Shown here: one piece after another, positions 1-64,000 of the stretch
How the letters are laid out: each line of letters starts with the position of its first letter
Numbering within the stretch: the stretch's first letter is position 1
Notes under the pieces: generated by a model
The model's input: only the letters and a program-made list of their open reading frames with translations
Database searches by the model: none
Told to the model about the DNA's origin: nothing
Made by a program: the position numbers and the translations under genes
Assembly: GCF_001677475.2 (NCBI RefSeq)
Contig: NZ_CP015229.1
Reading direction: 5' to 3' (one strand)
DNA from: Escherichia coli
Lineage (GTDB): Bacteria > Pseudomonadota > Gammaproteobacteria > Enterobacterales > Enterobacteriaceae
DNA: 64,000 bases

Positions 1-1022
1 GGAGCCACTGGAGCTGGATGCGGGTTGTTCTGGGTGGTGAGAGCTTCTCTGCTCTGGCTGAAGGCCTGCAGGAAGCCCTCGGACAACTGGGCGGAGTGCC
101 GGTAGAACATAAAACGGACAGCCTGAGGGCAGCATGGAAACAACAGGGCGAAGATGGACGCCGCGAGCTGACTGAGCGTTATGCTACTCTCTGTCAGCAC
201 TACGGAATGCAGGGCGTACACAATAATGCCGGTCGGGGCCACGAAAATGGCTCGGTTGAAAGTGCCCACGGACATCTGAAAAGGCGTATCTGTCAGGCGC
301 TGATACTGCGGGGCAGTAACGACTTCAGCACCATAGAAGAATATCAGGCCTTCATCACTCAGCAGGTTATGCGGCACAACCGTAACAATCAGGATCTGGT
401 CAAGGAAGAACGTCTTCATCTGAAACCGCTGCCGCTTCGTCGCAGTGCTGACTATGATGAGCTGACTGTGAGGGTTAGTCGCAGCAGTACCATCAATGTG
501 AAGCACGTCGTCTACAGCGTACCTTCCCGGCTTGTAGGTCAACTGTTACGGGTCAGGTTATGGGACGATCGTCTGAGCTGTTACGTTGGCAGCAGCGAGG
601 TCATGAGCTGCCCTCGCGTCAGACCAGAAAAAGGGAAGACGCGGGCCCGTCGTATCGACTTCCGACATGTGATCGACAGTCTGGCAAAAAAGCCCGGTGC
701 GTTCTGCCATGCAACGCTGAGAAATGACATCCTGCCGGACGATGAATGGCGGAGGCTGTGGCGTCGCTTATGTAATCATCTGGAGCCCGATATGGCAGGA
801 AGGCTGATGGTACATGCCCTGAAACTGGCTGCAGGATACGACGATATCTCAGTCGTGGCAAAAGGTATGGAGCAGATGCTGAATACCCCGGGAAACGTGG
901 ATCTGCACCGGCTGATGCGCTTCCTGGGTATAAAAGAAAAGGCGTTGCCGGTAGTCAATGTGATACAGCATAACCTGAGCAGTTATGAGCAACTACTGCG
1001 TGGCAAGGGAGGTTCGCAGTGA
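1..1022 (+). CDS. istA: IS21-family transposase IstA (5' partial, open to the window edge)
   Basis: Frame is open from position 1; C-terminal transposase-like region; stop overlaps the istB start (GTGA), the classic IS21 arrangement. Confidence 0.8.
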   Translation, partial: SHWSWMRVVLGGESFSALAEGLQEALGQLGGVPVEHKTDSLRAAWKQQGEDGRRELTERYATLCQHYGMQGVHNNAGRGHENGSVESAHGHLKRRICQALILRGSNDFSTIEEYQAFITQQVMRHNRNNQDLVKEERLHLKPLPLRRSADYDELTVRVSRSSTINVKHVVYSVPSRLVGQLLRVRLWDDRLSCYVGSSEVMSCPRVRPEKGKTRARRIDFRHVIDSLAKKPGAFCHATLRNDILPDDEWRRLWRRLCNHLEPDMAGRLMVHALKLAAGYDDISVVAKGMEQMLNTPGNVDLHRLMRFLGIKEKALPVVNVIQHNLSSYEQLLRGKGGSQ

Positions 1023-1774
1023 GCAATATCCATCACCTTGAACATAGCCTGCGTAAACTACGCCTGACACGAGTTGGAGCTGAATGGCACGCTCTGGAAA
1101 AACGAGCGCTGGCAGAAGGCTGGACACCATCGCGCTATCTTCTGACGCTATGCAATGAAGAACTCCTGTGGCGCGAGAGTGAAAAACTGCGTCGTTATAA
1201 AAAGGAGGCCCGGTTGCCAGTTGCCAAAACGCTGAGCGAATACGACTTCAGTCAGGTGCCGGAACTGAATGGAGCTCAGTTCCGGCAACTCTGTGAAACG
1301 ACAGACTGGGTTGATGCAGGAGAAAACGTTCTGCTGTTCGGAGCCAGCGGGTTGGGGAAAAGCCATCTGGCGGCAGCGATCGTGGATGGCGTAGTAGGTC
1401 AGGGCTACCGGGCCCGGTTCTACAGCGCAGGAGAGCTGTTGCAGGAACTACGTAAAGCCAGAGCTCAGTTGAAACTGAATGAGCTGCTACTGAAACTGGA
1501 TCGCTACCGGGTGATAGTGGTGGATGATCTTGGCTATGTCAAACGCGATAGTGCCGAAACGGGTGTGCTGTTCGAGTTAATAGCGCATCGCTATGAACGT
1601 GGGAGCCTGGTGATAACCAGTAACCATCCGTTCAGCATGTGGGGCAGCATCTTCGTGGATGAGACTATGGCGGTGGCTGCGGCAGACAGGCTGATCCATC
1701 ACGGATATATGTTCGAACTGAAAGGGGAAAGCTACAGGAAAAAGACAGCGAAGGCAGTAACAAGCGCGACTTGA
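1019..1774 (+). CDS. istB: IS21-family helper ATPase IstB
   Basis: 251 aa with Walker A motif GASGLGKSHLAAAI and Walker B-like VIVVDDLGY; GTG start overlapping the istA stop. Confidence 0.85.
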   Translation: MSNIHHLEHSLRKLRLTRVGAEWHALEKRALAEGWTPSRYLLTLCNEELLWRESEKLRRYKKEARLPVAKTLSEYDFSQVPELNGAQFRQLCETTDWVDAGENVLLFGASGLGKSHLAAAIVDGVVGQGYRARFYSAGELLQELRKARAQLKLNELLLKLDRYRVIVVDDLGYVKRDSAETGVLFELIAHRYERGSLVITSNHPFSMWGSIFVDETMAVAAADRLIHHGYMFELKGESYRKKTAKAVTSAT

Positions 1775-1839
1775 TGTCGCCCTGAAGGGTGCGGCCAGTA
1801 TAGTTGGCGCGAGTCGGCAAAACTAGTTGACGTCTAATA

Positions 1840-2375
1840 GTCAAGGGATGATCGTGTGGAACAAGCAAACTATGGTGCCAACGAAACCACGGGAAGGCGA
1901 CGAGCTGCGGGTCATTACTCAAACGCTCGCTGGCGATACCAATATCAGCTTCACCATTTTGCAACAACGTCGCAATTTCCTGTGGCGTCCCCTGGATTAG
2001 CTCGAGCCGAACCTCCGGGAAAAGTTCGCGAAAAGCTTTAATGACCTCTGGCAAGCTATAACGTGCCTGAGTATGCGTCGTTGCAATAGTGAGAACGCCA
2101 GACGTATCGTTGGTAAACAGGTCTGCAAGCCGACGAACATTACTGGCTTCATTCAGAATACGTTCTGCAATGACCAGTAATGCTTTGCCCGGTTCAGTCA
2201 TGCCCAGCAGTCTCTTACCTCGTCGAACAAATATTTCGATGCCAAGTTCATCCTCCAGTTCCCGAATATGACGGCTGACGCCTGACTGTGAGGTAAAAAG
2301 CATATTCGCAACCTCTGTCAGGTTGTAATCCTGACGTGCAGCTTCGCGGATTATCTTTAGTTGTTGGAAATTCAC
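1840..2375 (-). pseudogene. cbl: cbl (LysR-type regulator of sulfonate utilisation) truncated by the IS insertion; first ~179 codons intact
   Basis: N-terminus MNFQQLKIIREAARQDYNLTEVANMLFTSQSGVSRHIRELEDELGIEIFVRRGKRLLGMTEPGK... matches Cbl as I recall it through ...LVPHDHPLT, then reads into IS-derived sequence. Confidence 0.8.
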
Positions 2376-2476
2376 GGTAAACTCCGGGCAGTTCAGATAT
2401 CCCGTTATTGTTAAAGTCTAATGCCCGGCATAACAAATAATAAAAACCCGCATCTTATTCCATCCCGATATAACGC

Positions 2477-3394
2477 TTAGCTCACCAATTGCCACTGCCT
2501 TTTTTCCATCACTGGAGAACTAATCACTGACATTAACAACTCTTTCACTGCTTGCGCCTGTGGTGATAAGTTCGCTCTGGCGGGTAAATTTAATGACAAA
2601 GAGAGACTCATGGAAGGTGTGGTAATGCGTGACATCCACCCGTTTACTGCGCCACATAACGAACGCGCGGCCGATTCGGGTAATACTGCAACGCCCATGC
2701 CGCTGGCAATCGCTGCGGTAAGCGTGGCAATAGACTCAATTTCACCAATGACTTTTGCCGTGAGCCGCCGTAGGGAAAAAGCCTCATCAACACGAAGTCT
2801 AATAGCACTGTAATCACTGGGGAGAAAGAGGTTCATTTGCGCAATAGCATTAACATCAACGCTTTGCCCCGGGCAATCTTGAGTTCCTACCAGGAAAAGA
2901 TCTTCTTTCAGCAAAGCCTGACTGGATACACCAGCCACAGGGGAATGCTCATAAATCACCGCCATATCGAGTTGATGATTTATCAGTTTTTCGTTAAGTA
3001 CTGCACCGCTATTTTCATGAAGATAGATAACGATCTCCGGGAATTCAGCGCGAACCGCCTGTAATAAGGGCATGGTGATGGATGACGCTGCGGTTCCTGG
3101 CGCAAAGCCAATCGAGACTTGCCCCGATAATGCCTGACCAACGTTATGCACCGCCAGTTGGGCCTGCTCACACTGACGTAAAATGGCCCGCGCATGGGTA
3201 TAGAGAATTTTTCCGGCGTCTGTTGGCGTAACGCCCCGTTTTGTGCGAATCAAAAGTTGTTGATTTAACTCACCTTCCAGTGTGGCAACCTGCTGACTGA
3301 GCGCTGGTTGTGCGATATGCAATACTTCAGCAGCCTGGGTCAGGCTACCAATATCTACAATTTTTACGAAGTATTTCAGGCGTCTGAAGTTCAT
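2477..3394 (-). CDS. nac: Nitrogen assimilation control protein Nac (LysR family)
   Basis: MNFRRLKYFVKIVDIGSLTQAAEVLHIAQPALSQQVATLEGELNQQLLIRTKRG...; tracker ORF starts 10 codons earlier, true start taken at MNFRR. Confidence 0.9.
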   Translation of the reverse strand: MNFRRLKYFVKIVDIGSLTQAAEVLHIAQPALSQQVATLEGELNQQLLIRTKRGVTPTDAGKILYTHARAILRQCEQAQLAVHNVGQALSGQVSIGFAPGTAASSITMPLLQAVRAEFPEIVIYLHENSGAVLNEKLINHQLDMAVIYEHSPVAGVSSQALLKEDLFLVGTQDCPGQSVDVNAIAQMNLFLPSDYSAIRLRVDEAFSLRRLTAKVIGEIESIATLTAAIASGMGVAVLPESAARSLCGAVNGWMSRITTPSMSLSLSLNLPARANLSPQAQAVKELLMSVISSPVMEKRQWQLVS

Positions 3395-3450
3395 GTTGCC
3401 TCCGGTGTTTAAGAATCGGCACAAGTGCCGCCATTACTTACAACCAGAGT

Positions 3451-3466
3451 GCAAGATGCTTGCCAG
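3451..3466 (-). promoter_or_regulatory. sigma-54 (-24/-12) promoter of nac
   Basis: Minus strand reads TGGCAAGCATCTTGCA (GG-N10-GC) about 56 bp upstream of the nac start. Confidence 0.6.
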
Positions 3467-3580
3467 TTTTATTTTGGCGTTGATGTACAAGCTAACCAGC
3501 TGTCAAATAAGAGATTATGATAGATTCGTCATTGGCTCCTTTAATCAGCTGTCGCGTTCCCCTGCCCTATAAAAGGAGGG

Positions 3581-3597
3581 TATGCACCACGATGGTT
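3581..3597. promoter_or_regulatory. Putative NtrC binding site upstream of nac
   Basis: TGCACCACGATGGTTCA resembles the NtrC consensus TGCACCA-N3-TGGTGCA. Confidence 0.45.
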
Positions 3598-3720
3598 CAT
3601 TACCCAATAAGATTGAAAGCTCACCACTTTGTTGAAATTGACAGCAAACAAACAAAAAAATGCATTTCACCCTTTGACATCACCATGCACTGCCATTAAT
3701 ATGCGCCCCGTTCACACGAT

Positions 3721-3796
3721 TCCTCTGTAGTTCAGTCGGTAGAACGGCGGACTGTTAATCCGTATGTCACTGGTTCGAGTCCAGTCAGAGGAGCCA
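3721..3796 (+). tRNA. asnV: tRNA-Asn (anticodon GUU)
   Basis: 76-nt sequence TCCTCTGTAGTTCAGTCGGTAGAACGGCGGACTGTTAATCCGTATGTCACTGGTTCGAGTCCAGTCAGAGGAGCCA with cloverleaf and CCA end. Confidence 0.97.
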
Positions 3797-3802
3797 AATT
3801 CA

Positions 3803-3830
3803 AAAAAGCCTGCTTTTAAGCAGGCTTTTT
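3803..3830 (+). terminator. Rho-independent terminator after tRNA-Asn
   Basis: Hairpin AAAGCCTGCTTTTAAGCAGGCTTTTT followed by a T-run. Confidence 0.8.
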
Positions 3831-3851
3831 GCTTTGTAATTACCAACGCTC

Positions 3852-4787
3852 TTAAAACATCTGTCTTGAACCAGAACTAATTTGCACAGGCATTCCCGAT
3901 CGTCGTTGCAACGCAGCATTTGCGCGATTTACATCAACTTCTTGCCCGTTGATAAACGCCCGCAAAGATGGGGTTACCGGCAATGGTACTTTTCGGTCAG
4001 ACTCATATTCTGCACGATTGCGCGACAGCGGCTCATGAACTTCCAGCCACTTTGAACCATCCGGTTCCGTTGTGTATTTCACTGGCTGATCAATAATTTG
4101 AACACGAGTACCTACAGGAACATTATCAAACAGATATTTGATATCGTCATTGCGCAGACGAATACAGCCCTGACTTACCCGGAGCCCAATACCAAAATTG
4201 GCATTGGTACCGTGGATGGCATACAACCTGCCAATATAAATCGCGTACAGCCCCATGGGATTATCGGGACCCGCAGGAACAAATGCGGGCAAACTCTCCC
4301 CTCGTTTCGCATATTCGCGCCGAGTGTTCGGCGTTGGCGTCCAGGTTGGAGCTTCTTGTTTACGTTCAACGGTAGTCACCCAGTTACGCGGGGTTTCTCG
4401 CCCAGCCTGGCCGATACCAATAGGAAAGACTTCCACAGTATTACTGTCTGGCGGGTAGTAATAAAGACGCATCTCAGCGACGTTAACCACAATCCCTTTA
4501 CGAACAGTGGCGGGCAAAATCAGTTGCTGCGGAATGGTGAGTTGTGAGCCAGACTTCGGTAAAAAAACATCAGCGCCCGGATTCGCTTCCAGCATATTAC
4601 TTAACCCTTGCCCGTATTGTGCGGCAAAAGTCTCCAGCGGCTGAGTATTGTGATTAGGAACAGTTACAGTAAGCGACTGCCCCACTAAACGGCTACCCTC
4701 TGGAGGTAATGGATAAGTTACCGCCAGGCTATTTTGGCTGGCAAAAAGCAGAGCAAATGAGCAAAGAATATTTACACGACGCATCAT
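3852..4787 (-). CDS. ldtA: L,D-transpeptidase LdtA (ErfK)
   Basis: 311 aa with signal peptide and YkuD-type L,D-transpeptidase domain, matching ErfK as I recall it. Confidence 0.9.
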
Positions 4788-4848
4788 GTCCCTTTCCTAA
4801 GTCGCGAATACTATCCGATAAGTATAGCTTTTATCAGAATTTTCGTTT

Positions 4849-5928
4849 TTAGCTGTTCAAATCAGAAGTCGTATTCCCCGGTAGAACAATATTACTGGCA
4901 GCAAGTTCGCCCATGTTGTTGTATATCGCACAAGCAGCTTCGATGATGGGCATCGCCAGAGCTGCACCACTCCCCTCACCTAAACGCATATCCATATTGA
5001 GATAAGGCTCCAGCCCCAAATGCGACAGCGCTATACGCGCGCCTTTTTCTGCCGACAAGTGAGAAGGAATGAGATACGGTTTGATTGCAGGAGACATCTG
5101 GTAGGCTGCGAGCGCAGCAGCATAAGAAAGAAATCCATCCAGCAACACAGGTAAACCGCAGGAAGCAGCGCCTAACATCACGCCAGCCATTCCGACCAAA
5201 TCAAATCCACCCACTTTTGCCAGGACATCAACGCCATCCTGAGGATTTGGTTTATTCAACGTAATCGCCCGGCGCACAACATCAATTTTATTAGCCAGTT
5301 TATCTGTCGGCAGGTTTGCGCCAATCCCAACCACTTCTTCAGGATCCCGGCCAGTGATTGTGCTGACTATTGCCGCTGCCGGTGTCGTGTTTGCCATCCC
5401 CAGTTCACCTACACCAAACAGCGTGACACCGTTTTTTGCCAGCTCCCGCGTATAACATATGACGTCCAAAAGCAACTTTTCAGCCTGACGGCGACTCATT
5501 GCCGGAGCTGAAGCAATATTGCCGCTACCTCGTGCGACACGCATGTTGATAAGCCCGGGGATAGGCTTAGCAGTATCAATACCAACATCAATTACGTGGA
5601 CGTTAGCGCCCGCTTGTGCTGCCAGCACACACACGCCGGTTGTTCCGCGGGTCATATTTTCAGCCTGAATGGCTGTCACTTCTTTTGGGGAAATAGCGAC
5701 CCCTTCCTCCCAGACGCCGTGATCGGCACACATAACCAGTACTGCTTTTTTGCCCACATGCGGTATGCCATTCAACCCCGGCATTCCCGCCAGTTGTATG
5801 GCAAGCGCCTCCAGCCTTCCCAGGCTACCAACAGGTTTGAGTAACCCGTCGATATGCCGTTGTGCACGCGACATAGCGGCAGGATCGATGGCAGGGATCG
5901 TATTCAGTAAATCGGCAAGTGTTTGCAT
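4849..5928 (-). CDS. cobT: Nicotinate-nucleotide--dimethylbenzimidazole phosphoribosyltransferase
   Basis: 359 aa CobT family ([40 protein letters not shown]...). Confidence 0.93.
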
Positions 5929-5939
5929 GTCACGTCTCT

Positions 5940-6683
5940 TTATAGCATTGCCAGCAGGAAGACCAGTTCACCTAGCTCTATGGCTGCTCCCAGCGTATCG
6001 CCGGTTTGCCCGCCCAGCGTACGTTTGAGAAGCTGACCGAGAATGAAAATCGCAGCCATCGTCAACACCATAGCAGCCACACCATGCATACCCGGCAATA
6101 ATACGGCAGCAAAAATAGCGGCTAAGCCGAGTGTGACGCAGGTTTGTCGCCCATCAATTTTGCCAATGAACACATTGCCAAGCCCTTCTTCCCGGGCATA
6201 ACGATGACGATACATCAATAATGTGGCAGTCCCGCGGCTGACCGCACATGCTGCCGCCAGCGATGCAAGGATCGGTTCGCCACGCAGAGCCAACTCGCTT
6301 AACACCAGAATCTTTGCCAGTACAACAAAAATCAAGGCCAGACCGCCGTGGGTGCCTAACCGGCTATCCCGCATGATTTCCAACATGCGTTCGCGACTAC
6401 GTGCAGAAAATACGCCATCACAGGTATCGGCGAGGCCGTCCAGGTGGAATCCCCCGGTCATCAGCGCCAGCACAAGTACGCTAAACAGTGCCGCCAGTGG
6501 TACGCCACACCATGCCTGCAGCACCATGAAGACCAGCCCGCTGATCGCGCCAAGCAATAATCCAATCAAAGGAAAAGTAATAATACCGCGAGAATAATGC
6601 TCGAAATCCAGTCCCTGGGACCAGCGACGCGGTACAGGCAGACGCGTAATAAAAGAGAGCATCGCCCAAAATAATTTACTCAT
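5940..6683 (-). CDS. cobS: Cobalamin (5'-phosphate) synthase
   Basis: Polytopic membrane protein; true start taken at [18 protein letters not shown] (tracker ORF is 12 codons longer). Confidence 0.9.
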
Positions 6684-7225
6684 TTGATTTTTACTCCAAT
6701 ACCCGAAACCACCAGCCATACTTCATTTGCCGCAGCGGCCAGCTGCTGATTTACCCGCCCGGCAATATCACGAAAATGTCGTGCCAGACGACTCTCCGGC
6801 ACAATCCCCATACCCACTTCGTTAGTCACTAATACAACCTTTGCGGGGCAACGTTGGCAGGCAGTAATCAACGACTGAATCTCAGCATTAATCGCCTGTT
6901 CCATCACCTGATAATCCCATTCATCAGGGTCTTTATCGCCGCCATAATCAAACAACAGATTAGTCACCATTGTGGTAACGCATTCCAGCAACACAGCCTC
7001 ATTCGGGTTAATGTCTGCATGAATTAATTCATCAAGATGTTGCCAGCGCTCCACTGTGCGCCAGTGCGCCGGGCGGCCTTGCCGATGATGTTCTATCCGT
7101 GCAGCCATCTCATCATCAAGGATTTGCGAGGTGGCGATATACAGAACCTGTGAAGAGTCCCCAATAAGCGCCTCTGCGTGGCGACTCTTCCCGCTCCGTG
7201 CGCCCCCCGTCACCAAAATCATCAT
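6680..7225 (-). CDS. cobU: Adenosylcobinamide kinase / adenosylcobinamide-phosphate guanylyltransferase
   Basis: 181 aa, P-loop [18 protein letters not shown]; overlaps the cobS start. Confidence 0.93.
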
Positions 7226-7358
7226 ACCGACTCCTGATTCATTTGTATGATGGTATTCATTGAACAGAACAATGGATCCCCCACCGTTGCTGACCGCAAA
7301 ACATTTACGCGATTAATACTGCGCGTAATATAATTAAAAATCCAGTATTCTCAATCCA

Positions 7359-7796
7359 TTACGAAAGAAGATGGCATTGCGGGATAGCCAGACTTCCTCG
7401 TGTTAACGTCCGACAAAATGCGTCATTGACAGCGGTTTCTCTGGCATGACAGATTTCATTCAGATAATGGATTAATGCTGCAGCCCCACCAGCCGGACCA
7501 GTCAGCAAACGGGCATTGTGTTCTGCAATCAAAATTACCGTCGTTCCCTCAGAATGAGCGAGCCATTCTGGTACAGATATCTCGCTTTCAGCTGCTATCA
7601 ATAGCAGCACTGAATAATCGCTATATGCATCTGATAACGATTGCACAGGCCCACCGTCAAAAGGCTGGAAATCTTGCTGCCAGTCCTCACCAACAAAACA
7701 GGTTATTGGCAATATTTCAGCCAGATGTTTCGCCAGGTCCACATCTCCAGATAAGAGGCAAAAAAGAGCTATCGATTCGGGTTTTATCGTTTTCAT
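7359..7796 (-). CDS. Hypothetical protein (145 aa from MKTIKPES; tracker ORF begins earlier at a GTG at 7865), function unassigned
   Basis: ORF between the cobalamin riboswitch and cobU on the same strand; GGAGGG Shine-Dalgarno 9 nt before the ATG; I cannot match it to a Cbi/Cob family. Confidence 0.45.
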   Translation of the reverse strand: MKTIKPESIALFCLLSGDVDLAKHLAEILPITCFVGEDWQQDFQPFDGGPVQSLSDAYSDYSVLLLIAAESEISVPEWLAHSEGTTVILIAEHNARLLTGPAGGAAALIHYLNEICHARETAVNDAFCRTLTRGSLAIPQCHLLS

Positions 7797-7899
7797 GCCC
7801 CTCGCCCTCCACTTAATTTCCTGTAATGGCGGTCTGGTTGATAAGCCATGAAACAAGATTGCCACACCTTAAGTGCAGCCCTGGTGCCTGTCGGCACTG

Positions 7900-8170
7900 C
7901 GATGAAAGAACTAAATGATGCCGCCATACCCTGATCCTTTCAGGGTGGTAGGGGTATAAAGACGCGCCTGTACTCTACCTGACGCTTCCGGGCAACCCAC
8001 TTCCCACCGAAGTTGTTGGTATTGACTGACTGGCTGGTCTTCTGGCTTAGCGTCATCCTCACCCGACCTTCCCAATCTCGCGATCAGTGGCATTTTCGGG
8101 TTTGTCAGCATTACAGCAGCGGGGGCTGCGAGGGATTTTCACCCTCTTCCCAGGCACAAATGTGCCACAC
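7900..8170 (-). promoter_or_regulatory. Cobalamin (adenosylcobalamin) riboswitch, cob-operon leader type
   Basis: Minus strand reads ...GCCTGGGAAGAGGGTGAAAATCCCTCGCAGCCCCCGCTGCTGTAATG...GCCACTG...GGGAAGG...AAGCCAGAAGACCAGCC (B12-box) = conserved cobalamin aptamer core. Confidence 0.85.
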
Positions 8171-8277
8171 CTGTCAGCGTATGTTATGAGCTGATTTCAC
8201 TTTTCCCATAACAGGTAAATAACGTTAATTATTCATTCCAGCGTTTATTTAAACCTTCCCTTTTTTTAGCATTTACT

Positions 8278-9192
8278 CTATACCGTTTCCATCGCCGCAT
8301 TTTCACTCACTTGCTGTCGATACACCTGCGGCGTAACCTGATAAGTCTGACGAAAAACTTTGCAAAAATAACTGGTTTGTGAAAAACCTAAATTACGCGC
8401 AATGCTGGCGATGCTCCAGTCGCTATGGCACAGTAACTCACGAGCGCTGGCCATCCGTTGTTGGTTTACCCACGCATTAAACCCGATTCCATGGTATTTC
8501 TTGAATAACTTACTGAAATAATAAGGGCTTAGATAAACATGCGAGGCGACATCTTCCAGACGCAAATCGTCTGATAAATGCGCATCAATATAGCGTAAAG
8601 CTTTTTTCATTTTATTGTCGTGGGGACCAGGCGCACGAGTCTGGCGCACCGAATCTGACTGAGATTTGTTCTCTTTAATAACCACAAAATTGAGTTGTTT
8701 TTTGAGGCAATTTTCTACAATCAACTTCAACAAATCAGCAGAGGCCATAACTCTTGAGTAATCCATCTCAGGGACTTTGCGAAATTCATTAAGTAATTCG
8801 GGATCTGCCTGCCAGCAATCATCGACATTCAGAATATCGACCAAATCGACATCATCATTACGCAGACGAACTTGCCCGCACAATACAAAACCGACTAAAT
8901 GCCCGGCGATTACCAGTGGAATAGAGAAATCGGTTAATCCGGCATGACAGCGATAAATACAAGGCTGATCGGATTTAGAGGCTTCCAGGCCCCCACAACG
9001 ATCGCTCATGCGACATCGAGTGCTTAGCTGAGGGTGTTGCCGCATCAACTGACAAAATGGAGTGAAGTTAAACAGCTCGGAAATTTCATCGCCGTGAATA
9101 TTGACCACGACAACCGCAAGGCTGGTCGCCTGCGCAAAATCCTGCGCGATTTTATTAATGAGTTCTGAATTAAGTGTCGCCGCAGAAATCAT
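8278..9192 (-). CDS. pocR: AraC-family regulator of the pdu/cob regulon
   Basis: 304 aa; C-terminal AraC-type HTH; matches Salmonella PocR as I recall it. Confidence 0.9.
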   Translation of the reverse strand: MISAATLNSELINKIAQDFAQATSLAVVVVNIHGDEISELFNFTPFCQLMRQHPQLSTRCRMSDRCGGLEASKSDQPCIYRCHAGLTDFSIPLVIAGHLVGFVLCGQVRLRNDDVDLVDILNVDDCWQADPELLNEFRKVPEMDYSRVMASADLLKLIVENCLKKQLNFVVIKENKSQSDSVRQTRAPGPHDNKMKKALRYIDAHLSDDLRLEDVASHVYLSPYYFSKLFKKYHGIGFNAWVNQQRMASARELLCHSDWSIASIARNLGFSQTSYFCKVFRQTYQVTPQVYRQQVSENAAMETV

Positions 9193-9394
9193 GATAAAAC
9201 CTCCCAGTTAATTTATTGTTATAGCAAAACAATTGTTTTACATTTAATCTTCACATCATCCTTGATGATTTACTGACGAGAAGCACAAAGGACAATAACA
9301 AAAGCCTCCGTGAAGCGGGAGACTTTTTAATAAGTTCGGAAAGCAGATCACAAACAGTAAAAAAATAAACGTTTATAACTGCCAGATTATTTCG

Positions 9395-10204
9395 TTATTC
9401 GCTGATTTCTTTAGGCGTTACACTATTGACAGGTAAATTCTTTGCAATGAGATAGCGATAAATCGCCGCACCAACACATGCGCCAATGATCGGTGCAATA
9501 ATGGGTACAATGAAATAAGGAATATTGCGTCCACCAGTCATCGCAATTTCCCCCCAACCCGCAAGCCAGGTGAAAAATTTAGGTCCAAAATCACGCGCTG
9601 GATTCATGGCAAAACCGGTTAATGGTCCGGTAGAAGCACCAATAACAGCAACCAGAATACCAATTAGTAAAGGCGCAAGCGGTCCTTTGGGTACGCCATT
9701 ACCGTCATCGGTCAACGCCATAATCAACCCCATTAACATGGACGTTATGACCACTTCGACCAACGCAGCTTGCCATACATTAATCGCCGCTGCCGGATAA
9801 GTACTGAAGATACTGGCGAGTTGTAAACTTTCTGCACTACCACGCACCATATTGTGAGCAGATTCAAAATCGGTAAACAAACTGCTGTATAGAGAATATG
9901 CCAGAACCGCACCACCAAAGGCACCCGCTAATTGCGCCACACAAAATGGCAGCACTTTACGGGCTGGGAAAGAGGCAAACAGCCACAGAGCAATGGTAAC
10001 TGCCGGGTTGAGATGAGCGCCGGAAATACCTGCCGTAAGGTAAACAGCAAGCGAAATCCCTAACCCCCAAATGATACAAATTTCCCACAGTCCCAGACTT
10101 GCCCCGGCAACTTTCAGGGCGCACAAACAACCAATGCCAAAAAAGAGGAACAGTCCGGTGCCTAAAAACTCGGCAACGCATTGCGCCTTGAGTGAATCAT
10201 TCAT
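9395..10204 (-). CDS. pduF: Propanediol diffusion facilitator (MIP/aquaglyceroporin family)
   Basis: MNDSLKAQCVAEFLGTGLFLFFG...; two NPA motifs (HLNPAVT, MNPARDF); start taken at MNDSL. Confidence 0.9.
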   Translation of the reverse strand: MNDSLKAQCVAEFLGTGLFLFFGIGCLCALKVAGASLGLWEICIIWGLGISLAVYLTAGISGAHLNPAVTIALWLFASFPARKVLPFCVAQLAGAFGGAVLAYSLYSSLFTDFESAHNMVRGSAESLQLASIFSTYPAAAINVWQAALVEVVITSMLMGLIMALTDDGNGVPKGPLAPLLIGILVAVIGASTGPLTGFAMNPARDFGPKFFTWLAGWGEIAMTGGRNIPYFIVPIIAPIIGACVGAAIYRYLIAKNLPVNSVTPKEISE

Positions 10205-10716
10205 AGTGACACCTTCTTTACGGAGTTTTTCTTTATCAGCCAACTATGCGCTGATTGTTGTGTATATCGAGCGCAACTATAAAAAATTGCTCTGCAGAAA
10301 ATATTGCCAACATGCATGACAGACTCGTGTAAAAATCGTTCTAACATAGCAAATTATTGTCATTGCCGAAGCATGCAACACAGCGTTAATCAGTGTTGAA
10401 AGTAATAATTACTGTCAAACTTTCACAATAAAAAATTGTCATCATGATATAATAAAATTTAAACAAATATCACAATTCCCTTCCGCCAACCAAACCCAAC
10501 GAAATTTTATCCGCGATTAACCCCCTCAACCAACGCAATTAATTCACATTGAAACATCCACAAAATAACCAAGAAATTAATAACATATAGTTTATAAAAG
10601 CAATTTTATAATATTTGCCCTCTATTAATTTTTCTCATTAGCCGATTAAGTCAGCCATTCTTTTTCCTCGCTTTTTTTTATAGTCATATCGTCAAAAAAA
10701 TCCAGGCGAGGTCTTT
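10205..10716. promoter_or_regulatory. Divergent pduF / pduA control region
   Basis: 512-bp AT-rich intergenic region between divergent pduF and pduA with direct repeats of CAACCAA-like motifs. Confidence 0.6.
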
Positions 10717-11001
10717 ATGCAACAAGAAGCGTTAGGAATGGTAGAAACCAAAGGCTTAACTGCCGCCATAGAGGCCGCAGACGCCATGGTGAAGTCGGCA
10801 AATGTTTTGCTGGTCGGCTACGAAAAAATAGGTTCCGGGCTGGTGACAGTCATCGTTCGTGGTGATGTCGGGGCGGTAAAAGCGGCAACAGACGCAGGTG
10901 CCGCAGCTGCGCGTAACGTCGGCGAAGTAAAAGCCGTACACGTTATTCCCCGCCCACATACCGATGTCGAAAAAATCTTACCAAAGGGAATTAACCCATG
11001 A
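10717..11001 (+). CDS. pduA: Microcompartment shell protein PduA (BMC-H)
   Basis: 94 aa [30 protein letters not shown]..., matching Salmonella PduA as I recall it. Confidence 0.97.
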
Positions 11002-11810
11002 GCAGCAATGAACTGGTCAAACAGATCATGGCGCAGGTCATCGCTCGCGTAGCGACGCCAGAGCATGAGGTTCTCCCGAAAACCACTCATCAAATACGAG
11101 AGACGGCTATGGCAGAAAAAAGCTGCACGTTAACAGAATTTGTTGGCACCGCTATTGGCGACACTGTAGGTCTGGTCATTGCGAACGTTGATAGCGCCCT
11201 GTTGGACGCGATGAAACTTGAAAAACGCTATCGTTCCATTGGCATTCTGGGTGCGCGTATTGGCGCAGGGCCACACATTATGGCCGCTGATGAAGCGGTA
11301 AAAGCCACCAACACTGAAGTTATTAGCATTGAACTTCCTCGGGATACTAAAGGCGGTGCCGGACATGGCTCATTGATCCTCTTAGGTGGCAACGATGTTT
11401 CCGACGTGAAACGCGGTATTGAAGTCGCCCTGAAAGAACTCGATCGGACCTTTGGCGATGTCTATGCCAACGAAGCCGGACATCTTGAGCTGCAATATAC
11501 CGCCCGCGCCAGCTATGCACTGGAAAAAGCGTTTGGAGCACCATTGGGACGGGCTTGCGGCGTTATTGTCGGCGCTCCGGCTGCGGTGGGTGTTCTGATG
11601 GCCGACACCGCGCTGAAGTCCGCCAATGTGGATGTCGTGGCATACAGCTCCCCCGCTCAAGGCACCAGCTACAGCAACGAAGTCATTCTGATTATCTCGG
11701 GTGACTCCGGCGCAGTCCGCCAGGCGGTCATCTCCGCACGCGAAATCGGTAAAACCGTGCTTTCGACTCTCGGCGATACACCGAAAAACGATCGCCCTTC
11801 CTACATCTGA
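10998..11810 (+). CDS. pduB: Microcompartment shell protein PduB (tandem BMC); internal PduB' start near 11109
   Basis: 270 aa [14 protein letters not shown]... with internal start [14 protein letters not shown]. Confidence 0.95.
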
Positions 11811-11828
11811 ATTCTCTGAGGCAGATTT

Positions 11829-13493
11829 ATGAGATCGAAAAGATTTGAAGCACTGGCAAAACGCCCGGTCAACCAGGACGGTTTCGTTAAAGAGTGGATT
11901 GAAGAAGGCTTCATTGCGATGGAAAGCCCGAACGATCCTAAACCGTCAATCAAAATTGTTAACGGCGTCGTTACCGAACTGGATGGAAAACCCGCCAGTC
12001 AGTTTGACCTGATCGACCACTTTATCGCCCGCTACGGCATCAATCTCGCGCGCGCAGAGGAAGTCATCGCGATGGATTCGGTAAAACTGGCCAATATGTT
12101 GTGCGATCCAAATGTCAAACGTAGCAATATCGTTCCCCTTACCACAGCAATGACGCCTGCAAAAATAGTCGAAGTAGTTTCGCAGATGAACGTGGTAGAG
12201 ATGATGATGGCGATGCAGAAAATGCGCGCCCGTCGAACACCATCACAACAGGCTCACGTCACCAACGTCAAAGATAACCCGGTACAAATTGCCGCCGACG
12301 CAGCTGAAGGCGCATGGCGCGGGTTTGATGAACAGGAAACCACCGTTGCCGTTGCTCGCTATGCCCCGTTCAACGCCATCGCCCTGCTGGTCGGCTCACA
12401 GGTGGGACGCCCGGGCGTCTTGACCCAGTGTTCACTGGAAGAAGCCACCGAACTGAAACTCGGTATGTTAGGCCACACCTGTTACGCCGAAACAATTTCT
12501 GTCTATGGTACAGAACCTGTTTTCACCGATGGCGATGACACCCCGTGGTCAAAAGGATTTCTCGCGTCATCCTATGCTTCTCGCGGCTTAAAAATGCGCT
12601 TTACTTCCGGCTCTGGCTCTGAAGTACAGATGGGTTACGCGGAAGGTAAATCAATGCTTTATCTCGAGGCTCGTTGCATTTACATCACCAAAGCCGCAGG
12701 CGTTCAGGGCCTGCAGAGTGGTTCGGTAAGCTGCATCGGTGTTCCATCAGCTGTGCCATCAGGCATCCGCGCGGTATTAGCGGAAAACTTAATTTGCTCA
12801 TCGCTGGACCTGGAATGCGCCTCCAGTAATGACCAGACCTTTACCCACTCGGATATGCGCCGTACAGCACGTTTCCTGATGCAGTTTCTGCCAGGTACCG
12901 ACTTTATCTCTTCCGGTTTTTCCGCTGTGCCGAACTACGACAACATGTTTGCTGGTTCAAACGAAGATGCTGAAGACTTCGATGATTACAACGTCATTCA
13001 GCGTGACCTGAAGGTTGATGGCGGGCTGCGACCAGTACGCGAAGAAGATGTTATCGCTATCCGCAATAAAGCCGCTCGCGCTTTACAGGCTGTCTTTGCC
13101 GGTATGGGACTACCGCCTATTACCGATGAAGAAGTCGAAGCGGCAACCTATGCCCACGGTTCGAAAGATATGCCTGAGCGCAATATTGTGGAAGACATTA
13201 AGTTCGCCCAGGAGATTATCAATAAAAACCGTAACAGCCTGGAAGTGGTGAAAGCCCTGGCGCAAGGCGGTTTTACCGATGTCGCCCAGGCCATGCTCAA
13301 CATGCAAAAAGCAAAACTGACCGGCGATTATCTCCATACCTCAGCCATCATCGTCGATGACGGACAAGTGCTCTCTGCGGTCAATGACATCAATGATTAC
13401 GCCGGACCGGCTACAGGTTACCGCCTGCAAGGGGAACGCTGGGAAGAGATCAAAAATATTCCCGGTGCACTTGATCCCAACGAAATTGACTAA
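11829..13493 (+). CDS. pduC: B12-dependent propanediol dehydratase, large subunit
   Basis: 554 aa MRSKRFEALAKRPVNQDGFVKEWIEEG... Confidence 0.97.
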   Translation: MRSKRFEALAKRPVNQDGFVKEWIEEGFIAMESPNDPKPSIKIVNGVVTELDGKPASQFDLIDHFIARYGINLARAEEVIAMDSVKLANMLCDPNVKRSNIVPLTTAMTPAKIVEVVSQMNVVEMMMAMQKMRARRTPSQQAHVTNVKDNPVQIAADAAEGAWRGFDEQETTVAVARYAPFNAIALLVGSQVGRPGVLTQCSLEEATELKLGMLGHTCYAETISVYGTEPVFTDGDDTPWSKGFLASSYASRGLKMRFTSGSGSEVQMGYAEGKSMLYLEARCIYITKAAGVQGLQSGSVSCIGVPSAVPSGIRAVLAENLICSSLDLECASSNDQTFTHSDMRRTARFLMQFLPGTDFISSGFSAVPNYDNMFAGSNEDAEDFDDYNVIQRDLKVDGGLRPVREEDVIAIRNKAARALQAVFAGMGLPPITDEEVEAATYAHGSKDMPERNIVEDIKFAQEIINKNRNSLEVVKALAQGGFTDVAQAMLNMQKAKLTGDYLHTSAIIVDDGQVLSAVNDINDYAGPATGYRLQGERWEEIKNIPGALDPNEID

Positions 13494-13502
13494 GGGTGAG
13501 AA

Positions 13503-14171
13503 ATGGAAATTAACGAAAAATTACTGCGTCAGATTATCGAAGACGTGCTGGCAGAAATGCAAACCAGCGACAAGTCCGTTTCATTTCGCGCACCTGTCTC
13601 TGCAACTGCCTTTTCCGCGCCAGATACCGGAAATTTTCTGACCGAAATTGGCGAAGCACAACAAGGCACTCAGCAAGATGAAGTCATTATTGCTGTAGGC
13701 CCGGCGTTCGGCCTGGCGCAAACCGTCAATATCATCGGTATTCCGCATAAAAACATCTTGTGCGAAGTGATTGCCGGTATCGAAGAAGAAGGCATTAAAG
13801 CCCGTGTGATTCGCTGCTTTAAATCGTCCGATGTCGCATTCGTAGCAGTCGAAGGCGATCGTCTTAGTGGTTCAGGTATTGCTATCGGTATTCAGTCGAA
13901 AGGTACAACGGTTATCCACCAGCAAGGTCTTCCTCCCTTGTCTAACCTGGAACTTTTCCCACAAGCGCCTTTGTTGACGCTGGATACTTATCGTCAGATT
14001 GGCAAAAACGCCGCGCGTTATGCGAAGCGTGAGTCTCCACAACCGGTGCCGACCCTCAACGATCAAATGGCGCGGCCGAAATACCAGGCCAAATCTGCCA
14101 TTTTGCATATTAAAGAGACGAAGTACGTGGTCACTGGCAAAAAACCGCAAGAACTGCGCGTGACGTTTTAA
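13503..14171 (+). CDS. pduD: Propanediol dehydratase, medium subunit
   Basis: 222 aa; position and similarity. Confidence 0.95.
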
Positions 14172-14185
14172 CAAAGGAAACCTTC

Positions 14186-14704
14186 ATGAATACCGATGCA
14201 ATTGAGTCGATGGTCAGGGACGTGTTGAATCGCATGAACAGTTTACAGGATGCAGCTCCTGTTTCTGCGGTCCCCAACGCGTCAATACAGAGCGCCAAAG
14301 TGACGGATTACCCGCTGGCAAATAAACATCCGGAATGGGTTAAAACAGCGACCAATAAAACGCTCGACGATTTCACCCTGGAAAATGTGCTAAGCGATAA
14401 CGTCACCGCCCAGGATATGCGCATTACCCCTGAAACATTGCGTATTCAGGCTGCGATTGCCAGAGATGCTGGTCGCGATCGTCTGGCGATGAATTTTGAA
14501 CGCGCCGCTGAGCTTACCTCAGTACCGGATGATCGCATCCTCGAAATCTACAATGCGTTACGCCCTTATCGTTCAACTAAGCAAGAACTTATTGCCATTG
14601 CTGACGATCTTGAACGGCGTTATCAGGCCCAAATTTGTGCTGCATTTGTCCGTGAAGCTGCGGAACTTTATGTCGAGCGCAAAAAACTGAAAGGCGACGA
14701 TTAA
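14186..14704 (+). CDS. pduE: Propanediol dehydratase, small subunit
   Basis: 172 aa; position and similarity. Confidence 0.95.
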   Translation: MNTDAIESMVRDVLNRMNSLQDAAPVSAVPNASIQSAKVTDYPLANKHPEWVKTATNKTLDDFTLENVLSDNVTAQDMRITPETLRIQAAIARDAGRDRLAMNFERAAELTSVPDDRILEIYNALRPYRSTKQELIAIADDLERRYQAQICAAFVREAAELYVERKKLKGDD

Positions 14705-14713
14705 GGACGAACT

Positions 14714-16546
14714 ATGCGATATGTAGCAGGCATTGATATCGGCAACTCATCAACAGAGGTTGCGCTGGCAACGCTCAGTGCAACTGGAGAGTTGTCGTTC
14801 GTGAGTAGCGCCCTGGCGGAAACCACAGGAATTAAAGGTACGTTGCGTAACGTCCATGGTATTCAGGAGGCGCTCGCACAGGCAACGAAAAAAGTCGGCA
14901 TCAATGTTAGCGATATTTCGCTTATTCGTATCAATGAAGCAACCCCGGTCATTGGTGATGTGGCGATGGAAACCATCACTGAAACTATCATCACCGAATC
15001 AACCATGATCGGTCACAACCCGAAAACTCCGGGCGGAGTGGGGCTGGGCGTAGGGCTCACCATCACTCCGCAAGAGTTATTAACACGCCCGGCGGACACA
15101 CCTTACATTCTGGTGGTGTCATCGGCATTTGATTTTGCCGATATCGCGAAGATGATAAACGCCTCCGTACGAGCCGGATATCAGCTGACTGGCGTTATTC
15201 TACAACGCGACGATGGTGTGCTGGTCAATAACCGCCTGGAAATTCCTTTACCTATTGTGGATGAAGTCCTCTACATCGATCGTATTCCGCTCGGCATGCT
15301 GGCTGCAATTGAAGTTGCCGTTCCCGGGAAAGTTATCGAAACCCTGTCTAACCCGTATGGGATTGCCACCGTTTTCGCCCTCAATGCTGAAGAGACTAAA
15401 AATATTGTTCCTGTCGCGCGGGCGCTAATCGGCAACCGTTCAGCAGTGGTAGTGAAAACGCCCTCTGGCGACGTTAAAGCCCGTTCGATACCCGCCGGAA
15501 ATATCGAACTGCTTTCTGCCGGGCGCACAACGCGGGTTGATGTAGCTGCTGGTGCCGATGCCATTATGAAAGCGGTCGGTGAGTGCCCAAAACTGGAAAA
15601 CGTGACAGGAGAACCAGGCACCAACATCGGCGGAATGCTGGAACATGTTCGCCAGACCATGGCGGAACTGACCAACAAACCCAGCAACGAAATTTTTATT
15701 CAGGATTTGCTGGCGATAGATACCTCTGTCCCCGTCAGCGTAACCGGCGGTCTGGCAGGTGAATTTTCACTGGAACAGGCTGTGGGTATTGCTTCTATGG
15801 TGAAATCCGACCGTCTGCAAATGGCGATGATCGCCAGTGAAATTAAGCAAAAACTGCATGTTGATGTTCAGGTCGGAGGCGCAGAAGCAGAAGCCGCCAT
15901 TCAGGGGGCCTTGACTACCCCAGGAACCACACGTCCACTGGCAATTCTGGACTTAGGTGCAGGCTCTACCGATGCCTCCATCATCAATCAGAAAGGGGAA
16001 ATCGTTGCCACTCACCTTGCGGGAGCGGGCGACATGGTAACGATGATTATCGCTCGTGAGCTGGGCTTAAATGATCGTTATCTGGCAGAAGAAATCAAAA
16101 AGTACCCGTTGGCAAAAGTAGAAAGCCTGTTCCACTTACGCCATGAAGATGGCAGCGTTCAGTTCTTCCCTACTCCCCTATCCCCTCATGTATTCGCCCG
16201 CGTTTGTGTGGTGAAACCTGACGAACTGGTGCCTATTCCCGGTGATTTGACGCTGGAAAAAGTACGCGCTGTTCGTCGCAGTGCGAAAGAACGTGTCTTC
16301 GTAACCAATGCCCTGCGCGCGCTACGTCAGGTAAGCCCTGCCGGAAATATTCGCGACATTCCGTTCGTCGTTCTGGTGGGTGGTTCTTCGCTGGATTTCG
16401 AAGTACCGCAATTGGTCACCGACGCGCTGGCACATTATCGACTGGTCGCCGGGCGGGGGAATATCCGTGGTAGCGAAGGTCCGCGCAACGCGGTAGCTAC
16501 TGGGCTACTCATCGCCTGGCACAAGGAGTCGATTCATGGAAAGTAA
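14714..16546 (+). CDS. pduG: Diol dehydratase reactivase, large subunit
   Basis: 610 aa MRYVAGIDIGNSSTEVALA... (actin-like ATPase fold). Confidence 0.95.
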   Translation: MRYVAGIDIGNSSTEVALATLSATGELSFVSSALAETTGIKGTLRNVHGIQEALAQATKKVGINVSDISLIRINEATPVIGDVAMETITETIITESTMIGHNPKTPGGVGLGVGLTITPQELLTRPADTPYILVVSSAFDFADIAKMINASVRAGYQLTGVILQRDDGVLVNNRLEIPLPIVDEVLYIDRIPLGMLAAIEVAVPGKVIETLSNPYGIATVFALNAEETKNIVPVARALIGNRSAVVVKTPSGDVKARSIPAGNIELLSAGRTTRVDVAAGADAIMKAVGECPKLENVTGEPGTNIGGMLEHVRQTMAELTNKPSNEIFIQDLLAIDTSVPVSVTGGLAGEFSLEQAVGIASMVKSDRLQMAMIASEIKQKLHVDVQVGGAEAEAAIQGALTTPGTTRPLAILDLGAGSTDASIINQKGEIVATHLAGAGDMVTMIIARELGLNDRYLAEEIKKYPLAKVESLFHLRHEDGSVQFFPTPLSPHVFARVCVVKPDELVPIPGDLTLEKVRAVRRSAKERVFVTNALRALRQVSPAGNIRDIPFVVLVGGSSLDFEVPQLVTDALAHYRLVAGRGNIRGSEGPRNAVATGLLIAWHKESIHGK

Positions 16547-16886
16547 AGAGCGTGCACCAGCCATCGTCGTCATGGAGATCGGTGACTGTATCACTACATG
16601 GGATGAAGTGCTTCTTGGCATTGAAGAGGAAGGTATTCCCTTTCGCATTCAACACATTCCGTCAGGTGAAGTTATCGATAGCGCCTGGCTGGCTGCTCGT
16701 CAATCTCCCCTGTTGGTTGGCATTGCCTGCGATCAGGAAAAACTGATTGTACATTACAAAAACTTACCGGCATCAGCGCCACTGTTTACGCTGATGTATC
16801 AACAAGATAACCATGCCCGGCGCAGCATCGGCACTAACGCTGCCCGCCTGGTAAAAGGGATTCCCTTCCGGGAACTCCACTCATAA
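16536..16886 (+). CDS. pduH: Diol dehydratase reactivase, small subunit
   Basis: 116 aa; overlaps the pduG stop by 11 nt. Confidence 0.9.
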
Positions 16887-16905
16887 TCCACAGGAGAAAC
16901 GCAGT

Positions 16906-17181
16906 ATGAACAACGCACTAGGACTGGTTGAAACAAAAGGGTTAGTTGGCGCAATTGAAGCTGCAGATGCCATGGTTAAATCCGCCAACGTGCAACTGGT
17001 TGGCTATGAAAAGATTGGTTCGGGTCTGATTACGGTGATGGTCCGCGGTGATGTTGGTGCAGTAAAGGCCGCCGTGGATGCGGGGAGCGCTGCGGCAAGC
17101 GCAGTTGGCGAAGTGAAATCCTGCCATGTCATCCCGCGCCCACACAGTGATGTTGAGGCTATTTTACCTAAATCGGCATAA
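16906..17181 (+). CDS. pduJ: Microcompartment shell protein PduJ (BMC-H)
   Basis: 91 aa [29 protein letters not shown]... Confidence 0.95.
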
Positions 17182-17204
17182 CCCCATTTGCTAAGGAGCA
17201 CAGC

Positions 17205-17627
17205 GTGAAGCAATCACTGGGATTACTTGAAGTCAGTGGTCTGGCTCTCGCCATCAGTTGCGCAGACGCTATGGCAAAAGCCGCGTCCATCACGCTGGTT
17301 GGCCTTGAGAAGACCAATGGCTCAGGCTGGACGCTCATCAAAATCACCGGTGACGTCGCCTCGGTTAATGCGGCGATCGCGACGGGAGCCAGTTTCGCCG
17401 GACAGCGAAATGGCCTTGTCGCACACAAAGTGATTGCCCGCCCGGGAGACGGCATTCTGCCCCACACAACTGAAGCATTGACCGTGACGGTTGAAACAAG
17501 CAAAACACCAGCAACAACCGTCACCTCAGAGATTATCAGTTGTAATTTGTGTCTTGACCCGGCATGTCAGCGGCAAAAAGGTGAGCCCCGCTCACTTTGC
17601 CTGTACGCCAATAAGCGAGGGGAGTAG
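17205..17627 (+). CDS. pduK: Microcompartment shell protein PduK (BMC-H with C-terminal Cys-rich tail)
   Basis: 140 aa; BMC domain plus CNLCLDPAC motif. Confidence 0.9.
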   Translation: MKQSLGLLEVSGLALAISCADAMAKAASITLVGLEKTNGSGWTLIKITGDVASVNAAIATGASFAGQRNGLVAHKVIARPGDGILPHTTEALTVTVETSKTPATTVTSEIISCNLCLDPACQRQKGEPRSLCLYANKRGE

Positions 17628-17629
17628 CA

Positions 17630-18262
17630 GTGGATAAACAAACCCTGCAGGAAACAGTGAGCCAGATTCTGGATGAGATGCGCGAGCGCCCTATCCCACT
17701 GGGCGTTTCCAGTCGCCATATTCATCTTTCAACAGCGGATTATTTGCGTCTTTTTCCTGAACAACCGATTAGCGAGAAAAAGCCGTTAATGCAACCTGGC
17801 CAATTCGCTGCTGAACAGGTTGTTACGCTGGAGGGACCAAAAGGCAAATTGCACAACGTTCGCTTGTTGGGGCCGCTACGCAATGCAAGCCAGGTGGAAA
17901 TTTCCCGGACGGACGCCAGAACGTTAGGGATCACCGCCCCGCTACGCATGTCAGGCGATCTCAGCGGCACTCCGGGGATTCGTTTGATAAGCCCATTTGC
18001 GGAACTGGAGATCACATCTGGCGTCATTGTCGCGCAACGGCATATTCATATGTCTCCGCTGGATGCCCTGATTTATGGCGTTACGCATGGCGATAAATTG
18101 GCGGTTGCCATTGAAGGTGATGAGCGAGGACTGATATTCGAAAACGTCGCTGTTCGCGTCTCTCCGGATATGCGTCTTGAAATGCATATTGATACCGATG
18201 AGGCCAACGCCGCAGGCGCTGATAGCCCTGACGTTTTTGCCACACTGGTGTCAGTGCCATGA
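17630..18262 (+). CDS. pduL: Phosphate propanoyltransferase
   Basis: 210 aa; PduL/EutD-like duplicated fold. Confidence 0.9.
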   Translation: MDKQTLQETVSQILDEMRERPIPLGVSSRHIHLSTADYLRLFPEQPISEKKPLMQPGQFAAEQVVTLEGPKGKLHNVRLLGPLRNASQVEISRTDARTLGITAPLRMSGDLSGTPGIRLISPFAELEITSGVIVAQRHIHMSPLDALIYGVTHGDKLAVAIEGDERGLIFENVAVRVSPDMRLEMHIDTDEANAAGADSPDVFATLVSVP

Positions 18263-18750
18263 ATAACATGCTGATGCAACGTATTGTTGACGAAGTGGTT
18301 TTTCGCCTTAAACAACGTGCGGGAAAAGCACTCGTGCTGACTGTTTTTCAACTGCGAGACGCCAGCGTTCAAGAGAGCGTTCATCAGTATGCGTCATTAC
18401 AAATCCGATATGTCGATCTGCCGTTGTTACGACAACTTGCGGAGAACAAAACGTCAGATCGAGCAGCAATTCAGATACACGAAGCGTTAGCCTGGGGATT
18501 GCACATTCAATTGTCGTTGCAGCGTCATTTCCTGAACGCCATTGAATTGAAGACTCTCGCCCGTCTACCGCTAAGCTGGTGCGACGAGCAAGGGCAACCG
18601 ATCTACCTTCATCGTGATCGACTTTTAAGTTATGCCGATATTGCACAGTTAAGCTCGGGAATACTGGTGTTACAGCGAAAATGTTGTGTGACCGCACTGG
18701 CTCGTGAAGCGGCAATTACCCGAAATATTCAGTTAATCAGGCAGGAGTAA
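18259..18750 (+). CDS. pduM: Microcompartment structural protein PduM
   Basis: 163 aa; position between pduL and pduN. Confidence 0.85.
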   Translation: MNNMLMQRIVDEVVFRLKQRAGKALVLTVFQLRDASVQESVHQYASLQIRYVDLPLLRQLAENKTSDRAAIQIHEALAWGLHIQLSLQRHFLNAIELKTLARLPLSWCDEQGQPIYLHRDRLLSYADIAQLSSGILVLQRKCCVTALAREAAITRNIQLIRQE

Positions 18751-18753
18751 CCT

Positions 18754-19029
18754 ATGCATCTGGCTCGAGTCACTGGCGCGGTAGTATCCACGCAAAAATC
18801 ACCTTCTCTGATCGGGAAAAAACTGCTGCTGGTTCGCCGGGTCAGTGCTGACGGCGAACTGCCTCTCACGCCATTAACCGGCGACGAAGTTGCCGTTGAT
18901 TCCGTCGGCGCAGGCGTTGGTGAGTTGGTACTCCTCAGCAGTGGTTCCAGTGCCAGACATGTGTTTTCAGGCCCTAACGAGGCCATCGACCTGGCAGTGG
19001 TCGGCATTGTCGATACGCTTTCGCGCTAA
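18754..19029 (+). CDS. pduN: Microcompartment vertex protein PduN (BMC-P)
   Basis: 91 aa [15 protein letters not shown]... EutN/CcmL family. Confidence 0.9.
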
Positions 19030-19040
19030 GGAGCTGAAAG

Positions 19041-20048
19041 ATGGCAATTTATACCCGAACAGGTGATTCAGGAAGTACGTCTTTATTTACCGGACAGCGC
19101 GTCAGCAAAACTCATCTACGTGTCGAAACCTATGGCACGCTGGATGAACTGAACGCGACACTCAGTCTGTGTTATTGCGCCACCGCCATCGAAAGCCATC
19201 GCATCTTACTGGAAGCTATTCAACAACAGATATTTTGGTTTAGCGCCGAACTCGCCAGTGAAAGCGAACAGCCGTCAGCGCAGCAGCGTTACATCGGTAC
19301 GGAAGAAATTGCCGCGCTGGAAAACGCGATCGATAGCGCAATGAACGCCGTCCCCCCAGTTCACAGCTTCATTCTGCCTGGTCGATGTGAAGCCGCGAGC
19401 CGCATGCATTTCGCCCGCACAGTGGCTCGACGGGCTGAAAGACGTCTGGTTGAACTGACAACGGAAACCACCGTCCGGAAGGTTTTGCTGCACTATATCA
19501 ACCGACTTTCCGATTGTCTGTATGCCCTCGCCCGCGTGGAAGACAACGTTGCTCATCAAAACCTGATGATTCAGGAAATCACAAAACGTTATCACGAAGC
19601 CAACCATACACCAGCATTGAAGGAACGCACAATGCCGCTCACTTTTCAGGATCTTCACCAGCTCATTCGTAGTGCGGCAATGCGCGCAGATGAACTGCAT
19701 ATTCCCGTTGTCATCAGCATTGTTGATGCCAACGGAACAGAAAGTGTTACCTGGCGGATGCCTGATGCCCTGTTGGTCAGCAGTGAACTGGCACCGAAAA
19801 AAGCCTGGACCGCCGTGGCGATGAAAACGGCAACCCACAAACTTGCTGATACCGTGCAACCCGGCGCGCCGCTTTACGGGCTCGAAAGCCATATGCAAGG
19901 CAAAGTCGTCACTTTTGGTGGCGGCTTCCCCCTCTGGCGTGACGGAATATTGCTTGGCGGGCTTGGCATCAGCGGCGGTAGCGTTGAACAAGACATGGAT
20001 ATTGCTCAAAGCGCAATGGCGGCAATTAACGTGGGAGTAAACCAATGA
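19041..20048 (+). CDS. pduO: ATP:cob(I)alamin adenosyltransferase (PduO type, with C-terminal DUF336-like domain)
   Basis: 335 aa MAIYTRTGDSGSTSLFTGQRVSK... Confidence 0.95.
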   Translation: MAIYTRTGDSGSTSLFTGQRVSKTHLRVETYGTLDELNATLSLCYCATAIESHRILLEAIQQQIFWFSAELASESEQPSAQQRYIGTEEIAALENAIDSAMNAVPPVHSFILPGRCEAASRMHFARTVARRAERRLVELTTETTVRKVLLHYINRLSDCLYALARVEDNVAHQNLMIQEITKRYHEANHTPALKERTMPLTFQDLHQLIRSAAMRADELHIPVVISIVDANGTESVTWRMPDALLVSSELAPKKAWTAVAMKTATHKLADTVQPGAPLYGLESHMQGKVVTFGGGFPLWRDGILLGGLGISGGSVEQDMDIAQSAMAAINVGVNQ

Positions 20049-21430
20049 ATAACTCTGAATTAGAAACACTGATCCGCAATATTCTGCGCGAGCAACTTGT
20101 CCCCGCTACACCACGAACGCAAAGAAACGCTATTTTCCAGACTGTTGATGAAGCGGTCTGCGCAGCACACCAGGCCTTTTTACGCTTTCAACAGTGCCCG
20201 CTGAAAACCCGTAGCGCCATTATCAGCGCCATTCGCGAAGAATTAATGCCCCGCCTTACCGAACTGGCAGAAGAAAGCGCCAAAGAAACGGGGATGGGAA
20301 ATAAAGAAGATAAGTACCTAAAAAACAAAGCGGCACTCGATAACACGCCAGGAATTGAAGATTTAACCACCACTGCACTAACCGGTGATGGTGGCATGGT
20401 TTTGTTTGAATACTCCCCGTTTGGGGTTATTGGCTCGGTCACGCCGAGCACCAACCCCACGGAAACCATCATTAACAACAGCATCAGCATGCTGGCAGCA
20501 GGTAATAGCGTCTACTTCAGTCCACACCCGGGAGCCAAATACGTTTCGTTAAAACTGATTACCACAATCGAAGACATCGCGTTTCGCTGTAGTGGCATTC
20601 ATAACCTGATCGTTACCGTATCTGAACCGACCTTTGCTGCTACCGAACAGATGATGGCGCACCCTAAAATCAGCGTTCTGGCGATTACCGGCGGTCCGGG
20701 GATCGTCGCCATGGGAATGAAAAGTGGCAAGAAAGTGATTGGTGCCGGAGCGGGTAACCCTCCGTGTATCGTCGATGAAACGGCGGATATTGTGAAAGCC
20801 GTCGAAGATATCATCAACGGCGCTTCATTTGATTACAACCTGCCGTGTATCGCTGAAAAAAGCCTGATTGTCGTAGCATCAGTGGCAGAGTATTTAATTC
20901 AGCAGATGCAAAGTTTTGGCGCGCTTCTTCTTAACTATGAGCAAACGGAGAAATTGCGTGCAATTTGCCTGCCAGACGGTAGCGCCAACAAAAAACTGGT
21001 TGGGAAAAGCCCATCAGCCTTGCTGGAAGCGGCAGGCCTCCCTTTGCCCGCAAAAGCGCCGCGCCTACTGATTGCTGTTGTCGACGCCAATGATAGTTGG
21101 GTTACTTGTGAACAACTGATGCCAATGCTGCCCATTGTGAAGGTCAACGATTTTGATAGCGCTCTCGCCCTGGCGCTGAAAGTGGAAGACGGCTTGCACC
21201 ACACGGCAATTATGCACTCGCAGAACGTCTCACGGCTCAACCTTGCCGCACGCGTTATGCAAACCTCAATCTTTGTCAAAAACGGCCCCTCCTGGGCGGG
21301 TATTGGCGTCGGCGGCGAAGGCTTTACGACCTTTACCATTGCAACACCGACCGGAGAAGGGACAACGTCAGCACGGACTTTTGCCCGCTCACGACGCTGC
21401 GTGTTAACCAGCGGCTTTTCAATTCGCTAG
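20045..21430 (+). CDS. pduP: CoA-acylating propionaldehyde dehydrogenase
   Basis: 461 aa aldehyde dehydrogenase family with N-terminal encapsulation-peptide-like helix (MNNSELETLIRNILREQL). Confidence 0.95.
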   Translation: MNNSELETLIRNILREQLVPATPRTQRNAIFQTVDEAVCAAHQAFLRFQQCPLKTRSAIISAIREELMPRLTELAEESAKETGMGNKEDKYLKNKAALDNTPGIEDLTTTALTGDGGMVLFEYSPFGVIGSVTPSTNPTETIINNSISMLAAGNSVYFSPHPGAKYVSLKLITTIEDIAFRCSGIHNLIVTVSEPTFAATEQMMAHPKISVLAITGGPGIVAMGMKSGKKVIGAGAGNPPCIVDETADIVKAVEDIINGASFDYNLPCIAEKSLIVVASVAEYLIQQMQSFGALLLNYEQTEKLRAICLPDGSANKKLVGKSPSALLEAAGLPLPAKAPRLLIAVVDANDSWVTCEQLMPMLPIVKVNDFDSALALALKVEDGLHHTAIMHSQNVSRLNLAARVMQTSIFVKNGPSWAGIGVGGEGFTTFTIATPTGEGTTSARTFARSRRCVLTSGFSIR

Positions 21431-21440
21431 AGAAACGGAA

Positions 21441-22553
21441 ATGAATACTTTTTCACTGCAGACGCGTTTATACAGCGGACCGGGAAGTCTCAAGGTACTT
21501 AGCCGTTTCTCTCATAAACACATCTGGATTGTTTGCGACGTCTTTCTGGCACGTTCACCACTCATTGACACGTTGCATCAGGCGCTGCCCGACAGTAATC
21601 GTCTTAGTATTTTTAGCGAAATAACGCCCGACCCAACTATCCAGACCGTGGTGAAAGGCATTGCGCAAATGCAGACTTTACGCCCGGATGTGGTTATCGG
21701 TTTTGGCGGCGGTTCTGCCCTGGACGCCGCAAAAGCGATTGTCTGGTTCGGTCGCCAGTGTGGCATTGAAATTGAAACCTGCGTAGCCATTCCTACCACC
21801 AGCGGTACCGGTTCCGAAGTGACCAGTGCTTGTGTCATCAGCGATCCTGAGAAAGGGATTAAATATCCCCTTTTCGATAATGCACTTTATCCGGATATCG
21901 CGATCCTTGATCCATCTCTGATCGTCAGCGTGCCACCGGCGATAACGGCCAATACCGGGATGGATGTTTTAACCCATGCGCTTGAAGCTTATGTTTCTCC
22001 TCGCGCCAGCGACTTCACGGATGCACTGGTCGAAAAAGCCGTGCAAATTGTTTTTCAATACCTGCCCACTGCAGTGAAAAAAGGCGATTGTCTTGCCACC
22101 CGTGGCAAAATGCATAATGCATCGACGCTTGCAGGAATGGCCTTTAGCCAGGCCGGACTCGGTTTAAACCATGCAATTGCTCATCAACTCGGCGGACAGT
22201 TTCATCTGCCGCACGGACTGGCGAATGCGCTCCTGCTCACGGCAGTTATCCGCTTTAATGCTGGCGATCCGCGCACAGCCAAACGCTATGCCCGGCTGGC
22301 GAAAACGTGCCATTTATGCCCGGACAACGCCAATGACACCGCCAGCCTGAATGCACTTATTCAACATATTGAGCAGCTTAAAACAACCTGTACGCTGCCG
22401 ACTCTTACCAATGCGCTGAAAGAAAAAAAAGCAGAATGGTCAATACGCATACCAGATATGGTTCAGGCGGCACTGGCGGATGCAACGTTGCGTACCAACC
22501 CGCGTGCGGCTGATGCCTCCGCTATTGCAGAACTGCTCGAGGAGTTGTTATGA
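21441..22553 (+). CDS. pduQ: 1-Propanol dehydrogenase (iron-containing ADH)
   Basis: 370 aa Fe-ADH family. Confidence 0.93.
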   Translation: MNTFSLQTRLYSGPGSLKVLSRFSHKHIWIVCDVFLARSPLIDTLHQALPDSNRLSIFSEITPDPTIQTVVKGIAQMQTLRPDVVIGFGGGSALDAAKAIVWFGRQCGIEIETCVAIPTTSGTGSEVTSACVISDPEKGIKYPLFDNALYPDIAILDPSLIVSVPPAITANTGMDVLTHALEAYVSPRASDFTDALVEKAVQIVFQYLPTAVKKGDCLATRGKMHNASTLAGMAFSQAGLGLNHAIAHQLGGQFHLPHGLANALLLTAVIRFNAGDPRTAKRYARLAKTCHLCPDNANDTASLNALIQHIEQLKTTCTLPTLTNALKEKKAEWSIRIPDMVQAALADATLRTNPRAADASAIAELLEELL

Positions 22554-23893
22554 ACGTCGAGTTAACCTCCTGCGACGACCAGACCATCCGCGAGCGAGTA
22601 CAGGCAGCAGGTGTCGTGGGTGCAGGCGGCGCAGGTTTTCCAACCCATATTAAGCTACAAGCGCGTGTTGACACTTTCCTGGTGAATGCGGCGGAATGCG
22701 AACCAATGTTGAACGTGGATCAACAGTTAATGGCGCAGCAAGCCAGTCGCCTGCTTCGCGGTGTTCACTATGCGATGAAAGCCACCGGGGCCAGTAGCGG
22801 AATCATCGCGCTGAAAGAGAAATATCAACTGGCAATAAACGCACTCACACCACTGTTACCACCGGATATCCGCCTGCATATTTTGCCCGACGTTTACCCC
22901 GCAGGAGACGAAGTGCTGACCATCTGGATGGCAACTGGTCGCCGCGTTCCACCCGCTGCATTACCCGTTAGCGTCGGTGTGGTGGTCAATAATGTTCAAA
23001 CCGTACTTAATATTGCCAGAGCCGTCGAGCAACAGTATCCAGTGACGCGCCGCACACTCACCGTTAATGGTGCAGTGGCGAAACCAATAACGGTAACCGT
23101 CCCCATCGGCATGTCTTTACGTGAAGTCCTGGCGCTGGCGGGCGGCGCAACAGTGGATGCTCCTGGTTTTATCAATGGCGGACCGATGATGGGAAGTTTG
23201 ATCACATCGCTCGACACACCAGTCAGCAAAACCACTGGCGGCTTGCTGGTTTTACCCAACTCTCATTCACTGATCCAACGTCGAATGCAGAATGACCGCA
23301 GCGTACTTGCCGTCGCGAAAACTGTTTGTGAGCAATGCCGCTTGTGTACCGATCTCTGCCCACGTCATTTAATCGGTCACGAACTGGCACCCCATTTGTT
23401 AGTACGTGCGGTTAACTACCAACAGCTCGCTACGCCGCAACTGTTACTGACGGCGCTCACCTGTTCAGAGTGCAACGTCTGCGCCAGCGTCGCCTGTCCG
23501 GTAGGAATTTCACCAATGCGCATAAACCGCCTGCTTAAGCAGGAATTACGCGCACAAAATCTCCGTTACGAAGGTACCTTAAATCCTGCAGATCCCATGG
23601 CAAATTATCGACTGATTCCCGTAAAACGGCTGGTAACCAGACTTGGCTTAACCCCGTGGTATCAGGATGCGCCATTGTCTGAACAGGTGCCTCAGACCGA
23701 AAAAGTGACGTTATTGTTACGCCAGCACATCGGTGCCAGCGCAATTGCGTGTGTACAAAAAGGCGATCGCGTCGTTCATGGGCAATGTGTAGGTCAAATT
23801 CCACACGGCACATTAGGTGCCCCCATTCATGCCAGTATTGATGGCATGGTCAGCGATGTGACAGAAAACGCAATTACGCTTGTGAGAGGTTAA
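22550..23893 (+). CDS. pduS: Cobalamin reductase PduS (RnfC/Nqo1-like Fe-S flavoprotein)
   Basis: 447 aa with two 4Fe-4S Cys clusters ([25 protein letters not shown]). Confidence 0.93.
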
Positions 23894-23895
23894 CC

Positions 23896-24450
23896 ATGTC
23901 GAAAGCGGTAGGTATTTTAGAACTTAGCAGTATCGCGAAAGGGATGGAAACCGGCGACGCCATGCTGAAAAGCGCCAACGTTGAGTTACTGGTCAGCAAA
24001 ACGCTATGCCCCGGAAAATTTCTGCTGATGCTCGGTGGCGATGTGGGCGCGGTGCAACAGGCCATCAATAGCGGATCTTCCCTTGCTGGTGAAATGCTGG
24101 TCGACAGTCTTGTCCTGCCGAATATTCATCCCAGCCTCCTTTCTGCAATCAGCGGACTTAACCATGTTGAACAGCACCGGGCTGTCGGCGTAGTCGAAAC
24201 CTGGAGTGTCGCCGCCTGCATTGACGCAGCCGATTGTGCTGTCAAAGCTGCGAATGTCATTCTCGTTCGCGTACATATGGCTTTTGGCATTGGTGGTAAA
24301 TGCTACATGGTGGTTGCTGGCGATATTTCAGATGTTAATAACGCGGTCTCTGTTGCCAGCGAGCGTGCGGGGGAAAAAGGTTTGTTGGTCTATCGGTCAG
24401 TGATTGCCCGTCCACATGAAGCCATGTGGCGTCAGATGGTGGAGGGATAA
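23896..24450 (+). CDS. pduT: Microcompartment shell protein PduT (tandem BMC)
   Basis: 184 aa [29 protein letters not shown]... Confidence 0.93.
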
Positions 24451-24800
24451 TGACAACTCAGCACACAACTGAACGGATGATTCAGGAATATGTCCCTGGT
24501 AAGCAGGTCACGCTGGCACATGTCATCGCCAATCCAGGGAAGGATCTGTTTAAGAAATTGGGTTTACCAGACACCGTTTCTGCTATTGGCATTCTGACGA
24601 TTACCCCCAGCGAAGCATCTATCATCGCATGTGATATCGCCACAAAATCAGGCGCTGTAGAGATCGGTTTTCTTGATCGTTTTACCGGTGCCGTAGTGCT
24701 GACTGGTGATGTTTCTGCGATTGAATATGCACTTAGCCAGGTTACCCGTACGCTGGGTGAAATGATGCGCTTTACCGCTTGCCCCATTACGCGGACCTGA
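24450..24800 (+). CDS. pduU: Microcompartment shell protein PduU (permuted BMC)
   Basis: 116 aa from [39 protein letters not shown]; ATG overlaps the pduT TAA (TAATG); tracker ORF starts 8 codons upstream. Confidence 0.9.
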
Positions 24801-24804
24801 CGTT

Positions 24805-25248
24805 ATGCAACGTATGATGCTCATCGGCCCCAGCCAGTGCGGAAAAACGTCGCTCACGCAATGTCTGCGTGGCGAAAATATTCATTATCAGAAAACGCAG
24901 GCAATCGTCTGGTCCCCGACCACCATTGATACACCAGGCGAATACCTCGAAAACCGCAGCCTCTACAGTGCTCTGTTGGTCAGCGCCTGCGAAGCGGACA
25001 TTATCGCCCTGGTGCTTAATGCGGACGCACCGTGGTCCCCTTTTTCGCCAGGCTTTACCTCGTCAATGAATCGCCCGGTCATTGGAGTAGTAACCAAAGC
25101 AGATTTAGCCAGCATGGAACAAATATCTTTGGTGAAATGTTGGTTACGGGAAGCTGGAGCGCACAACGTGTTAGTAACCAGTGCGGTTAATAACAATGGA
25201 GTTACAGAACTTTTTGCCTTGCTGCATACAGAAGATGTCTGTCGCTAA
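24805..25248 (+). CDS. pduV: PduV (Ras-like GTPase-family microcompartment-associated protein)
   Basis: 147 aa with P-loop [10 protein letters not shown]. Confidence 0.9.
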
Positions 25249-25348
25249 TTTCGATAGGTTATCAGATGGGAATGATGACTTTGATACACAGAAAAGAATC
25301 AATGAGCAATGAGGGTTGCCGGGCAACCCTCATTGAATAAAACAGGAA

Positions 25349-25678
25349 TTACTTCGCTTCGCCGTTTTTCATTTCGCCCATAGCTTTCAGCTTTTTGGAG
25401 ATATCGCGGCGTTCTTTGGAGAGCTCGGCATTTTTGATGATGTAATCGTCAACACGATCTTCATAGTCACCTTTCATGCTGGCGATGATGCCCTGGATTG
25501 CTTCAACGCTCATCCCCGGCTTGATGTAATCGCTCAGGTTGTCCAGCAGCAGGACGCGCTTCTGGTTGTCACGGATCTTTTTCTCAACGTCCTGAATTTC
25601 ACGTTGCAGTTTGTTCTTACGACGGAACAGACGAACAAATTCCAGTACGTCCTGGAATGAAGGCTTGGTAGTTTCCAT
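25349..25678 (-). CDS. yeeX: DUF496 family protein YeeX
   Basis: [41 protein letters not shown]...; start taken at METTK. Confidence 0.9.
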
Positions 25679-25849
25679 TTTTATACCCCTGATAATGTGA
25701 GAGTCGGATTCGTTTAAGCAACCGCTATTCGTTAGGGCCAACATTACTCATAGCTGCCGCAGATGACAATGCTTTTATCCCTTTTCACTATCATACCCTT
25801 TATCCTTGCTGAATCGAAGCAGCAGCAAGATGATTCTGAAGTTCAGGAA

Positions 25850-26908
25850 TTATTTGCGCAAGGCCCGGCAAATCAGATTCGATAGCAACTCAAGCTGATG
25901 TGCCGTTTCCATGTTCAGCCACACATAACCATAGATTGGTGTTTCCACAACCTTCAGGTCATGGTGGTTATTGAGCAACTGACGCAGCTCTTCCACAGCA
26001 TCGTTCAATTTTTCCGTATTGGCAAAAACCGGCTGCGGATTACCTTCGTACAACGCATGAACAAGGCTCAGCAGTATTTGCTGCATCATGTGCTGGGTAT
26101 CACGAAGTTTTTGCGCGTTCAATAACACGAAATGGCTGGGGCGCGTGGCCCAGTACGCATTGATTTGCAACTCCAGCATACAAACCAGATTGCGGTTAAT
26201 GGTCTGGATACCTTCATATATCGATTTTGGAATACGGGTTTCTTTGCTAGCGGGCGCAATCAGCCCACGCATTTTCACAGCATCGGTCAGGAGTTTTTGT
26301 AGATGGCTTTCCAGACGTGGGCGTTCGAGTAAGTTCGGTGAGAATGCTGATTGATAGACCCGATTATACTCGGTCAGACTTTTCGCCAGTTGAATGCGCC
26401 AGTGGATGAACGCCCGTTGTGGCCAGATACCGGTAAATAACATTGCCAGTAAAGAGCCGAGGATCACATCGCCGCTTCGCCATAACGCCGTATCAATTTC
26501 ACCTGTCGGCGAACCCACAACAATTGCTAGCGTCACCCCAATCAATAATCCTTGATACGGTTTCTTGCCCAGCGCCATCCAACCGCAAAGAAACATAGCC
26601 GCCGCGCACCAGACTAACATCAGCGGTAACGAAATTAACTCCAGTTGCAGAGCGATAAGACCTAAAATCGACCCCAACACCGTACCGCCAATACGTTCGA
26701 AGGCGCGAGGGACTACGTTACCCCAGAACGAGATTGGCCCCATAATCACCACCATGGTGACCAGCGGCCAGGTGCTTTCAGGGATAGTAAACAGGCGGAT
26801 AATGAGAAAAGTGAGCAGGAATGCCAGCGCGACCCGAGTACCATGCACAATGCGGTAATGGCGGTATACCCGGATTTCAAACGGGCTTAATGACTTATCG
26901 GCACGCAC
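25850..26908 (-). CDS. yeeA: Inner membrane protein YeeA (FUSC-like)
   Basis: 352 aa membrane protein; conserved synteny with yeeX/sbmC. Confidence 0.85.
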   Translation of the reverse strand: MRADKSLSPFEIRVYRHYRIVHGTRVALAFLLTFLIIRLFTIPESTWPLVTMVVIMGPISFWGNVVPRAFERIGGTVLGSILGLIALQLELISLPLMLVWCAAAMFLCGWMALGKKPYQGLLIGVTLAIVVGSPTGEIDTALWRSGDVILGSLLAMLFTGIWPQRAFIHWRIQLAKSLTEYNRVYQSAFSPNLLERPRLESHLQKLLTDAVKMRGLIAPASKETRIPKSIYEGIQTINRNLVCMLELQINAYWATRPSHFVLLNAQKLRDTQHMMQQILLSLVHALYEGNPQPVFANTEKLNDAVEELRQLLNNHHDLKVVETPIYGYVWLNMETAHQLELLSNLICRALRK

Positions 26909-27105
26909 GCAGAAACTCCGTAATGAAAATTAAAAGCGCTCATAACACATCTGTCGGCCAGAAGGCGCGCCTCTGAGTTATCCGACGGACATACCGGGAA
27001 CAGTGTAATTTCCCGGCAGGAGCGAAAAAATTGAAAGGCGCATCTTACTCTTTTCGCTTTCAAAAAAAGAGTGGTCATCGCGTTAACACACCGCCCTAAG
27101 ATGAA

Positions 27106-27579
27106 TTAGTGATGTTTTGGCTGCACCGCAACATACATTTCGATATCCCAGTACCCATCTTCCGCGCCATTGTTCAAATAAACCTCAAAACAGGGCTTTG
27201 GTAACATTTCATAAGCACTGTCTTGCAAGAGGCTATTAAAGAACTGATACCAGGGTTTAGCAAAATCATCACCGACTACACGAGCTACCGCCACCGCATA
27301 CTGACCACCTGAAATTTCTGTCAGAATGACGCCCTCACTGTTTTCGGGGAGCGTGAAGTAACCCGGCACCGTCACGACGGTGTCGCAGCGTAATTTTTCG
27401 GCGGGTGTTTCGTCTGGATTGTCGTAATAGACAGCAACCCACTCCTTCGGCACAATATTTTGGCTATCTACCCACATCATCAACTGCTCAAAACCTTTCT
27501 TTACCGTCTGCTCCCACGGGCCAACGAGATGGAAACCTGCAACGGTACGTTTATCTTCCTGCTTAATCTCGTAGTTCAT
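27106..27579 (-). CDS. sbmC: DNA gyrase inhibitor SbmC (GyrI)
   Basis: 157 aa [37 protein letters not shown]... Confidence 0.93.
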
Positions 27580-27595
27580 GAAGCCTCCATTAATA

Positions 27596-27611
27596 CTGTT
27601 TTTATATACAG
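27596..27611. promoter_or_regulatory. LexA (SOS) box upstream of sbmC
   Basis: CTGTTTTTATATACAG = CTGT-N8-ACAG, 17 bp upstream of the sbmC start. Confidence 0.85.
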
Positions 27612-27723
27612 TATAGTTGCAATATTAAAACCACAAGGAATGAGTGTTGATTATGCGAGCAGACTCGCACTCCTGCCAGTCTGCTGCAAAAGAAAGGTCA
27701 GGCCTTATGGTGGAAATAATCAC

Positions 27724-28869
27724 TCAGGCGAGAAAACATGCTGCCTCCCCGACAGATTCCAGGGTAACCAGCGGCCAGTGCGCCACCTGTTTATCACGGT
27801 CGTAAAGTTCAATTTCCCCTACCCGCTGATGGGCGCTAATTGGCGCGGTGAGCTCTTTACCATCAAGGGTATATTTGGCTTTGATATGTGGAATTTCAGC
27901 TTTCGGTAGCACCATCCAGAACTCTTGTTCCGTTCCCAAGGCGATATTTTCTTTATCGCCATACCAGATGCGTTCCGTACCGACCTTTTTCCCACGGTGC
28001 AAAATTTGCACCGTAGTAAAGTTTTGTTGCCCCCAACGCAGTAATTTTCTTGCCTCTTCCTCACGACCTTTTGCACTGTCAGCCCCCATTACCACTGCAA
28101 TGAGACGACGCTGCCCATCTACAGCCGAAGCAATGAGGTTAAACCCGGCACCAGAAGTATGACCCGTTTTCAGGCCGTCAACATTCATGGTTTTATCCCA
28201 CAATAACCCGTTACGGTTTTGCTGGGTGATACCGTTCCAGGTGAGGCTTTTCTCACTGTACATATGATAAAACTCGGGCTCGCCGTGGATGATAGCGCGA
28301 GAAAGCACAGCTAAATCATAAGCCGAGCTATGCTGGCCTGGTGCATCCAGACCATGCACTGTTTCAAAATGTGTATCCTTGAGATGCAGCTTCTCGGCAT
28401 AGTTGTTCATCATTGCAACAAACTGCCGTTGCCCGCCGGCAATATAGTCAGCCAGTGCAACACAAGCGTCATTTCCGGAATCCACAATTAAACCACGGCT
28501 TAAATCACGTACCGATACGCGATCGCCCTCTTTCAAAAACATCAGTGAAGAACCGACAAACACTGGATTATCTTTCGCCCACGCATCGCGCCCTACGGTG
28601 ACAATATCGTCTGGCGTAATGCGATGACTATCGATAGCGCGATCCACGACATAACCCGTCATCAGCTTTGTCAGGCTGGCGGGATTGCGCTGTTGATGCT
28701 CATTACCCGCGGTGAGGATCTGTCCGGTGGTGTAATCCATCAGTACCCAGGACCCGGCTTGAATCTGTGGAGGCTGAGGTGAAAAAGGAATGTTTTCCGC
28801 CGCAAAACCAGACGATAAGTTAAAAACGAACAAAGAAGCAGCAATAATAAGACGGCGTTTCAACAGCAA
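27724..28869 (-). CDS. dacD: D-alanyl-D-alanine carboxypeptidase DacD (PBP6b)
   Basis: 381 aa with signal peptide and SxxK motif (ASLTKLMT). Confidence 0.92.
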   Translation of the reverse strand: MLLKRRLIIAASLFVFNLSSGFAAENIPFSPQPPQIQAGSWVLMDYTTGQILTAGNEHQQRNPASLTKLMTGYVVDRAIDSHRITPDDIVTVGRDAWAKDNPVFVGSSLMFLKEGDRVSVRDLSRGLIVDSGNDACVALADYIAGGQRQFVAMMNNYAEKLHLKDTHFETVHGLDAPGQHSSAYDLAVLSRAIIHGEPEFYHMYSEKSLTWNGITQQNRNGLLWDKTMNVDGLKTGHTSGAGFNLIASAVDGQRRLIAVVMGADSAKGREEEARKLLRWGQQNFTTVQILHRGKKVGTERIWYGDKENIALGTEQEFWMVLPKAEIPHIKAKYTLDGKELTAPISAHQRVGEIELYDRDKQVAHWPLVTLESVGEAACFLA

Positions 28870-29071
28870 ACCCTCAGGAGTTTCAAATAGCTGTTCTTTT
28901 TACGGAAATACTTATGAACTGGCTGGAATAAAGTGCAAGAAAATGTGACTACCCTCGCATTTTTATCTGACATGATCTGTTGCCACTCGCTGTCAAATTG
29001 TTGCGCTAAAGCTGATTAGCAAGGTGATATTTGATACTCTGGCAGACAGCAGTAATAACGGATTTAACCTA

Positions 29072-30499
29072 ATGATGAATGATGGTAAGCAACAATCTAC
29101 CTTTTTGTTTCACGATTACGAAACCTTTGGCACGCACCCCGCGTTAGATCGCCCTGCACAGTTCGCAGCCATTCGCACCGATAGCGAATTCAATGTCATC
29201 GGCGAACCCGAAGTCTTTTACTGCAAGCCCGCGGATGACTATTTACCCCAGCCAGGAGCAGTATTAATTACCGGTATTACCCCGCAGGAAGCACGGGCGA
29301 AAGGAGAAAACGAAGCCGCGTTTGCCGCTCGTATTCACTCACTTTTTACCGTACCGAAGACCTGTATTCTCGGCTACAACAATGTGCGTTTCGACGACGA
29401 AGTCACACGCAACGTTTTTTATCGTAATTTCTACGATCCTTACGCCTGGAGCTGGCAGCATGATAACTCGCGCTGGGATTTACTGGATGTTATGCGTGCC
29501 TGTTATGCCCTGCGCCCGGAAGGAATAAACTGGCCTGAAAATGATGACGGTCTACCGAGCTTTCGCCTTGAGCATTTAACCAAAGCGAATGGTATTGAAC
29601 ATAGCAACGCCCACGATGCAATGGCTGATGTGTACGCCACTATTGCGATGGCGAAACTGGTAAAAACGCGTCAGCCACGCCTGTTTGATTATCTCTTTAC
29701 CCATCGCAATAAACACAAACTAATGGCGTTGATTGATGTTCCGCAGATGAAACCCCTGGTTCACGTTTCCGGAATGTTTGGGGCATGGCGCGGCAATACC
29801 AGCTGGGTAGCACCGCTGGCGTGGCATCCTGAAAATCGCAATGCCGTAATTATGGTGGATTTGGCAGGAGACATTTCGCCATTACTGGAACTGGATAGCG
29901 ACACATTGCGCGAGCGTCTATATACCGCAAAAGCCGATCTTGGCGATAACGCCGCCGTTCCGGTTAAACTGGTGCATATCAATAAATGTCCGGTGCTGGC
30001 CCAGGCGAATACGCTACGCCCGGAAGATGCCGACCGACTGGGAATTAATCGTCAGCATTGCCTCGAAAACCTGAAAATTCTGCGTGAAAATCCGCAAGTG
30101 CGCGAAAAAGTGGTGGCGATATTCGCGGAAGCCGAACCGTTTACGCCTTCAGATAACGTGGATGCACAGCTTTATAACGGCTTTTTCAGTGACGCCGATC
30201 GTGCAGCGATGAAAATTGTGCTGGAAACCGAGCCGCGTAATTTACCGGCACTGGATATCACTTTTGTTGATAAACGGATTGAAAAGCTGTTGTTCAATTA
30301 TCGGGCACGCAACTTCCCGGGGACGCTGGATTATGCCGAGCAGCAACGTTGGCTGGAGCACCGCCGCCAGGTATTCACACCCGAGTTTTTACAAGGCTAT
30401 GCAGAAGAGATTCAGATGCTGGCGCAGCAGTATGCCGACGATAAAGAAAAAGTGGCGCTGTTAAAAGCGCTTTGGCAGTACGCGGAAGAGATTGTCTAA
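29072..30499 (+). CDS. sbcB: Exodeoxyribonuclease I
   Basis: MMNDGKQQSTFLFHDYETFGTHPALDRPAQFAAIRTD...; start taken at MMNDG (tracker ORF 16 codons longer). Confidence 0.95.
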   Translation: MMNDGKQQSTFLFHDYETFGTHPALDRPAQFAAIRTDSEFNVIGEPEVFYCKPADDYLPQPGAVLITGITPQEARAKGENEAAFAARIHSLFTVPKTCILGYNNVRFDDEVTRNVFYRNFYDPYAWSWQHDNSRWDLLDVMRACYALRPEGINWPENDDGLPSFRLEHLTKANGIEHSNAHDAMADVYATIAMAKLVKTRQPRLFDYLFTHRNKHKLMALIDVPQMKPLVHVSGMFGAWRGNTSWVAPLAWHPENRNAVIMVDLAGDISPLLELDSDTLRERLYTAKADLGDNAAVPVKLVHINKCPVLAQANTLRPEDADRLGINRQHCLENLKILRENPQVREKVVAIFAEAEPFTPSDNVDAQLYNGFFSDADRAAMKIVLETEPRNLPALDITFVDKRIEKLLFNYRARNFPGTLDYAEQQRWLEHRRQVFTPEFLQGYAEEIQMLAQQYADDKEKVALLKALWQYAEEIV

Positions 30500-30509
30500 T
30501 GTGAAGCCT

Positions 30510-30534
30510 CCGCCGCTGGTACGGCGGAGGACAA
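30510..30534. terminator. Bidirectional terminator hairpin between convergent sbcB and yeeD
   Basis: Inverted repeat CCTCCGCCGCTGGTACGGCGGAGG. Confidence 0.7.
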
Positions 30535-30541
30535 TGTTGAG

Positions 30542-30769
30542 TCAGGCTTTTTGAACGGTGATGCTCCACGCTGCATCGCCAATCTGCTGATAATCGGTGA
30601 TGGCATGTCCTTCTTCTGCCGCCCACTGTGGGATTGCTTCAGTTGCCTGGGTGCAATCAAACTCAATTACCAACTCGTCGCCGCTGGCCATTTCTGCCAG
30701 TGCTGCTTTTGCTTCTATGAGTGGAAACGGACAGACCTGCGTCACCACATCCAGCTTTTTAATCGCCAT
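30542..30769 (-). CDS. yeeD: TusA-like sulfurtransferase YeeD
   Basis: 75 aa with CPFP motif (VTQVCPFPLIEAK). Confidence 0.9.
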   Translation of the reverse strand: MAIKKLDVVTQVCPFPLIEAKAALAEMASGDELVIEFDCTQATEAIPQWAAEEGHAITDYQQIGDAAWSITVQKA

Positions 30770-30782
30770 CTTTACACCTTAC

Positions 30783-31841
30783 TTAATTTGCCGCAGCAGT
30801 TGCCAGTCGCGCCTTACGCTGCGGTCGAACATACATAAGCCAGGACGCAGTCCAGACTCCGAGAATCATAAATACAAGGCCAACCCAGCCCTGCCAGGTC
30901 ATCATTGCAGTCATAACCAATCCATTACCAATAGAGCAACCACCTGCAATACTGGCACCGAAGCCCATCAGTACACCACCTAACCCGCTACGTAATGTTG
31001 TTTGTGCATCAGCTGCGCGAACGCGGAACTCACGGCTCGCTTTGGCTGCAATAAATGACCCCACGAAGATCCCTAACACCAGGAAAACGCCCCAGTTAAT
31101 GTATTTCACATCACCCGCGACCAGAAATTGCAGAATATTGGCCGTTGGGGAAGTGATTCCTAACCCAAACATGCGTCCGGTTGCTTCACTCAGGGGCCAG
31201 GCTAAAAGCGCAATCAAACCGATGAGTACAGCAGTGACAAAGGGATGCCAGCGTTTTTCAAACAGAATATGAGCGATCCCGGTTCGGCGCGGCGGTAAGG
31301 TCGCGACTTTCAGTTTTGGCTTCTTCAACTCTTTCATCACCACCCAGAGCGTTATCACCAGCAAAACGGCAACCAACGGCCACACAGACAAATTAAAAGT
31401 ATCAGCAATAGAGTTATGTTCAGTAGTGTAGTGCTGCAAGGTTTGATTTAAACCACTGGCGTGTGGAGAACGCATCACCGCACTCATCACCATATAAGTG
31501 AAAAGCGCGATCCAACTGCCGATCAATCCCTCACCCGCGCGATACCAGGTACCGGTGGCACATCCACCCGCCAGAACAATTCCCAGCCCGAAGATATACC
31601 CACCTATAACAGTACCAAGCCACGGGAACGCCCCGGCTTCGTAAGTCAGTAGGCCCGCCTGAATTAACGCAAAAACCCCCACGCTTTGTACCGAAATTGC
31701 AATCAGCAGGGCATAAAACATGCGATTATTTTTCGCGATATACATATCGCGAAAACCACCTGTCAGGCAAAAACGCCCACGCTGCATGACAAATCCCAGC
31801 AGAGCACCACAAATTAGCCCGCTTAATATCATTGAAAACAT
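30783..31841 (-). CDS. yeeE: Thiosulfate transporter-like membrane protein YeeE
   Basis: 352 aa polytopic membrane protein immediately upstream of yeeD. Confidence 0.9.
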   Translation of the reverse strand: MFSMILSGLICGALLGFVMQRGRFCLTGGFRDMYIAKNNRMFYALLIAISVQSVGVFALIQAGLLTYEAGAFPWLGTVIGGYIFGLGIVLAGGCATGTWYRAGEGLIGSWIALFTYMVMSAVMRSPHASGLNQTLQHYTTEHNSIADTFNLSVWPLVAVLLVITLWVVMKELKKPKLKVATLPPRRTGIAHILFEKRWHPFVTAVLIGLIALLAWPLSEATGRMFGLGITSPTANILQFLVAGDVKYINWGVFLVLGIFVGSFIAAKASREFRVRAADAQTTLRSGLGGVLMGFGASIAGGCSIGNGLVMTAMMTWQGWVGLVFMILGVWTASWLMYVRPQRKARLATAAAN

Positions 31842-31967
31842 AAATTAATTAACCAGATGAATGTTAATGGGGAAATTATTCATGACTGGTGGAATGCAGA
31901 CCAATAACCAAATTCTCTAAATTAGAACAAATGGTTATTAATGAGGATGTCGATAAGAAAGAATAAA

Positions 31968-32010
31968 AAAACCGGAGCCAAATGTTCATTCGACTCCGGT
32001 TTATTATTAG
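31968..32010 (-). terminator. Rho-independent terminator downstream of plaP
   Basis: Minus strand hairpin AAACCGGAGTCGAATGAACATTTGGCTCCGGTTT followed by TTTTTT. Confidence 0.75.
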
Positions 32011-32019
32011 AAAAGATGA

Positions 32020-33378
32020 TTATGCTACGTCTTCGTACTGCGGAACCGGGTTACGGAAACTCTTGGTTACGCAAGCCAGGTAAATCAGGCCGATAGCCGC
32101 CCAGATCAGACCCAGAACCATTGAGCTCTCTTCCAGGTTAACCCACAGCGCACCTACAGTCAGCGCACCACACATCGGCAGGAACAGATACTGGAAGTGA
32201 TCTTTCAGCGTCTTGTTACGCTTCTCACGGATCCAGAACTGCGAAATAACCGACAGGTTAACGAAGGTGAACGCCACCAGCGCACCAAAGTTAATCAGCG
32301 CCGTAGCCATTACCAGGTCGAAGTTGATTGCCAGCAGAGCAATCGCGCCAACCAGGATGATGTTCATCGCCGGAGTACGCCATTTCGGGTGTACATAACC
32401 GAAGAAGCTTTTCGGGAACACGCCGTCACGACCCATTACGTACATCAGACGCGCCACGCCTGCGTGCGCCGCCATACCGGACGCCAGTACGGTAATGGTG
32501 GAGAAGATCAGCGCGCCAACCTGGAACGCTTTACCCGCAACGTACAGCATGATTTCAGGCTGTGACGCATCCGGATCTTTAAAGCGAGAGATATCCGGGA
32601 AGTACAGCTGCAGGAAGTAAGTTGCAAAGATGAAGATCATGCCGCCGATCAGCGCGGTCAGGAAAATCGCACGCGGGATCACGCGCTCTGCATCTTTGGT
32701 TTCTTCCGACAGGTTGCTGATGCCGTCAAAGCCGGTAAAGGAGAAGCACAGGATTGTCGCCCCGGTAATCATCGGGATAACATGCGCATCGCCAGACCAG
32801 AACGGACGAGTGCTCGCCAGCGTACCAGCGCCTTCACCTTCAAATACGCCATAAACAACCATGCCCAGAATCACCGCGATCAGCACTACCTGCAACACGA
32901 CGATTACAGTGTTGAAGTTCGCTACGGATTTCAGACTACGCAGGTTAAAGGCGGTCATAAAGGCCACCAGCGCCACCACAAACATCCACGATGGGATGGA
33001 AGGCACCAGAGCTTCAAAATAGATTTTCGCCAGCAGAATGTTGATCATCGGCGCGAACAGATAGTCGAGCAGAGAAGACCAACCCACCATAAAGCCGACA
33101 GTCGGGCTAATGGATTTCTGGGCGTAAGTGTATGCAGAGCCAGCAGAAGGATAGCGGCGAACCAGCTTCCCGTAGCTCAGAGCCGTAAACAGGATCGCAA
33201 TCAATGCGAACGCATAGGCTGTCGGCACATGACCATCCGTGAGGCCTGAAACGATACCAAATGTATCAAACAGCGTCATCGGCTGCATATAGGCAAGACC
33301 CATCATTACAACCGGAACTAACGTAAGCGTTTTACGCAATTCCACGCGAGAGGTGTTTGGAGTAACGTTATGCGACAT
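32020..33378 (-). CDS. plaP: Putrescine importer PlaP (APC family amino acid/polyamine permease)
   Basis: About 452 aa APC transporter, [24 protein letters not shown]... Confidence 0.9.
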
Positions 33379-33644
33379 GGTCATTCTCCTTTACGGTGAT
33401 AACCGTCGCGTAAGCAAAAAATTGCCCCATTTTTTTGGATTCCTCAGCGACAACAACTGTCGATTTTTAGTAAATATCTATCCGGTACGAAGCCCGGCCT
33501 CTTGGTATGAATGATTGGTTTGAAGCAAAAAATAACCGACGCTGATGAAACGTCGGTTTTTAGTCATTTTTTGACAGCGGCGCATTGTGCCTAAATAGGG
33601 GGGAAATGACAAGAGAATGAGAGGCTTGTCATAATAATTTTTCT

Positions 33645-34574
33645 TTAAATGGCTGATTTTCCGTCATCAGATTTTGCATAAACACCGGCGATCGCACTAT
33701 TTGCTAAAATTTCATCTCGCCACCAGCCGCTGGCAAGCCCTGCGGTCTGTTCGTTCCAGCCAATCCAGACGGGTTCAAAGAGAGTTTGGGCGACTACTTT
33801 CTTCTCGATTAACGCGCCACTATCGAGAAAACGTTGCGCCAGATAACGGGGTAAATAGCCGCAGCCAAGGCCGCTAATTTGCAGCTCCAGCTTGGTTTTA
33901 AAATCGAAAACGGTAATGGCTTCTTGTTCGTCGAGAACTTGTGAGGCCGTAGAAGCGCCGGCCTGTGCAGTGTCCCCCACCACAATCGCCCGATATCGTT
34001 TAATGATACGACGGTTTAACGGTTCTTCTTCCAGGGCTAACGGATGATGAGGCGCGACCGCAAAGACTTGTTCCAGATCGCCCAACCGCGAGAAACCAAA
34101 CTCACTGGAAGATGGTGGCTCATGCATCGCGCCAACAATAATATCCGCTCGCCCCTGAGTCAGGGCATCCCAGGAACCACCGAGTACGCCATTGATAAAC
34201 TTCAGGCGCGTCACGCTATGATGTTGATAAAAAGCTTCAATGAGTGGCGCAAGCAGAGAAAAAGGAAACGTGTCGTCCACGCCAATCACCAGCTCGTTTT
34301 CCCAGCCTTCGTGCAGTTTGATCGCCTGCTTTTCCAGTTCTCGCACGGTATGCAGAACTTCCCGCCCTTTCTCTAATAACATTTTTCCGGTGCGGGTGAA
34401 TTTAGCGCGGTGACCGCTACGATCAAGCAATTGAATATTAAGGTCGCTTTCCAGCTTGTGAACGGTGTAACTTAGAGCGGATGGCGTCTTGTAGAGTTTG
34501 GCCGACGCCGCCGCAAAACTGCCTTCTTTTTCTAAGGCATCGAGGATCATCAACACATCCAGCAGTGGTTTCAT
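33645..34574 (-). CDS. yeeY: LysR-family transcriptional regulator YeeY
   Basis: 309 aa; N-terminal HTH and LysR substrate-binding domain. Confidence 0.88.
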   Translation of the reverse strand: MKPLLDVLMILDALEKEGSFAAASAKLYKTPSALSYTVHKLESDLNIQLLDRSGHRAKFTRTGKMLLEKGREVLHTVRELEKQAIKLHEGWENELVIGVDDTFPFSLLAPLIEAFYQHHSVTRLKFINGVLGGSWDALTQGRADIIVGAMHEPPSSSEFGFSRLGDLEQVFAVAPHHPLALEEEPLNRRIIKRYRAIVVGDTAQAGASTASQVLDEQEAITVFDFKTKLELQISGLGCGYLPRYLAQRFLDSGALIEKKVVAQTLFEPVWIGWNEQTAGLASGWWRDEILANSAIAGVYAKSDDGKSAI

Positions 34575-34619
34575 ACACGCCCCCTTGCAGTGTATGCGGC
34601 GTCCTGCTGGCGTGATCGT

Positions 34620-35444
34620 TTACTCCAGCGGCATTACCAGCGGATCGGGATACTGGTATTCAAACCCCAGTTCATTACAAATCCGACTGCCATCAATAAT
34701 CTTACCTTTGCCGCTGTCCAGACTATTTCTGAACTGCGGAGGTTCCAGCCCCAGTAAACGGGCCATCTGCGGATAGAAAACATTACGCGCAGGGTGAGCT
34801 GGCGCACATATATTATAGATGTGTCCGCCTTTAGGTGCCTGTAACAACAGAGTGATAGCGCCAATAACATCTTCTAAATGGACTAAATTAACACCATGTT
34901 CACCATCAGGCGCGGTTTTTCCGGCAAAGAAGCGTCCGGGATGACGTCCCGGTCCGACCAGCCCCGCAAGACGCAGAATATCGACCGAAGTACCGGGTAA
35001 ATTGTGCAGCCAGTCTTCGAGTTCTTCTAATACTCGTCCACTGTTGGTCACCGGATTACGCGGGGTGGTTTCTTTCACCGTGCCTTGCGCGTCGCCATAG
35101 ACAGATGTTGAGCTGGTAAAAATAATTCGGGGAATACGATGGGCCAGCGCGCTATCCACTAACTCTTGTACCGCTTGTAAATAGAACTCATCGCCGGGGC
35201 CGCTACGACGTGCCGGAAGCGTAATGACCAGCGCGTCGGCATCCATCAGGGCATCCAGATCGTCAGAATCGCAAACTAACTCAGGCTCCATGCGAAGCAG
35301 ATAGCTATCAATGCCACTCATTCGGGCCGCTTCGACACCATCTTGTGTGGTTTTACTCCCGGTGACTTGCCAGCCTCGCGCTGAAAGTGACATCGCCAGC
35401 GGCATGCCTAACCACCCTAACCCGACAATTGCGACCTTTTTCAT
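34620..35444 (-). CDS. yeeZ: NAD(P)-dependent epimerase/dehydratase family protein YeeZ
   Basis: 274 aa; Rossmann motif VAIVGLGWLG. Confidence 0.88.
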   Translation of the reverse strand: MKKVAIVGLGWLGMPLAMSLSARGWQVTGSKTTQDGVEAARMSGIDSYLLRMEPELVCDSDDLDALMDADALVITLPARRSGPGDEFYLQAVQELVDSALAHRIPRIIFTSSTSVYGDAQGTVKETTPRNPVTNSGRVLEELEDWLHNLPGTSVDILRLAGLVGPGRHPGRFFAGKTAPDGEHGVNLVHLEDVIGAITLLLQAPKGGHIYNICAPAHPARNVFYPQMARLLGLEPPQFRNSLDSGKGKIIDGSRICNELGFEYQYPDPLVMPLE

Positions 35445-35526
35445 CCGTTATCTCCTGATACACCTTAGATCTATAAGGCTACGCTAGCGTATCAAAACTG
35501 ACAATTCATTCTATGAATGAATCTGT

Positions 35527-35781
35527 TCAATAATGATAACGACATGCTGCAATGAGCAGTGAATCGTCGGTAACCGCGTATACCAGACGGTGCTCCTCTG
35601 TAATGCGTCGGGACCAGAAACCTGACAAATTATGTTTCAGGGGTTCTGGCTTCCCCTTACCTTCAAATGGCGTTCTGCGGGTATCTTTGATAAGTTCATT
35701 GATCTTTTTAACAATTCGCTTATCTGTTTCCTGCCAGTACAGATAATCATCCCATGATTCCTCAGACCAGATTAGTTTCAC
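35527..35781 (-). CDS. yoeB: Toxin YoeB (RelE-family mRNA interferase)
   Basis: 84 aa [68 protein letters not shown]...; overlaps the yefM stop. Confidence 0.95.
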
Positions 35782-36029
35782 TCAATAATGTCCTTTTCCG
35801 TTCCTTTGCCAGATTTCAGGCTATCGATTGAGTCCATCAATCTCCGGGCATTAGCGGGGGAACGCAGTAGATAAGCCGTCTCCTCCAGGGAGTTGTATTC
35901 TTCGAGTGACATCAGAACACAAGCCTCTCCATTCTGACGAGTAATAAGGATCGGGGCATGATCTTCAACGGCTTTCATCATTGTTGCCGACAAATTCTGA
36001 CGCGCTTCGCTGTAGCTAATTGTACGCAT
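35778..36029 (-). CDS. yefM: Antitoxin YefM
   Basis: 83 aa [58 protein letters not shown]... Confidence 0.95.
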
Positions 36030-36044
36030 GTTAATCTCCTCTTT

Positions 36045-36062
36045 TGTACATTTCATTGTACA
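36045..36062. promoter_or_regulatory. yefM-yoeB operator palindrome
   Basis: TGTACA-tttcat-TGTACA immediately upstream of the yefM start. Confidence 0.8.
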
Positions 36063-36312
36063 ATGATGGGCGTTAATTAACTATTTATTAATTAGTTTGT
36101 AGATCAAGATATTGTCAGTGAGTCGAAAAATACAGGCTTCGCTATTTTTGGTGCCGTCAGCTTAGAGGTCAGTCCTCTTAGCACCCTCCTTGCCCCGCTC
36201 ATTCATTAAACAAATCCATCGCCATAAAATATATAAAAAAGCCCTTGCTTTCTAACGTGAAAGTGGTTTAGGTTAAAAGACATCAGTTGAATAAACATTC
36301 ACAGAGACTTTT

Positions 36313-36363
36313 ATGACACGCGTTCAATTTAAACACCACCATCATCACCATCATCCTGACTAG
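36313..36363 (+). CDS. hisL: his operon leader peptide
   Basis: ATG ACA CGC GTT CAA TTT AAA CAC CAC CAT CAT CAC CAT CAT CCT GAC TAG = MTRVQFKHHHHHHHPD. Confidence 0.97.
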   Translation: MTRVQFKHHHHHHHPD

Positions 36364-36426
36364 TCTTTCAGGCGATGTGTGCTGGAAGACATTCAGATCT
36401 TCCAGTGGTGCATGAACGCATGAGAA

Positions 36427-36462
36427 AGCCCCCGGAAGATCATCTTCCGGGGGCTTTTTTAT
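36427..36462 (+). terminator. his attenuator (rho-independent terminator)
   Basis: AGCCCCCGGAAGATCATCTTCCGGGGGCT hairpin followed by TTTTTTATT, between hisL and hisG. Confidence 0.93.
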
Positions 36463-36508
36463 TGCGCGATTGATAACGGTTCAGACAGGTTTAAAGAGGA
36501 ATAACAAA

Positions 36509-37408
36509 ATGACAGACAACACTCGTTTACGCATAGCTATGCAGAAATCCGGCCGTTTAAGTGATGACTCACGCGAATTGCTGGCGCGCTGTGGCATTAA
36601 AATCAATCTTCACACCCAGCGCCTGATCGCGATGGCAGAAAACATGCCGATTGATATTCTGCGTGTGCGTGACGACGACATTCCCGGTCTGGTAATGGAT
36701 GGCGTAGTAGACCTTGGGATTATCGGCGAAAACGTGCTGGAAGAAGAGCTGCTTAACCGCCGCGCCCAGGGTGAAGATCCGCGCTACTTTACCCTGCGTC
36801 GACTGGATTTCGGCGGCTGCCGCCTTTCGCTGGCAACGCCGGTTGATGAAGCCTGGGACGGCCCGCTCTCCTTAAACGGTAAACGTATTGCCACCTCTTA
36901 TCCTCACCTGCTCAAGCGTTATCTCGACCAGAAAGGCATCTCTTTTAAATCCTGCTTGCTGAACGGTTCTGTTGAAGTCGCCCCGCGCGCCGGACTGGCG
37001 GATGCAATTTGCGATCTGGTTTCCACCGGTGCCACGCTGGAAGCTAACGGCCTGCGCGAAGTCGAAGTTATCTACCGCTCGAAAGCCTGCCTGATCCAGC
37101 GCGATGGCGAAATGGAAGAATCCAAACAGCAGCTGATCGACAAACTGCTGACCCGTATTCAGGGTGTGATCCAAGCGCGCGAATCAAAATACATCATGAT
37201 GCACGCACCGACCGAACGTCTGGATGAAGTCATCGCCCTGCTGCCAGGTGCCGAACGCCCAACTATTCTACCGCTGGCGGGTGATCAACAGCGCGTAGCG
37301 ATGCACATGGTCAGTAGCGAAACCCTGTTCTGGGAAACGATGGAAAAACTGAAAGCGCTGGGTGCCAGTTCAATTCTGGTCCTGCCGATTGAGAAGATGA
37401 TGGAGTGA
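36509..37408 (+). CDS. hisG: ATP phosphoribosyltransferase
   Basis: [34 protein letters not shown]...; start taken at MTDNT. Confidence 0.97.
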
Positions 37409-37413
37409 TCGCC

Positions 37414-39796
<2,383 letters not shown>

Positions 39797-39797
<1 letters not shown>

Positions 39798-40863
39798 TGA
39801 GTCAGAAGTATCTTTTTATCGATCGCGATGGAACCCTGATTAGCGAACCGCCGAGTGATTTTCAGGTGGACCGTTTTGACAAACTCGCCTTTGAACCGGG
39901 CGTGATCCCGGAACTGCTGAAGCTGCAAAAAGCGGGCTACAAGCTGGTGATGATCACTAATCAGGATGGTCTTGGAACACAAAGTTTCCCGCAGCCGGAT
40001 TTTGATGGCCCGCACAACCTGATGATGCAGATCTTCACCTCGCAAGGCGTACAGTTTGATGAAGTGCTGATTTGTCCGCATCTGCCCGCCGATGAGTGCG
40101 ACTGCCGTAAGCCGAAAGTAAAACTGGTGGAGCGTTATCTGGCTGAGCAAGCGATGGATCGCTCTAACAGTTATGTGATTGGCGATCGCGCGACCGATAT
40201 TCAACTGGCAGAAAACATGGGCATTACTGGTTTACGCTACGACCGCGAAACCCTGAACTGGCCGATGATTGGCGAGCAACTTACCAAACGAGACCGTTAC
40301 GCCCATGTAGTGCGCAACACCAAAGAGACGCAAATTGACGTCCAGGTGTGGCTGGATCGTGAAGGTGGCAGCAAGATTAACACCGGCGTTGGCTTCTTTG
40401 ATCACATGCTGGATCAGATCGCCACCCACGGCGGTTTCCGCATGGAAATCAACGTCAAAGGCGACCTCTATATCGACGATCACCACACCGTCGAAGATAC
40501 CGGCCTGGCGCTGGGCGAAGCGTTAAAAATGGCTCTTGGCGACAAACGCGGTATTTGTCGCTTTGGTTTTGTGCTACCGATGGACGAATGCCTTGCCCGC
40601 TGTGCACTGGATATCTCTGGTCGCCCGCACCTGGAATATAAGGCCGAATTTACCTACCAGCGCGTGGGCGATCTCAGCACCGAAATGATCGAGCACTTCT
40701 TCCGTTCGCTCTCATACACCATGGGCGTGACCCTGCACCTGAAAACCAAAGGTAAAAACGATCACCACCGTGTAGAGAGCCTGTTCAAAGCTTTTGGTCG
40801 CACCCTGCGCCAGGCCATCCGCGTGGAAGGCGATACCCTGCCCTCATCGAAAGGAGTGCTGTA

Positions 40864-40864
<1 letters not shown>
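39797..40864 (+). CDS. hisB: Bifunctional histidinol-phosphatase / imidazoleglycerol-phosphate dehydratase
   Basis: [27 protein letters not shown]...; ATG overlaps the hisC TGA. Confidence 0.97.
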
Positions 40865-42942
<2,078 letters not shown>

Positions 42943-42949
<7 letters not shown>

Positions 42950-43554
42950 CAGAACAACAACGTCGCGAACTGGACTGGGAAAAAACTGACGGACTGATGC
43001 CGGTGATTGTTCAACACGCGGTATCTGGCGAAGTGCTAATGCTGGGCTATATGAACCCGGAAGCCTTAGACAAAACCATCGAAAGCGGCAAAGTCACCTT
43101 CTTCTCGCGCACTAAACAGCGACTGTGGACCAAAGGCGAAACGTCGGGTAATTTCCTCAACGTAGTGAGCATTGCGCCGGACTGCGACAACGACACTTTA
43201 TTAGTGCTGGCGAATCCCATCGGCCCGACCTGCCACAAAGGCACCAGCAGCTGCTTCGGTGACACCGCTCACCAGTGGCTGTTCCTCTATCAACTGGAAC
43301 AACTGCTTGCCGAACGTAAATCTGCCGATCCGGAAACCTCCTACACTGCCAAACTGTATGCCAGCGGCACCAAACGCATCGCGCAGAAAGTGGGCGAAGA
43401 AGGCGTGGAAACCGCACTAGCAGCAACGGTACATGACCGCTTTGAGCTGACCAACGAGGCATCTGACTTGATGTATCACCTGCTGGTGCTGTTGCAGGAT
43501 CAGGACCTGGATTTAACGACGGTGATTGAGAACCTGCGTAAACGGCATCAGTGA
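42943..43554 (+). CDS. hisI: Bifunctional phosphoribosyl-AMP cyclohydrolase / phosphoribosyl-ATP pyrophosphatase
   Basis: 203 aa [42 protein letters not shown]... Confidence 0.97.
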
Positions 43555-43566
43555 GTTGCGGGGTAA

Positions 43567-43595
43567 GCGGATGCGATATTGTTGTCGCATCCGGC
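43567..43595. repeat. REP-like inverted repeat
   Basis: GCGGATGCGATATTGTTGTCGCATCCGGC, resembling the GCCGGATGCG REP core. Confidence 0.5.
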
Positions 43596-43638
43596 AAAAA
43601 AAAACGGGCAAGGTGTCACCACCCTGCCCATTTTCTTT
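43596..43638. terminator. Bidirectional rho-independent terminator between convergent hisI and wzzB
   Basis: A9 tract, hairpin GGGCAAGGTGTCACCACCCTGCCC, then ATTTTCTTT; U-rich tail on either strand. Confidence 0.85.
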
Positions 43639-43651
43639 AAAACCGAAAAGA

Positions 43652-44632
43652 TTACTTCGCGTTGTAATTACGCAGAGCGTTACGCCCCAACACAATCCCC
43701 GCGCCAACCATGCCGCCCAGCAGCACCGCCAGAATCAAGGTAATTGCCTTTTTCGGACTATCGCGACGAATAGGTAACGTCGGTTTCATCACATAACGGT
43801 AAGCATGAATATCAAGATCATCAACTTTTAAGCTTTCGATATCCAGCAGGTTTTGACGAGTCTGATAGTAGTTTGGTGAGAACACCAACGGACGGGTCGC
43901 TTCATGTTTAATCATCGACTCCAGCGCTTCGCTACCCAAAAGGAACAACGTATCTTGCGTCACATCTTCAGTCTGCTGAACCTGTGGCTTTGTCACCTGC
44001 GCCTGATTCGCATACTGCAACGCTTCCTGAATCTGACGGATACGCAGATCTTTCTGCTCCTGCGCGACTACTTCCTGCGTTCTTAAAGAGTCCTGCAAGT
44101 TTTTCCGTCCCAGAGCAATGTTGTCTTTGAGATCCTTTTCTAGCTCTTGATTCACTTTATCATCAACTTGCTGAATGTATTGGGCCAACTTCATTTGTGC
44201 GCCCTCTGCAGTTTGCCCAACATAAGAAACAGTCAATGGTAATTGCTGGTTCTTAACAGAAGGTTCGATGGTAAGTTTTTCTGGTTCATCCTGATTATCC
44301 AGCGTTTCTGCTAATGCAGAGAAGGCAGAACTGAAGCGACCAATTAACGTCTCCTGCAAATCCGATACTTTCGGTGCAGCCTGACCATAGATAACATTCA
44401 TGGCATTGTTATAGCCAGCAATTTGCCCCACGTCGGGCTGAGTGATAATTGCTGTTGACGTCCATTTCTCCTTCGCAACTGCCAAATATCCAATAGCCAG
44501 GGCAATAGCCACAATGACGGAAATGATGATTGTCATCTTGCCACGCCACAACTGCACTAGTAAATCAATCAAATCAATCTGTTCTGGGTCATTATTTTGC
44601 CCAGAAACATTATTATTTTCTACTCTCATCAT
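43652..44632 (-). CDS. wzzB: O-antigen chain length determinant (polysaccharide co-polymerase Wzz)
   Basis: MRVENNNVSGQNNDPEQIDLIDLLVQLWRGKMTIIISVIVAIALAIG...; start taken at MRVEN. Confidence 0.95.
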   Translation of the reverse strand: MMRVENNNVSGQNNDPEQIDLIDLLVQLWRGKMTIIISVIVAIALAIGYLAVAKEKWTSTAIITQPDVGQIAGYNNAMNVIYGQAAPKVSDLQETLIGRFSSAFSALAETLDNQDEPEKLTIEPSVKNQQLPLTVSYVGQTAEGAQMKLAQYIQQVDDKVNQELEKDLKDNIALGRKNLQDSLRTQEVVAQEQKDLRIRQIQEALQYANQAQVTKPQVQQTEDVTQDTLFLLGSEALESMIKHEATRPLVFSPNYYQTRQNLLDIESLKVDDLDIHAYRYVMKPTLPIRRDSPKKAITLILAVLLGGMVGAGIVLGRNALRNYNAK

Positions 44633-44774
44633 TACCCTAACTGACGGAAATTTCCAAGTCCGCATAGTTTAGCGATAATCCTCGTGAATGCTATAGGATA
44701 AGTGATAAAAATAATGAATTGTTGCGTAAGTAACAAAAGACAATCAGGGCGTAAATAGCCCTGATAACAAGATG

Positions 44775-45950
<1,176 letters not shown>

Positions 45951-46131
45951 TCAGAATTAACTTAACTGTGAATCATGATGTTTTTAGCATCCTGATAAGA
46001 GTTAAAAGTTTTAACGCTACGTTGTAAGATGGTCAACGCAACGAAAAACAATTCAGATTTTCTTTATAAGAATAGCTGATATTTATTAAGTTAATATTAA
46101 GCAGTGAAATTTAGTCTATAAGATATTTGGC

Positions 46132-46168
46132 AAAAAAAAGCCCGGTGCAATATACGCCGGGCCTCAAT
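46132..46168 (-). terminator. Rho-independent terminator downstream of gnd
   Basis: Minus strand hairpin GGCCCGGCGTATATTGCACCGGGC followed by TTTTTTTT. Confidence 0.8.
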
Positions 46169-46189
46169 TTTATTGTTGATTAAATCAGA

Positions 46190-47596
46190 TTAATCCAGCC
46201 ATTCAGTATGGAACACACCTTCTTTATCAATGCGCTTATAAGTATGCGCACCGAAATAGTCACGCTGTGCCTGGATCAGGTTTGCAGGCAGAACTGCGGC
46301 GCGGTAGCTGTCATAATAGGCAACCGCAGCCGCGAAGGTCGGAACCGGGATACCGTTCTGTACTGCATAAGCAACGACATCACGCAGCGCCTGCTGGTAG
46401 TCATCGGCAATTTGCTTAAAGTACGGAGCCAGCAGCAGGTTAGCGATCTGTGGATTTTCGGCATATGCATCGGTGATTTTCTGCAGGAACTGCGCACGGA
46501 TGATGCAGCCAGCACGGAAAATCTTCGCGATTTCGCCGTAGTTCAGATCCCAGTTGTATTCTTCAGACGCAGCACGCAGCTGAGAGAAGCCCTGAGCGTA
46601 AGAAACGATTTTGCCCAGATACAGCGCACGGCGAACTTTTTCGATGAACTCAGCCTTGTCGCCTGCTGACTGAGCTTGCGGACCAGAGAGAACTTTAGAT
46701 GCGGCAACGCGCTGATCTTTCAGAGAAGAGATATAACGTGCAAACACAGACTCGGTAATCAGCGACAGCGGTTCTCCGAGATCCAGCGCGCTCTGGCTGG
46801 TCCATTTACCGGTACCTTTGTTAGCCGCTTCATCCAGGATCACATCAACCAAGTAGTTACCGTCTTCATCTTTTTTAGTGAAGATGTCTTTGGTGATGTC
46901 GATCAGGTAGCTGCTCAGTTCACCGTTATTCCACTCGGTAAAGGTCTGTGCCAGTTCTTCGTTGGTGAGGTTCAGGCCACCTTTAAGCAGAGAATAGGCT
47001 TCAGCAATCAGTTGCATATCACCGTATTCAATACCGTTGTGAACCATCTTCACATAGTGACCTGCACCATCGGCACCAATATAGGTAACGCATGGCTCCC
47101 CGTCTTCAGCTACTGCGGCGATTTTGGTCAGGATCGGTGCAACCAGTTCATAGGCTTCTTTCTGCCCACCAGGCATAATGGAAGGACCTTTCAGCGCACC
47201 TTCTTCACCGCCGGAAACACCGGTACCAATGAAGTTAAAACCTTCGGCAGAAAGCTCACGATTACGACGAATGGTGTCCTGGAAGAAGGTATTACCACCA
47301 TCAATAATGATGTCACCTTTATCGAGGTATGGCTTGAGGGAATCAATAGCAGCATCCGTGCCTGCACCTGCTTTAACCATTAACAGGATGCGACGAGGCG
47401 TTTCCAGAGATTCAACGAACTCTTTCACCGTATAGTAAGGAACCAGTTTTTTGCCTGGATTTTCGGCAATCACTTCTTCCGTCTTTTCACGGGAACGGTT
47501 GAAAATAGAGACGGTATAACCACGGCTTTCGATGTTAAGCGCAAGATTGCGCCCCATCACTGCCATACCGACTACGCCAATCTGTTGCTTTGACAT
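46190..47596 (-). CDS. gnd: 6-phosphogluconate dehydrogenase (decarboxylating)
   Basis: 468 aa [30 protein letters not shown]... Confidence 0.98.
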
Positions 47597-47787
47597 TGTT
47601 TACTCCTGTCAGGGGGTTACCGCGGGATTGCGCGGCTTGAATATGAAACAGATGTTAACTCAAGTTACATGAATGTGTGTAGTGCTGAATTTCATTAATG
47701 CAACGAATACCGTTCATCTTCCTTTATACAGACATCCACTTGTAACCAAACCTACGCGCACATGTAAGCGAAGATAAATCTATAACA

Positions 47788-49212
47788 TCAAGAAATTAAA
47801 GATATAATACTCCCAAGCACATTCGTAACATATTGCTTAGCCTGATTTTCATCACTGCCTTCAGCGTAACAACGGAGTTCAGGGGCATTTCCGGAAGGAC
47901 GGAGATGTATAATATCACCATTAGTTAAAATAAATCTTGCACCATCAGTTTCATCAATAGTGGAACAGGATAATGATTCATACCCTAATTTATTAAAGAA
48001 ATTATTAGGTGATGAAATGGCATTTTTTATAATTTGCTGACTTGACTCTGAAGGAAAGTTTTTCACTCTATCTGACCAAGTAAATCGCTGTGGAAGATTA
48101 TTAACCAGTTGAGAGATAGTACTATTGCGAGAAGCTATTAAGAGCATTAACGCTGGTAATACTGCATCTCGAGTAGGTAACGCATTTAATTCTTTGCCAT
48201 TAATTTGTAAATCGGAGGCAAGCAGAAAACCGCCATTAGCTTCAAAACCAGCGACTGAATCAAATTGTTTAGCAAGTTCTGAAAACGCTGCAATCACATA
48301 AGGAGAGCCAATTTTAGTCCGTTGTGTATTTGCAAATTTATTAGATTGTTCAATTGCTGTATTACAACTCACTGGAATAGCCAACGCCTTGATATTAAGT
48401 TCAATAGCCGTAAGTAATCCCAGAATATCGCCTCGTAGCCATTCACCATTTTCATCGGCAACTAAAGGGCGATCACCATCACCATCTGTTGAGAAAATTG
48501 CATCGAGATTGTATTTTTTAGACCACTCTCTTGCAAGTAGACGATCTTCTTCGCTAACTGCTTCCGTATCAATAGGAACGAACTCATCACTTCTACCGAG
48601 GGAGATGACCTCAGCACCCAATTGATTAAAAAGTGGAGCATATAAATCTCGTCCTGCACTAGAATGTTCATAGATCCCAATTCTCTTCCCCTTTAAAATA
48701 TCGGAATTAAAAAGAGAAACATAACGTTCTAGGTATGAATCCGCACCTTGAGTACTTGTTTCAAGATGAGGTAATACATCTACAGGAGAAAAAACATATT
48801 CACTATTTACTATTGCTAACTCATCCTCTTTTGTGATTTCACCATCTGGACGGTAAAATTTCAAACCATTACGGTCAAAAGGTATGTGACTACCGGTAAC
48901 CATTATGCAGGGGATGTTTTTCTGCATGGAATAATGAGCTAATGCAGGGGTCGGAATTACACCATGATATTCAACAGCGAACCCATGTTGTTTGATAGCG
49001 AACGCGCATGCCTGAGCAATTTCATAACTACTCGGGCGATTGTCAATGGCTAAAGCAACTTTATTAAAATTGTATTTGTCATCAATAACAGAAAGAAACG
49101 CATGACTGAAGGCTGCACAAACATCATGGGTAAAATCGATGACTAAACCACGAGCACCACTAGTGCCGAAAGCAATATTGCTATCGGTAATGATTTTGTT
49201 AGCATTTAACAT
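47788..49212 (-). CDS. manB: Phosphomannomutase
   Basis: 474 aa alpha-D-phosphohexomutase; active-site TGSHIP and metal-binding DGDGDR. Confidence 0.88.
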   Translation of the reverse strand: MLNANKIITDSNIAFGTSGARGLVIDFTHDVCAAFSHAFLSVIDDKYNFNKVALAIDNRPSSYEIAQACAFAIKQHGFAVEYHGVIPTPALAHYSMQKNIPCIMVTGSHIPFDRNGLKFYRPDGEITKEDELAIVNSEYVFSPVDVLPHLETSTQGADSYLERYVSLFNSDILKGKRIGIYEHSSAGRDLYAPLFNQLGAEVISLGRSDEFVPIDTEAVSEEDRLLAREWSKKYNLDAIFSTDGDGDRPLVADENGEWLRGDILGLLTAIELNIKALAIPVSCNTAIEQSNKFANTQRTKIGSPYVIAAFSELAKQFDSVAGFEANGGFLLASDLQINGKELNALPTRDAVLPALMLLIASRNSTISQLVNNLPQRFTWSDRVKNFPSESSQQIIKNAISSPNNFFNKLGYESLSCSTIDETDGARFILTNGDIIHLRPSGNAPELRCYAEGSDENQAKQYVTNVLGSIISLIS

Positions 49213-49217
49213 GATGA

Positions 49218-49964
49218 TTACTTCTTAATAAATTGAGGAAGTTTGGATAGATTTTTATACGCTAAAGCTATTGGCCAGATAATACCATTCTGTTTCATAG
49301 CGCGAATATCTTCCATTGATTTATTGATCATGGAAGATGCTGAGCGATTGCTAATTCCACCAACACGCATTTTCACTAATACTTTTGGTAAGTAAGCTAT
49401 TGAAATACGCTGTTTTAAAATATAACGTAATAATGAGTCATAATCAGCAGATATTCGGTAATCTAATGAAAAACAACCAAACTCACTATAACAATCGCGT
49501 TTCATATAAAATGATGGGTGTGGCGGCATCCAACCTAGTTTCATCTTCAAACGGCTAAATGAGCCACTCTTCCATAATCTAATACGTTTAGTCGTATCAT
49601 TTTGGGCAACATACTCCAAATCACCATAAACAGCATCACACCCTGAACTTTCAAATGTTTTTACTATATCTGCAATAGCATCGTCATAAGCAAGTAAGTC
49701 ATCAGAGTGCAAAAATCCAATTATATCACCAGAAGCTGCTTGAATACCTTTATTCAGTGCATCATAAATACCATTGTCGGGTTCGCAAATGATTGTTGAA
49801 ACTCTTGTACATTTACTCTTGATTAGCTCTATTGTATTATCTTTCGATGCTCCATCTACAACTATATATTCAATATCTGAATGCGTTTGTTTTTCCAGAG
49901 AGAGTAATGTATCAAGAAGCGTTTTTTCACTATTATAAGTTGCTGTGATAATTGAAATCCGCAT
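49218..49964 (-). CDS. Glycosyltransferase, family 2
   Basis: 248 aa MRISIITATYNSEKTLLDTLLSLEKQTHSDIEYIVVDGASKDNT... (GT-A fold). Confidence 0.8.
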   Translation of the reverse strand: MRISIITATYNSEKTLLDTLLSLEKQTHSDIEYIVVDGASKDNTIELIKSKCTRVSTIICEPDNGIYDALNKGIQAASGDIIGFLHSDDLLAYDDAIADIVKTFESSGCDAVYGDLEYVAQNDTTKRIRLWKSGSFSRLKMKLGWMPPHPSFYMKRDCYSEFGCFSLDYRISADYDSLLRYILKQRISIAYLPKVLVKMRVGGISNRSASSMINKSMEDIRAMKQNGIIWPIALAYKNLSKLPQFIKK

Positions 49965-51370
49965 TAGTATCCAACTCCAGAAGAAGAAACTCTTATAACA
50001 TCATCCTCTTCCAAGTAGACTCCTGATCTAACCTCAATTATTTCAAGTGGGATCTTGCCAGGATTTTCAATGGCATGTGGAACACCAACAGGTATATATG
50101 TTGATTCATTTTCTGAAACAAGATAAGTTTTCTCCTCAAGATGAACTTTAGCTGTCCCCGAAACAACAATCCAATGTTCAGTACGATGGTAATGGATCTG
50201 CTTAGCGGTAATGTGACCCGGTAATACAATCACATGTTTAACCTGAAAGCGTTGCCCTTCAGCTATAGTGTCATGACTGCCCCAAGGACGAAAAATTTCC
50301 CGATGTTGTAAATATTCTGTTCGATTATTCTTTTTAAGCTGAGCTACGATGTTTTTAACTTGCTGAACTTTATCTTTATGAGCAACTAATACTGCATCTT
50401 TCGTTTCAACGACAACCAAATCCTTTACGCCCACGGCACCAATAAGTCTATGCTGCGAATAAAGATAACTATCTGTAGCATCCTCAACCAAAACATCACC
50501 ACGAATGGCATTGCCGCTTTGGTCTTTTGAACTTATTTCCCACAGCGCAGACCATGACCCAACATCACTCCATTGCGCATCCAATGGTACGACTACAGCT
50601 TCTGCTGTTTTTTCCATAACGGCATAGTCGATTGACTCTTCAGGGCAGCAAGAAAAAGAAGAATTATCCAAGCGGATAAAATCTAAATCTTGAGTCGAGG
50701 AAGCTAAGGATTGCTGACAACTCTCTAGAATATCTGGACGGAATTTTTTTAGTTCATCGATGAATACAGATGCTCTGAACATAAACATTCCACTATTCCA
50801 AAGATAACCGCCATCTGACAAATACCGCTGAGCTAATTCTAGCTCTGGCTTTTCAACAAAAGCTGCAACTTTATAACCTTGCCCACTAAGTGGATCACCT
50901 GACTTAATATAGCCATACCCTGTCTCTGGAGCTGTTGGAACAATGCCAAATGTGACCAACTTACCTTGCTGCGCAAACTCCTTCGCGGCCAAAACTGCTG
51001 TAATGAAACTATTCTCATCCTGAATTTCATGGTCAGCCGCAAGAACTAAAAGTATAGGATCCTCTCCACTTGCCGTTGCCTGAAGCGCTGCAAGGGCTAC
51101 AGCTGGTGCCGTATTGCGCCCAACAGGCTCAAGCAAAATCCCACTATGCTTTAAACCAACTTTACGTAATTGTTCAGCAACGATGAAACGATGTGATTCA
51201 TTACAAATGATCAAAGCAGGATTGTGTTCAACCTTTTCTAGCCGTCGCATAGTCTCTTGCAACATAGTTAAGCGGCTATTTAAAGACAGAAATTGTTTCG
51301 GATAAAGTGTACGTGAAAGAGGCCATAATCTGGTACCAGATCCACCGGCCATGACAACGGGAAGTAGCAT
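49964..51370 (-). CDS. manC: Mannose-1-phosphate guanylyltransferase / mannose-6-phosphate isomerase
   Basis: 468 aa [28 protein letters not shown]... with C-terminal cupin. Confidence 0.92.
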   Translation of the reverse strand: MLLPVVMAGGSGTRLWPLSRTLYPKQFLSLNSRLTMLQETMRRLEKVEHNPALIICNESHRFIVAEQLRKVGLKHSGILLEPVGRNTAPAVALAALQATASGEDPILLVLAADHEIQDENSFITAVLAAKEFAQQGKLVTFGIVPTAPETGYGYIKSGDPLSGQGYKVAAFVEKPELELAQRYLSDGGYLWNSGMFMFRASVFIDELKKFRPDILESCQQSLASSTQDLDFIRLDNSSFSCCPEESIDYAVMEKTAEAVVVPLDAQWSDVGSWSALWEISSKDQSGNAIRGDVLVEDATDSYLYSQHRLIGAVGVKDLVVVETKDAVLVAHKDKVQQVKNIVAQLKKNNRTEYLQHREIFRPWGSHDTIAEGQRFQVKHVIVLPGHITAKQIHYHRTEHWIVVSGTAKVHLEEKTYLVSENESTYIPVGVPHAIENPGKIPLEIIEVRSGVYLEEDDVIRVSSSGVGY

Positions 51371-51375
51371 ATCTA

Positions 51376-51837
51376 TTACCTTGATATAAAATAATTTTTG
51401 GTATATTGATGAACTGTAGTGCTATTAAGCAACGTTACTACATCAAACCACTTGTAGGAATTATGCTGAATCGTTGGTAGGCGAAGTTGCTGCGGATTAA
51501 TTTGAATTTCATATCCATGCACTACGTAGTGTGTAGAAAAATCTAGTTCAGAAAAATTGTCATTGTAAAAGTGTTCATACACACCAAGAAATATGGCCTC
51601 ACCAAGACTAGTTTGAACGCCTAACTCTTCATATGTGATCCTTTTAAAAGCATCCTCGAATGACTCGTCCTTAAAAATTCGCCCTCCAGGCACAAACCAA
51701 TAATTTTTTGCGGGGCGATTCAGGCGCTGCCCAAGCAGCGCCTCTCCTTTATCATTTCTAATTATGAGGTCAATCGAGATTAGAGGAGTATGCTTGACTA
51801 TTGTTTTAAATAACTCATATTCTAATCTCTTTTTCAT
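51376..51837 (-). CDS. gmm: GDP-mannose mannosyl hydrolase (Nudix)
   Basis: 153 aa Nudix box GGRIFKDESFEDAFKRITYEELG. Confidence 0.88.
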   Translation of the reverse strand: MKKRLEYELFKTIVKHTPLISIDLIIRNDKGEALLGQRLNRPAKNYWFVPGGRIFKDESFEDAFKRITYEELGVQTSLGEAIFLGVYEHFYNDNFSELDFSTHYVVHGYEIQINPQQLRLPTIQHNSYKWFDVVTLLNSTTVHQYTKNYFISR

Positions 51838-51839
51838 AA

Positions 51840-52805
51840 CTATCCCCGAAAAGAATCAATATTCTCAAGAAACCATTGATATGTTAATGATAGACCTTCA
51901 TGTAAATTATAGCGATGTAGCCAGCCCAAGTTTTTGAGTCGGGTAACGTCCATAAGCTTTCGCGGGGTGCCATCTGGTTTGGTCGCGTCAAAAACAATTT
52001 TTCCTTGATAACCCACTACAGAAGCCATTGTTTCAGCCATTTCACGTATAGAACAATCCACCCCCGTACCAACATTAATATGAGATAACATTGGTTGTGT
52101 ATTTTGTTGATAGATTGTGTCCTCTAACTCCATCACATGAACCGAGGCAGCAGCCATATCATCAACATATAAAAACTCACGCATCGGTGTTCCCGTGCCC
52201 CAGACAATAACTTCTTGTGCACCACTTTCTTTTGCCTCATGGAATCTACGCATAAGCGCCGGAATAACATGGGAGTTTTCAGGATGGAAGTTATCATTCG
52301 AACCATAAAGATTAGTCGGCATTACACTTCTATAATCGCGACCATATTGACGATTATAAGACTCACATAATTTTATGCCCGCAATCTTAGCAATTGCGTA
52401 TGGCTCATTAGTTGGCTCAAGTATGCCCGTCAAAAGTGCAGACTCTTTCATCGGCTGCTCTGCAAATTTTGGATAAATGCAGCTAGAGCCTAAAAAAAGT
52501 AATTTTTGAATTCCAACCTTGTGAGCTGAATGTATAATATTACTCTCAATCATGAGATTCTGATAAATGAATTCTGCTGGAAATGTATTATTGGCATAAA
52601 TACCACCTACTTTTGCCGCAGCAAGATAAACCTGATCAACCCTCTCTCTCTCAAAAAATGCCTCAACATCCTTCTGCACGGTCAGATCGAGTTCTTTGTG
52701 TGTTTTAACCACTAACTCGATATCATCACGCAGCGATAATTGTCGGCAAATAGCAGAGCCAACCATGCCCTGGTGCCCAGCAACATATACTCTTTTCTTT
52801 ATCAT
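51840..52805 (-). CDS. fcl: GDP-L-fucose synthase
   Basis: 321 aa [23 protein letters not shown]... Confidence 0.93.
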
Positions 52806-52808
52806 GTA

Positions 52809-53942
52809 TTAACGCTCCAGAGAAACCGAAACATCATAACCATGGCTTTTAAGAAGTGCATGTTGTTTCGCTTTTAACAAATCGCTAGCAACCATTTCTG
52901 CACACATCTCTTCAACTGTAATCTCTGGTTCCCAGCCTAATAGATTTTTTGCTTTTGCAGGGTCACCTAAGAGTGTTTCAACTTCAGCAGGACGGAAATA
53001 ACGAGGATCAACCCGAACTATAACGTCTCCAACATTTACACCAATAGCACAATCGGAAACTTTATTAACTACTGTGGCTATCTCATCTACACCCTCACCA
53101 GTGAATTCAAGTTCAAGTCCGACTTCTTTAGCAGCCATACGGACAAATTCACGCACAGATATCTGTTTACCTGTGGCGATGACAAAATCCTCTGGATGAT
53201 CTTGCTGAAGCATCATCCATTGCATGCGAACATAATCTTTAGCGTGTCCCCAGTCACGCAACGAATCCAGATTACCCAAATATAAGCATTGTTCGATCCC
53301 CTGAGAAATATTAGCTATTGCACGAGTAATTTTACGAGTAACAAAAGTTTCTCCACGGCGTGGCGATTCATGGTTAAAAAGAATACCATTACAAGCATAT
53401 ATACCATAAGATTCACGGTAGTTAACTGTTATCCAGTAAGCATACATCTTAGCTACAGCATAAGGCGAACGCGGGTAGAATGGAGTTGTTTCACGCTGAG
53501 GAATCTCTTGCACTAAACCAAAAAGTTCTGAAGTAGATGCTTGATAGAAACGTGTTTTTTTCTCCAGCCCACAGATTCGTATTGCTTCTAATAAACGTAA
53601 TGTACCTATTGCATCTACATCTGCTGTATATTCTGGTGACTCGAATGATACTGCGACATGGGATTGTGCACCAAGGTTATAAATTTCATCCGGTTGAATT
53701 TCTTGGATTAAACGGATCAGATTCGATGTATCTGTTAAATCCCCATAGTGTAAAATAAAATTAGGCTCATCAACGAATCGTGATTGATATATATGATCAA
53801 TTCTATCAGTGTTAAATGACGATGCTCGGCGTTTTATACCATGTACTTCATAACCTTTTTCAATAAGAAATTCAGCAAGATATGAACCATCTTGTCCAGT
53901 TACGCCTGTGATAAATGCAACTTTTTTATTCATTTTAATCAT
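52809..53942 (-). CDS. gmd: GDP-mannose 4,6-dehydratase (true start may be 9 nt downstream, at [10 protein letters not shown])
   Basis: 377 aa; [19 protein letters not shown]... SDR-type dehydratase. Confidence 0.95.
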
Positions 53943-53951
53943 GTTATGTTC

Positions 53952-54983
53952 CTAAATATTCAACTCATTATAAACTTTAATCGTTTCATTAACACATTTT
54001 GACCATGAAAATTTTTGCGCCTGCAGTAAACCTCTTTCGATCATAACATTTCTTTTTAAATTAACTAATTCTAAAGCTTCTTTTAACGTAAACTCATTAA
54101 TATCATCAATATAAATAGGCGCATTCCCCCCTACTTCCGGCAACGAGGATGTGTTTGCACAAATAACTGGACATCCGGCCTGCATAGCTTCTAGGACAGG
54201 TATTCCAAACCCCTCATAACTGGAAGGGTAAACAAGTGCATATGCAGTATTATACTGTATATTTAAATCTTCATTACTCAAAAATGTAAAATGTTCATAT
54301 CTATTTTTTAAATATTTTTCAAGGAGTTCTCTTTCATATTTTTTAAGCGAGCCTCCGCCTACAATTGTAAGCTTTAAGCCATGTAATTTCCCTACAGCTT
54401 TGACTGCAAGAACGAAATTTTTATAACCTTCTCTGGCACCGACAAACAAAACTGAATTATTTACTCTCATATCAGATATGTTAGAAATATGTTTATATGA
54501 TGGGGATACACCATTATAAATCACTCTAATTTTATCTTCACTAATTGGACAGTACTTAAGTAAATCTCTAGCAGTGTTGTTTGAAATACAAATTACGATA
54601 TCACTATTCTTGATAGCATGATATTTTTGAAGAGAATGAATAAATTTTGACATTCCTCCCCTGTATTTTTCATAGGTAAAATCATGAACAGTTGTAACAT
54701 TTTTCACATTCAAATTAGGATTTTTATGAACTCGATAATAACTTGAGTGTAAAACCCTAGTTTTAATATCACTTACATTTCTATATCTTTCTAAAATTCT
54801 TGGCTCACGATATTGCAACTTTAAGTCACTTGTATCAAACTCAAATTCTTTATTTTTATACAATAGAATTTCAGCTTGGTAATTTGATTTCACCATTCCT
54901 TGGATCAACTCATTAAAGTATACACTTATTCCACCAAATGATTGGAGATTATAAATAATCCCATCGATAGTTACCATTATCAT
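53952..54983 (-). CDS. Glycosyltransferase, family 4 (GT-B)
   Basis: 343 aa with EGFGIPVLEAMQAGCPVI motif. Confidence 0.82.
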   Translation of the reverse strand: MIMVTIDGIIYNLQSFGGISVYFNELIQGMVKSNYQAEILLYKNKEFEFDTSDLKLQYREPRILERYRNVSDIKTRVLHSSYYRVHKNPNLNVKNVTTVHDFTYEKYRGGMSKFIHSLQKYHAIKNSDIVICISNNTARDLLKYCPISEDKIRVIYNGVSPSYKHISNISDMRVNNSVLFVGAREGYKNFVLAVKAVGKLHGLKLTIVGGGSLKKYERELLEKYLKNRYEHFTFLSNEDLNIQYNTAYALVYPSSYEGFGIPVLEAMQAGCPVICANTSSLPEVGGNAPIYIDDINEFTLKEALELVNLKRNVMIERGLLQAQKFSWSKCVNETIKVYNELNI

Positions 54984-56236
54984 CGCCCTCGCAAGGTAAT
55001 ACGTTCGATTAGAACGAACAATATCAAAAAGAAGATCAGTAACAATACATATGCAGGCCCAGAAAAATAAGTTCCAAATGAAGGTGAAATGAGAATTATA
55101 GAAAGCAAAAAATAGGATGCAGAGTTCGTAATTACTTTTGCATTAAACATTTTAAGCTTAGCAAAAATATAGCCATAAAAGATATTCATAGGTGAAAGAA
55201 AAGTTAAAATGACCAGTCCAACATATCCATAATCAACAAAATTATCCATCCCTTTTGAAAAAGCAGGTGTATGCCCCGACTCTGCAGCTCCTGGATAATA
55301 GATTTCATTTACATGCAGAAATCCATATACAAAAGGTTTATCAGGAAACAAACCTCTCGGTATATAAGACCAAAACTGGCTGAAATAGACTGTGCCATTG
55401 AAAAATTTAACCACACCTTTATCAATATCTTGCAGCAAATAAATACTGTTTTGATACTGGTCAAAATAAGACAATACTACATCGACATTCATATTTCCAA
55501 TAGCTAAAAATAAATTATAGAGAATGGCACACGCTGCCAGAGGTGTAACTAAAATCAGGCCAAATTTTAGAAATCTAGATTTATTAAGACTTAACACTGC
55601 AAGATAAAAAATCGCAAATGAAAGAATAAAGGTTTTCGATCCAAGAAAAAAAACCAAGGTACAATAGAATATCGCGCATAAAAATAATTTTATTTCCGAG
55701 CGTAAAGCCAACGCTCTAGAAAAATAAGATACTGAAAGCATACTTAAAGAAAAGGCATACAAAAAACCATTACCTTCTCGATAGTTTTGATAACCATCCC
55801 TGGGATTCGTCAACCATCCAGAAATACCTATTTCTGACTTTGAAGAAAGAAGAACAAATAATGTAACAAACAGAACCAATGTAATATTTGATATTCTTTT
55901 TAATTTTGTATGCGAAATTAAGCAAGTTAAATAGCTCTCTCTATTTTTGAATATTATATTAAAAATAAAATAAAATAAAATTATAGATAAAACACCCACA
56001 AAAGAGTATATGTTATATATGAATAAAGCCTCATTATAATATTGATTTAACGCAAAGTCTGAACCATAGAAAAGAGGGGCCAGAATATTTTCCAATAGAA
56101 AAACCGGGAATAAAATAATGGCGCAAATGGTAAAGGGATTGATAATTGTAAGTCTTAGCGTTTTCGTCGCTAATAAAGAAAAAGAAAAATATAGTACTAC
56201 AGCGAGTGTAACATTTAAACAATATATTATTACCAC
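54980..56236 (-). CDS. wzy: Putative O-antigen polymerase Wzy
   Basis: 418 aa, about 10-12 predicted TM helices with a large loop; position inside the O-antigen cluster; very AT-rich. Confidence 0.7.
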   Translation of the reverse strand: MVIIYCLNVTLAVVLYFSFSLLATKTLRLTIINPFTICAIILFPVFLLENILAPLFYGSDFALNQYYNEALFIYNIYSFVGVLSIILFYFIFNIIFKNRESYLTCLISHTKLKRISNITLVLFVTLFVLLSSKSEIGISGWLTNPRDGYQNYREGNGFLYAFSLSMLSVSYFSRALALRSEIKLFLCAIFYCTLVFFLGSKTFILSFAIFYLAVLSLNKSRFLKFGLILVTPLAACAILYNLFLAIGNMNVDVVLSYFDQYQNSIYLLQDIDKGVVKFFNGTVYFSQFWSYIPRGLFPDKPFVYGFLHVNEIYYPGAAESGHTPAFSKGMDNFVDYGYVGLVILTFLSPMNIFYGYIFAKLKMFNAKVITNSASYFLLSIILISPSFGTYFSGPAYVLLLIFFLILFVLIERITLRGR

Positions 56237-56246
56237 ATCCTCTCCC

Positions 56247-57056
56247 CTATCTTAAACCGAATAATTTGCGCTTAATTGATTTTGTTTTTTGATATAATGT
56301 TTGAGGAACAATCATTTTAAATAAAACTTGCAATGTATTATAGACAGCAAATTTTATTTTGTATGATAAGGGCATATGAATATTATTTTTAGCTAGAATG
56401 TAAGCAATTTCTTTCTTGACTAATTTTTTATTAGACTCATTTGAACTTACACCCGAAGCATCCATTATGGATACAGGAAAATTCACATAATGCAACGTAG
56501 ATGGATCTATTGTTCTTATCATAAAATCACTATCAGCAGCAATTTTTAGTGTTGTATCAAAGCGATTAGCATTATCTTTAAAAAAGCTAGAATGCTGGAA
56601 AGTACCCTGATGAGGAGGAAGTGAAGGCCGACCACATTCCCACTTTTTCTGTATTTTTCCGTAAACTCCAACTATATTATCTTTATCACTAAAATATACA
56701 TCACCATATATAGTTGTTGCACTCATATTTTCGTGAATGGCATTTGCTATTTTTGAAAGAGTATTATTTTCATAGAATGTATCGCCAGCTCCCATAAAAA
56801 TAACCCAATCGCCATTTATGTGAGGAAGAGCTTTATTCCAAGCGTCGTATATTCCTTGATCAGATTCGCATAAAAAATAATCTATAATATCAATATATCT
56901 ATAAATATATTCTAGTGTTGATTTGTTAGAGTTGCCGTCTATAACAATCCATTGAATATTACAATAATTTTGATTTTTAATAGATTCTGCAGTCTTGCAG
57001 AAATCTTCCTCACAATTATACGTCGATGTTATTATAGTAATCTGTAAGCCATTCAT
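56247..57056 (-). CDS. Glycosyltransferase, family 2
   Basis: 269 aa MNGLQITIITSTYNCEEDFCKTAESIKNQNYCNIQWIVIDGNSN... Confidence 0.8.
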   Translation of the reverse strand: MNGLQITIITSTYNCEEDFCKTAESIKNQNYCNIQWIVIDGNSNKSTLEYIYRYIDIIDYFLCESDQGIYDAWNKALPHINGDWVIFMGAGDTFYENNTLSKIANAIHENMSATTIYGDVYFSDKDNIVGVYGKIQKKWECGRPSLPPHQGTFQHSSFFKDNANRFDTTLKIAADSDFMIRTIDPSTLHYVNFPVSIMDASGVSSNESNKKLVKKEIAYILAKNNIHMPLSYKIKFAVYNTLQVLFKMIVPQTLYQKTKSIKRKLFGLR

Positions 57057-57062
57057 CTTAAC

Positions 57063-57773
57063 TCACTTATTTTTCATAGCAATATATTTTAATCTTAATT
57101 CTTTAATTAATGTCTTTACTTTACTATCAGTGGAATACTCAATATTAAACGTGCCAGAGACTCCTCTTATTTTGGGAATAGTTGTTCCAATAACTCCTTT
57201 TAATTTATTATTTTTAATTTGCTCAAAAAAAATGTGTTCTAAATAAACACCATCAAGGTCACGCACAGATTTATAAGAATTAGCAAAAAAGTCCCAATAT
57301 ATTTTTTTATTTACAACATAAAATCTTGTATCAATCATATTTTCATTCAGAAAAGGAACTGGTATAAAAAAAGCTTTACCATTGAATGCATTTATACATT
57401 GCTTATAATTATCGACGTATAGTTTTGATGTTATTTTTGCAAAACTTTCAGCATTAGACAAATAGCGGCTATTCATTAATGCATACTCAATTATTTCACC
57501 CTCTCCGTAACCTTTACCATAAGATTGAACACTTTCTATATCATTTTTGAAATGTATTATCTCGATCGAATCTTTATTAAGTATTTGTTTATCATTATGA
57601 ATATCTTTCGTCAAATCATAATCACTACCATCACATATTACTATAGAATCAGCATTCTTTGACAACTCTCTTATCGCTTTCAATGTATGTAATAATCTTG
57701 AATTTTCATCAGAAAGATTTGTAAGAGGAGCATTAGGTGAGATACAAGAAGTCACTAATACTGGGATTTTCAT
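57063..57773 (-). CDS. Putative O-antigen glycosyltransferase, family unassigned (236 aa from MKIPVLVTS)
   Basis: ATG overlaps the wzx stop (ATGA); the tracker ORF extends 46 codons further, into wzx; no recognisable GT2/GT4 signature. Confidence 0.55.
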   Translation of the reverse strand: MKIPVLVTSCISPNAPLTNLSDENSRLLHTLKAIRELSKNADSIVICDGSDYDLTKDIHNDKQILNKDSIEIIHFKNDIESVQSYGKGYGEGEIIEYALMNSRYLSNAESFAKITSKLYVDNYKQCINAFNGKAFFIPVPFLNENMIDTRFYVVNKKIYWDFFANSYKSVRDLDGVYLEHIFFEQIKNNKLKGVIGTTIPKIRGVSGTFNIEYSTDSKVKTLIKELRLKYIAMKNK

Positions 57774-59014
57774 TTTTTCTTTTCCAGCCTCAACGAAATT
57801 AACATTAGTATAAAATAATCGACGGTGACTCTTGCGCTCCAAGCATAAGCCACACCTGCTACAGAAAAATACATAATTGAAAAATATAAAACCAGCAGAT
57901 ATGGAATACATTCAACAAGATGAATGAGCCCCGTAATATTTGCATAACCTTTCGATTGGATTTGAGCAAATGGAACTTGAGCAAGAGAGTTGAATACAAA
58001 ACCTACTAATAATATTTGAAATATATAAGGACTCTCAGTGCTATATTGTTTTCCAAGCCATAAAGTTATAATATCACCAGCCTTCAAAGAAAACATAATA
58101 GCTATAACTATACTAGTTACACTTATTAATAACGTAGCCTCTTTTATTATTTTTCTCCGCTCATCTTTTGTATTATTCTTGCATAGAGCAGGAAAAACTG
58201 TCCTTGCTATAGTTGTCGGTAATATAAGTAACTTTGAAATTGCATCTGCAGGAGCAATATATAACGAAGCTTTAGCGGGGCCAACTGCATTTGATAAGAT
58301 AAATCGATCAATATTTGTAAGCAATGGGTTAATTATACTACTAATACTCGCCCATCCTCCAAAACTTAATAGTGCTTTTGTTTTACTTAGACTAAAATCC
58401 ATTGTAAGCCTATTATTTCTAAAAACAAAGAACACGCTTAAAAGAGCACCAACTATTCTCGCAATCACCAATCCCAAAGTAGCATTAAGCAAACCAACAT
58501 TTCCATGAATGAAAATAACTGGTAGTAGCGCAGTTAACACACCTGTAATTGTTTTTTGTACATTCAATAATTTGAACTTTTCATATCCTTCTAATATCCC
58601 CCAACAAACCATATTAAGAAGATAAAATGGCAGACAGTAGGATAAAATACTTATAGCATATGCAACACTTTCAGTTTGTTCCGGACCACTAATTAAGGAT
58701 GCAATCTTATGGTCGCAGTAATAAAAAATTACGGCTACAACAACACCAATAGATAATGTTAATAAAAATGATGTTGTAATTATTTGACTGGTTGCCTTTT
58801 TGTCGTTTTTATTTAATGATATTTCACGCACAACGGCTCGGGAAAGTCCGAGATCAAATATACTTGCGTATCCAACTATTGTAAAAAACATTAAAAAAAA
58901 GCCAAAGTTAGTTATTCCTAACTCCCTTGCCAAATACCCCATCGCAGGTATTGACAATAAAGTTGGGATTGCATACCCAACCAAATTTATTAAACTATTT
59001 ATTTTAATACTCAT
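57770..59014 (-). CDS. wzx: O-antigen flippase Wzx
   Basis: 414 aa, 12-TM polysaccharide-transporter-like, MSIKINSLINLVGYAIPTLLSIPAMGYLAR... Confidence 0.85.
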   Translation of the reverse strand: MSIKINSLINLVGYAIPTLLSIPAMGYLARELGITNFGFFLMFFTIVGYASIFDLGLSRAVVREISLNKNDKKATSQIITTSFLLTLSIGVVVAVIFYYCDHKIASLISGPEQTESVAYAISILSYCLPFYLLNMVCWGILEGYEKFKLLNVQKTITGVLTALLPVIFIHGNVGLLNATLGLVIARIVGALLSVFFVFRNNRLTMDFSLSKTKALLSFGGWASISSIINPLLTNIDRFILSNAVGPAKASLYIAPADAISKLLILPTTIARTVFPALCKNNTKDERRKIIKEATLLISVTSIVIAIMFSLKAGDIITLWLGKQYSTESPYIFQILLVGFVFNSLAQVPFAQIQSKGYANITGLIHLVECIPYLLVLYFSIMYFSVAGVAYAWSARVTVDYFILMLISLRLEKKK

Positions 59015-59031
59015 TTTTTAATTATCTTTTG

Positions 59032-59574
59032 TCAATAATTATTTTGTATAAATGGAGTGCCCAAACAATCTTTTTGTGATAAAAGAGGTTCTTTGTATAA
59101 TTGCCAATCTATGTTAAGTAAAGCATCATTCCAAATGATACATTTCTCATGTTCTTTTGAGTAAAAATTATTGGTCTTATACAATATTTCTGAACCTTCT
59201 TCTTTTACATAAAAACCATGTGCAAATCCCTCAGGGATCCACAACTGGCGCTTATTCTCAGCAGATAAATTCACCCCAACCCACTTGCCAAAAGTAGGTG
59301 ACGATTTACGAATATCAACCGCAACATCAAAAACCTCACCAACAACGCAACGTACCAATTTCCCTTGCGCATAAGGTTCTAACTGATAATGCAGCCCGCG
59401 TAAAACACCTTTACTAGACTTCGAATGGTTATCCTGGACAAATTCAACCTTACGTCCTACAGCTTCTTCGAATACTTTCTGATTAAAGCTTTCCATAAAG
59501 AAACCACGCTCATCACCAAAAACTTTCGGCTCGAAAATTAACACATCAGGAATTTCTGTTTTAATTACGTTCAT
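59032..59574 (-). CDS. rmlC: dTDP-4-dehydrorhamnose 3,5-epimerase
   Basis: 180 aa MNVIKTEIPDVLIFEPKVFGDERGFFMESF... Confidence 0.95.
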   Translation of the reverse strand: MNVIKTEIPDVLIFEPKVFGDERGFFMESFNQKVFEEAVGRKVEFVQDNHSKSSKGVLRGLHYQLEPYAQGKLVRCVVGEVFDVAVDIRKSSPTFGKWVGVNLSAENKRQLWIPEGFAHGFYVKEEGSEILYKTNNFYSKEHEKCIIWNDALLNIDWQLYKEPLLSQKDCLGTPFIQNNY

Positions 59575-59578
59575 TTTA

Positions 59579-60457
59579 TTAATAACCTTTAATCATTTTC
59601 AGCAGATACTGTCCATAAGCATTTTTTTTCAGCGGCTCCGCTAATGCTTTCACCTGTTCAGCATCAATAAACCCTTTACGGTAAGCAATTTCTTCTGGGC
59701 AGGAAACCTTTAGTCCCTGGCGCTCTTCAATGGTGGCAATGAAGTTGCTTGCTTCAATAAGACTCTGATGTGTCCCCGTATCCAGCCATGCATAACCACG
59801 CCCCATCATGGCAACGGATAAACGCCCCTGTTCCATATAAATACGGTTAATATCGGTAATTTCCAGTTCACCACGGGCAGAAGGCTTAAGGTTTTTCGCC
59901 ATTTCGACAACGTCGTTATCATAGAAATAAAGCCCGGTTACCGCATAATTACTTTTTGGTTGTAGCGGTTTTTCTTCCAGGCAGATCGCCGTACCGTTTT
60001 TATCAAACTCAACGACACCGTAGCGTTCAGGATCATTAACGTGATAGGCAAATACCGTTGCACCACTTTCTTTGTTAACAGCGACATCCATTAACTTCGG
60101 CAGATCATGACCGTAGAAGATATTATCACCAAGAACCAAAGCACAATCATCACCACCGATAAACTCTTCACCGATAATAAACGCCTGCGCAAGCCCATCT
60201 GGAGTCGGTTGCACTTTGTACTGAAGATTTAGCCCCCACTGGCTACCGTCACCCAGCAGTTGTTGAAAACGAGGAGTATCCTGTGGCGTACTAATAATCA
60301 GAATATCGCGAATACCCGCCAACATCAGTGTAGAGAGCGGGTAATAGATCATCGGCTTATCATAAATAGGTAATAGCTGTTTACTGACAGCCATAGTCAC
60401 AGGATAAAGACGTGTACCAGAACCACCCGCTAAAATAATACCTTTACGCGTTTTCAT
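59579..60457 (-). CDS. rmlA: Glucose-1-phosphate thymidylyltransferase
   Basis: 292 aa [42 protein letters not shown]... Confidence 0.97.
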
Positions 60458-60514
60458 TTCATCATTCCTTTTAATTCATCTTGCTCCACCATCACGAACA
60501 AGATGCAAAAACTA

Positions 60515-61414
60515 TTAAATTGCTGTAGTCGTAAATAATTCGTTGAGCATTCGTTTCACACCAACCTGCCACTCAGGCAAGACAAGCGCAAAGTTCTGCT
60601 GAAATTTTTCTGTATTAAGGCGAGAGTTATGTGGACGACGAGCTGGTGTAGGATAGGCTGTTGTTGGTACTGCGTTGAGCTTGTTGAGTGCAAGGGGAAT
60701 ACCTGCTTTGCGCGCCTCTTCAAAAACCAGCGCAGCATAATCGTGCCAGGTTGTGGTACCACTGGCTACCAGATGGTACAAACCTGCGACTTCCGGTTTA
60801 TTCAGTGCCACACGAATAACATGTGCCGTACAATCAGCCAGCAGCTCAGCACCTGTTGGCGCACCAAATTGATCATTTATCACAGCCAGTTCTTCGCGCT
60901 CTTTTGCCAGACGCAACATCGTTTTGGCGAAGTTATTTCCTTTACCTGCGTATACCCAGCTGGTACGGAAAATAAGATGCTTCGCGCAATGTTCCTGTAA
61001 CGCTTTTTCTCCGGCTAACTTGGTTTCACCGTAAACATTTAGCGGTGCGGTTGCATCCGTCTCCAGCCATGGCGTGTCGCCATTTCCAGGGAAGACGTAG
61101 TCAGTTGAGTAATGAATTACCCAAGCCCCAACTTCATTAGCCGCTTTTGCAATTGATTCAACGCTAGTCGCATTGAGTAATTGTGCAAATTCGGGTTCTG
61201 ACTCAGCCTTATCTACTGCGGTGTGAGCCGCAGCATTAACAATAACATCAGGTCGAATTCTTTTGACTGTTTCAGCTACACCTTCAGGATTACTAAAATC
61301 ACCACAATAATCAGTGGAGTGAACATCAAGAGCAATCAAATTACCCAAAGGTGCCAGAGCACGCTGTAGTTCCCAACCTACCTGCCCTGTTTTGCCGAAA
61401 AGGAGGATATTCAT
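60515..61414 (-). CDS. rmlD: dTDP-4-dehydrorhamnose reductase
   Basis: 299 aa [30 protein letters not shown]... Confidence 0.96.
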   Translation of the reverse strand: MNILLFGKTGQVGWELQRALAPLGNLIALDVHSTDYCGDFSNPEGVAETVKRIRPDVIVNAAAHTAVDKAESEPEFAQLLNATSVESIAKAANEVGAWVIHYSTDYVFPGNGDTPWLETDATAPLNVYGETKLAGEKALQEHCAKHLIFRTSWVYAGKGNNFAKTMLRLAKEREELAVINDQFGAPTGAELLADCTAHVIRVALNKPEVAGLYHLVASGTTTWHDYAALVFEEARKAGIPLALNKLNAVPTTAYPTPARRPHNSRLNTEKFQQNFALVLPEWQVGVKRMLNELFTTTAI

Positions 61415-62499
61415 TACTGGCGGCCCTCATAGTTCTGTGCAATCCACGATTGATAGGCACCACTTTTCACATTATCAACCCATTTTGTATTGGACAGGTA
61501 CCATTCCACTGTCTTCCGAATCCCGCTCTCAAACGTTTCCTGCGGTTTCCAGCCCAATTCGCGGCTAATCTTCTCAGCATCAATCGCATAACGGCGATCG
61601 TGTCCCGGGCGGTCGGCAACATAAGTAATTTGCTCACGATAAGATTTCTCTTTCGGTACAATCTCATCCAGCAAATCACAAATAGTAAGCACTACATCGA
61701 TGTTTTTCTTTTCGTTGTGTCCGCCAATATTATAGGTTTCGCCTGCTTTACCTTCAGTAACGACTGTATATAACGCTCGAGCATGATCCTCGACATACAA
61801 CCAATCGCGAATTTGATCCCCTTTACCATAAATAGGTAATGCTTTACCTTCCAGAGCATTCAGAATAACCAATGGAATCAATTTTTCCGGGAAATGATAA
61901 GGGCCATAATTGTTAGAGCAATTAGTCACAATGGTCGGTAAACCATAGGTACGTTTCCACGCGCGGACTAAATGATCGCTGGATGCTTTGGATGCGGAAT
62001 AAGGGCTGCTTGGTGCGTAAGCTGTTGTCTCAGTAAATAAGGGTAATTTTTCTTTATTATTTACTTCGTCAGGATGAGGCAAATCACCATAGACTTCGTC
62101 AGTAGAAATATGATGAAAACGGAAGCTATTTTTCTTGTCGCTATCAAGAGCAGACCAGTAATTGCGAGCGGCTTCCAAAAGGACATAAGTACCAACAATA
62201 TTGGTTTCAATAAATGCCGCAGGGCCTGTAATTGAACGATCCACATGGCTTTCAGCAGCCAGGTGCATCACTGCATCCGGCTGATGCAGAGCAAAAATCC
62301 GCGCCATTGCAGCAGCATCGCAAATATCCGCATGTTCAAAAACATAGCGTTCAGAATCAGAAACATCAGCAAGTGATTCCAGGTTTCCGGCGTACGTTAA
62401 TTTATCGACATTAACAACACTATCCTGCGTATTATTTATAATGTGACGAACTACAGCAGAACCAATAAATCCTGCGCCACCAGTAACAAGTATTTTCAC
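61414..62499 (-). CDS. rmlB: dTDP-glucose 4,6-dehydratase
   Basis: 361 aa [43 protein letters not shown]... Confidence 0.97.
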
Positions 62500-62573
62500 T
62501 TAATTATTCCATATTACTTCAGAGCATGCTGTGAAATAAGCGGCTCTTAGTTTGATTAATAGAGGTATTAATG

Positions 62574-62612
62574 CACGCTACCGCCCCTGGCTTTACAGCT
62601 ACCAGAGCACTG
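62574..62612 (-). promoter_or_regulatory. JUMPstart element with ops (RfaH-dependent antitermination site) in the O-antigen operon leader
   Basis: Minus strand reads CAGTGCTCTGGTAGCTGTAAAGCCAGGGGCGGTAGCGTG; ops core GGCGGTAGCGTG. Confidence 0.9.
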
Positions 62613-62870
62613 CATGCATGCCTACGATGTGACGAGCGTTACCCACTCGCGCTAAACCCGAAAAATTCAAACACTAATTGTCTTACCAATCCGCTCTGGA
62701 AACAAGGAAAATCCTGGAAAACTTTGACTAAAATCCTATTGCTAACTCGTTGTTATCCTGATTGTTTATATAAAACAACGGCAGGAATATTCGCAACAAA
62801 TTACTTTCGCCACGAATCTTCACTGCCGTTATAATTTTCTTATCAACCGTTACATTCGGTCAGATTTTCA

Positions 62871-63764
62871 TTATTCGCTTAACAGCTTCTCAATGCCTTT
62901 ACGGAACTTCGCCCCTTCTTTCAGGTTGCGTAGTCCATACTTCACGAACGCTTGCATATAACCCATTTTTTTACCGCAGTCGTAGCTGTCACCAGTCATC
63001 AGCATTGCATCAACAGACTGTTTTTTCGCCAGTTCGGCAATGGCATCTGTCAGTTGGATACGTCCCCATGCACCTGGCTGAGTGCGTTCAAGTTCCGGCC
63101 AAATATCGGCAGAAAGCACATAGCGACCAACGGCCATGATGTCTGAGTCCAGCGTCTGCGGCTGATCCGGTTTTTCGATGAATTCAACAATGCGGCTGAC
63201 TTTACCTTCGCGATCCAGTGGTTCTTTGGTCTGAATAACGGAGTATTCAGAGAGGTCACCCGGCATACGTTTTGCCAGCACCTGGCTGCGGCCCGTTTCG
63301 TTGAAGCGCGCAATCATGGCAGCAAGGTTGTAGCGCAGCGGGTCGGCGCTGGCGTCATCGATCACAACGTCTGGCAGCACCACGACAAATGGGTTGTCAC
63401 CAATGGCGGGTCGTGCACACAAAATGGAGTGGCCCAAACCTAAAGGTTCGCCCTGACGCACGTTCATAATGGTCACGCCCGGTGGACAGATGGACTGCAC
63501 TTCCGCAAGCAGTTGACGCTTCACGCGCTGCTCAAGGAGAGATTCTAATTCATAAGAGGTGTCGAAGTGGTTTTCGACCGCGTTCTTGGACGCGTGAGTT
63601 ACCAGGAGGATTTCTTTGATCCCTGCAGCAACAATCTCGTCAACAATGTACTGAATCATTGGCTTGTCGACGATCGGTAGCATCTCTTTGGGAATCGCCT
63701 TAGTGGCAGGCAACATATGCATCCCAAGACCCGCTACAGGAATAACTGCTTTTAAATTCGTCAT
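62871..63764 (-). CDS. galF: UTP--glucose-1-phosphate uridylyltransferase-like regulatory subunit GalF
   Basis: [48 protein letters not shown]...; start taken at MTNLK. Confidence 0.96.
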
Positions 63765-64000
63765 TATTTCATCCACCTGTAAAATGGTTGCTGAATTATA
63801 GCTTGTTCGATTTTTTTCGCCAGCATCAATTACCCTGAATTGATTACTGAATTACTTTTGATGTTACGCCGCTTCGTTGTGGATTGCAGTAGCATTGTTC
63901 CTAAGTATGGCTCCATTTTTCCAGGAATGGTCGCAAATCTACTCCCTCCGTTCCGGCAATCTAAAGTTAATCTTTTCCACATTAACAATATGGTGATTTA

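Follow-up and report, generated by a model that had tools for sequence, protein, structure and literature searches.

The pdu operon in the Escherichia coli DNA analysed here (64,000 nucleotides, hereafter the window) ends at pduV, and the two genes that follow it in Salmonella, pduW and pduX, are absent. This is a real but ordinary finding, an old, fixed, genus-level gene loss, and we are confident, short of certainty, in reading the region as that of an ordinary pdu+ E. coli in which an ancestral Escherichia deletion removed pduW and pduX, a hairpin in the remaining spacer most likely acts as the 3' stem of the tmaR (yeeX) transcript, and the losses are tolerated. A sequence-only reading of the same DNA had called the two genes missing; relative to Salmonella they are indeed absent, and through a real deletion, but the condition is normal for the species and not peculiar to this genome. 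The pduV-terminal architecture is already visible in hundreds of RefSeq annotations and is implicit in a published table for strain LF82, in which the 'entire' pdu operon ends at pduV (PMC6379400), and the literature searched held no explicit statement that pduW and pduX are absent from E. coli, or that yoeF is a pduV remnant. The present analysis adds a few small points, namely bracketed deletion edges, the fossil pduX stop codon within the hairpin, and a link between that hairpin and the 3' end of tmaR.

Organization of the locus

The window starts with ldtA, cobT, cobS and cobU, followed by a cbi remnant, a cobalamin riboswitch, pocR, pduF and pduA through pduV, and it continues beyond pduV with tmaR, yeeA, sbmC, dacD, sbcB, the his operon and an O-antigen cluster; this places it at about 44-45 min on the E. 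coli chromosome. The order pduA to pduV, with divergent pocR and pduF, is that of the Salmonella/Citrobacter-type microcompartment operon, complete with its shell, dehydratase and reactivase genes and those for PduL, PduP, PduQ, PduO and PduS, and NCBIfam matches were obtained for PduS, PduT, PduU and PduV. The last gene of the Escherichia pdu operon, pduV (24,805-25,248, plus strand), encodes a GTPase-like protein of 147 aa that belongs to the EutP/PduV family, matching TIGR02528 over its full length with 186.7 bits (curated cut-off 138.35) and Pfam PF10662 with 185.6 bits (5e-55), and that is 100% identical to a protein annotated in E. coli JNE151685. Convergent with it lies tmaR (yeeX, DUF496; 25,349-25,678, minus strand), the product of which matches the TmaR model NF040881 with 188 bits and is 100% identical to K-12 TmaR. 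The spacer between the two genes measures exactly 100 bp (25,249-25,348), so that the sequence-only reading was accurate both in ending the operon at pduV and in placing the convergent yeeX about 100 bp further on. Tblastn with Citrobacter PduW and PduX found no match in the 64-kb window; pduW does not follow pduV, and pduX is not the last gene before yeeX. The closest match of a 2.4-kb query running from pduT into yeeA was strain JNE151685 (99.0% identical), annotated in the identical order as pduA to pduU, EutP/PduV and then tmaR, and the window's ORF sizes and order agree with the RefSeq annotation of this locus.

The window also holds an Rfam match to the sRNA STnc230 between pocR and pduF (9,253-9,336, plus strand, 76.3 bits), STnc240 (33,525-33,599, minus strand), a tRNA (3,721-3,793) and, upstream of the O-antigen cluster, a JUMPstart element (62,574-62,612, minus strand).

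That the operon of Salmonella continues with pduW and pduX, as had been stated, is borne out by the Salmonella enterica chromosome examined, with the order pduV, pduW, pduX, DUF496. In Citrobacter youngae pduV (6,001-6,453) is followed by pduW (6,438-7,652), whose product scores 828 bits against NF009063, by pduX (7,745-8,611), whose product has a GHMP kinase N-terminal domain and close homologues named L-threonine kinase by NCBI, and then by convergent yeeX; from the pduW start to the pduX stop the distance is 2174 bp here and 2176 bp in Salmonella. When all loci were compared by tblastn, pduW and pduX lay downstream of pduV in each of the 21 non-Escherichia loci (Citrobacter spp., Pluralibacter, Pseudocitrobacter, two MAGs and Salmonella), with tmaR next wherever the sequence reached that far, a single locus (L018) excepted, and pduV led directly to tmaR, with neither gene between, in the window and in every Escherichia locus. 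In the Salmonella chromosome (LR134149.1) pduW is itself broken into two ORFs of 268 and 132 aa (3,728-4,943), and yeeA and dacD are likewise split; this is probably a pseudogene-rich, host-adapted serovar, and the split pduW hints that the gene is dispensable in Salmonella too.

Distribution in E. coli and the genus

Of 5426 complete E. coli genomes, 643 contain the 2.4-kb query in colinear form, with at least 80% of its length covered at a single place. An insertion of 2.2 kb would split this match between two places, and the colinear genomes thus carry no pduW and pduX at this point; they represent essentially all pdu+ complete E. coli, so that the whole operon is retained in about 12% of the complete genomes. 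Neither pduW nor pduX was found at the pduV-tmaR locus in any of the 5426. A sensitive blastn search with the Citrobacter pduW-pduX segment detected pduW-like DNA in one genome, that of deer isolate 48, at another site, and at this sensitivity detected pduX-like DNA in none. Strain 48 carries a second, divergent pdu island running from pduA to pduW (NZ_CP166879.1, 5,244,379-5,260,146), with a PduV that is 72% identical, with pduW and without pduX, located elsewhere on the chromosome between IS66/IS21/IS4 fragments and a cdiA locus.

A shorter query consisting of pduV and the spacer was complete in 642 of the 5426 genomes and present at least in its 3' part in 5417. This distribution bears directly on the possibility that pduW and pduX were deleted recently and in this strain only, a view for which one can cite the absence of the genes relative to Salmonella. 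The same junction, with an identical or near-identical spacer, is found in the 643 complete E. coli and in sister species, and its remnants persist in the 5417, so that a strain-specific event is refuted by the distribution and may be regarded as extremely improbable. The sequence-only reading had itself allowed that pdu loci natively ending at pduV in this lineage would make the arrangement ordinary, and such loci are what the 643 E. coli and the other Escherichia possess. Even less probable, to the point of being negligible, is an artefact of assembly or annotation, in favour of which there is no supporting point and which is refuted by the recurrence of the junction sequence in hundreds of complete and independent assemblies (95.8-99.4% identity).

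Beyond E. coli, the same junction with a recognisably homologous spacer occurs in E. albertii, E. whittamii, Escherichia sp. MOD1-EC7003 and two divergent species representatives labelled E. coli. References to the whole genus are to the Escherichia species recovered, and the single genome scan recovered no locus of E. fergusonii, E. marmotae or E. ruysiae. In E. albertii NBRC 107761 pduV (6,001-6,432) has an earlier stop (GAA TAA) and encodes 143 aa, and near their 5' end the spacers of this species and of E. whittamii carry 8-9 extra nucleotides that look like a short tandem duplication (ATTTCGAC/ATTTCAGT). Two MAGs labelled Planctomycetota and Segatella copri contain short contigs with an E. 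coli-type pduV tail, the former with a partial tmaR as well, and are most likely E. coli contamination.

In most pdu-negative E. coli the match starts at base 262 of the query, which corresponds to window position 25,066. The 3' part of the K-12 gene 'yoeF' consists of the last 183 bp of pduV and ends 100 bp before tmaR (yoeF at 18,576-18,932 of the K-12 locus; the pduV tail at 25,066-25,248 of the window), and yoeF is a chimeric ORF with a pduV remnant as its 3' end. The independent operon losses inspected, in strains that include E. coli WL297, hubt-sl, Br_178_kylling and K-12, have their breakpoints at pduV bases 146, 262, 268 and 271, or carry an IS1 element within the spacer; the hairpin was spared in every one. 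As to context, the break at base 146 is fused to the cbi remnant, that at base 268 lies near cobU, and that at base 262 is accompanied by the CP4-44 island.

Edges of the deletion

The sequence-only reading had proposed an alignment with the Salmonella pduV-pduX region as a means of locating the deletion endpoints; comparison with the outgroups placed the left edge closely, and the right edge could be bracketed only. On the left, PduV C-termini and the nucleotide comparison put the edge in the last two or three pduV codons (25,240-25,248, plus strand). Escherichia PduV proteins end in ...EE(G/V)CR* and those of Citrobacter and Salmonella in ...EPSCLTK*; homology between the two groups continues across the codon for the conserved Cys (TGT C..) and ends straight after TGTC, a point that in the outgroups falls inside the overlapping pduW start, ATGTCTCAC. 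The window protein is accordingly three residues shorter than its 150-aa counterparts in Citrobacter and Salmonella, and in Escherichia pduV has acquired a new stop codon, TAA.

The right edge, upstream of the pduX stop, can be narrowed down to the left 58 nt of the spacer (25,249-25,306), the ends of this stretch included. This segment is fast-evolving filler with no demonstrable remnant of pduW or pduX. Blastn with a word size of 7 recovered no such remnant from the 100-bp spacer, Smith-Waterman comparisons of the spacer with the full pduW-pduX of six outgroups yielded p-values that were mostly above 0.05, at inconsistent positions, and the alignment with C. amalonaticus was not significant. 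A transition-aware local alignment with the 3' end of pduX reached p of about 0.02-0.03, the matched segments being mutually non-colinear, and a right-anchored colinear alignment of the spacer gave p of 0.5-0.97; the proposal that the 58 nt are a recognisable pduX tail was rejected on account of these non-colinear pieces and the negative colinear test. Between K-12 and the window there are seven differences in the left 58 nt and none in the 29-nt hairpin, which is consistent with neutral filler beside a constrained element.

The rest of the spacer is occupied by the hairpin, CAATGAGGGTTGC-CGG-GCAACCCTCATTG (25,307-25,335; a 13-bp stem and a 3-nt loop), and by a 13-nt tail, AATAAAACAGGAA (25,336-25,348), that leads to the tmaR stop codon and can be aligned with Citrobacter ..CATAAAAC... 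The sequence-only reading had noticed a hairpin here and quoted a 21-mer, GAGGGTTGCCCGGCAACCCTC, which is exact on the minus strand (plus strand, GAGGGTTGCCGGGCAACCCTC), but the palindrome is larger than quoted. The 100-nt spacer folds with -24.9 kcal/mol on the minus strand and -31.5 kcal/mol on the plus strand, with z-scores of -4.3 and -5.5, respectively, and none of 200 shuffles was as good. Across the genus 94.5% of the stem cells are paired and two positions show compensatory double changes; the support from covariation is modest, as 31 of 500 shuffles did equally well. An Rfam scan of the spacer returned no family at E<=1, and the element does not behave as a member of the REP/BIME repeats, for the query of pduV plus spacer occurs at a median of one and a maximum of two places per genome.

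From the hairpin to the tmaR stop, the sequence shows significant similarity to the stretch between the last pduX codon and the yeeX stop in the outgroups. Global alignments summed over seven outgroups, with p-values taken from hairpin-preserving shuffles, gave p = 0.0007 for E. coli, 0.003 for E. whittamii and 0.001 for E. albertii, an example being C. amalonaticus CAGTGAGGATC...GATCCTCACTG against E. whittamii CAATGAGGATTGC...GCAATCCTCATTG. In the outgroups the pduX stop codon is formed by bases 4-6 of the hairpin (CAG TGA, CAG TAG or CAA TAA), and the E. coli hairpin reads CAA TGA at 25,307-25,312. Judged from these alignments, the TGA in its 5' arm (25,310-25,312, plus strand), which is aligned with the outgroup stops, is the stop codon of the lost pduX, preserved as a fossil, and the whole structure is homologous to the Citrobacter/Salmonella hairpin that straddles the pduX stop; it is the ancestral pduX/yeeX intergenic hairpin.

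Deletion or separate acquisition

Because both flanks are homologous to the corresponding Citrobacter and Salmonella flanks, the absence of pduW and pduX amounts to a real evolutionary deletion, and an internal deletion is the simplest reading of the left- and right-flank homology. An ancestor of Escherichia with the Citrobacter/Salmonella-like arrangement pduV-pduW-pduX-yeeX would have lost about 2.1-2.2 kb, from the first pduW codons to somewhere before the pduX stop, prior to the divergence of the Escherichia species sampled. The left edge of the deletion would have given PduV its new, three-residue-shorter end, and the junction of pduV, 100 bp and tmaR would since have been inherited throughout Escherichia. 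In nearly all E. coli outside the roughly 12% of complete genomes with the whole operon, the operon itself would later have been lost by several independent deletions or insertions that kept the pduV tail, the spacer and the hairpin.

The alternative scenario, that Escherichia never had pduW and pduX and acquired its operon separately from a donor ending at pduV, which landed beside yeeX, could draw on the modest identity of Escherichia PduV to the non-Escherichia PduV proteins compared (only 66-78%), and on the horizontal transfer of cob/pdu among enterics that Lawrence and Roth are said to have proposed in 1996. It is problematic for a number of reasons: Citrobacter and Salmonella share the synteny cobUST-(cbi)-pocR-pduF-pduA..V-yeeX-yeeA-sbmC, the PduV homology runs exactly to the point at which pduW starts, and the hairpin region has its homologue in the outgroup stretch between the pduX and yeeX stops and keeps a stop codon in the aligned position. 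Separate acquisition is for these reasons improbable, and deletion from within an ancestral operon is preferred.

The hairpin and the 3' end of tmaR

Assuming such a deletion, one may ask what the retained hairpin does. It has the GC-rich stem-loop of an intrinsic terminator, in the form of its 13-bp stem, but neither strand has a U-tract within 0-2 nt of the stem, which is followed by CUCAUUGA.. when read on the minus strand and by AAUAAAAC.. on the plus strand, where the flanks are A-rich. A classical intrinsic terminator was therefore rejected, as there is no U-tract and a consensus terminator scan makes no call.

Evidence from K-12 points in another direction. Supplementary file 1 of the Term-seq study of Adams et al. 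(2021; PMC7815308), which has one tab per growth condition, lists yeeX three times, and two of these listings give a primary 3' end at 2078989(-), which maps to the base immediately 3' of the stem, 1 nt past it. A further 156 nt past that 3' end, at 2078833(-) and in antisense orientation to yoeF, Supplementary file 2 records a region of Rho termination, with a Rho score of 14.2 (p = 4.5e-50) and sensitivity to bicyclomycin; the authors note that 3'-5' exonucleases trim Rho-terminated RNAs. An RNA end 1 nt after the stem, together with a strong bicyclomycin-sensitive region downstream, fits Rho termination followed by trimming, and the hairpin is most likely a protective stem-loop that fixes the 3' terminus of the mature, strongly expressed tmaR mRNA. 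In this scheme tmaR transcription would run past the hairpin, Rho would stop the transcript inside the antisense pduV, and subsequent trimming would shorten the RNA as far as the base of the stem. The underlying data are those of K-12; as the window hairpin is identical to that of K-12 and the pduV tail is about 95% identical, the same sequence of events would be expected in the window strain.

A competing view is that the hairpin is a bidirectional intrinsic terminator serving both the pdu operon and tmaR. The position of a stable GC-rich stem between convergent genes would suit this function, as would the mapping of the K-12 tmaR 3' end at the stem, but neither strand provides a U-tract, the plus-strand flanks are A-rich, the consensus scan is silent, and an RNA end 1 nt past the stem, followed 156 nt later by a region of strong sensitivity to bicyclomycin, is at odds with it. 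We consider bidirectional termination unlikely, though slightly less so than separate acquisition of the operon, and favour the protective stem-loop.

These lines can be combined into a more speculative proposal, to which we would give a minor share of our belief: the fossil pduX-yeeX hairpin might have outlived both the pduW-pduX deletion and the later operon losses because it forms the 3' end of tmaR, and read-through from tmaR, Rho-terminated in antisense to pduV, might damp the last pdu genes in pdu+ strains. In an RNA-seq study of strain LF82 exposed to bile salts, pduO, pduP, pduQ and pduT rose 2.5-3.3-fold, and pduU (1.1-fold) and pduV (-1.2-fold) were not induced (PMC6379400, Table 4). 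The flat response of pduU and pduV would fit a damping of the operon end by tmaR read-through; if the reads were not strand-resolved, the pattern could also reflect the tmaR read-through itself, antisense to the end of the operon.

Proposed tolerance of the losses

The sequence-only reading held that propionyl-phosphate would need another kinase and suggested a search for ackA and tdcD homologues, and both genes were found: ackA is present in 5422 and tdcD in 5377 of the 5426 complete E. coli genomes, which makes them core genes, and full-length comparison of K-12 AckA and TdcD with Citrobacter PduW gives 43% identity for each. AckA is reportedly able to replace PduW in Salmonella, a finding attributed to Palacios et al. 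in 2003. The loss of pduW would then be tolerated because AckA and TdcD can turn propionyl-phosphate into propionate, or because propionyl-CoA enters the methylcitrate route.

For pduX, the relevant observations lie at the cob end of the locus. An intact cobalamin riboswitch (RF00174, 109.5 bits; 8,015-8,189, minus strand) lies upstream of the cbi remnant, an ORF (7,359-7,865, minus strand) resembling the N-terminus of CbiG, which matches positions 1-126 of the 351 in profile NF004463 (E = 1e-20), falls far below its cut-off and has no Pfam match. It is odd that this stub resembles cbiG, and not cbiA or cbiP. The gap from the riboswitch to cobU is only about 790 bp and holds, apart from this one remnant, no cbi genes, which means that the genes for de novo corrin synthesis are gone from the locus. 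Without them a threonine kinase feeding the aminopropanol linker step, the role reportedly assigned to PduX by Fan and Bobik in 2008, would have no use. The loss of pduX would thus be tolerated because the cbi genes that it served are gone and corrinoids are salvaged through cobUST.

A PduX homologue (P0046) that is 80% identical to Citrobacter PduX does occur in a rare assembly labelled E. coli (e.g. GCA_002521365.1), and it is the only 'E. coli' L-threonine kinase whose genomic context was examined. It sits outside any pdu operon, within a cbiA-cbiB-cbiC-cbiD.../cobA island associated with IS elements, and its neighbour, where cobD would be expected, is a gene of the aminotransferase family. 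As part of an acquired cbi/cob island the homologue was rejected as a pdu-locus pduX. Its location suggests that pduX travels with B12 synthesis genes. The proposal of the sequence-only reading, that the loss of pduX fits the loss of de novo B12 synthesis, is therefore plausible, with indirect support from the missing cbi genes and from the placement of this homologue.

Implications

The importance of the finding beyond correct bookkeeping is limited. Nevertheless, models of 1,2-propanediol metabolism for pdu+ E. coli, such as the Crohn's-associated AIEC, should not take over the Salmonella pathway as it stands, as pdu+ E. coli are without a dedicated propionate kinase or threonine kinase; propionyl-phosphate would therefore have to go through AckA or TdcD, and B12 would have to be salvaged. 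In addition, the junction is a handy marker at the genus level, and it explains the K-12 'yoeF' as a pduV tail.

Comparison with known systems

The pdu operons of Salmonella enterica and Citrobacter freundii, which read pduABCDEGHJKLMNOPQSTUVWX with pocR-pduF divergent, are the obvious point of reference. The window shares with them the chromosomal site between cobUST/pocR/pduF and yeeX-yeeA-sbmC, the order of genes from pduA to pduV, and the convergent yeeX with a hairpin beside its stop codon. It differs from them in that pduW and pduX are absent, in that a gap of 100 bp separates pduV from yeeX where theirs between pduX and yeeX is 33-39 bp, and in that the cbi genes beside pdu are reduced to a remnant. 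With regard to the kinases, AckA and TdcD belong to the same acetate/propionate kinase family as PduW, but are encoded elsewhere in the genome, outside pocR/pdu control. At the K-12 yoeF/CP4-44 junction the 183-bp pduV tail, the spacer, the hairpin and tmaR are preserved at about 95% identity, the hairpin without any change, whereas pduA through most of pduV has been lost and a CP4-44 element stands in their place. Finally, the 3'-end-protecting stem-loops of Dar and Sorek (2018), as cited by Adams et al. (PMC7815308), resemble the tmaR hairpin of K-12, which likewise has a stable stem without a U-tract, an RNA 3' end directly at its base and, further downstream, a region sensitive to bicyclomycin; the tmaR hairpin differs from them in that exonuclease trimming is here deduced from data on K-12, a strain that has itself lost pdu.

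Follow-up and report, generated by a model that had tools for sequence, protein, structure and literature searches.

Since 1995, sbmC (gyrI, b2009 in E. coli K-12) has been counted among the genes induced by the SOS response and in stationary phase. It is reportedly among the published LexA ChIP targets and, to our knowledge, its LexA box is present in every list of the SOS regulon.

In K-12, AZT induces sbmC 5.7-fold, a response that depends 9.5-fold on cleavage of LexA, and a heterology index (HI) of 2.8 has been published for its box (PMC11228462). The box is listed as TATACTGTATATAAAAACAGTATCA in Table 4 of PMC3009722, where the sbmC and umuDC sites stand side by side, and sbmC is the best-scoring MEME instance of the SOS box in that study. 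Both modes of induction, SOS and stationary-phase, are reviewed in PMC10886550. The UV-induced activity of the K-12 promoter is biphasic with a second, late peak, for which an alternative sigma factor is suspected (Culyba et al., PMC5999292), and LexA is therefore not the sole control of sbmC. In Salmonella enterica, the box occupies the orthologous position with the sequence CACTGTATATAAATACAGTG or TACTGTATATAAGTACAGTA, has a published HI of 6.32, and nalidixic acid raises expression of the gene 3.55-fold (PMC8072944).

A second layer of control has been described by Cameron & Redfield, who showed that the sbmC promoter belongs to the CRP-S type, being Sxy- and CRP-dependent, as do those of ppdD and yrfD (PMC1635313). 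Sxy induces sbmC 6-fold, with an absolute dependence on CRP and cAMP, and the same study, citing Zheng et al., assigns a class I mechanism to this promoter (PMC1635313).

Here, we analyzed the corresponding locus within a 64-kb stretch of E. coli DNA (hereafter the window). The locus shares with K-12 an identical 20-bp LexA box located 14 nt from the ATG, the CRP-S site and the neighbouring genes yeeA and dacD, and differs from it by three intergenic single-base substitutions, all of which are outside the box. The umuDC operator, which ranks among the strongest of the predicted ones, consists of exactly the same 20-mer, albeit at a different gene and in a different promoter, with 19 nt between the end of the box and the umuD ATG; we know of no CRP-S site at umuDC. 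Compared to Salmonella, in which 16 nt lie between the 20-mer and the ATG and representatives score 22-23 bits with the matrix described below, the box is placed 2 nt closer to the gene. The TGCGA-N6-TCGCA motif of the window is the published sbmC CRP-S site, but the likeness to ppdD and yrfD concerns this activator site and not the LexA box; of the three promoters, that of sbmC is the one analyzed here, and it carries a LexA operator at its putative -10 element and start point.

Identification of the sbmC LexA operator

On the plus strand, the 20-bp palindrome upstream of sbmC reads TA-CTGT-TTTTATAT-ACAG-TA, with CTGT at 27596-27599, the spacer TTTTATAT at 27600-27607 and ACAG at 27608-27611 (features are collected in Table 1). 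The CTGT-N8-ACAG core noticed in the first-pass annotation was borne out by direct reading of the window, in which this pattern has a single match. The 20-mer is separated from the sbmC ATG by 14 nt and the core by 16 nt (27580-27595); the distance of 17 bp given by the first-pass annotation is the offset from the C of CTGT to the A of the ATG (27579), and is correct as such, given the 16 intervening bases. The site had also been called perfect, a description that holds for the CTGT/ACAG core and for the flanking TA..TA but not for the spacer, in which two positions differ from the idealised palindrome: the 20-mer has two mismatches to TACTG(TA)5CAGTA, both of them A/T swaps within the AT-only spacer.

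Table 1. Features of the sbmC promoter region in the window, and the loci with a Klebsiella-type promoter
Feature	Position	Strand	Evidence and remarks
Predicted LexA operator (SOS box), 20-mer TACTGTATATAAAAACAGTA	27594..27613	-	sequence; matrix 25.8 bits; HI 1.06
Core CTGT-N8-ACAG	27596..27611	.	exact match; part of the 20-mer
Putative Shine-Dalgarno GGAGG	27584..27588	-	4 nt upstream of ATG; among the most conserved alignment columns
Candidate -10 TATACT	27610..27615	-	3'-terminal 4 nt shared with the 5' end of the LexA 20-mer
Weak candidate -35 TTGTGG	27631..27636	-	3/6 match; 15-nt spacer
CRP-S site TGCGAGTCTGCTCGCA	27654..27669	-	40 nt upstream of the LexA 20-mer; most conserved intergenic block
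sbmC (gyrI) coding sequence, 157 aa	27106..27579	-	ORF; A of ATG at 27579
Klebsiella-type loci (L042, L045, L050, L058-L066, L069, L071-L074)	~2400..2500		upstream of sbmC

Taken on its own, the core pattern has no statistical weight, as the bare eight bases are expected 0.74 times per window and were found at least once in 56 of 100 shuffles, which is no more than chance. The full 20-mer, on the other hand, is far beyond chance, and sequences with three or fewer mismatches to TACTG(TA)5CAGTA were encountered in 0 of 100 shuffles.

To score the site, we made use of 19 published K-12 operators, each of which was confirmed upstream of the named gene in NC_000913.3 (recA, lexA (two sites), sulA, umuDC, uvrB, recN (three sites), uvrA/ssb, uvrD, dinB, polB, dinI, ruvAB, yebG, dinG, ftsK and dinD). 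In text searches of a literature collection, no paper matched the sbmC/umuDC 20-mer written as a separate word, and four other operator sequences retrieved single-site papers only and no operator table. A log-odds LexA matrix was built from the 18 K-12 sites that remain without umuDC and sbmC, a base of 18-19 sites on which all the following scores depend. With this 18-site matrix, the sbmC site reached 25.8 bits of a maximum of 27.98 and an HI of 1.06, and was the top-scoring site of the window. In leave-one-out scoring, the verified K-12 operators ranged from 9.6 to 25.8 bits; the sbmC site equalled or exceeded every one of them, tying only with the identical umuDC 20-mer. The best score in 500 windows simulated with a first-order Markov model was 13.4 bits on average and 21.6 bits at maximum. 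The second-best site of the window, with 12.6 bits, trails the sbmC site by 13 bits, and the LexA-like sites at 45285, 54218 and 54846 (12.3-12.6 bits) were rejected as lying within the range of chance, given the mean simulated maximum of 13.4 bits.

Taken together, the 20-bp palindrome is, judged from its sequence, almost certainly the LexA operator of the sbmC (gyrI) promoter, to which tight binding of LexA is predicted because the operator is near consensus and shares its sequence with that of umuDC. It is base for base the 20-mer of the K-12 sbmC promoter, and its proposed use as an internal positive control is legitimate. The operator is an already known and ordinary one, and nothing about it is biologically new. 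The main value of the result is one of quality control, in that the reading of regulatory sites from the letters recovered a textbook SOS operator; other LexA calls made in the same way merit some trust, provided that the full 20-mer is scored and not the core alone.

Conservation of the operator across enterobacteria

Scanning species-representative genomes with the SbmC protein yielded 80 loci from more than 20 named genera, including Escherichia, Salmonella, Citrobacter, Enterobacter, Lelliottia, Kluyvera, Leclercia, Klebsiella, Raoultella, Atlantibacter and Pseudocitrobacter. At 77 of these 80 loci, the best match to the LexA matrix within 200 nt upstream scored 13-26 bits and was located 14-24 nt from the sbmC ATG, while the best match in the rest of the ~5 kb flank was typically 5-11 bits. 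The box is conserved in position in 77/80 species, while its flanks diverge. The two half-sites are retained to different degrees: the downstream ACAG is kept in 72/77, whereas the upstream half reads CTGT in 41, GTGT in 22 (Enterobacter, Lelliottia, Leclercia) and ATGT in 11 (Klebsiella, Raoultella) of the 77.

The exceptions are of different kinds. In Klebsiella michiganensis DSM 25444, the box is intact and is directly followed by a 1.9-kb group II intron (L077, 550..2480), which lies in sense orientation in the expected 5' UTR and is supported by an Rfam match (RF02005, 180.6 bits) together with a 494-aa reverse-transcriptase ORF. In Escherichia sp. MOD1-EC7003 (L081, 2480..2500), a deletion of ~17 nt has removed most of the box (ACATACTG/ATTGGAGG) and SbmC is matched only up to residue 82, such that operator and gene appear to be decaying together. 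In Intestinirhabdus, the intergenic region is remodelled and a 15.5-bit box is found 166 nt upstream.

The same matrix also retrieved a 21.4-bit LexA box (CACTGTTTAAAAATACAGTA) in an Enterobacter MAG (L040, 232..533), located beside dacD and just upstream of an ORF of the DinI family (Pfam PF06183), which provides an independent positive control for the matrix.

Promoter organization and alternative readings of the site

Read along the gene strand, the promoter region is arranged as TGCGAGTCTGCTCGCA-N17-TTGTGG-N15-TATACTGTATATAAAAACAGTA-N6-GGAGG-N4-ATG. A TAnnnT motif is present at the position of the candidate -10 in 53/54 type-A orthologs, which have the same layout, and the TTG of the candidate -35 is kept in the ortholog alignment. 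A weak -35 is expected of an activator-dependent promoter. From the -10, we infer a start point at ~27603, that is ~7 nt downstream and inside the operator. For the UV-induced transcript of K-12, the 100-nt upstream segment given in PMC3009722 implies a 5' edge equivalent to ~27605 in the window, at the ~7-nt resolution of the tiling array.

The CRP-S site had been missed by the first-pass annotation. It is identical to that of K-12 and has the TGCGA/TCGCA cores as well as the C at position 6 and the G at position 17 of the 22-bp CRP-type dyad. A TGCGA-type CRP site was found in 54/77 orthologous promoters. The spacing between the CRP 16-mer and the LexA 20-mer is 40-43 nt; a direct calculation from these spacings places the centre of the CRP site at about -58.5 relative to the predicted start in the window and at up to -61.5 in 30 species, the latter being the canonical class I position. 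Two other readings of this region were rejected: a hairpin or terminator formed by the TGCGAG/CTCGCA palindrome, which has no T-run and whose complementarity is lost in Citrobacter, and a sigma-54 promoter at TGGCAG...TGC, in which the GG-GC spacing is, by inspection, 9 and not 12.

The consensus promoter scan did not call the proximal TTGTGG/TATACT promoter, and instead called CTGGCA-18-CATAAT (27679..27650, 9/12 match) within the most conserved intergenic alignment block. If transcription started from this upstream pair, the box would lie at ~+30 to +50 and LexA, although bound to a real operator, would act as a downstream roadblock. However, the conservation of the block is accounted for by the published CRP-S site, which fills the 'spacer' of the pair (PMC1635313), and we demote CTGGCA-18-CATAAT as a real promoter because the CRP-S site explains its conservation. 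Furthermore, its '-35' is not conserved in the Klebsiella-type lineages, the edge of the UV-induced K-12 transcript falls inside the LexA box (PMC3009722), and the class I geometry of the CRP site (-58.5 to -61.5) suits the conserved proximal -10. A roadblock downstream of this pair is thus improbable, though it is the best surviving of the alternatives considered.

The overlap between the operator and the -10 leaves room for a further reading, in which the palindrome would be conserved mainly as a -10 element, start point and 5' UTR, or for another regulator, with the resemblance to a LexA site being incidental. The half of the box that overlaps the -10 is indeed the one that degenerates in some clades, to GTGT and ATGT in the 22 and 11 species given above. 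Yet conservation within the box is highest in the promoter-distal ACAG half, which plays no part in the promoter, and it is for this reason that conservation for the promoter only is disfavoured; the dyad symmetry and the 8-nt AT spacer are also retained, and most of the K-12 induction is abolished by lexA3 (PMC11228462). Altogether, we consider this reading very unlikely.

Finally, a chance AT-rich palindrome devoid of LexA function, to which the AT-rich surroundings and the frequency with which the bare core is expected might point, has next to no probability and is excluded by a score above the maximum of all 500 simulated windows, by identity to the operators of K-12 sbmC and of umuDC, both of which have been studied by experiment, by the same position in 77/80 species with diverging flanks, and by LexA-dependent induction in K-12 (PMC11228462).

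A model for LexA-dependent repression of sbmC

The most likely mode of action of the operator is the occlusion by LexA of the -10 element and start point of a weak, CRP/Sxy-activated promoter. The present analysis provides the site with its score, its K-12 identity and conservation, and its placement relative to conserved promoter elements, while LexA-dependent induction and CRP/Sxy dependence come from the K-12 literature; the exact start point and the occlusion itself are what we infer from them. Speaking against the model are the weak candidate -35 with its 15-nt spacer, the failure of the consensus scan to call this promoter and, should the start be at 27603, a CRP centre at -58.5 in place of the canonical -61.5. 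In the undamaged cell, a LexA dimer would be bound to the 20-mer, which begins inside the candidate -10 (27615..27610 in gene direction) and would span the predicted start at ~27603. Formation of the open complex by RNA polymerase would be blocked because LexA would cover both the -10 and the +1. Upon DNA damage, activated RecA would promote self-cleavage of LexA and the operator would be vacated, allowing transcription from a promoter that otherwise would need cAMP-CRP with Sxy at the CRP-S site (27669..27654). The output of sbmC would accordingly require relief from LexA and would be boosted by CRP/Sxy and by stationary-phase signals.

Lineage-specific layouts of the sbmC promoter

The layout with a TGCGA-type CRP-S site 40-43 nt upstream of the LexA box, in class I geometry (-58.5 to -61.5), is shared by Escherichia, Salmonella, Citrobacter, Enterobacter and Kluyvera. 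A different arrangement was observed in a group consisting of Klebsiella, Raoultella, Pluralibacter and Pseudocitrobacter (Klebsiella-type loci in Table 1), in which 15/16 species have a CRP-like TGTGA-N6-GCACA site. This site is only 27-29 nt from the LexA box, compared to 40-43 nt in the Escherichia type, and its canonical TGTGA half-site adopts a class II-like geometry, near -41.5. Within the same group, the box is found 20-24 nt from the ATG and its promoter-side half is degenerate (ATGT) in 11/16.

These observations suggest that the dual control has been rewired to a class II-like layout in the Klebsiella-type group. We tentatively raise the possibility, to which we would give somewhat less than an even chance, that the LexA operator acted as a fixed anchor around which the sbmC promoter was rewired during enterobacterial evolution. 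If true, the combined SOS and cAMP logic would be conserved, and the Sxy (competence) input would be lineage-specific.

The sbmC gene and its neighbourhood

The gene downstream of the operator had been named as SOS-induced sbmC from the letters, and this assignment proved correct. The encoded protein is identical to K-12 SbmC at 154/157 residues (98%; the differences are E9D, K40Q and T90S), matches the Pfam GyrI-like family (1.2e-32) and the SbmC crystal structure (PDB 1JYH, 3.8e-108), and by fold and sequence is an SbmC/GyrI gyrase inhibitor orthologous to K-12 b2009. The gene order yeeA-sbmC-dacD-sbcB is that of K-12, the region is annotated as sbmC flanked by dacD in E. coli genomes, and induction of the K-12 gene is published, as indicated above.

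At the 3' end of dacD (27724..27760, minus strand), one A of the K-12 run GGGGAAGGC is missing, between 27746 and 27745. As a result of the frameshift, DacD ends in ...ESVGEAACFLA (379 aa) compared to ...ESVGEGSMFSRLSDYFHHKA (388 aa), and its C-terminal tail is altered. Among 5,416 complete E. coli genomes, there is no 100% match to positions 27585..27790, the best being 99.5%, which amounts to one difference; because of this, the deletion appears either to be confined to this genome or to reflect a sequencing error.

The window has a G+C content of 47.2%, which we judge to be low for E. coli. The coding part of sbmC is unusually divergent, in that the closest complete E. coli genome is 98.5% identical over 27000..27800. 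One of the three amino acid differences, Ser in place of Thr at residue 90 (27310..27312), is located inside the octapeptide ITGGQYAV (residues 89-96), which reportedly suffices to inhibit gyrase (PMC6722960).

Follow-up and report, generated by a model that had tools for sequence, protein, structure and literature searches.

Introduction

In Escherichia coli K-12, the type II toxin-antitoxin genes yefM and yoeB (b2017/b4539; PDB 2A6Q, 2A6R, 2A6S, 4V8X, 6OTR, 6OXA, 6OXI) form a chromosomal operon between yeeZ and hisL. Its published promoter, pyy, consists of the hexamers TaGttA and TAcAAT separated by a 17-bp linker, with transcription starting at a G, and binding to the operator blocks access of RNA polymerase (PMC7730913). 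Repression is exerted primarily by YefM and is strengthened by YoeB; a long palindrome (L), which is the primary YefM binding site, is bound before a short repeat (S), and the spacer sequences vary widely across species while the spacing of the cores stays fixed (PMC1802561). The toxin cleaves mRNA in the ribosomal A site after the second nucleotide by acid-base catalysis involving Glu46 and His83, with further residues named as transition-state stabilisers and mRNA contacts (PMC3814384), and YoeB has been reported to become activated in a Lon-dependent manner when the temperature is raised (PMC4554461).

Related systems share parts of this design. Axe-Txe of the Enterococcus faecium plasmid pRUM is a homologous pair, composed of a Phd/YefM-type antitoxin and a YoeB-type toxin, whose operator likewise pairs two TGTACA cores at a distance of 12 bp and whose -10 box is also TAcAAT, but it is plasmid-borne, has a much stronger -35 box (TTGctt), shows less complete repression, and carries its L repeat in the linker between the -10 and -35 boxes, whereas in the E. 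coli chromosomal type this repeat lies over the -10 box (PMC7730913). RelBE, YafQ, and HigB resemble YoeB in the RelE-type microbial RNase fold and in the cleavage of mRNA at the ribosomal A site; unlike these relatives, YoeB possesses a complete Glu/His pair of general base and general acid (PMC3814384), and its partner belongs to the Phd/YefM antitoxin family, in contrast to RelB in RelBE (Pfam).

Here we analysed a 64-kb stretch of E. coli DNA (hereafter the window), with a particular emphasis on the region between yeeZ and hisL, which almost certainly carries the intact yefM-yoeB operon at its usual chromosomal site. The locus represents well-studied, already known biology with wild-type proteins and regulatory elements, and the result matters little beyond correct annotation. 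The YefM-YoeB pair is among the best-characterised ribosome-dependent mRNase toxin-antitoxin pairs. The identification draws on features observed in the window: the order and overlap of the genes, the identity of the proteins, the catalytic residues, the sequences of operator and promoter, and synteny.

The toxin and antitoxin genes

Both genes are complete and overlapping, as proposed in an initial annotation of this DNA; their coordinates and those of the associated elements are listed in Table 1. The overlap comprises 4 nt (GTGA, 35778-35781), with the TGA stop codon of yefM overlapping the GTG start codon of yoeB.

Table 1. Features of the yefM-yoeB locus and its surroundings in the window.
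Feature	Position	Strand	Description	Basis
A+T-rich hairpin	35497..35531	minus	Over the yoeB stop codon, followed by UUUU at 35494-35497	Fold energy
Variable segment	35522..36174	both	653 bp; module, promoter, and about 145 bp upstream	Mapped against O157:H7 F7349
yoeB	35527..35781	minus	84 aa; GTG start, TGA stop codon at 35527-35529; ribosome-dependent mRNA endonuclease toxin	
yefM	35778..36029	minus	83 aa; ATG start, TGA stop; antitoxin and autorepressor	
AAGGA	35791..35795	minus	Putative Shine-Dalgarno-like motif for yoeB within the yefM 3' end, 9 nt before GTG	Read from the sequence
GAGGAG	36036..36041	minus	yefM Shine-Dalgarno, 6 nt before ATG	Sequence; PMC1802561
S (short) operator repeat	36045..36050	both	Core TGTACA; contains the transcription start	
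Transcription start (+1)	36049	minus	G	ATGs at +21/-7 (PMC1802561); base G (PMC7730913)
L (long) operator palindrome	36053..36066	both	TCATTGTACAATGA	Exact match to the palindrome of PMC1802561
-10 box (pyy promoter)	36055..36060	minus	TACAAT, within the L palindrome	PMC7730913 (TAcAAT)
-35 box	36078..36083	minus	TAGTTA, 17 bp upstream of -10	PMC7730913 (TaGttA, 17-bp linker)
hisL	36313..36363	plus	Leader peptide gene, MTRVQFKHHHHHHHPD; divergent neighbour, context only	Sequence and annotation

The predicted toxin is identical to chain E of PDB entry 2A6Q over all 84 residues (100%), and chains identical to it are also present in the other K-12 entries cited above and in 6NY6. It matches the Pfam family YoeB_toxin (PF06769) with 146.3 bits (cut-off 27), covering the full profile (1-80), which together with the 2A6Q_E identity places it in the YoeB/Txe family. 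Weaker sequence matches in PDB include RelK/RelJ of Mycobacterium tuberculosis. Inactivating substitutions in catalytic residues had been named as the finding that would speak against a functional toxin. The residues described by Feng et al. as general base, general acid, transition-state stabilisers, and mRNA contacts (PMC3814384), namely Glu46, Arg59, Glu63, Arg65, His83, and Tyr84, are all kept at the expected positions, and YoeB carries no inactivating substitution among them. The antitoxin is likewise identical to its structurally characterised counterpart (83/83 residues, 100%, 2A6Q chain A) and matches PhdYeFM_antitox (PF02604) with 96.8 bits (cut-off 29.8), so that a Phd/YefM-family antitoxin gene lies directly upstream of the toxin gene and overlaps it.

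A longer yefM frame of 92 aa, starting from an ATG at 36056 in the mechanical list of open reading frames, was rejected, because published mapping places the translation start at 36029; Kedzierska et al. showed that the alternative ATG, at position -7, precedes the first transcribed base and that the codon used for initiation is the ATG at +21, 6 bp away from the ribosome binding site (PMC1802561). The GTGA overlap, together with the AAGGA motif 9 nt before the yoeB GTG, suggests that the two genes are probably translationally coupled.

Downstream of yoeB, the hairpin over its stop codon (-14 kcal/mol, z = -2.15) folds no more stably than 9 of 200 shuffled sequences and is thus marginal; it could possibly act as a weak terminator or as an RNA-stability element between yoeB and yeeZ. 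A terminator scan of 35400-36500 called no terminator after yoeB.

The module is flanked by yeeY and yeeZ on the minus strand, downstream of yoeB, and by hisL-hisG-hisD on the plus strand, and the order yeeY-yeeZ-yoeB-yefM-hisL-hisG is the same as in K-12 and in the annotation of strain KV7, which identifies the orthologous position. The module had been described as lying immediately upstream of hisL; it does adjoin this gene, but yefM and yoeB are encoded on the minus strand and transcribed divergently from it, with 284 bp between the yefM and hisL ATG codons. An Rfam search of 35000-37000 at permissive thresholds returned the His leader (His_leader, 36339..36462, 132.6 bits) and no RNA family in or around the toxin-antitoxin module.

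Promoter and operator

The operator motif TGTACA-N6-TGTACA (TGTACATTTCATTGTACA) occupies 36045..36062 and has no second match in the 64 kb when one mismatch is tolerated; 0.04 occurrences are expected by chance in the window, and a match was present in 4 of 100 shuffled sequences. Its presence had been noted correctly, but it had been placed at the yefM start; its actual position is 16-33 nt upstream of the ATG, where it covers the -10 box and the transcription start. The core of the L palindrome (36057-36062) is 12 bp from the S core, centre to centre, a spacing identical to that reported (PMC1802561), and the upstream core is extended to TCATTGTACAATGA over the promoter. The span initially annotated runs from 35527, the last base of the yoeB stop codon, to 36062, the last base of the distal TGTACA; the functional unit continues beyond the latter, with the L palindrome reaching 36066 and the -35 box 36083.

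Read on the minus strand, the promoter region has the arrangement TAGTTA-17 bp-TACAAT-GAAAT-G(+1), followed by GAGGAG-ATTAAC-ATG. The promoter was placed from published K-12 primer-extension coordinates, and its assignment therefore depends on the K-12 mapping. A scan of 35400-36500 for consensus promoters reported no minus-strand promoter at yefM, because the -35 box TAGTTA matches the consensus at only three of six positions. With its L repeat over the -10 box, the module has the E. coli chromosomal arrangement and not that of Axe-Txe.

A third near-core sequence, TGTACG, occurs at 36021-36026, in codons 2-3 of yefM near the start codon, and is also present in K-12. Its distance from the S core, exactly 24 bp (2 x 12), places it in helical phase with the operator repeats.

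Expected mode of action

In the source strain, the weak sigma-70 promoter (TAGTTA, 17 bp, TACAAT) would start minus-strand transcription at G36049, and translation would proceed for yefM from the ATG at 36029 and for yoeB from the GTG overlapping the yefM stop codon. A YefM dimer would then bind YoeB and block its active site; Kamada and Hanaoka reportedly described in 2005 a YefM2-YoeB complex (structure 2A6Q) in which the toxin is occluded by YefM. YefM, and more tightly the YefM2-YoeB complex, is predicted to bind first the L palindrome and second the S repeat, and the bound complex would cover the -10 box and the start site and so shut off the operon. Degradation of YefM by Lon protease, for example at high temperature, would leave YoeB free to enter the ribosomal A site and to cut mRNA behind the second position of the codon there, upon which translation would stall; in this reaction the general base would be Glu46 and the general acid His83, and the transition state would be stabilised by Arg65 and Tyr84.

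The module is expected to be functional, as the initial annotation had anticipated, and this appears to be the best reading in view of the identity with the K-12 proteins and the conserved promoter-operator. Expression, repression, toxicity, neutralisation, and Lon dependence in the source strain are what we infer by analogy with experiments in K-12, and the structures, operator maps, and activation data published for K-12 should apply directly to this wild-type copy.

Comparison with E. coli K-12

Comparison with the K-12 locus, which had been suggested as a check, bears out the identification: YefM and YoeB show 100% identity to their K-12 counterparts, the two RefSeq accessions WP_000767829.1 and WP_001259255.1 are common to K-12 MG1655 and KV7, the synteny is the same, and the mapped regulatory elements are kept. 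The gene order, the 4-nt overlap, the L and S repeats, the -10 and -35 boxes, the Shine-Dalgarno sequence, and the start base are shared. Over 35445-36312 (868 bp), where KV7 is the best match and 100% identical to the window, K-12 differs at 20 nucleotides, 7 of them coding and 13 in the yefM-hisL intergenic region. The coding differences, six in yefM and one in yoeB, all fall at third positions and are synonymous (7/7); with no non-synonymous change, this pattern is indicative of purifying selection on both proteins, the probability of an all-synonymous outcome by chance being below about 1e-4 in a rough estimate that assumes about a quarter of random substitutions to be synonymous.

None of the differences affects the core hexamers, the L palindrome, the -10 and -35 boxes, the Shine-Dalgarno sequence, the +1 base, or the 12-bp spacing, and an alignment of five E. 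coli strains shows no variation in these elements. Three differences lie near the promoter, namely T36032 (C in K-12), between the Shine-Dalgarno sequence and the ATG, T36051 (G in K-12), in the N6 spacer at position -2, and G36069 (A in K-12), in the linker between the -10 and -35 boxes. T36051 is absent from the four other aligned strains (K-12, strain 38, an ST131 strain, and 22AR0434), and the 81-bp promoter-operator haplotype (window 36020-36100) is uncommon, being found in its exact form in 24 of 3729 matching E. coli genomes. These promoter differences, including T36051, are expected to be without functional consequence, because the spacer sequence varies freely and the spacing is fixed (PMC1802561).

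Alleles of the yeeZ-hisL site

To place the module in the diversity of the species, 5426 complete E. coli genomes were surveyed, the module being counted where at least 80% of the 868-bp region was covered. The full module is present in 4211 of them (approximately 78%), while in 1197 its place is taken by an O157:H7-type filler of 210 bp, and 4 have an intermediate allele of the type found in strain HH97. The module can thus be used as a presence/absence marker, approximately 78% of genomes possessing it and approximately 22%, including O157:H7, retaining only a decayed stub. The replaced segment extends from 5 nt past the yoeB stop codon to 145 bp upstream of the yefM ATG, and the corresponding positions are 1578-1787 in the F7349 locus sequence and 312-960 in that of HH97.

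The HH97 allele consists of a decayed yefM and the 5' end of yoeB, identical to window 35713-36100 at 287 of 393 positions; it has many indels and no open reading frame, yet it preserves a perfect 44-bp block of operator and -35 box. Over shared columns, HH97 and the O157:H7 filler are 94.7% identical, and the filler retains a degenerate trace of the operator; because of these two features, the "empty" O157:H7-type allele looks like what is left of a resident module after decay, and not like a vacant site. The filler also contains units that are REP-like by comparison with the REP consensus. A literature search for an account of the absence of yefM-yoeB in O157:H7 returned nothing specific.

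An inverted repeat, GCTTAGAGG-TCAGT-CCTCTTAGC, is located at 36159-36181, where the variable segment ends on the right. Its 9-bp stem is perfect in K-12 and has one mismatch in the window, and in O157:H7 only the right arm is present; no T-run follows the repeat on either strand.

Alternative explanations

That the open reading frames and the palindrome are chance features or belong to a pseudogenised remnant is an idea prompted only by general caution, as lists of open reading frames are mechanical. It is refuted by the full-length 100% identity to structurally solved proteins, the strong Pfam scores, and the residue-level comparison, and it is further opposed by the single occurrence of an operator expected 0.04 times and by the appearance of a genuine remnant, that of HH97, with its indels and lack of a reading frame; we therefore consider it vanishingly improbable. 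A different proposal accepts the intact module and holds that the rare haplotype (T36032, T36051, G36069) changes promoter strength or weakens repression by YefM-YoeB, in which case steady-state levels of the module would differ from those in K-12. The rarity of the exact 81-bp form and the location of T36051 between the operator cores, within the region of the DNase I footprint (PMC1802561), are consistent with this proposal, but all core elements and their spacing are unchanged, spacers are diverse across species while spacing is conserved (PMC1802561), and promoter activity did not change substantially when the +1 base was exchanged (PMC7730913), which makes an effect of the haplotype very improbable. 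Improbable, too, is the combined view that the haplotype measurably resets autoregulation and that the site represents a decay series in which the orphan operator of HH97 is possibly under selection. Such a series may have led from the intact module through the operator-keeping yefM remnant (4 genomes) to the REP-bearing O157:H7-type stub (1197 genomes), and the orphan operator might have been kept as a site for a paralogous YefM-like repressor or for divergent control of the his region. Neither the haplotype nor the decay series alters the identity of the element in the window.

A further question is whether the module, although expressed, has any physiological consequence, or whether it is a selfish, addictive pair that is maintained because its loss is difficult and whose toxin is rarely or never freed in vivo. 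Several studies have cast doubt on the release of toxins from chromosomal type II systems under stress, and this doubt favours a selfish pair, as do the existence of decayed remnants and the lack of the module at this site in approximately 22% of complete E. coli genomes, which indicates that it is dispensable. On the other hand, the excess of synonymous over non-synonymous differences from K-12 (7 to 0) points to purifying selection, Lon-dependent activation of YoeB has been described at high temperature (PMC4554461), and PMC4963858 cites a role when strain CFT073 colonises the bladder. On balance, we consider the selfish pair somewhat unlikely; it concerns the role of the module and leaves its identity as the intact yefM-yoeB operon, as well as its biochemical mechanism, as they are.

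Sequence context of the locus

The close relationship with KV7 is confined to part of the window. Only positions 25066-45724 align with the KV7 region, at 95.8-99.0% identity, which rules out that the whole window is KV7 sequence; for the flanks, the best identities among complete genomes are 98.1-98.2%.

At the left end (1-2375), an element of the IS21 family interrupts cbl, a gene for a LysR-type regulator. The element comprises the C-terminal part of IstA (18-1022) and IstB (1019-1774; PF01695, 209 bits), homology to intact E. coli cbl starts only at window position 1840, and the cbl frame on the minus strand (1665-2375) runs into the IS sequence. The stretch from approximately 1840 to 25000 contains nac, ldtA, cobTSU, pocR-pduF, and a full propanediol-utilisation (pdu) microcompartment operon, and it is covered to at least 80% in only 624 of the 5426 complete E. 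coli genomes; KV7 has at the same position a CP4-44-like island with a pduV stub. Towards the right end, between gnd and galF (approximately 47600-62600), lies an O-antigen gene cluster of the O36 family, assigned from the annotation of wzx and wzy in matching genomes; its best match is 98.2% identical, and the cluster is covered to at least 80% in only 8 genomes.

Follow-up and report, generated by a model that had tools for sequence, protein, structure and literature searches.

The native hisL leader and transcription attenuator of the his operon in a 64-kb segment of the Escherichia coli chromosome

Positions 36313-36462 of the window, by which we mean the whole stretch of 64,000 nt of Escherichia coli DNA that was analysed, almost certainly represent the native hisL leader and transcription attenuator of the E. 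coli his operon, an element that acts by ribosome-mediated transcription attenuation. The element is canonical, already known, intact and in its native place. The evidence for this identity consists of the leader-peptide reading frame with its run of His codons, five helices with their folding energies, the conservation of both alternative folds, a family match and the operon context. The earlier note had described a canonical his leader peptide and attenuator, and this is supported by the full-length Rfam match, identity with the leaders of K-12 and Salmonella, the RefSeq annotation and the his ORFs, although the antiterminator pairings and the his pause signal had been left out; it had also taken the element as confirmation of the identity of the operon and not as a novelty, and rightly so. 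The element is ordinary and has been fully described before. The leader region serves solely as an anchor, marking the window as a segment of the E. coli chromosome, in the order cobUST-pdu ... yoeB-yefM-hisL-hisGDCBHAFI-wzzB-ugd-gnd-O-antigen cluster, in which the his operon retains its normal control region, and the his leader here raises no scientific question.

The hisL reading frame (36313-36363, + strand) has 16 codons followed by TAG and encodes the leader peptide MTRVQFKHHHHHHHPD. Sequence and translation place its start ATG at 36313 and its stop TAG at 36361-36363, and it reads ATG ACA CGC GTT CAA TTT AAA CAC CAC CAT CAT CAC CAT CAT CCT GAC TAG. The seven consecutive His codons (CAC CAC CAT CAT CAC CAT CAT; 36334-36354, + strand), which had been pointed out on first reading, are borne out by the sequence at the correct coordinates. 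This (CAY)7 run has a single occurrence in the 64-kb window, with both strands scanned, and was present in 0/100 dinucleotide-preserving shuffles of the window. A weak Shine-Dalgarno-like GAGA lies 6-9 nt 5' of the hisL ATG, with the same sequence in K-12. The homologous position is annotated hisL in strain KV7 and in K-12, and the RefSeq labels for the homologous stretch are 'hisL: his operon leader peptide' and 'His leader region'. Two further ORFs in this region found no support, namely a reverse-strand ORF at 36283-36354 (23 aa), which is merely the complement of the His run, and a + strand ORF at 36375-36473 (32 aa), which spans the hairpins.

When the whole window was searched with the Rfam 15 models, RF00514 (His_leader) was placed at 36339-36462 on the + strand, with 132.6 bits against a gathering score of 49 and E = 8.8e-22. 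The match spans model positions 1-126 of 126 and has its 3' end at coordinate 36462; all three consensus helices are formed and no non-canonical pair was flagged. The model begins within the His codon run and leaves the first 26 nt of hisL uncovered. None of the T-box or riboswitch models reached threshold in the hisG 5' region, His_leader being the sole Rfam match in 36000-36600, and the sole riboswitch match that the Rfam scan gave in the window is a cobalamin riboswitch at 8015-8189.

Directly 3' of the leader and on the same strand lies an intact hisGDCBHAFI operon, and the regulated span extends over 36493-43554. The hisG Shine-Dalgarno sequence AAAGAGG (36493-36499, +) precedes the hisG ATG at 36509, which is 47 nt downstream of 36462. 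The genes hisG (36509-37408), hisD (37414-38718), hisC (38715-39797), hisB (39797-40864), hisH (40864-41454), hisA (41454-42191), hisF (42173-42949) and hisIE (42943-43554), all on the + strand, encode proteins above the NCBIfam cut-offs of the HisG, HisD, HisC, HisB (bifunctional), HisH, HisA, HisF and HisIE models, respectively. The order of the his genes is the same as in KV7, and synteny matches K-12 and KV7.

Within this operon, hisC (38715-39797) carries (CTGG)7 at 39300-39329, where KV7 is four codons shorter with approximately 4 CTGG units. The expansion is in-frame, adds 12 nt and duplicates LAGW, giving a HisC of 360 aa versus 356 aa. A 160-nt query spanning the site matched 5195 complete E. 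coli genomes, and the expansion is present in none of these, every match being at most 95% identical and the best ones extending over 148 nt. The exact 360-aa HisC is on record from 14 contigs (e.g., ANO89798.1), for which reason an assembly artefact was rejected as the source of the 12-nt insertion and the expansion is regarded as a real but rare lineage allele.

Regarding transcription of the leader, the putative his promoter hisLp (36245-36274, + strand) comprises a -35 element TTGCTT (36245-36250), an 18-nt spacer and a -10 element TAGGTT (36269-36274); these hexamers are assigned by reference to the Salmonella/E. coli his promoter. The window agrees with the K-12 promoter sequence at every base. 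A simple consensus scan called no sigma-70-like site upstream of hisL, because each hexamer matches the consensus at just 3/6 positions, and the attenuator terminator was similarly not called by a simple consensus terminator scan, because the A/U extension of its stem uses up the T-run that the rule of the scan requires. As the hexamers are weak and the T-run is absorbed in the stem extension, the missed calls were not counted against either feature. The transcription start is placed at 36282, since the landmarks +46-56, +126-134 and +187-195 of PMC10989985 are self-consistent only with that +1, and G127/U128/G129 of the same study map to 36408-36410. Counted from this putative start, the terminated leader RNA would be approximately 177 nt long.

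The predicted his RNA-polymerase pause position lies at 36383 (+ strand), with the RNA 3' end at U36383, 11 nt past the pause hairpin; the exact nucleotide is presumably this one, as assigned from the his pause literature. The pause hairpin is the apical part of helix A:B, with a 5-bp stem and an 8-nt loop at 36355-36372, and the pause-site bases read from the sequence are G-10 at 36374, Y-1 at 36383 and G+1 at 36384. The block 36355-36385 is invariant in 58/58 aligned sequences and identical to K-12, and 36355-36384 is, judged by its sequence, the E. coli hisL pause element. The hisL pause of E. coli is dependent on three factors, the hairpin, G-10Y-1G+1 and NusA, and has been proposed to couple transcription to translation (PMC9291695).

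Comparative evidence on the pairings was drawn from leaders of other genomes, found by scanning for the pattern CAY x7-CCN-GAY-TAR in one genome per species of bacteria and archaea. The scan gave 76 loci, all in Enterobacteriaceae or in unclassified 'Proteobacteria' MAGs. The resulting alignment holds 58 sequences (56 distinct full-length leaders, the window and K-12), corresponding to 57 distinct leaders for the pairing counts, a sample selected by the exact H7-P-D-stop pattern.

The 153-nt leader folds at -69.1 kcal/mol compared with -36.4 +/- 3.9 kcal/mol in shuffles (z = -8.5), and the five helices of the two mutually exclusive folds all form locally, with energies from -12.1 to -32.9 kcal/mol. 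Helix A:B (1:2; 36346-36381, + strand, -12.2 kcal/mol), formed by A at 36346-36359 and B at 36368-36381, is the first helix of the Rfam consensus and is paired in 100% of cells across the 57 distinct Enterobacteriaceae leaders. Helix C:D (3:4; 36381-36406, + strand, -12.6 kcal/mol) belongs to the terminating state, has 9 bp and an 8-nt loop, is the second helix of the RF00514 consensus and is 99.6% paired. Helix B:C (2:3; 36363-36390, + strand, -12.1 kcal/mol), the first hairpin of the antiterminator state, is mutually exclusive with both A:B and C:D and is 100% paired in the 57 leaders. The antiterminator, helix D:E (4:5; 36396-36441, + strand, -15.4 kcal/mol), pairs GAUCUUCC (36396-36403) with GGAAGAUC (36434-36441), by which the 5' half of the terminator is sequestered, and its main helix is 99.4% paired in the same 57 leaders. 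Local folding gives B, C, D and E two possible partners each, in helices that exclude one another, a layout that we take to be the six-segment architecture of the his attenuator; that architecture is said to go back to Johnston and colleagues in 1980. The scheme of AB/CD/EF versus BC/DE is also used in PMC10989985.

The fifth pairing, helix E:F (5:6; 36420-36462, + strand, -32.9 kcal/mol), is the intrinsic terminator or attenuator, corresponds to the third Rfam consensus helix and is 97.9% paired. Its G+C-rich core GCCCCCGGAAGA/TCTTCCGGGGGC (36428-36454) forms a 12-bp stem, 36428-36439 with 36443-36454, around a 3-nt loop TCA (36440-36442), is followed by a T6 U-tract at 36455-36460 and alone folds at -24.2 kcal/mol; an A-rich run upstream can lengthen the stem. 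A strong terminator hairpin had been reported to follow hisL, and folding confirms the hairpin itself; it does not, however, follow directly, as an interval of approximately 60 nt lies between, which holds the alternative-pairing segments B, C and D and the pause site.

Taking the 57 leaders together, 99.0% of cells are paired in the terminating fold and 97.7% in the antiterminating fold, against approximately 37-54% in slid controls, in which the partners were displaced by 1-3 columns. Compensatory covariation in these leaders amounted to 1 pair (3 cells) in the terminating fold and to 0 pairs in the antiterminating fold. Because the stems are almost invariant the covariation test is uninformative, and the comparative support consists of the conservation and the slid control. 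Such invariance is expected, since each segment serves two partners and partly also the reading frame and the pause signal.

Regarding the switch between the two folds, successive prefixes of the transcript were folded with 12 nt hidden in the polymerase and the ribosome footprint masked. With no ribosome, A:B formed, C:D came next and the terminator was nucleating by the last prefix; with the ribosome at the stop codon, C:D formed and nucleation of the terminator had begun by the last prefix. With the His codons masked and polymerase at 36405-36411, B:C was the MFE structure of the exposed RNA, and with the ribosome at His5 and polymerase at 36453-36459 the MFE structure was B:C plus D:E. Under the His5 mask the antiterminator was the MFE structure once E was exposed and before F had been made, with the 5' arm of the terminator sequestered; under the His7 mask C:D was favoured and prefix folding did not reproduce the antiterminator. 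Simple MFE models thus reproduce the antiterminated state only partly, when the stall is placed mid-run. When the full leader was folded at equilibrium with the ribosome masked on each His codon, the terminator was kept in every case, and a purely thermodynamic switch was rejected on these grounds; as equilibrium folds always keep the terminator, the switch must be kinetic and take place during transcription.

The mechanism proposed for this leader is the classical one. Transcription would begin at the his promoter, at about 36282, and RNA polymerase, having transcribed hisL, would pause at U36383 behind the small A:B pause hairpin; a ribosome could meanwhile load on hisL, and translation would be coupled to transcription. 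The His codons at 36334-36354 are the putative regulatory codons, at which the ribosome would stall under scarce His-tRNA. With charged His-tRNA plentiful, the ribosome would pass all seven His codons as far as the TAG at 36361-36363 and cover B, upon which C:D and E:F would form and E:F, with its U-tract, would release polymerase at approximately 36458-36462, yielding a leader RNA of the length estimated above. With His-tRNA scarce, the ribosome would stall within the run and cover A only, B:C would form and D would be left free to pair with the emerging E, so that no terminator arises and polymerase continues into hisGDCBHAFI. If hisL were untranslated, A:B, C:D and E:F would all form and termination would be maximal. 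Pausing, coupling, the response to His-tRNA and the exact ends of the leader transcript are parts of this scheme that we infer by analogy with the E. coli and Salmonella his leaders.

In the his leaders of K-12 and Salmonella, read-through rises as charged His-tRNA falls, whether by starvation or through defects in hisS, hisR or hisT. The his operon is not known to have a repressor protein. The trp leader trpL has two Trp codons, compared with seven consecutive His codons in the his leader, and four segments, compared with the six segments and two stacked alternative pairs of the his leader. Other enterobacterial attenuators that work through the ribosome (trpL, pheL, thrL, leuL and ilvL) follow the same logic as his (PMC9291695; PMC1183508), with a short leader ORF rich in cognate codons and a pause site, hairpins that form either an antiterminator or a terminator, and biosynthetic genes preceded by an intrinsic terminator. 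The same attenuation mechanism and pause have been described for E. coli hisL in PMC9291695, which also summarises the read-through response to low charged His-tRNA, and de-attenuation requires a translating ribosome (PMC10989985).

An alignment with the E. coli and Salmonella his leaders, which the earlier note had suggested as a check, agrees with the identification, giving 149/150 identities to each (for Salmonella, to subsp. diarizonae). In K-12 MG1655, hisL (b2018; NC_000913.3 2089996-2090046) encodes an identical peptide, the identity of 149/150 holds over 36313-36462, and 222 consecutive bases (36221-36442) are the same; K-12 and the window agree fully in the promoter, in all five pairing segments, in the pause signal and in the U-tract, and the neighbours are also the same, with yoeB-yefM upstream and hisG downstream. 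The only difference within the 150-nt leader is at 36443 in the terminator loop, which is T in the window versus C in K-12; outside the leader proper, 36469 is A in the window versus G in K-12. T36443 pairs with A36439, adding one A-U pair and reducing the loop from 5 nt (AUCAC, in K-12) to 3 nt, and the energy of the terminator is -32.9 kcal/mol in the window versus -32.2 kcal/mol in K-12, a change of -0.7 kcal/mol. A 39-nt query for the T allele (36424-36462) matched 470/5426 complete E. coli genomes, in 465 cases with an identity of at least 99%, and T36443 is the Rfam consensus and the state of 38/58 aligned sequences. It appears to be a common natural allele and a neutral-looking polymorphism, the energetic effect predicted by folding being negligible.

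A 341-nt leader query (36180-36520) found a match in 5423/5426 complete E. coli genomes, at places annotated as hisL or His leader region and hisG, and no match in the other 3/5426. One of the matches among complete E. coli genomes is plasmid-borne.

Outside E. coli, the E. albertii leader has 1/150 difference from the window. In Salmonella enterica, for which the leader with seven His codons and the six-segment model were reportedly first worked out, by Barnes in 1978 and by Johnston and colleagues in 1980, subsp. diarizonae CCUG 30040T has 1/150 difference, A to T at 36461 in the U-tract, and subsp. arizonae CCUG 6322T has 3/150, consisting of a synonymous change of His7, A36386G and the change at 36461. 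Peptide, helices and pause block are the same in these two subspecies as in the window, whereas the U-tract of Salmonella is an uninterrupted T8 run and that of the window and K-12 is T6-A-TT.

In the 58 sequences, variation occurs in codons 2-3 of hisL and at the third position of His7, in the loops of C:D (36391-36395) and of the terminator (36440-36443), in the D-E spacer (36413-36426) and at 36461. The third position of His7 (36354) is T or C in a ratio of 46:12 and is unpaired, in an internal loop of A:B. The sole common in-stem change, A36386G, turns an A-U of C:D into G-U and a U-A of B:C into U-G and fits both folds. Across genera, hisL varies most in codons 2-3, and the ATG lies 3 nt further downstream in Pseudocitrobacter (L011 and L015) and Trabulsiella (L054 and L062), giving a 15-residue leader peptide, with the sequence reading ATT ATG TGC... 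or TTT ATG AGC.... Trabulsiella odontotermitis TbOT1.10 (L060:1190-1345, - strand) has ten consecutive His codons by way of a 9-nt in-frame duplication (CAC CAT CAT), with the rest of the attenuator unchanged; L062, another strain of this species, has seven.

A modified reading retains the classical attenuator and adds DnaA as a protein ligand, making the leader a 'DnaA-dependent riboswitch' (Yao et al., 2023; PMC10989985); we regard this as unlikely for the element described here. In that proposal DnaA binds box-like sequences of the leader RNA (boxes 1/2 before A and box 3 between D and E), favouring the terminating fold and blocking D:E, and the study reports de-attenuation in dnaA mutants and upon deletion of +48-54 or +128-134, together with in vivo RIP enrichment. 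The box-like sequences are present in the window and identical to K-12, with ATTTAAACACC at 36327-36337 (boxes 1/2) and GGTGCATGA at 36407-36415 (box 3), but each 'box' has two mismatches to the consensus, and the deletions also take out codons of hisL or the spacer between D and E, a loss that would in itself upset the classical mechanism. Moreover, the authors found no binding of DnaA to RNA in vitro and direct binding was not established by them (PMC10989985). A fourth box (36468-36476), found unimportant in the same study, has a third mismatch in the window, where 36469 is A and not G as in K-12.

It seems rather improbable that the invariance of the stems and of the 31-nt block 36355-36385 across 58 leaders from many Enterobacteriaceae genera reflects a further constraint in addition to dual pairing, coding and pausing, for which a protein partner such as DnaA (PMC10989985) or a trans-acting role of the abundant terminated leader RNA of about 177 nt could be candidates; the overlapping known constraints already explain the invariance.

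That the leader is a decayed, non-functional relic, with the his operon expressed constitutively or from other promoters, is very improbable. The his operon of this strain does carry one change that looks private, namely the repeat expansion in hisC, and in the terminator loop it has an allele shared by a minority of E. coli (470/5426 genomes); yet from promoter to terminator the sequence is identical to the functional K-12 leader bar that one loop base, which itself matches the Rfam consensus and 38/58 aligned sequences and makes the terminator slightly more stable, and the ORF is intact together with its start and stop codons, as is every helix. The chance that a His-rich short ORF merely happens to stand beside an unrelated terminator, or that the regulator belongs to another class, such as T-boxes, metabolite riboswitches or attenuators mediated by a protein, is vanishingly small; nothing was found in favour of this reading, and against it stand the absence of (CAY)7 from the shuffles, His_leader as the sole Rfam family here, near-complete conservation across genera and a position directly before hisG.

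In the neighbourhood of the leader, yefM and yoeB lie upstream on the opposite strand, as in K-12 and KV7. The yefM-hisL intergenic region holds further elements at 36043-36066 and 36162-36184. Two short palindromes containing TGTACA adjoin the yefM start there and presumably match the YefM-YoeB operator. The same region has a hairpin-like inverted repeat, CTTAGAGG...CCTCTTAG, with one mismatch in the window, whereas its K-12 counterpart is a perfect 8-bp stem, CTAAGAGG/CCTCTTAG.

Further upstream, a complete propanediol-utilisation island occupies 8278-25248, with pocR and pduF on the - strand and pduA to pduV on the + strand. The pdu stretch (18 kb) is at least 80% covered in 636/5426 complete E. 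coli genomes, with a best identity of 98.4%. In KV7, the best match for the his leader, the corresponding site is occupied by a CP4-44-like prophage remnant and a truncated pduV. The cobalamin riboswitch (RF00174, 109.5 bits, 8015-8189, - strand) lies upstream of a 168-aa ORF followed by cobU-cobS-cobT (together 4849-7865, - strand), the ORF being annotated 'hypothetical protein' in strain UTME-8, and by analogy this riboswitch-cobUST layout suggests the remains of a Salmonella-type cbi/cob operon leader after loss of cbi.

Regarding other RNA elements, Rfam matches above the gathering score include STnc230 (9253-9336, + strand, 76.3 bits), STnc240 (33525-33599, - strand, 68.6 bits) and tRNA-Asn(GTT) (3721-3796, + strand). 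A JUMPstart element (62574-62612, - strand, 60 bits in Rfam) stands ahead of a - strand gene cluster at approximately 47.8-62.5 kb, which is, judged by where it lies with respect to galF, gnd, ugd and wzzB in KV7, the O-antigen cluster.

What the first reader, a model, noticed from the sequence alone, without database searches (positions are those of the whole stretch)
43567..43638. REP-like palindrome plus bidirectional terminator between hisI and wzzB
A REP-like inverted repeat is followed by a GC-rich hairpin flanked by an A9 tract on one side and a T-rich tract on the other, giving terminator structure in both directions for the convergent his operon and wzzB.
Basis: seen in the sequence. 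Interest (0 to 1): 0.2.

Follow-up and report, generated by a model that had tools for sequence, protein, structure and literature searches.

The report
Shared his/wzzB terminator plus REP-like hairpin
The short gap between the histidine operon and the convergent wzzB gene holds one hairpin that can stop transcription from both sides and a second hairpin that is a worn relative of E. coli's common REP repeats; both are real, ordinary and already described.

Summary
The 97-bp hisIE/wzzB spacer (43555-43651) holds two hairpins.

Hairpin B (43606-43629) lies between an A9 run and ATTTTCTTT. It has the layout of a bidirectional Rho-independent terminator.
- It is strong in the wzzB direction: 10 continuous pairs, -20.8 kcal/mol, then U9.
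- It is weaker in the his direction: an A.C mismatch, -15.4 kcal/mol, then AUUUUCUUU.
- Two published E. coli K-12 data sets place the wzzB RNA 3' end in the orthologous U-tract (2097269/70). Neither lists a his-strand end.
- Eleven of 12 other Enterobacteriaceae loci with wzz convergent on hisIE have a symmetric A-tract/hairpin/T-tract there.

Hairpin A (43568-43593) is a perfect 9-bp palindrome. It shares the tail TCGCATCCGGCA with canonical REPs but fails REP membership: single copy, no GTAG, no internal mismatch, and a REP profile matches only the tail (E 0.27). About 19% of E. coli genomes, and E. albertii, carry a canonical two-REP block next to it, bounded by a 10-bp direct repeat.

A "convergently functional" his terminator paper (1985) and REP indels at hisI-wzz (2011) are published. 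Verdict: supported, already known, low interest.

The parts
43552..43554 (+). hisIE stop codon (TGA); end of the his operon coding sequence
   Evidence: ORF 42943-43554. It is annotated hisIE in matching E. coli records.
43568..43593 (.). Hairpin A: a perfect 9-bp palindrome, CGGATGCGA-tattgttg-TCGCATCCG. It is a REP-related, symmetric, single-copy element that starts 13 nt after the hisIE stop.
   Evidence: One search gives the inverted repeat. One search gives RNA folds of -18.9 kcal/mol (+) and -14.9 (-), with 0 of 200 shuffles as good; the REP profile matches only 43584-43596; single copy per genome; 2 stem pairs change on both sides among alleles.
43585..43594 (.). TCGCATCCGG: the 10-bp sequence that occurs twice in long alleles, at the end of hairpin A and at the end of the third REP, and so bounds the 85-bp two-REP indel
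   Evidence: Comparison of short and long alleles.
43596..43604 (.). A9 run on the + strand, which is the U9 tail of the wzzB terminator on the - strand. By homology with K-12 the wzzB RNA 3' end falls near 43601, the 4th U.
   Evidence: sequence. K-12 3' ends at 2097270 (Term-seq) and 2097269 (SMRT-Cappable-seq). The run varies from A7 to A10 among strains.
43606..43629 (.). Hairpin B: GGGCAAGGTG-tcac-CACCCTGCCC, the shared terminator stem-loop. On the + strand it forms 5 bp, an A.C mismatch and 4 bp. On the - strand it forms 10 continuous pairs, including one G.U.
   Evidence: -15.4 kcal/mol (+) and -20.8 (-); scanned as a terminator on the - strand; 95% column identity among E. coli alleles.
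43630..43638 (+). ATTTTCTTT: the U-rich tail of the his-direction terminator. On the - strand it is the A-rich tract that pairs with U9.
   Evidence: Tail scores are: -2.43 in the window and -4.55 in K-12, which has TTTTTCTTT.
43652..43654 (-). wzzB stop codon (TAA on the - strand)
   Evidence: ORF 43652-44665 on the - strand. It is annotated wzzB in matching records.

Best explanation
The convergent hisIE/wzzB spacer carries two independent hairpins.

Hairpin B (43606-43629) is a single Rho-independent terminator used from both sides. Its A9 run and T-rich tract each serve as the U-tail for one direction.
- RNA polymerase coming from wzzB transcribes a 10-11-pair hairpin followed by U9 and releases there. 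This step is shown in vivo for the K-12 ortholog.
- Polymerase coming from the his operon transcribes the complementary hairpin, weakened by one A.C mismatch, followed by AUUUUCUUU. This step is inferred from structure, conservation of the layout and literature, and termination is probably less efficient.

Hairpin A (43568-43593) is not a terminator, because no U-tract follows it on either strand. It is a symmetric, single-copy relative of the REP family.
- It marks a site where a canonical two-REP block (BIME) is present in some lineages and absent in others.
- The short allele seen here most likely arose by deletion between the 10-bp direct repeat TCGCATCCGG.
- On his mRNA it lies upstream of the terminator and probably acts as an extra barrier to 3'-to-5' exonucleases. 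That role is inferred, not tested.
For: - Anatomy and stability on both strands.
- The - strand passes the terminator scan.
- TransTermHP-style scores are -12.4 hairpin / -2.43 tail on the + strand and -14.6 / -3.31 on the - strand.
- K-12 Term-seq gives a dominant 3' end at 2097270 (-), the 4th U after the orthologous hairpin. It has 72,130 reads in LB and 47,946 in M63 (PMC7815308).
- K-12 SMRT-Cappable-seq gives a monocistronic wzzB transcript from 2098331 to 2097269. In M9, 96 of 248 reads end there and 12 pass through (PMC6131387).
- Among loci from other Enterobacteriaceae with wzz convergent on hisIE, 11 of 12 have a symmetric A-tract/GC-hairpin/T-tract between hisIE and wzz, with unrelated stems.
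[quoted passage not shown] That it concerns the his operon terminator is from my own knowledge.
- For hairpin A, long alleles carry hairpin A plus an 85-bp two-REP block bounded by TCGCATCCGG. That block is a dispersed repeat with a median of 12 places per genome, and it aligns with K-12 malE-malF and lamB-malM BIMEs.
- The long allele is in about 1047 of 5426 genomes and in E. albertii.
- REP-containing indels at hisI-wzz are published (PMC3158064).
Against: - No + strand (his) 3' end near the terminator is listed in either K-12 data set. This is a weak negative. Term-seq peaks within 100 bp were merged to the strongest, and the 7.4-kb his transcript is poorly suited to full-length reads.
- The + strand hairpin fails the simple scan.
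- In this window an A separates the stem from the U-run, giving a borderline tail score of -2.43.
- In M9, 53 wzzB reads end within 50 bp beyond the terminator, so termination in that direction is not perfectly sharp.
- A Rho-dependent region antisense to hisF/hisI at 2096632 (supplementary file 2) implies that some antisense transcription passes or starts beyond the terminator.
- The direction of the indel, deletion versus insertion, is inferred only from the outgroup and the direct repeat.
Confidence: 0.85

Rival explanations
1. Hairpin B is in effect a one-way terminator for wzzB only. His-operon transcription would end by another route, such as head-on polymerase collision in the overlap zone, Rho acting on antisense-wzzB RNA, or 3' trimming back to hairpin A or B.
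For: - Only the - strand passes the scan.
- The hairpin is 5.4 kcal/mol weaker on the + strand and its tail is interrupted.
- No + strand 3' end is listed in two K-12 data sets.
- Collision-driven termination between convergent E. coli genes has been described.
Against: - A -15.4 kcal/mol hairpin followed by 7 U in 9 nt is within the usual range for working intrinsic terminators. K-12 has UUUUUCUUU with a tail score of -4.55.
- The symmetric layout is conserved at this junction in other genera.
- The classical his terminator work reports function in both orientations (own knowledge; the citation was verified).
- The negative 3'-end data are weak.
Confidence: 0.12
2. Hairpin A is a bona fide active REP: a member of the family that the RAYT transposase recognises and that binds gyrase, IHF or Pol I. 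It would not be a degenerate relative.
For: - It has the shared tail TCGCATCCGGCA and the head CGGATGCG.
- Its overall length is 34-35 nt.
- It sits tail-to-tail next to a canonical REP in long alleles, with a 5-6-nt linker as in BIMEs.
- One allele (L085) has GTAGG at its 5' side.
Against: - It is single copy at the 41-nt level.
- The REP profile matches only model positions 23-35, at 9.1 bits and E 0.27, while true REPs at the same site score 22-27 bits.
- It has GTAA, not GTAG, in the window, and CTGA in other alleles.
- Its stem is perfect and symmetric, without the conserved internal mismatch.
Confidence: 0.1
3. Hairpin A is a chance palindrome with no relation to REPs and no function.
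For: The REP profile hit is not significant (E 0.27). The element is single copy.
Against: - It is the best REP-profile site in 64 kb.
- Its right arm is identical to the end of the canonical REP that flanks the indel in long alleles.
- The stem is kept through two double changes among alleles.
- No shuffle folds as well.
Confidence: 0.03

Closest known systems
The bidirectional ("convergently functional") Rho-independent terminator at the end of the his operon of Salmonella typhimurium and E. coli K-12 (Carlomagno, Riccio and Bruni 1985, J Bacteriol 163:362; Carlomagno et al. 1988, J Mol Biol)
   Same: - Same position, after the last his gene and facing the convergent chain-length gene.
- Same layout of an A-tract, a GC hairpin and a T-tract.
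- The K-12 sequence differs from the window by 4 differences in the 97-bp spacer (a 2-nt shorter A run, A7 versus A9, plus two single-base substitutions).
   Different: Nothing essential. This allele has A9 where K-12 has A7, ATTTTCTTT where K-12 has TTTTTCTTT, and one stem base of hairpin A differs. I could not read the papers, so their content is from memory.
Overlapping bidirectional terminators between convergent E. coli gene pairs (Ju, Li and Liu 2019, SEnd-seq; collision model in bioRxiv 10.1101/2022.10.23.513370)
   Same: A convergent gene pair with a shared stem-loop, so the transcripts from the two sides overlap across the hairpin.
   Different: The preprint says that class does not resemble intrinsic terminators and needs polymerase collisions. 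This site has canonical U-tracts on both strands, so collisions are not needed to explain it.
REP / BIME repeats of E. coli (consensus GCCGGATGCGGCGTGAACGCCTTATCCGGCCTAC), and the REP-containing indels reported in the hisI-wzz spacer of O157 strains (Iguchi et al. 2011, PMC3158064)
   Same: - Hairpin A shares the REP head and tail.
- It is extragenic at the 3' end of an operon.
- In long alleles it adjoins a canonical REP pair.
- The present/absent polymorphism I found matches the published description.
   Different: Hairpin A is single copy and perfectly symmetric. It lacks GTAG and the internal mismatch, and it does not match a REP profile over its full length.
REPs within 15 nt of a stop codon that lower translation of the upstream gene by stalling ribosomes (Liang, Rudd and Deutscher 2015, as summarised in PMC12306157)
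   Same: The stem of hairpin A starts 13 nt after the hisIE stop codon, which is inside the 15-nt limit.
   Different: The effect was shown for canonical REPs. Nothing here tests it for hisIE.

Membership tests
Intrinsic (Rho-independent) terminator, bidirectional type | GC-rich stem-loop of about 5-14 bp with a 3-8-nt loop on each transcribed strand | tested here: met
   The + strand forms 5 bp, an A.C mismatch and 4 bp with a 4-nt loop, at -15.4 kcal/mol. The - strand forms 10 continuous pairs at -20.8 kcal/mol.
Intrinsic (Rho-independent) terminator, bidirectional type | U-rich tract directly 3' of the stem on both strands, which appears as an A-tract on one side of the DNA and a T-tract on the other | tested here: met
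   On the - strand the stem is followed by G then U9. On the + strand it is followed by A then UUUUCUUU. The + strand tail is interrupted and borderline, with a score of -2.43.
Intrinsic (Rho-independent) terminator, bidirectional type | Sits just downstream of the stop codons of two convergent genes | tested here: met
   There are 51 nt between the hisIE stop and the stem, and 22 nt between the wzzB stop and the stem.
Intrinsic (Rho-independent) terminator, bidirectional type | RNA 3' ends map in the U-tract in vivo, wzzB strand | tested here: met
   This holds for the K-12 ortholog, in published data read here: 2097270 (Term-seq) and 2097269 (SMRT-Cappable-seq). It has not been measured in this strain.
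Intrinsic (Rho-independent) terminator, bidirectional type | RNA 3' ends map in the U-tract in vivo, his strand | tested here: inconclusive
   No + strand end at 20972xx-20973xx appears in either data set. Peak merging within 100 bp and the long operon make this a weak negative.
Intrinsic (Rho-independent) terminator, bidirectional type | Termination with RNA polymerase alone, independent of Rho | not testable with these tools
   This needs in vitro transcription or Rho inhibition at this site.
REP / BIME (hairpin A) | Dispersed in many copies per genome | tested here: not met
   The 41-nt hairpin A query found a median of 1 place per genome and at most 2, at E up to 10. The 85-bp insert of long alleles found a median of 12. 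Matches shorter than about 18 nt could not be seen in a database of this size.
REP / BIME (hairpin A) | Full-length match to the roughly 35-nt REP consensus | tested here: not met
   A profile built from 9 canonical K-12 REPs matches only 43584-43596 (model positions 23-35), at 9.1 bits and E 0.27. REPs in long alleles score 22-27 bits over the full length.
REP / BIME (hairpin A) | Imperfect palindrome with a conserved internal mismatch that gives the element an orientation | tested here: not met
   The stem is 9 bp, perfect and symmetric. Both arms are of the CGCATCCG type.
REP / BIME (hairpin A) | GTAG tetranucleotide at the 5' side | tested here: not met
   The window has GTAA. Other alleles have CTGA, and one (L085) has GTAG.
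REP / BIME (hairpin A) | Extragenic, often at operon 3' ends, and clustered with other REPs in alternating orientation | tested here: inconclusive
   It is extragenic at the his 3' end. In long alleles it lies tail-to-tail with a canonical REP across a 5-6-nt linker. In this window it stands alone.

The most novel reading that the evidence does not exclude
Hairpin A is more than a relic. It would be a symmetrised REP derivative kept by selection, and it would do two jobs on his mRNA:
- Block 3' exonucleases just upstream of a leaky terminator.
- Damp HisIE synthesis by stalling the terminating ribosome, because its stem begins 13 nt after the stop codon.

Its palindrome and the TCGCATCCGG repeat would also make the site a recurrent breakpoint. 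That would cover gain and loss of the two-REP block, loop inversion (seen in 18 genomes), and recombination at the edge of the O-antigen locus.
Probability: 0.15. Interest if true: 0.3.

Novelty: already known. Interest (0 to 1): 0.1.

Why it matters
It matters little beyond correct annotation. The site sets the 3' boundaries of the his operon and of wzzB and keeps each from being read antisense. Its two directions differ in strength, which is useful to know for anyone engineering the O-antigen locus or reusing this terminator. The REP-related hairpin and its present/absent neighbour block mark the his-side edge of the O-antigen recombination region, as already noted for O157 strains.

Tried and rejected
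- **Rfam scan of 43000-44200.** Only sub-threshold chance hits were found, for example DapZ at 20 bits against a gathering score of 56 (E 1). No known RNA family is present.
- **K-12 RefSeq annotation as a test for a curated REP.** The copy held here shows no REP features at all across 50 kb, so it could not be used.
- **Canonical REPs elsewhere.** None were found in the window or in the K-12 his/O-antigen 50 kb. I took REP examples from the K-12 mal region instead.
- **Papers not held.** These were Carlomagno 1985 (PMC219122), Alifano 1996 (PMC239417) and Ju 2019 (PMC6814526). A his-operon review held nothing on the terminator.
- **Supplements with no usable data.** These were PMC9023263, PMC12207403, PMC12306157, PMC4161252 and PMC6061677.
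- **Full-text search for the hairpin B sequence.** It found only a Shigella vaccine paper, which I did not pursue.
- **Hairpin A as a terminator.** I rejected this because no U-tract follows it on either strand.
- **Covariation in hairpin B within E. coli.** It is uninformative because the stem is nearly invariant.

Full report
**What is there**

The window's hisIE ORF ends with TGA at 43552-43554 on the + strand. The wzzB ORF ends with TAA at 43652-43654 on the - strand. Matching E. coli records annotate the two genes in the same way. The 97-bp spacer reads as follows:
- 13 nt of unpaired sequence.
- Hairpin A: CGGATGCGA-tattgttg-TCGCATCCG, 43568-43593.
- GC.
- A9, 43596-43604.
- C.
- Hairpin B: GGGCAAGGTG-tcac-CACCCTGCCC, 43606-43629.
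- ATTTTCTTT, 43630-43638.
- AAAACCGAAAAGA.

**Is it more than chance?**

- The 116-nt region folds far better than shuffles on both strands, with z scores of -4.6 and -5.9 and 0 of 200 shuffles as stable.
- Hairpin A alone gives -18.9 kcal/mol as + strand RNA and -14.9 as - strand RNA.
- Hairpin B alone gives -15.4 (+) and -20.8 (-). With its flanking tracts the - strand reaches -28.5, z -8.6.
- Perfect inverted repeats of at least 9 bp give 17 stem/loop records at nine sites in the 64-kb window, against a mean of 1.6 in shuffles. The class is enriched, and this one is not unique.

**Hairpin B as a terminator**

The two strands are not equivalent.

| | wzzB strand (-) | his strand (+) |
|---|---|---|
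| Stem | 10 continuous pairs; position 43611/43624 is a G.U pair | same position is an A.C mismatch, splitting the stem into 5 + 4 pairs |
| Tail | G then U9 | A then UUUUCUUU |
| Simple scan | called | not called |
| TransTermHP-style hairpin / tail score | -14.6 / -3.31 | -12.4 / -2.43 |

The pair energies for those scores are quoted. The tail formula is from my memory of Kingsford 2007. K-12 has TTTTTCTTT on the his side and scores -4.55 there.

So the structure exists in both directions. It is strong toward wzzB and moderate toward his.

**In vivo evidence from published K-12 data**

The K-12 spacer has the same layout, with A7 in place of A9.
- Term-seq (Adams et al. 2021, PMC7815308, supplementary file 1) lists a dominant 3' end at 2097270 on the - strand, in LB at OD 0.4 (72,130 reads) and in M63 (47,946 reads). 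The printed flanking sequence places it at the 4th U after the hairpin.
- The authors class that end as "antisense to hisI". defines a primary 3' end as one less than 50 bp downstream of its gene. This end lies 51 nt past the wzzB stop and 45 nt past the hisI stop.
- SMRT-Cappable-seq (Yan et al. 2018, PMC6131387, Supplementary Data 1) independently lists a monocistronic wzzB transcript from 2098331 to 2097269. In M9 there are 248 reads at the start site, 96 ending at the site, 12 passing through, and 53 ending within 50 bp beyond it. In rich medium the numbers are 89, 40, 25 and 1.
- Neither list has a forward-strand end at 20972xx-20973xx. This is a weak negative, because Term-seq peaks within 100 bp were reduced to the strongest one.
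- Supplementary file 2 of the Term-seq paper lists a Rho termination region at 2096632 (-), antisense to hisF/hisI. Some antisense RNA therefore exists beyond the terminator.

**Comparison across genera**

A scan for HisIE relatives returned 80 loci. Twelve of them, from other Enterobacteriaceae, have a wzz homologue converging on hisIE. Eleven of those 12 have a symmetric A-tract/GC-hairpin/T-tract between hisIE and wzz, for example AAAAAAACCGGGCaagGCCCGGTTTTTTT in Pseudocitrobacter and Pseudescherichia. The stems are unrelated between genera. The architecture is therefore conserved while the sequence turns over, as expected for a shared terminator. None of these loci has anything like hairpin A.

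**What hairpin A is**

- *Alleles.* E. coli genomes carry two alleles of this spacer. The short allele (this window, K-12) has hairpin A followed directly by the A-run. The long allele has hairpin A and then an extra 85 bp...GCCCGATGCGCAAGCTTATCGGGCCTAC, a 16-nt linker, and GTAGGC(C/T)GGATAAGATGCGCCAGCATCGCATCCGG. The A-run and hairpin B follow.
- *The insert is a REP pair.* The 85 bp is a dispersed repeat found in 5425 of 5426 genomes at a median of 12 places each. It aligns with the head-to-head REP pairs (BIMEs) of K-12 malE-malF and lamB-malM.
- *Indel boundary and frequency.* The indel is bounded by the 10-bp direct repeat TCGCATCCGG. About 1047 of 5426 genomes have the long allele, and so does E. 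albertii. I infer that the long form is older and that the short form arose by deletion between the direct repeats. This is not proven.
- *Already published.* REP-containing indels in the hisI-wzz spacer, and that spacer as a recombination junction, were reported for O157 strains by Iguchi et al. 2011.
- *Fails REP membership.* Hairpin A is single copy at the 41-nt level. A profile built from nine canonical K-12 REPs finds the REPs of the long alleles over their full length (22-27 bits, E 2e-5 to 8e-7). In the window it matches only the 13-nt tail at 43584-43596 (9.1 bits, E 0.27). That is the best site in the window but is not significant.
- *Other missing features.* The 5' flank is GTAA in the window, CTGA in other alleles, and GTAG in one. 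The stem is perfect and symmetric: both arms are of the CGCATCCG type, without the internal mismatch that gives a REP its orientation.
- *Stem maintenance.* Among 11 distinct alleles the stem is kept in 86% of cells, and two pairs change on both sides (C-G to U-A, A-U to G-C). This could reflect selection, or self-templated correction within a palindrome.

I therefore call it a REP-related, symmetrised relic. "REP-like" is the right wording and "a REP" would not be.

**How it most likely works**

- *Shown for the K-12 ortholog.* wzzB transcripts end in the U-tract after hairpin B.
- *Inferred.* His-operon transcripts end at the complementary hairpin and its U-rich tail with lower efficiency. 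Hairpin A lies upstream of that terminator on his mRNA and would add a second block to 3' exonucleases, which is a known role of REPs (cited).
- *Speculative.* The stem of hairpin A starts 13 nt after the hisIE stop. That is within the 15-nt range in which canonical REPs were reported to reduce translation of the upstream gene.
- On the wzzB transcript, hairpin A lies beyond the terminator and is made only on read-through. The 53 M9 reads ending within 50 bp past the site could end there, but this cannot be resolved from the table.

**Comparison with what is known, and novelty**

The terminator corresponds to the "convergently functional" his terminator of Salmonella (Carlomagno et al. 1985). 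The citation was verified, but the paper is not held, so its content is from my memory. The same group's 1988 comparison covered E. coli K-12. The site also belongs with the overlapping bidirectional terminators of convergent E. coli genes, although canonical U-tracts make polymerase collisions unnecessary here. The REP polymorphism is published. Nothing here is new in kind.

**Verdict**

The only caveat is that the his direction is predicted, not measured. The finding is already known and its interest is low.

Noticed in passing
window 43577-43584 (loop of hairpin A); L004 2112-2207: The 8-nt loop of hairpin A is inverted in some strains. The window has TATTGTTG and many strains have TGTTGTTG. 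E. coli SCPM-O-B-8794 has CAACAACA, the exact reverse complement, between identical stems. The flipped form occurs in 18 of 5426 complete E. coli genomes.
   Followed up: partly
window 43596-43604: The A-run, which is the U-tail of the wzzB terminator, varies in length among E. coli strains. It is A7 in K-12, A8 in most strains sampled, A9 here and A10 in EC17CM2, as expected for homopolymer slippage.
   Followed up: no
window 44743-44765 (- strand): A terminator-like hairpin, ATCAGGGC...GCCCTGAT followed by TGTCTTTTGT, lies in the ugd-wzzB spacer just downstream of ugd. In K-12, wzzB has its own start site at 2098331, about window 44662, and is transcribed alone.
   Followed up: no
window about 44574 and 44620 (- strand; K-12 2098243 and 2098289): K-12 Term-seq lists strong "internal" 3' ends 12 to 58 nt inside the wzzB coding sequence. 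This hints at premature termination or a short 5' RNA at the start of wzzB.
   Followed up: no
window about 42963 (- strand; K-12 2096632): A published Rho-dependent termination region lies antisense to the hisF/hisI junction. So - strand RNA reaches or starts about 640 nt beyond the wzzB terminator (supplementary file 2).
   Followed up: no
window 44000-64000: The O-antigen gene cluster next to wzzB is of the O36 family (wzx and wzy annotated as such in matching genomes). The best match among complete E. coli genomes is 98.1% (strain E06), and only 8 genomes cover at least 80% of the 20 kb. No complete genome matched the 401-bp his/wzzB junction better than 98.3%.
   Followed up: no
L003 (E. 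albertii NBRC 107761) 2205-2240: The E. albertii contig ends inside the last REP of the long allele, a typical assembly break at a repeat. Its hairpin A is partly decayed (CCGGATGCG...CCGCCCCCGG).
   Followed up: no
L087 (E. coli F637) 251-504: In this strain the spacer is conserved only through hairpin A. It then runs into AT-rich foreign sequence with an acyltransferase gene in place of wzzB. This suggests a recombination or replacement breakpoint right at the palindrome.
   Followed up: no

What the first reader, a model, noticed from the sequence alone, without database searches (positions are those of the whole stretch)
47788..62499. O-antigen cluster combining dTDP-L-rhamnose and GDP-L-fucose/mannose pathways with four putative transferases
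Between gnd and galF lie rmlBDAC, wzx, wzy, manC, manB, gmd-fcl-gmm and four putative glycosyltransferases (two GT2, one GT4, one unassigned), all markedly AT-rich. Gene content predicts a Wzx/Wzy-dependent repeat unit containing L-Rha and L-Fuc and/or Man. I cannot assign a serogroup from sequence alone.
Basis: partly seen in the sequence, partly recalled or inferred. Interest (0 to 1): 0.5.

Follow-up and report, generated by a model that had tools for sequence, protein, structure and literature searches.

The report
Known E. coli O36 O-antigen cluster
This is a complete, intact copy of the already described Escherichia coli serogroup O36 O-antigen gene cluster, so it is an ordinary and already explained feature rather than a new surface polysaccharide.

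Summary
Window 47788-62499 (minus strand) holds 15 tightly packed, co-oriented genes between galF and gnd: rmlB-rmlD-rmlA-rmlC, wzx, a 236-aa unassigned gene (orf6), a GT2, wzy, a GT4, gmd-fcl-gmm, manC, a second GT2 (wfeY) and manB. A JUMPstart/ops element lies upstream. GC is 37% against 51% in the flanks.

The serogroup question is settled: this is O36. Eight complete E. coli genomes carry the same colinear cluster (96.3-98.5% identity), with wzx and wzy annotated 'O36 family'. From wzx to manB the window is 99.4-100% identical to one of them. The window's Wzx and Wzy are exact matches to GenBank proteins named O36 family flippase and polymerase. The O36 structure and cluster were published in 2014. 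The repeat unit is a pentasaccharide, which fits WecA plus four transferases.

The unassigned gene has no Pfam or NCBIfam match. Its model has a GT-A-type nucleotide-sugar transferase fold, and its homologues sit in polysaccharide loci.

One side observation stands out. Roughly half of public O36-type contigs carry wzy split by poly-T deletions, whereas the window's wzy is intact.

Verdict: already known, low interest.

The parts
62574..62612 (-). JUMPstart element with the ops sequence GGCGGTAG (62578-62585). It is the RfaH-dependent antitermination signal upstream of rmlB.
   Evidence: Exact 39-mer match, 0 expected by chance. Rfam RF01707 scores 60 bits against a gathering score of 35.
61414..62499 (-). 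rmlB (rfbB), dTDP-glucose 4,6-dehydratase
   Evidence: NF007490 795 bits (cut-off 649); TIGR01181 511 bits.
60515..61414 (-). rmlD (rfbD), dTDP-4-dehydrorhamnose reductase
   Evidence: NF007440 655 bits (cut-off 308).
59579..60457 (-). rmlA (rfbA), glucose-1-phosphate thymidylyltransferase
   Evidence: NF012024 675 bits (cut-off 588).
59032..59574 (-). rmlC (rfbC), dTDP-4-dehydrorhamnose 3,5-epimerase
   Evidence: TIGR01221 277 bits (cut-off 156).
57770..59014 (-). wzx, O36-type O-unit flippase (414 aa, at least 9 hydrophobic segments)
   Evidence: Exact match to ANO89817.1 'O36 family O-antigen flippase'. 97% aa identity to A0A0A8J475. MOP flippase HMM E=3.7e-23. Hydropathy.
57063..57773 (-). 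orf6, 236-aa unassigned protein with a predicted GT-A-fold; the fourth putative glycosyltransferase. The longest ORF would start at 57911, but the annotated start overlaps the wzx stop by 4 nt.
56247..57056 (-). GT2-family glycosyltransferase (269 aa)
   Evidence: WcaE and other GT2 models, E down to 2.5e-16. Exact match to ANO89815.1. Pfam Glycos_transf_2 on its orthologues.
54980..56236 (-). wzy, O36-type O-antigen polymerase. Intact 418-aa ORF with a GTG start and 9 hydrophobic segments. It contains poly-T tracts at 55646-55653 (T8) and 55720-55724 (T5) that are shortened in many other O36 genomes.
   Evidence: Exact match to ANO89814.1 'O36 family O-antigen polymerase'. TIGR04370 E=1.4e-6 over aa 55-406, below cut-off. 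61% aa identity in a single frame to the Buttiauxella orthologue. Tracts.
53952..54977 (-). GT4-family glycosyltransferase (341 aa from the annotated start; the longest ORF starts at 54983)
   Evidence: GT4/GT1 models, E down to 4e-16. Annotated 'glycosyltransferase family 4 protein' in the O36 genomes.
52809..53933 (-). [quoted passage not shown]
   Evidence: TIGR01472 582 bits (cut-off 415).
51840..52805 (-). fcl, GDP-L-fucose synthase
   Evidence: NF047922 546 bits (cut-off 500).
51376..51837 (-). gmm, GDP-mannose mannosyl hydrolase (Nudix)
   Evidence: NF011963 203 bits (cut-off 146).
49964..51370 (-). manC, mannose-1-phosphate guanylyltransferase/mannose-6-phosphate isomerase
   Evidence: TIGR01479 745 bits (cut-off 373).
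49218..49964 (-). wfeY-type GT2 glycosyltransferase between manC and manB. The literature proposes it makes the alpha-L-Fuc-(1->3)-D-GlcNAc linkage.
   Evidence: GT2 models. 100% aa identity to the copy in the O36 genome L001. Role taken from PMC10606467, which names O36 among the serogroups that share this gene and linkage.
47788..49212 (-). manB, phosphomannomutase
   Evidence: Phosphohexomutase superfamily only; TIGR03990 169 bits is below its cut-off. Annotated phosphomannomutase in every O36 genome.
43652..44665 (-). wzzB, O-antigen chain-length regulator. It lies outside the reported interval but belongs to the same pathway.
   Evidence: ORF. The homologous gene is annotated wzzB in L013.

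Best explanation
The locus is the E. coli serogroup O36 O-antigen biosynthesis operon in a complete, uninterrupted state. The steps below are inferred from family membership and the literature unless marked as shown.

1. Transcription starts upstream of the JUMPstart/ops element and runs through all 15 genes with RfaH-dependent antitermination.
2. RmlA, RmlB, RmlC and RmlD convert glucose-1-phosphate to dTDP-L-rhamnose.
3. ManB and ManC, with ManA encoded elsewhere, make GDP-D-mannose. Gmd and Fcl convert it to GDP-L-fucose. Gmm (Nudix) trims the GDP-mannose pool.
4. WecA, encoded outside the window, places GlcNAc-1-P on undecaprenyl phosphate.
5. The GT2 between manC and manB (WfeY) adds alpha-L-Fuc to O-3 of GlcNAc.
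6. The GT4, the other GT2 and the GT-A-fold orf6 product add the remaining three sugars, giving the pentasaccharide unit.
7. Wzx flips the unit, Wzy polymerises it, the neighbouring WzzB sets chain length, and WaaL ligates it to lipid A-core.

Shown here: gene identities, order and intactness, identity to O36-type clusters, the JUMPstart element, and the fold of orf6.
For: - Gene set and order. Equivalog HMMs above cut-off for eight pathway enzymes.
- Eight complete genomes hold the whole 14.7 kb colinearly at 96.3-98.5% identity, with wzx and wzy annotated 'O36 family'.
- From wzx to manB the window is 99.4-100% identical to strain E06, with no gaps.
- Wzx, Wzy, orf6 and the GT2 are exact matches to ANO89817, ANO89814, ANO89816 and ANO89815. 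The Wzx and Wzy matches are seen on 46 contigs and are named O36 family flippase and polymerase.
- Wzx is 97% identical to UniProt A0A0A8J475.
- At megablast sensitivity, no genome outside the O36-annotated set matches the wzx-to-GT4 centre. The next hits cover only the rml and gmd-manB modules.
- Literature: the O36 structure and gene cluster are published (Perepelov et al. 2014, cited in PMC7685785). The repeat unit is a pentasaccharide (title of Mandal 2015). O36 has a two-residue side branch and is not listed among clusters with too many or too few transferases. O36 shares wfeY and the alpha-L-Fuc-(1->3)-D-GlcNAc linkage.
- JUMPstart.
- orf6 has a GT-A fold.
Against: - I could not read the 2014 structure paper. 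The presence of L-Rha and of D-Man in the O36 unit, and the assignment of the three other transferases to linkages, therefore rest on gene content only.
- Identity to the commonest O36 allele is 97-98% in wzx and wzy, with 14 amino-acid changes in Wzx. A subtle structural or serological subtype is not formally excluded.
- The Wzy and ManB HMM scores are below curated cut-offs.
- The orf6 fold does not separate a glycosyltransferase from a nucleotidyltransferase.
- RefSeq marks wzy 'frameshifted' even in genomes where I find an intact ORF identical in length to the window's. I cannot explain this without the reference protein NCBI uses.
Confidence: 0.93

Rival explanations
1. A novel, undescribed O-serogroup that happens to combine the rhamnose and fucose pathways. 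This is the possibility the first reader left open.
For: The best whole-cluster identity among complete RefSeq genomes is only 98.5%. The rml genes are just 87-96% identical to those of O36 genomes.
Against: The serogroup-defining genes are exact matches to proteins already named O36. The wzx-to-manB region is 99.4-100% identical to an O36-annotated genome. The lower rml identity is ordinary mosaicism: the rml region matches non-O36 strains better, at 98.1%.
Confidence: 0.02
2. An O36-related subtype. The 14 Wzx, 11 Wzy (against the intact allele of strain 2014C-3075) and 3-6 transferase substitutions relative to the common O36 allele could change a linkage or specificity. That would give a cross-reacting but chemically distinct antigen, as with O107/O117, where three substitutions in one transferase change a sugar.
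For: Amino-acid differences are listed. The O107/O117 and O90/O127 precedents are described in PMC7685785. The window allele forms a distinct sub-lineage together with strain E06.
Against: Gene content and order are identical. Identities of 96.6-100% lie within the range normally treated as one O-genotype. NCBI names this exact allele O36. No gene has been gained, lost or truncated.
Confidence: 0.04
3. A silent or defective cluster, so that the strain is rough or semi-rough despite the O36 genotype.
For: Other O36-type genomes show damage at this locus: wzy split by poly-T deletions and gmd interrupted by ISKpn26 in strain E06.
Against: In the window all 15 ORFs are full length and gapless against intact orthologues. 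wzy is a single 418-aa frame, conserved in one frame with Buttiauxella. JUMPstart is perfect. Genes outside the window (wecA, waaL, rfaH, manA) could not be checked.
Confidence: 0.05

Closest known systems
E. coli O36 O-antigen gene cluster (Og36; Perepelov et al. 2014 Carbohydr Res 390:46; O36-annotated genomes such as NZ_CM143910, NZ_OW848980, NZ_CP027447)
   Same: Same 15 genes in the same order between galF and gnd. The wzx-to-manB region is 97.7-100% identical at nucleotide level. The Wzx and Wzy sequences are exact matches to deposited O36 proteins.
   Different: The rmlBDAC, gnd and ugd alleles differ (87-96%), consistent with recombination in the shared flanking modules. The window's wzy is intact, whereas the commonest O36 allele has T8->T7, with or without T5->T4, deletions. 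gmd is intact, unlike in strain E06.
Other L-fucose-containing E. coli O clusters with wfeY between manC and manB (O41, O156, O159, O168, SD2019180)
   Same: They share the gmd-fcl-gmm-manC-wfeY-manB module and the proposed alpha-L-Fuc-(1->3)-D-GlcNAc linkage. Many E. coli genomes match this 6 kb module at about 88% (hits H19-H30).
   Different: Their wzx, wzy and other transferases differ. Whether those clusters carry rml genes was not checked here.
Buttiauxella noackiae polysaccharide locus (L018)
   Same: The locus is syntenic as far as it is held: galF-rmlBDAC-wzx-orf6-GT2-wzy-GT4-gmd-fcl-gmm-manC. It shows 50-61% aa identity in the serogroup-specific genes and 70-89% in most pathway genes, with Gmm at 53%.
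   Different: It comes from another genus and is far more divergent. Its product and structure are unknown. The region downstream of manC is not held.
GT-A glycosyltransferases (for example K4CP chondroitin polymerase 2z86, WrtF fucosyltransferase 9omh, SpsA 1h7l) as the closest structural relatives of orf6
   Different: There is no significant sequence match to Pfam GT2 (E=0.47) or to the two GT2 of the same cluster. Nucleotidyltransferases (GlmU, IspD) give equally good structural matches. The invariant GKGYGEGE and D-T-x-F motifs are not the textbook DXD arrangement.

Membership tests
E. coli O36 O-antigen gene cluster (Og36) | wzx at or near identity to the O36 wzx | tested here: met
   The product is an exact match to ANO89817.1 'O36 family O-antigen flippase'. 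It is 97% aa identical to A0A0A8J475. The gene is 98.1-99.5% nt identical to wzx of O36-annotated genomes.
E. coli O36 O-antigen gene cluster (Og36) | wzy at or near identity to the O36 wzy | tested here: met
   The product is an exact match to ANO89814.1 'O36 family O-antigen polymerase'. The gene is 97.7-99.4% nt identical to O36-annotated genomes.
E. coli O36 O-antigen gene cluster (Og36) | Same gene content and order across galF-gnd | tested here: met
   100% query coverage and colinearity in 8 genomes. The only interruption is an ISKpn26 insertion in one subject genome.
E. coli O36 O-antigen gene cluster (Og36) | Direct comparison with the O36 type-strain reference sequence | not testable with these tools
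   The type-strain record itself is not identifiable in the collections. O36-annotated genomes and a UniProt entry were used as proxies.
E. coli O36 O-antigen gene cluster (Og36) | O36 serological reactivity and the published pentasaccharide structure | not testable with these tools
   This needs antiserum or NMR. The structure paper is not held.
Wzx/Wzy-dependent O-antigen pathway | A MOP-family flippase and a multi-spanning polymerase are present, with no wzm/wzt ABC transporter | tested here: met
   Wzx matches the MOP flippase HMM at E=3.7e-23. Wzy matches TIGR04370 at E=1.4e-6, which is below its cut-off. Each has 9 hydrophobic segments. None of the 15 ORFs is an ABC transporter.
Wzx/Wzy-dependent O-antigen pathway | Chromosomal position galF-gnd with a JUMPstart/ops element, and wzzB nearby | tested here: met
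dTDP-L-rhamnose pathway (RmlA/B/C/D) | All four enzymes present and above equivalog cut-offs | tested here: met
   Scores of 675, 795, 277 and 655 bits against cut-offs of 588, 649, 156 and 308.
GDP-L-fucose pathway (ManB, ManC, Gmd, Fcl, with Gmm) | All enzymes present and above equivalog cut-offs | tested here: met
   Gmd 582/415, Fcl 546/500, ManC 745/373 and Gmm 203/146 bits. ManB matches only the phosphohexomutase superfamily below cut-offs, so its assignment rests on position and on the RefSeq annotation of orthologues.
GT-A glycosyltransferase (orf6) | GT-A / nucleotide-diphospho-sugar transferase fold | tested here: met
GT-A glycosyltransferase (orf6) | Sequence membership of a recognised GT family (Pfam GT2 or similar) | tested here: not met
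   Pfam Glycos_transf_2 E=0.47. No NCBIfam match. hhalign against the cluster's own GT2 proteins is not significant.
GT-A glycosyltransferase (orf6) | Glycosyl transfer rather than nucleotidyl transfer | tested here: inconclusive
   Structural neighbours include both enzyme classes at similar Z. The context favours a transferase: a pentasaccharide needs four transferases, and all the nucleotide-sugar steps are already covered.

The most novel reading that the evidence does not exclude
The T8 tract inside O36 wzy (window 55646-55653) may be a mutational hot-spot that switches O-antigen polymerisation off (T7) and on (T8). On this reading, O36-genotype E. coli exist as smooth and semi-rough forms, and the window shows the 'on' state. 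Alternatively, the widespread split wzy (181 aa plus 240 aa) may still work as two polypeptides.
Probability: 0.1. Interest if true: 0.45.

Novelty: already known. Interest (0 to 1): 0.1.

Why it matters
It matters little beyond typing. The window's strain can be called O-genotype O36, a serogroup seen among Shiga-toxin-producing (often stx2g) and commensal E. coli, and its O-antigen structure and cluster are already published. The window is useful as an intact reference copy, since many public O36 clusters carry a broken wzy or an IS insertion. Two smaller points could interest specialists. The fourth transferase belongs to a widespread GT-A-fold family that has no Pfam model. The commonest O36 wzy allele is frameshifted.

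Tried and rejected
- The O36 structure paper (PubMed 24699003) and the supplements of the Liu et al. review are not held. Further literature searches for the O36 structure returned only citations. I therefore could not map transferases to linkages beyond WfeY.
- Pfam and NCBIfam gave nothing for orf6.
- A PDB sequence-profile search for orf6 found only a chance hit.
- hhalign of the orf6 family against the two GT2 of the cluster was not significant.
- Pfam gave nothing for Wzy.
- The promoter and terminator scan of the cluster matched shuffled expectation (55 found against 56.4 expected; 10 against 10.2), so it says nothing about internal signals.
- Looking up the contigs that encode the window's exact Wzx did not reveal the source strain's name.
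- A novel-serogroup reading was considered and rejected.
- Rapid phase variation of wzy was considered and judged unlikely. The split and intact wzy alleles travel with particular wzx alleles, which points to lineage-fixed mutations.
Full report
**Observation**

Window 47788-62499 holds fifteen co-oriented ORFs on the minus strand. They have short or overlapping junctions and are bounded by galF (62871-63776) and gnd (46190-47596), with ugd and wzzB further on.

NCBIfam equivalog models exceed their curated cut-offs for:
- RmlB, RmlD, RmlA and RmlC;
- Gmd, Fcl, Gmm and ManC.

The remaining genes match at superfamily level only:
- a MOP-family flippase;
- a weak repeat-unit polymerase match (TIGR04370, E=1.4e-6 over residues 55-406);
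- two GT2 and one GT4;
- a phosphohexomutase in the manB position.

One 236-aa product (orf6, 57063-57773) matches nothing in NCBIfam or Pfam.

The cluster is 37.1% GC against 50.7% for window 1-43000. The trough is 27.6-32.9% in wzx-GT4, and the rml genes rmlB, rmlD and rmlA are 43-47%.

A perfect 39-nt JUMPstart element containing ops lies at 62574-62612, upstream of rmlB (Rfam RF01707, 60 bits).

'All markedly AT-rich' is only slightly overstated.

**Identity**

Megablast of the 14.7 kb against 5,426 complete E. coli genomes finds eight with full-length colinear matches at 96.3-98.5% identity. In all eight, wzx and wzy are annotated 'O36 family O-antigen flippase/polymerase'. The next best genomes match only the rml and gmd-to-manB modules. 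The central wzx-orf6-GT2-wzy-GT4 block is thus confined to the O36-annotated set.

Gene by gene:
- wzx through manB are 99.4-100% identical to strain E06 and 97.7-99.4% to the other O36 allele;
- rmlBDAC, gnd and ugd are only 83-96% identical.

The rml block matches non-O36 strains better, at 98.1%. I read this as recombinational mosaicism of the shared flanking modules.

An exact-sequence look-up shows that the window's Wzx, Wzy, orf6 product and GT2 are identical to GenBank ANO89817, ANO89814, ANO89816 and ANO89815. The Wzx and Wzy matches are seen on 46 contigs and are named O36 family flippase and polymerase. Wzx is 97% identical to UniProt A0A0A8J475. The surrounding 43 kb is ordinary E. 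coli backbone at about 98% identity.

This is O36.

**What is known about O36**

- The structure and gene cluster were published by Perepelov et al. 2014, cited in PMC7685785. I could not read that paper.
- The repeat unit is a pentasaccharide (title of Mandal 2015).
- O36 is listed among the O units that have two residues as side-branch.
- It is not among the clusters with more or fewer transferases than expected.
- PMC10606467 states that O36 shares the alpha-L-Fuc-(1->3)-D-GlcNAc disaccharide and the wfeY gene between manC and manB.

Five sugars minus the WecA-added GlcNAc leaves four transferases.

**The unassigned gene**

orf6 has at least 246 homologues of about 240-260 aa, none with a Pfam domain. 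Invariant motifs are C47-D48-G-S50, G86-K-G-Y-G-E-G92 and D148-T149-x-F151.

- comparable scores to GlmU and IspD nucleotidyltransferases.

Homologues lie in polysaccharide loci:
- in Vibrio, immediately after rml genes, a glycosyltransferase and a flippase;
- in a Gallionellaceae contig, among transferases and a Wzy_C protein;
- in Buttiauxella noackiae, within a locus syntenic with the whole O36 cluster at 50-61% identity in the specific genes.

The fold alone does not exclude a nucleotidyltransferase. However, every nucleotide-sugar step is already covered and a fourth transferase is required. I take it to be a glycosyltransferase, with a probability of about 0.75. Its donor is unknown.

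**Mechanism**

These steps are inferred from family membership:
1. RfaH-dependent transcription starts from the JUMPstart region.
2. RmlABCD make dTDP-L-Rha.
3. ManB, ManC, Gmd and Fcl make GDP-L-Fuc, and GDP-Man if it is used. Gmm moderates the pool.
4. WecA initiates on GlcNAc.
5. WfeY adds Fuc. The GT4, the GT2 and orf6 complete the pentasaccharide.
6. Wzx flips the unit, Wzy polymerises it, WzzB sets chain length and WaaL ligates it.

WfeY is the last transferase gene in the operon and acts first. This agrees with the reverse-order tendency noted in PMC7685785.

**Side observation on wzy**

The window's wzy is an intact 418-aa ORF with a GTG start. Its single frame is conserved with the Buttiauxella orthologue over residues 1-396.

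In other O36-type genomes two poly-T tracts inside wzy are shortened:
- T8 to T7, at window 55646-55653;
- often also T5 to T4, at window 55720-55724.

These changes split the gene into ORFs of 181 aa and 240 aa.

| wzy allele | Contigs |
|---|---|
| Intact 418-aa alleles | 46 + 60 + 187 |
| 181-aa fragment | 364 |
| 240-aa fragments | 219 + 123 |

About half of public O36-type contigs therefore carry a broken wzy. That includes all six places examined that hold the Wzx allele identical to A0A0A8J475. The split state travels with particular wzx alleles, which favours lineage-fixed mutations over rapid switching.

RefSeq labels wzy 'frameshifted' in all six O36 genomes whose annotation I read. 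That includes three (E06, GPEC60-12-649, 2014C-3075) where I find an intact ORF. I cannot explain this without the reference protein NCBI uses.

None of this affects the window, which holds the intact form.

**Verdict**

The finding is real and correctly interpreted. It is the already described O36 O-antigen cluster, intact and unremarkable in architecture.

Novelty: already known. Interest: low (0.1).

Noticed in passing
window 55646-55653 (T8) and 55720-55724 (T5), inside wzy; compare L002, L003 and L007-L012: Many other O36-type genomes have T7, with or without T4, at these tracts. That splits wzy into ORFs of 181 aa and 240 aa. The split fragments are seen on about 340-360 contigs against about 290 for intact 418-aa alleles. 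The split state travels with the Wzx allele identical to UniProt A0A0A8J475. The window has the intact form.
   Followed up: partly
L001 9264-10520, L004 and L005 6264-7520 (RefSeq annotation of O36 genomes): RefSeq/PGAP marks wzy 'frameshifted' even where the ORF is an uninterrupted 418-aa frame of the same length as the window's. This is probably an annotation artefact tied to the reference protein, but it is unexplained.
   Followed up: partly
window 57063-57773 (orf6) and alignment A1: This is a widespread family (at least 246 relatives across Enterobacterales, Vibrio, Shewanella, Polynucleobacter and Gallionellaceae) with no Pfam or NCBIfam model. It has a confident GT-A-type fold and invariant CDGS, GKGYGEGE and DTxF motifs, and it always sits in polysaccharide loci. 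It may be an uncatalogued glycosyltransferase family.
   Followed up: partly
L018 (Buttiauxella noackiae metagenome scaffold), 1-12720: This locus is syntenic with the whole O36 cluster: galF-rmlBDAC-wzx-orf6-GT2-wzy-GT4-gmd-fcl-gmm-manC. It shows 50-61% aa identity in the serogroup-specific genes. The O36-type architecture is therefore older than E. coli or has moved between genera.
   Followed up: partly
window 59032-62499 (rmlBDAC), 44775-47596 (ugd, gnd): These flanking modules are mosaic. The rml genes are 87-96% identical to those of O36 genomes, and the rmlBDA block is 98.1% identical to non-O36 strains such as UMNF18. ugd is 83-96% identical. This is consistent with recombination breakpoints near rmlC/wzx and manB/gnd.
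   Followed up: partly
L001 12680-13660 (strain E06): In the closest complete genome, gmd is interrupted by an IS5-like ISKpn26 element. The window's gmd is intact.
   Followed up: yes
window 1-~1839 and 1665-2375: An IS21-family element is inserted in the cbl regulator gene. Its istA is cut by the window edge (18-1022) and its istB lies at 1019-1774. Only Cbl profile positions 1-202 of 316 remain. Other E. coli genomes align only from position 1840 onward.
   Followed up: partly
window ~1840-25000: A cob/pdu (propanediol utilisation microcompartment) region lies upstream of sbcB-his. About 620 of 5,426 complete E. coli genomes cover at least 80% of this stretch, so it is an accessory region.
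   Followed up: no
window 1-44000: The best identity of the backbone to any complete RefSeq E. coli genome is about 98.0%. No genome in that set is near-identical to the source strain, although its proteins are in GenBank (ANO898xx, on a 5.50 Mb contig).
   Followed up: no
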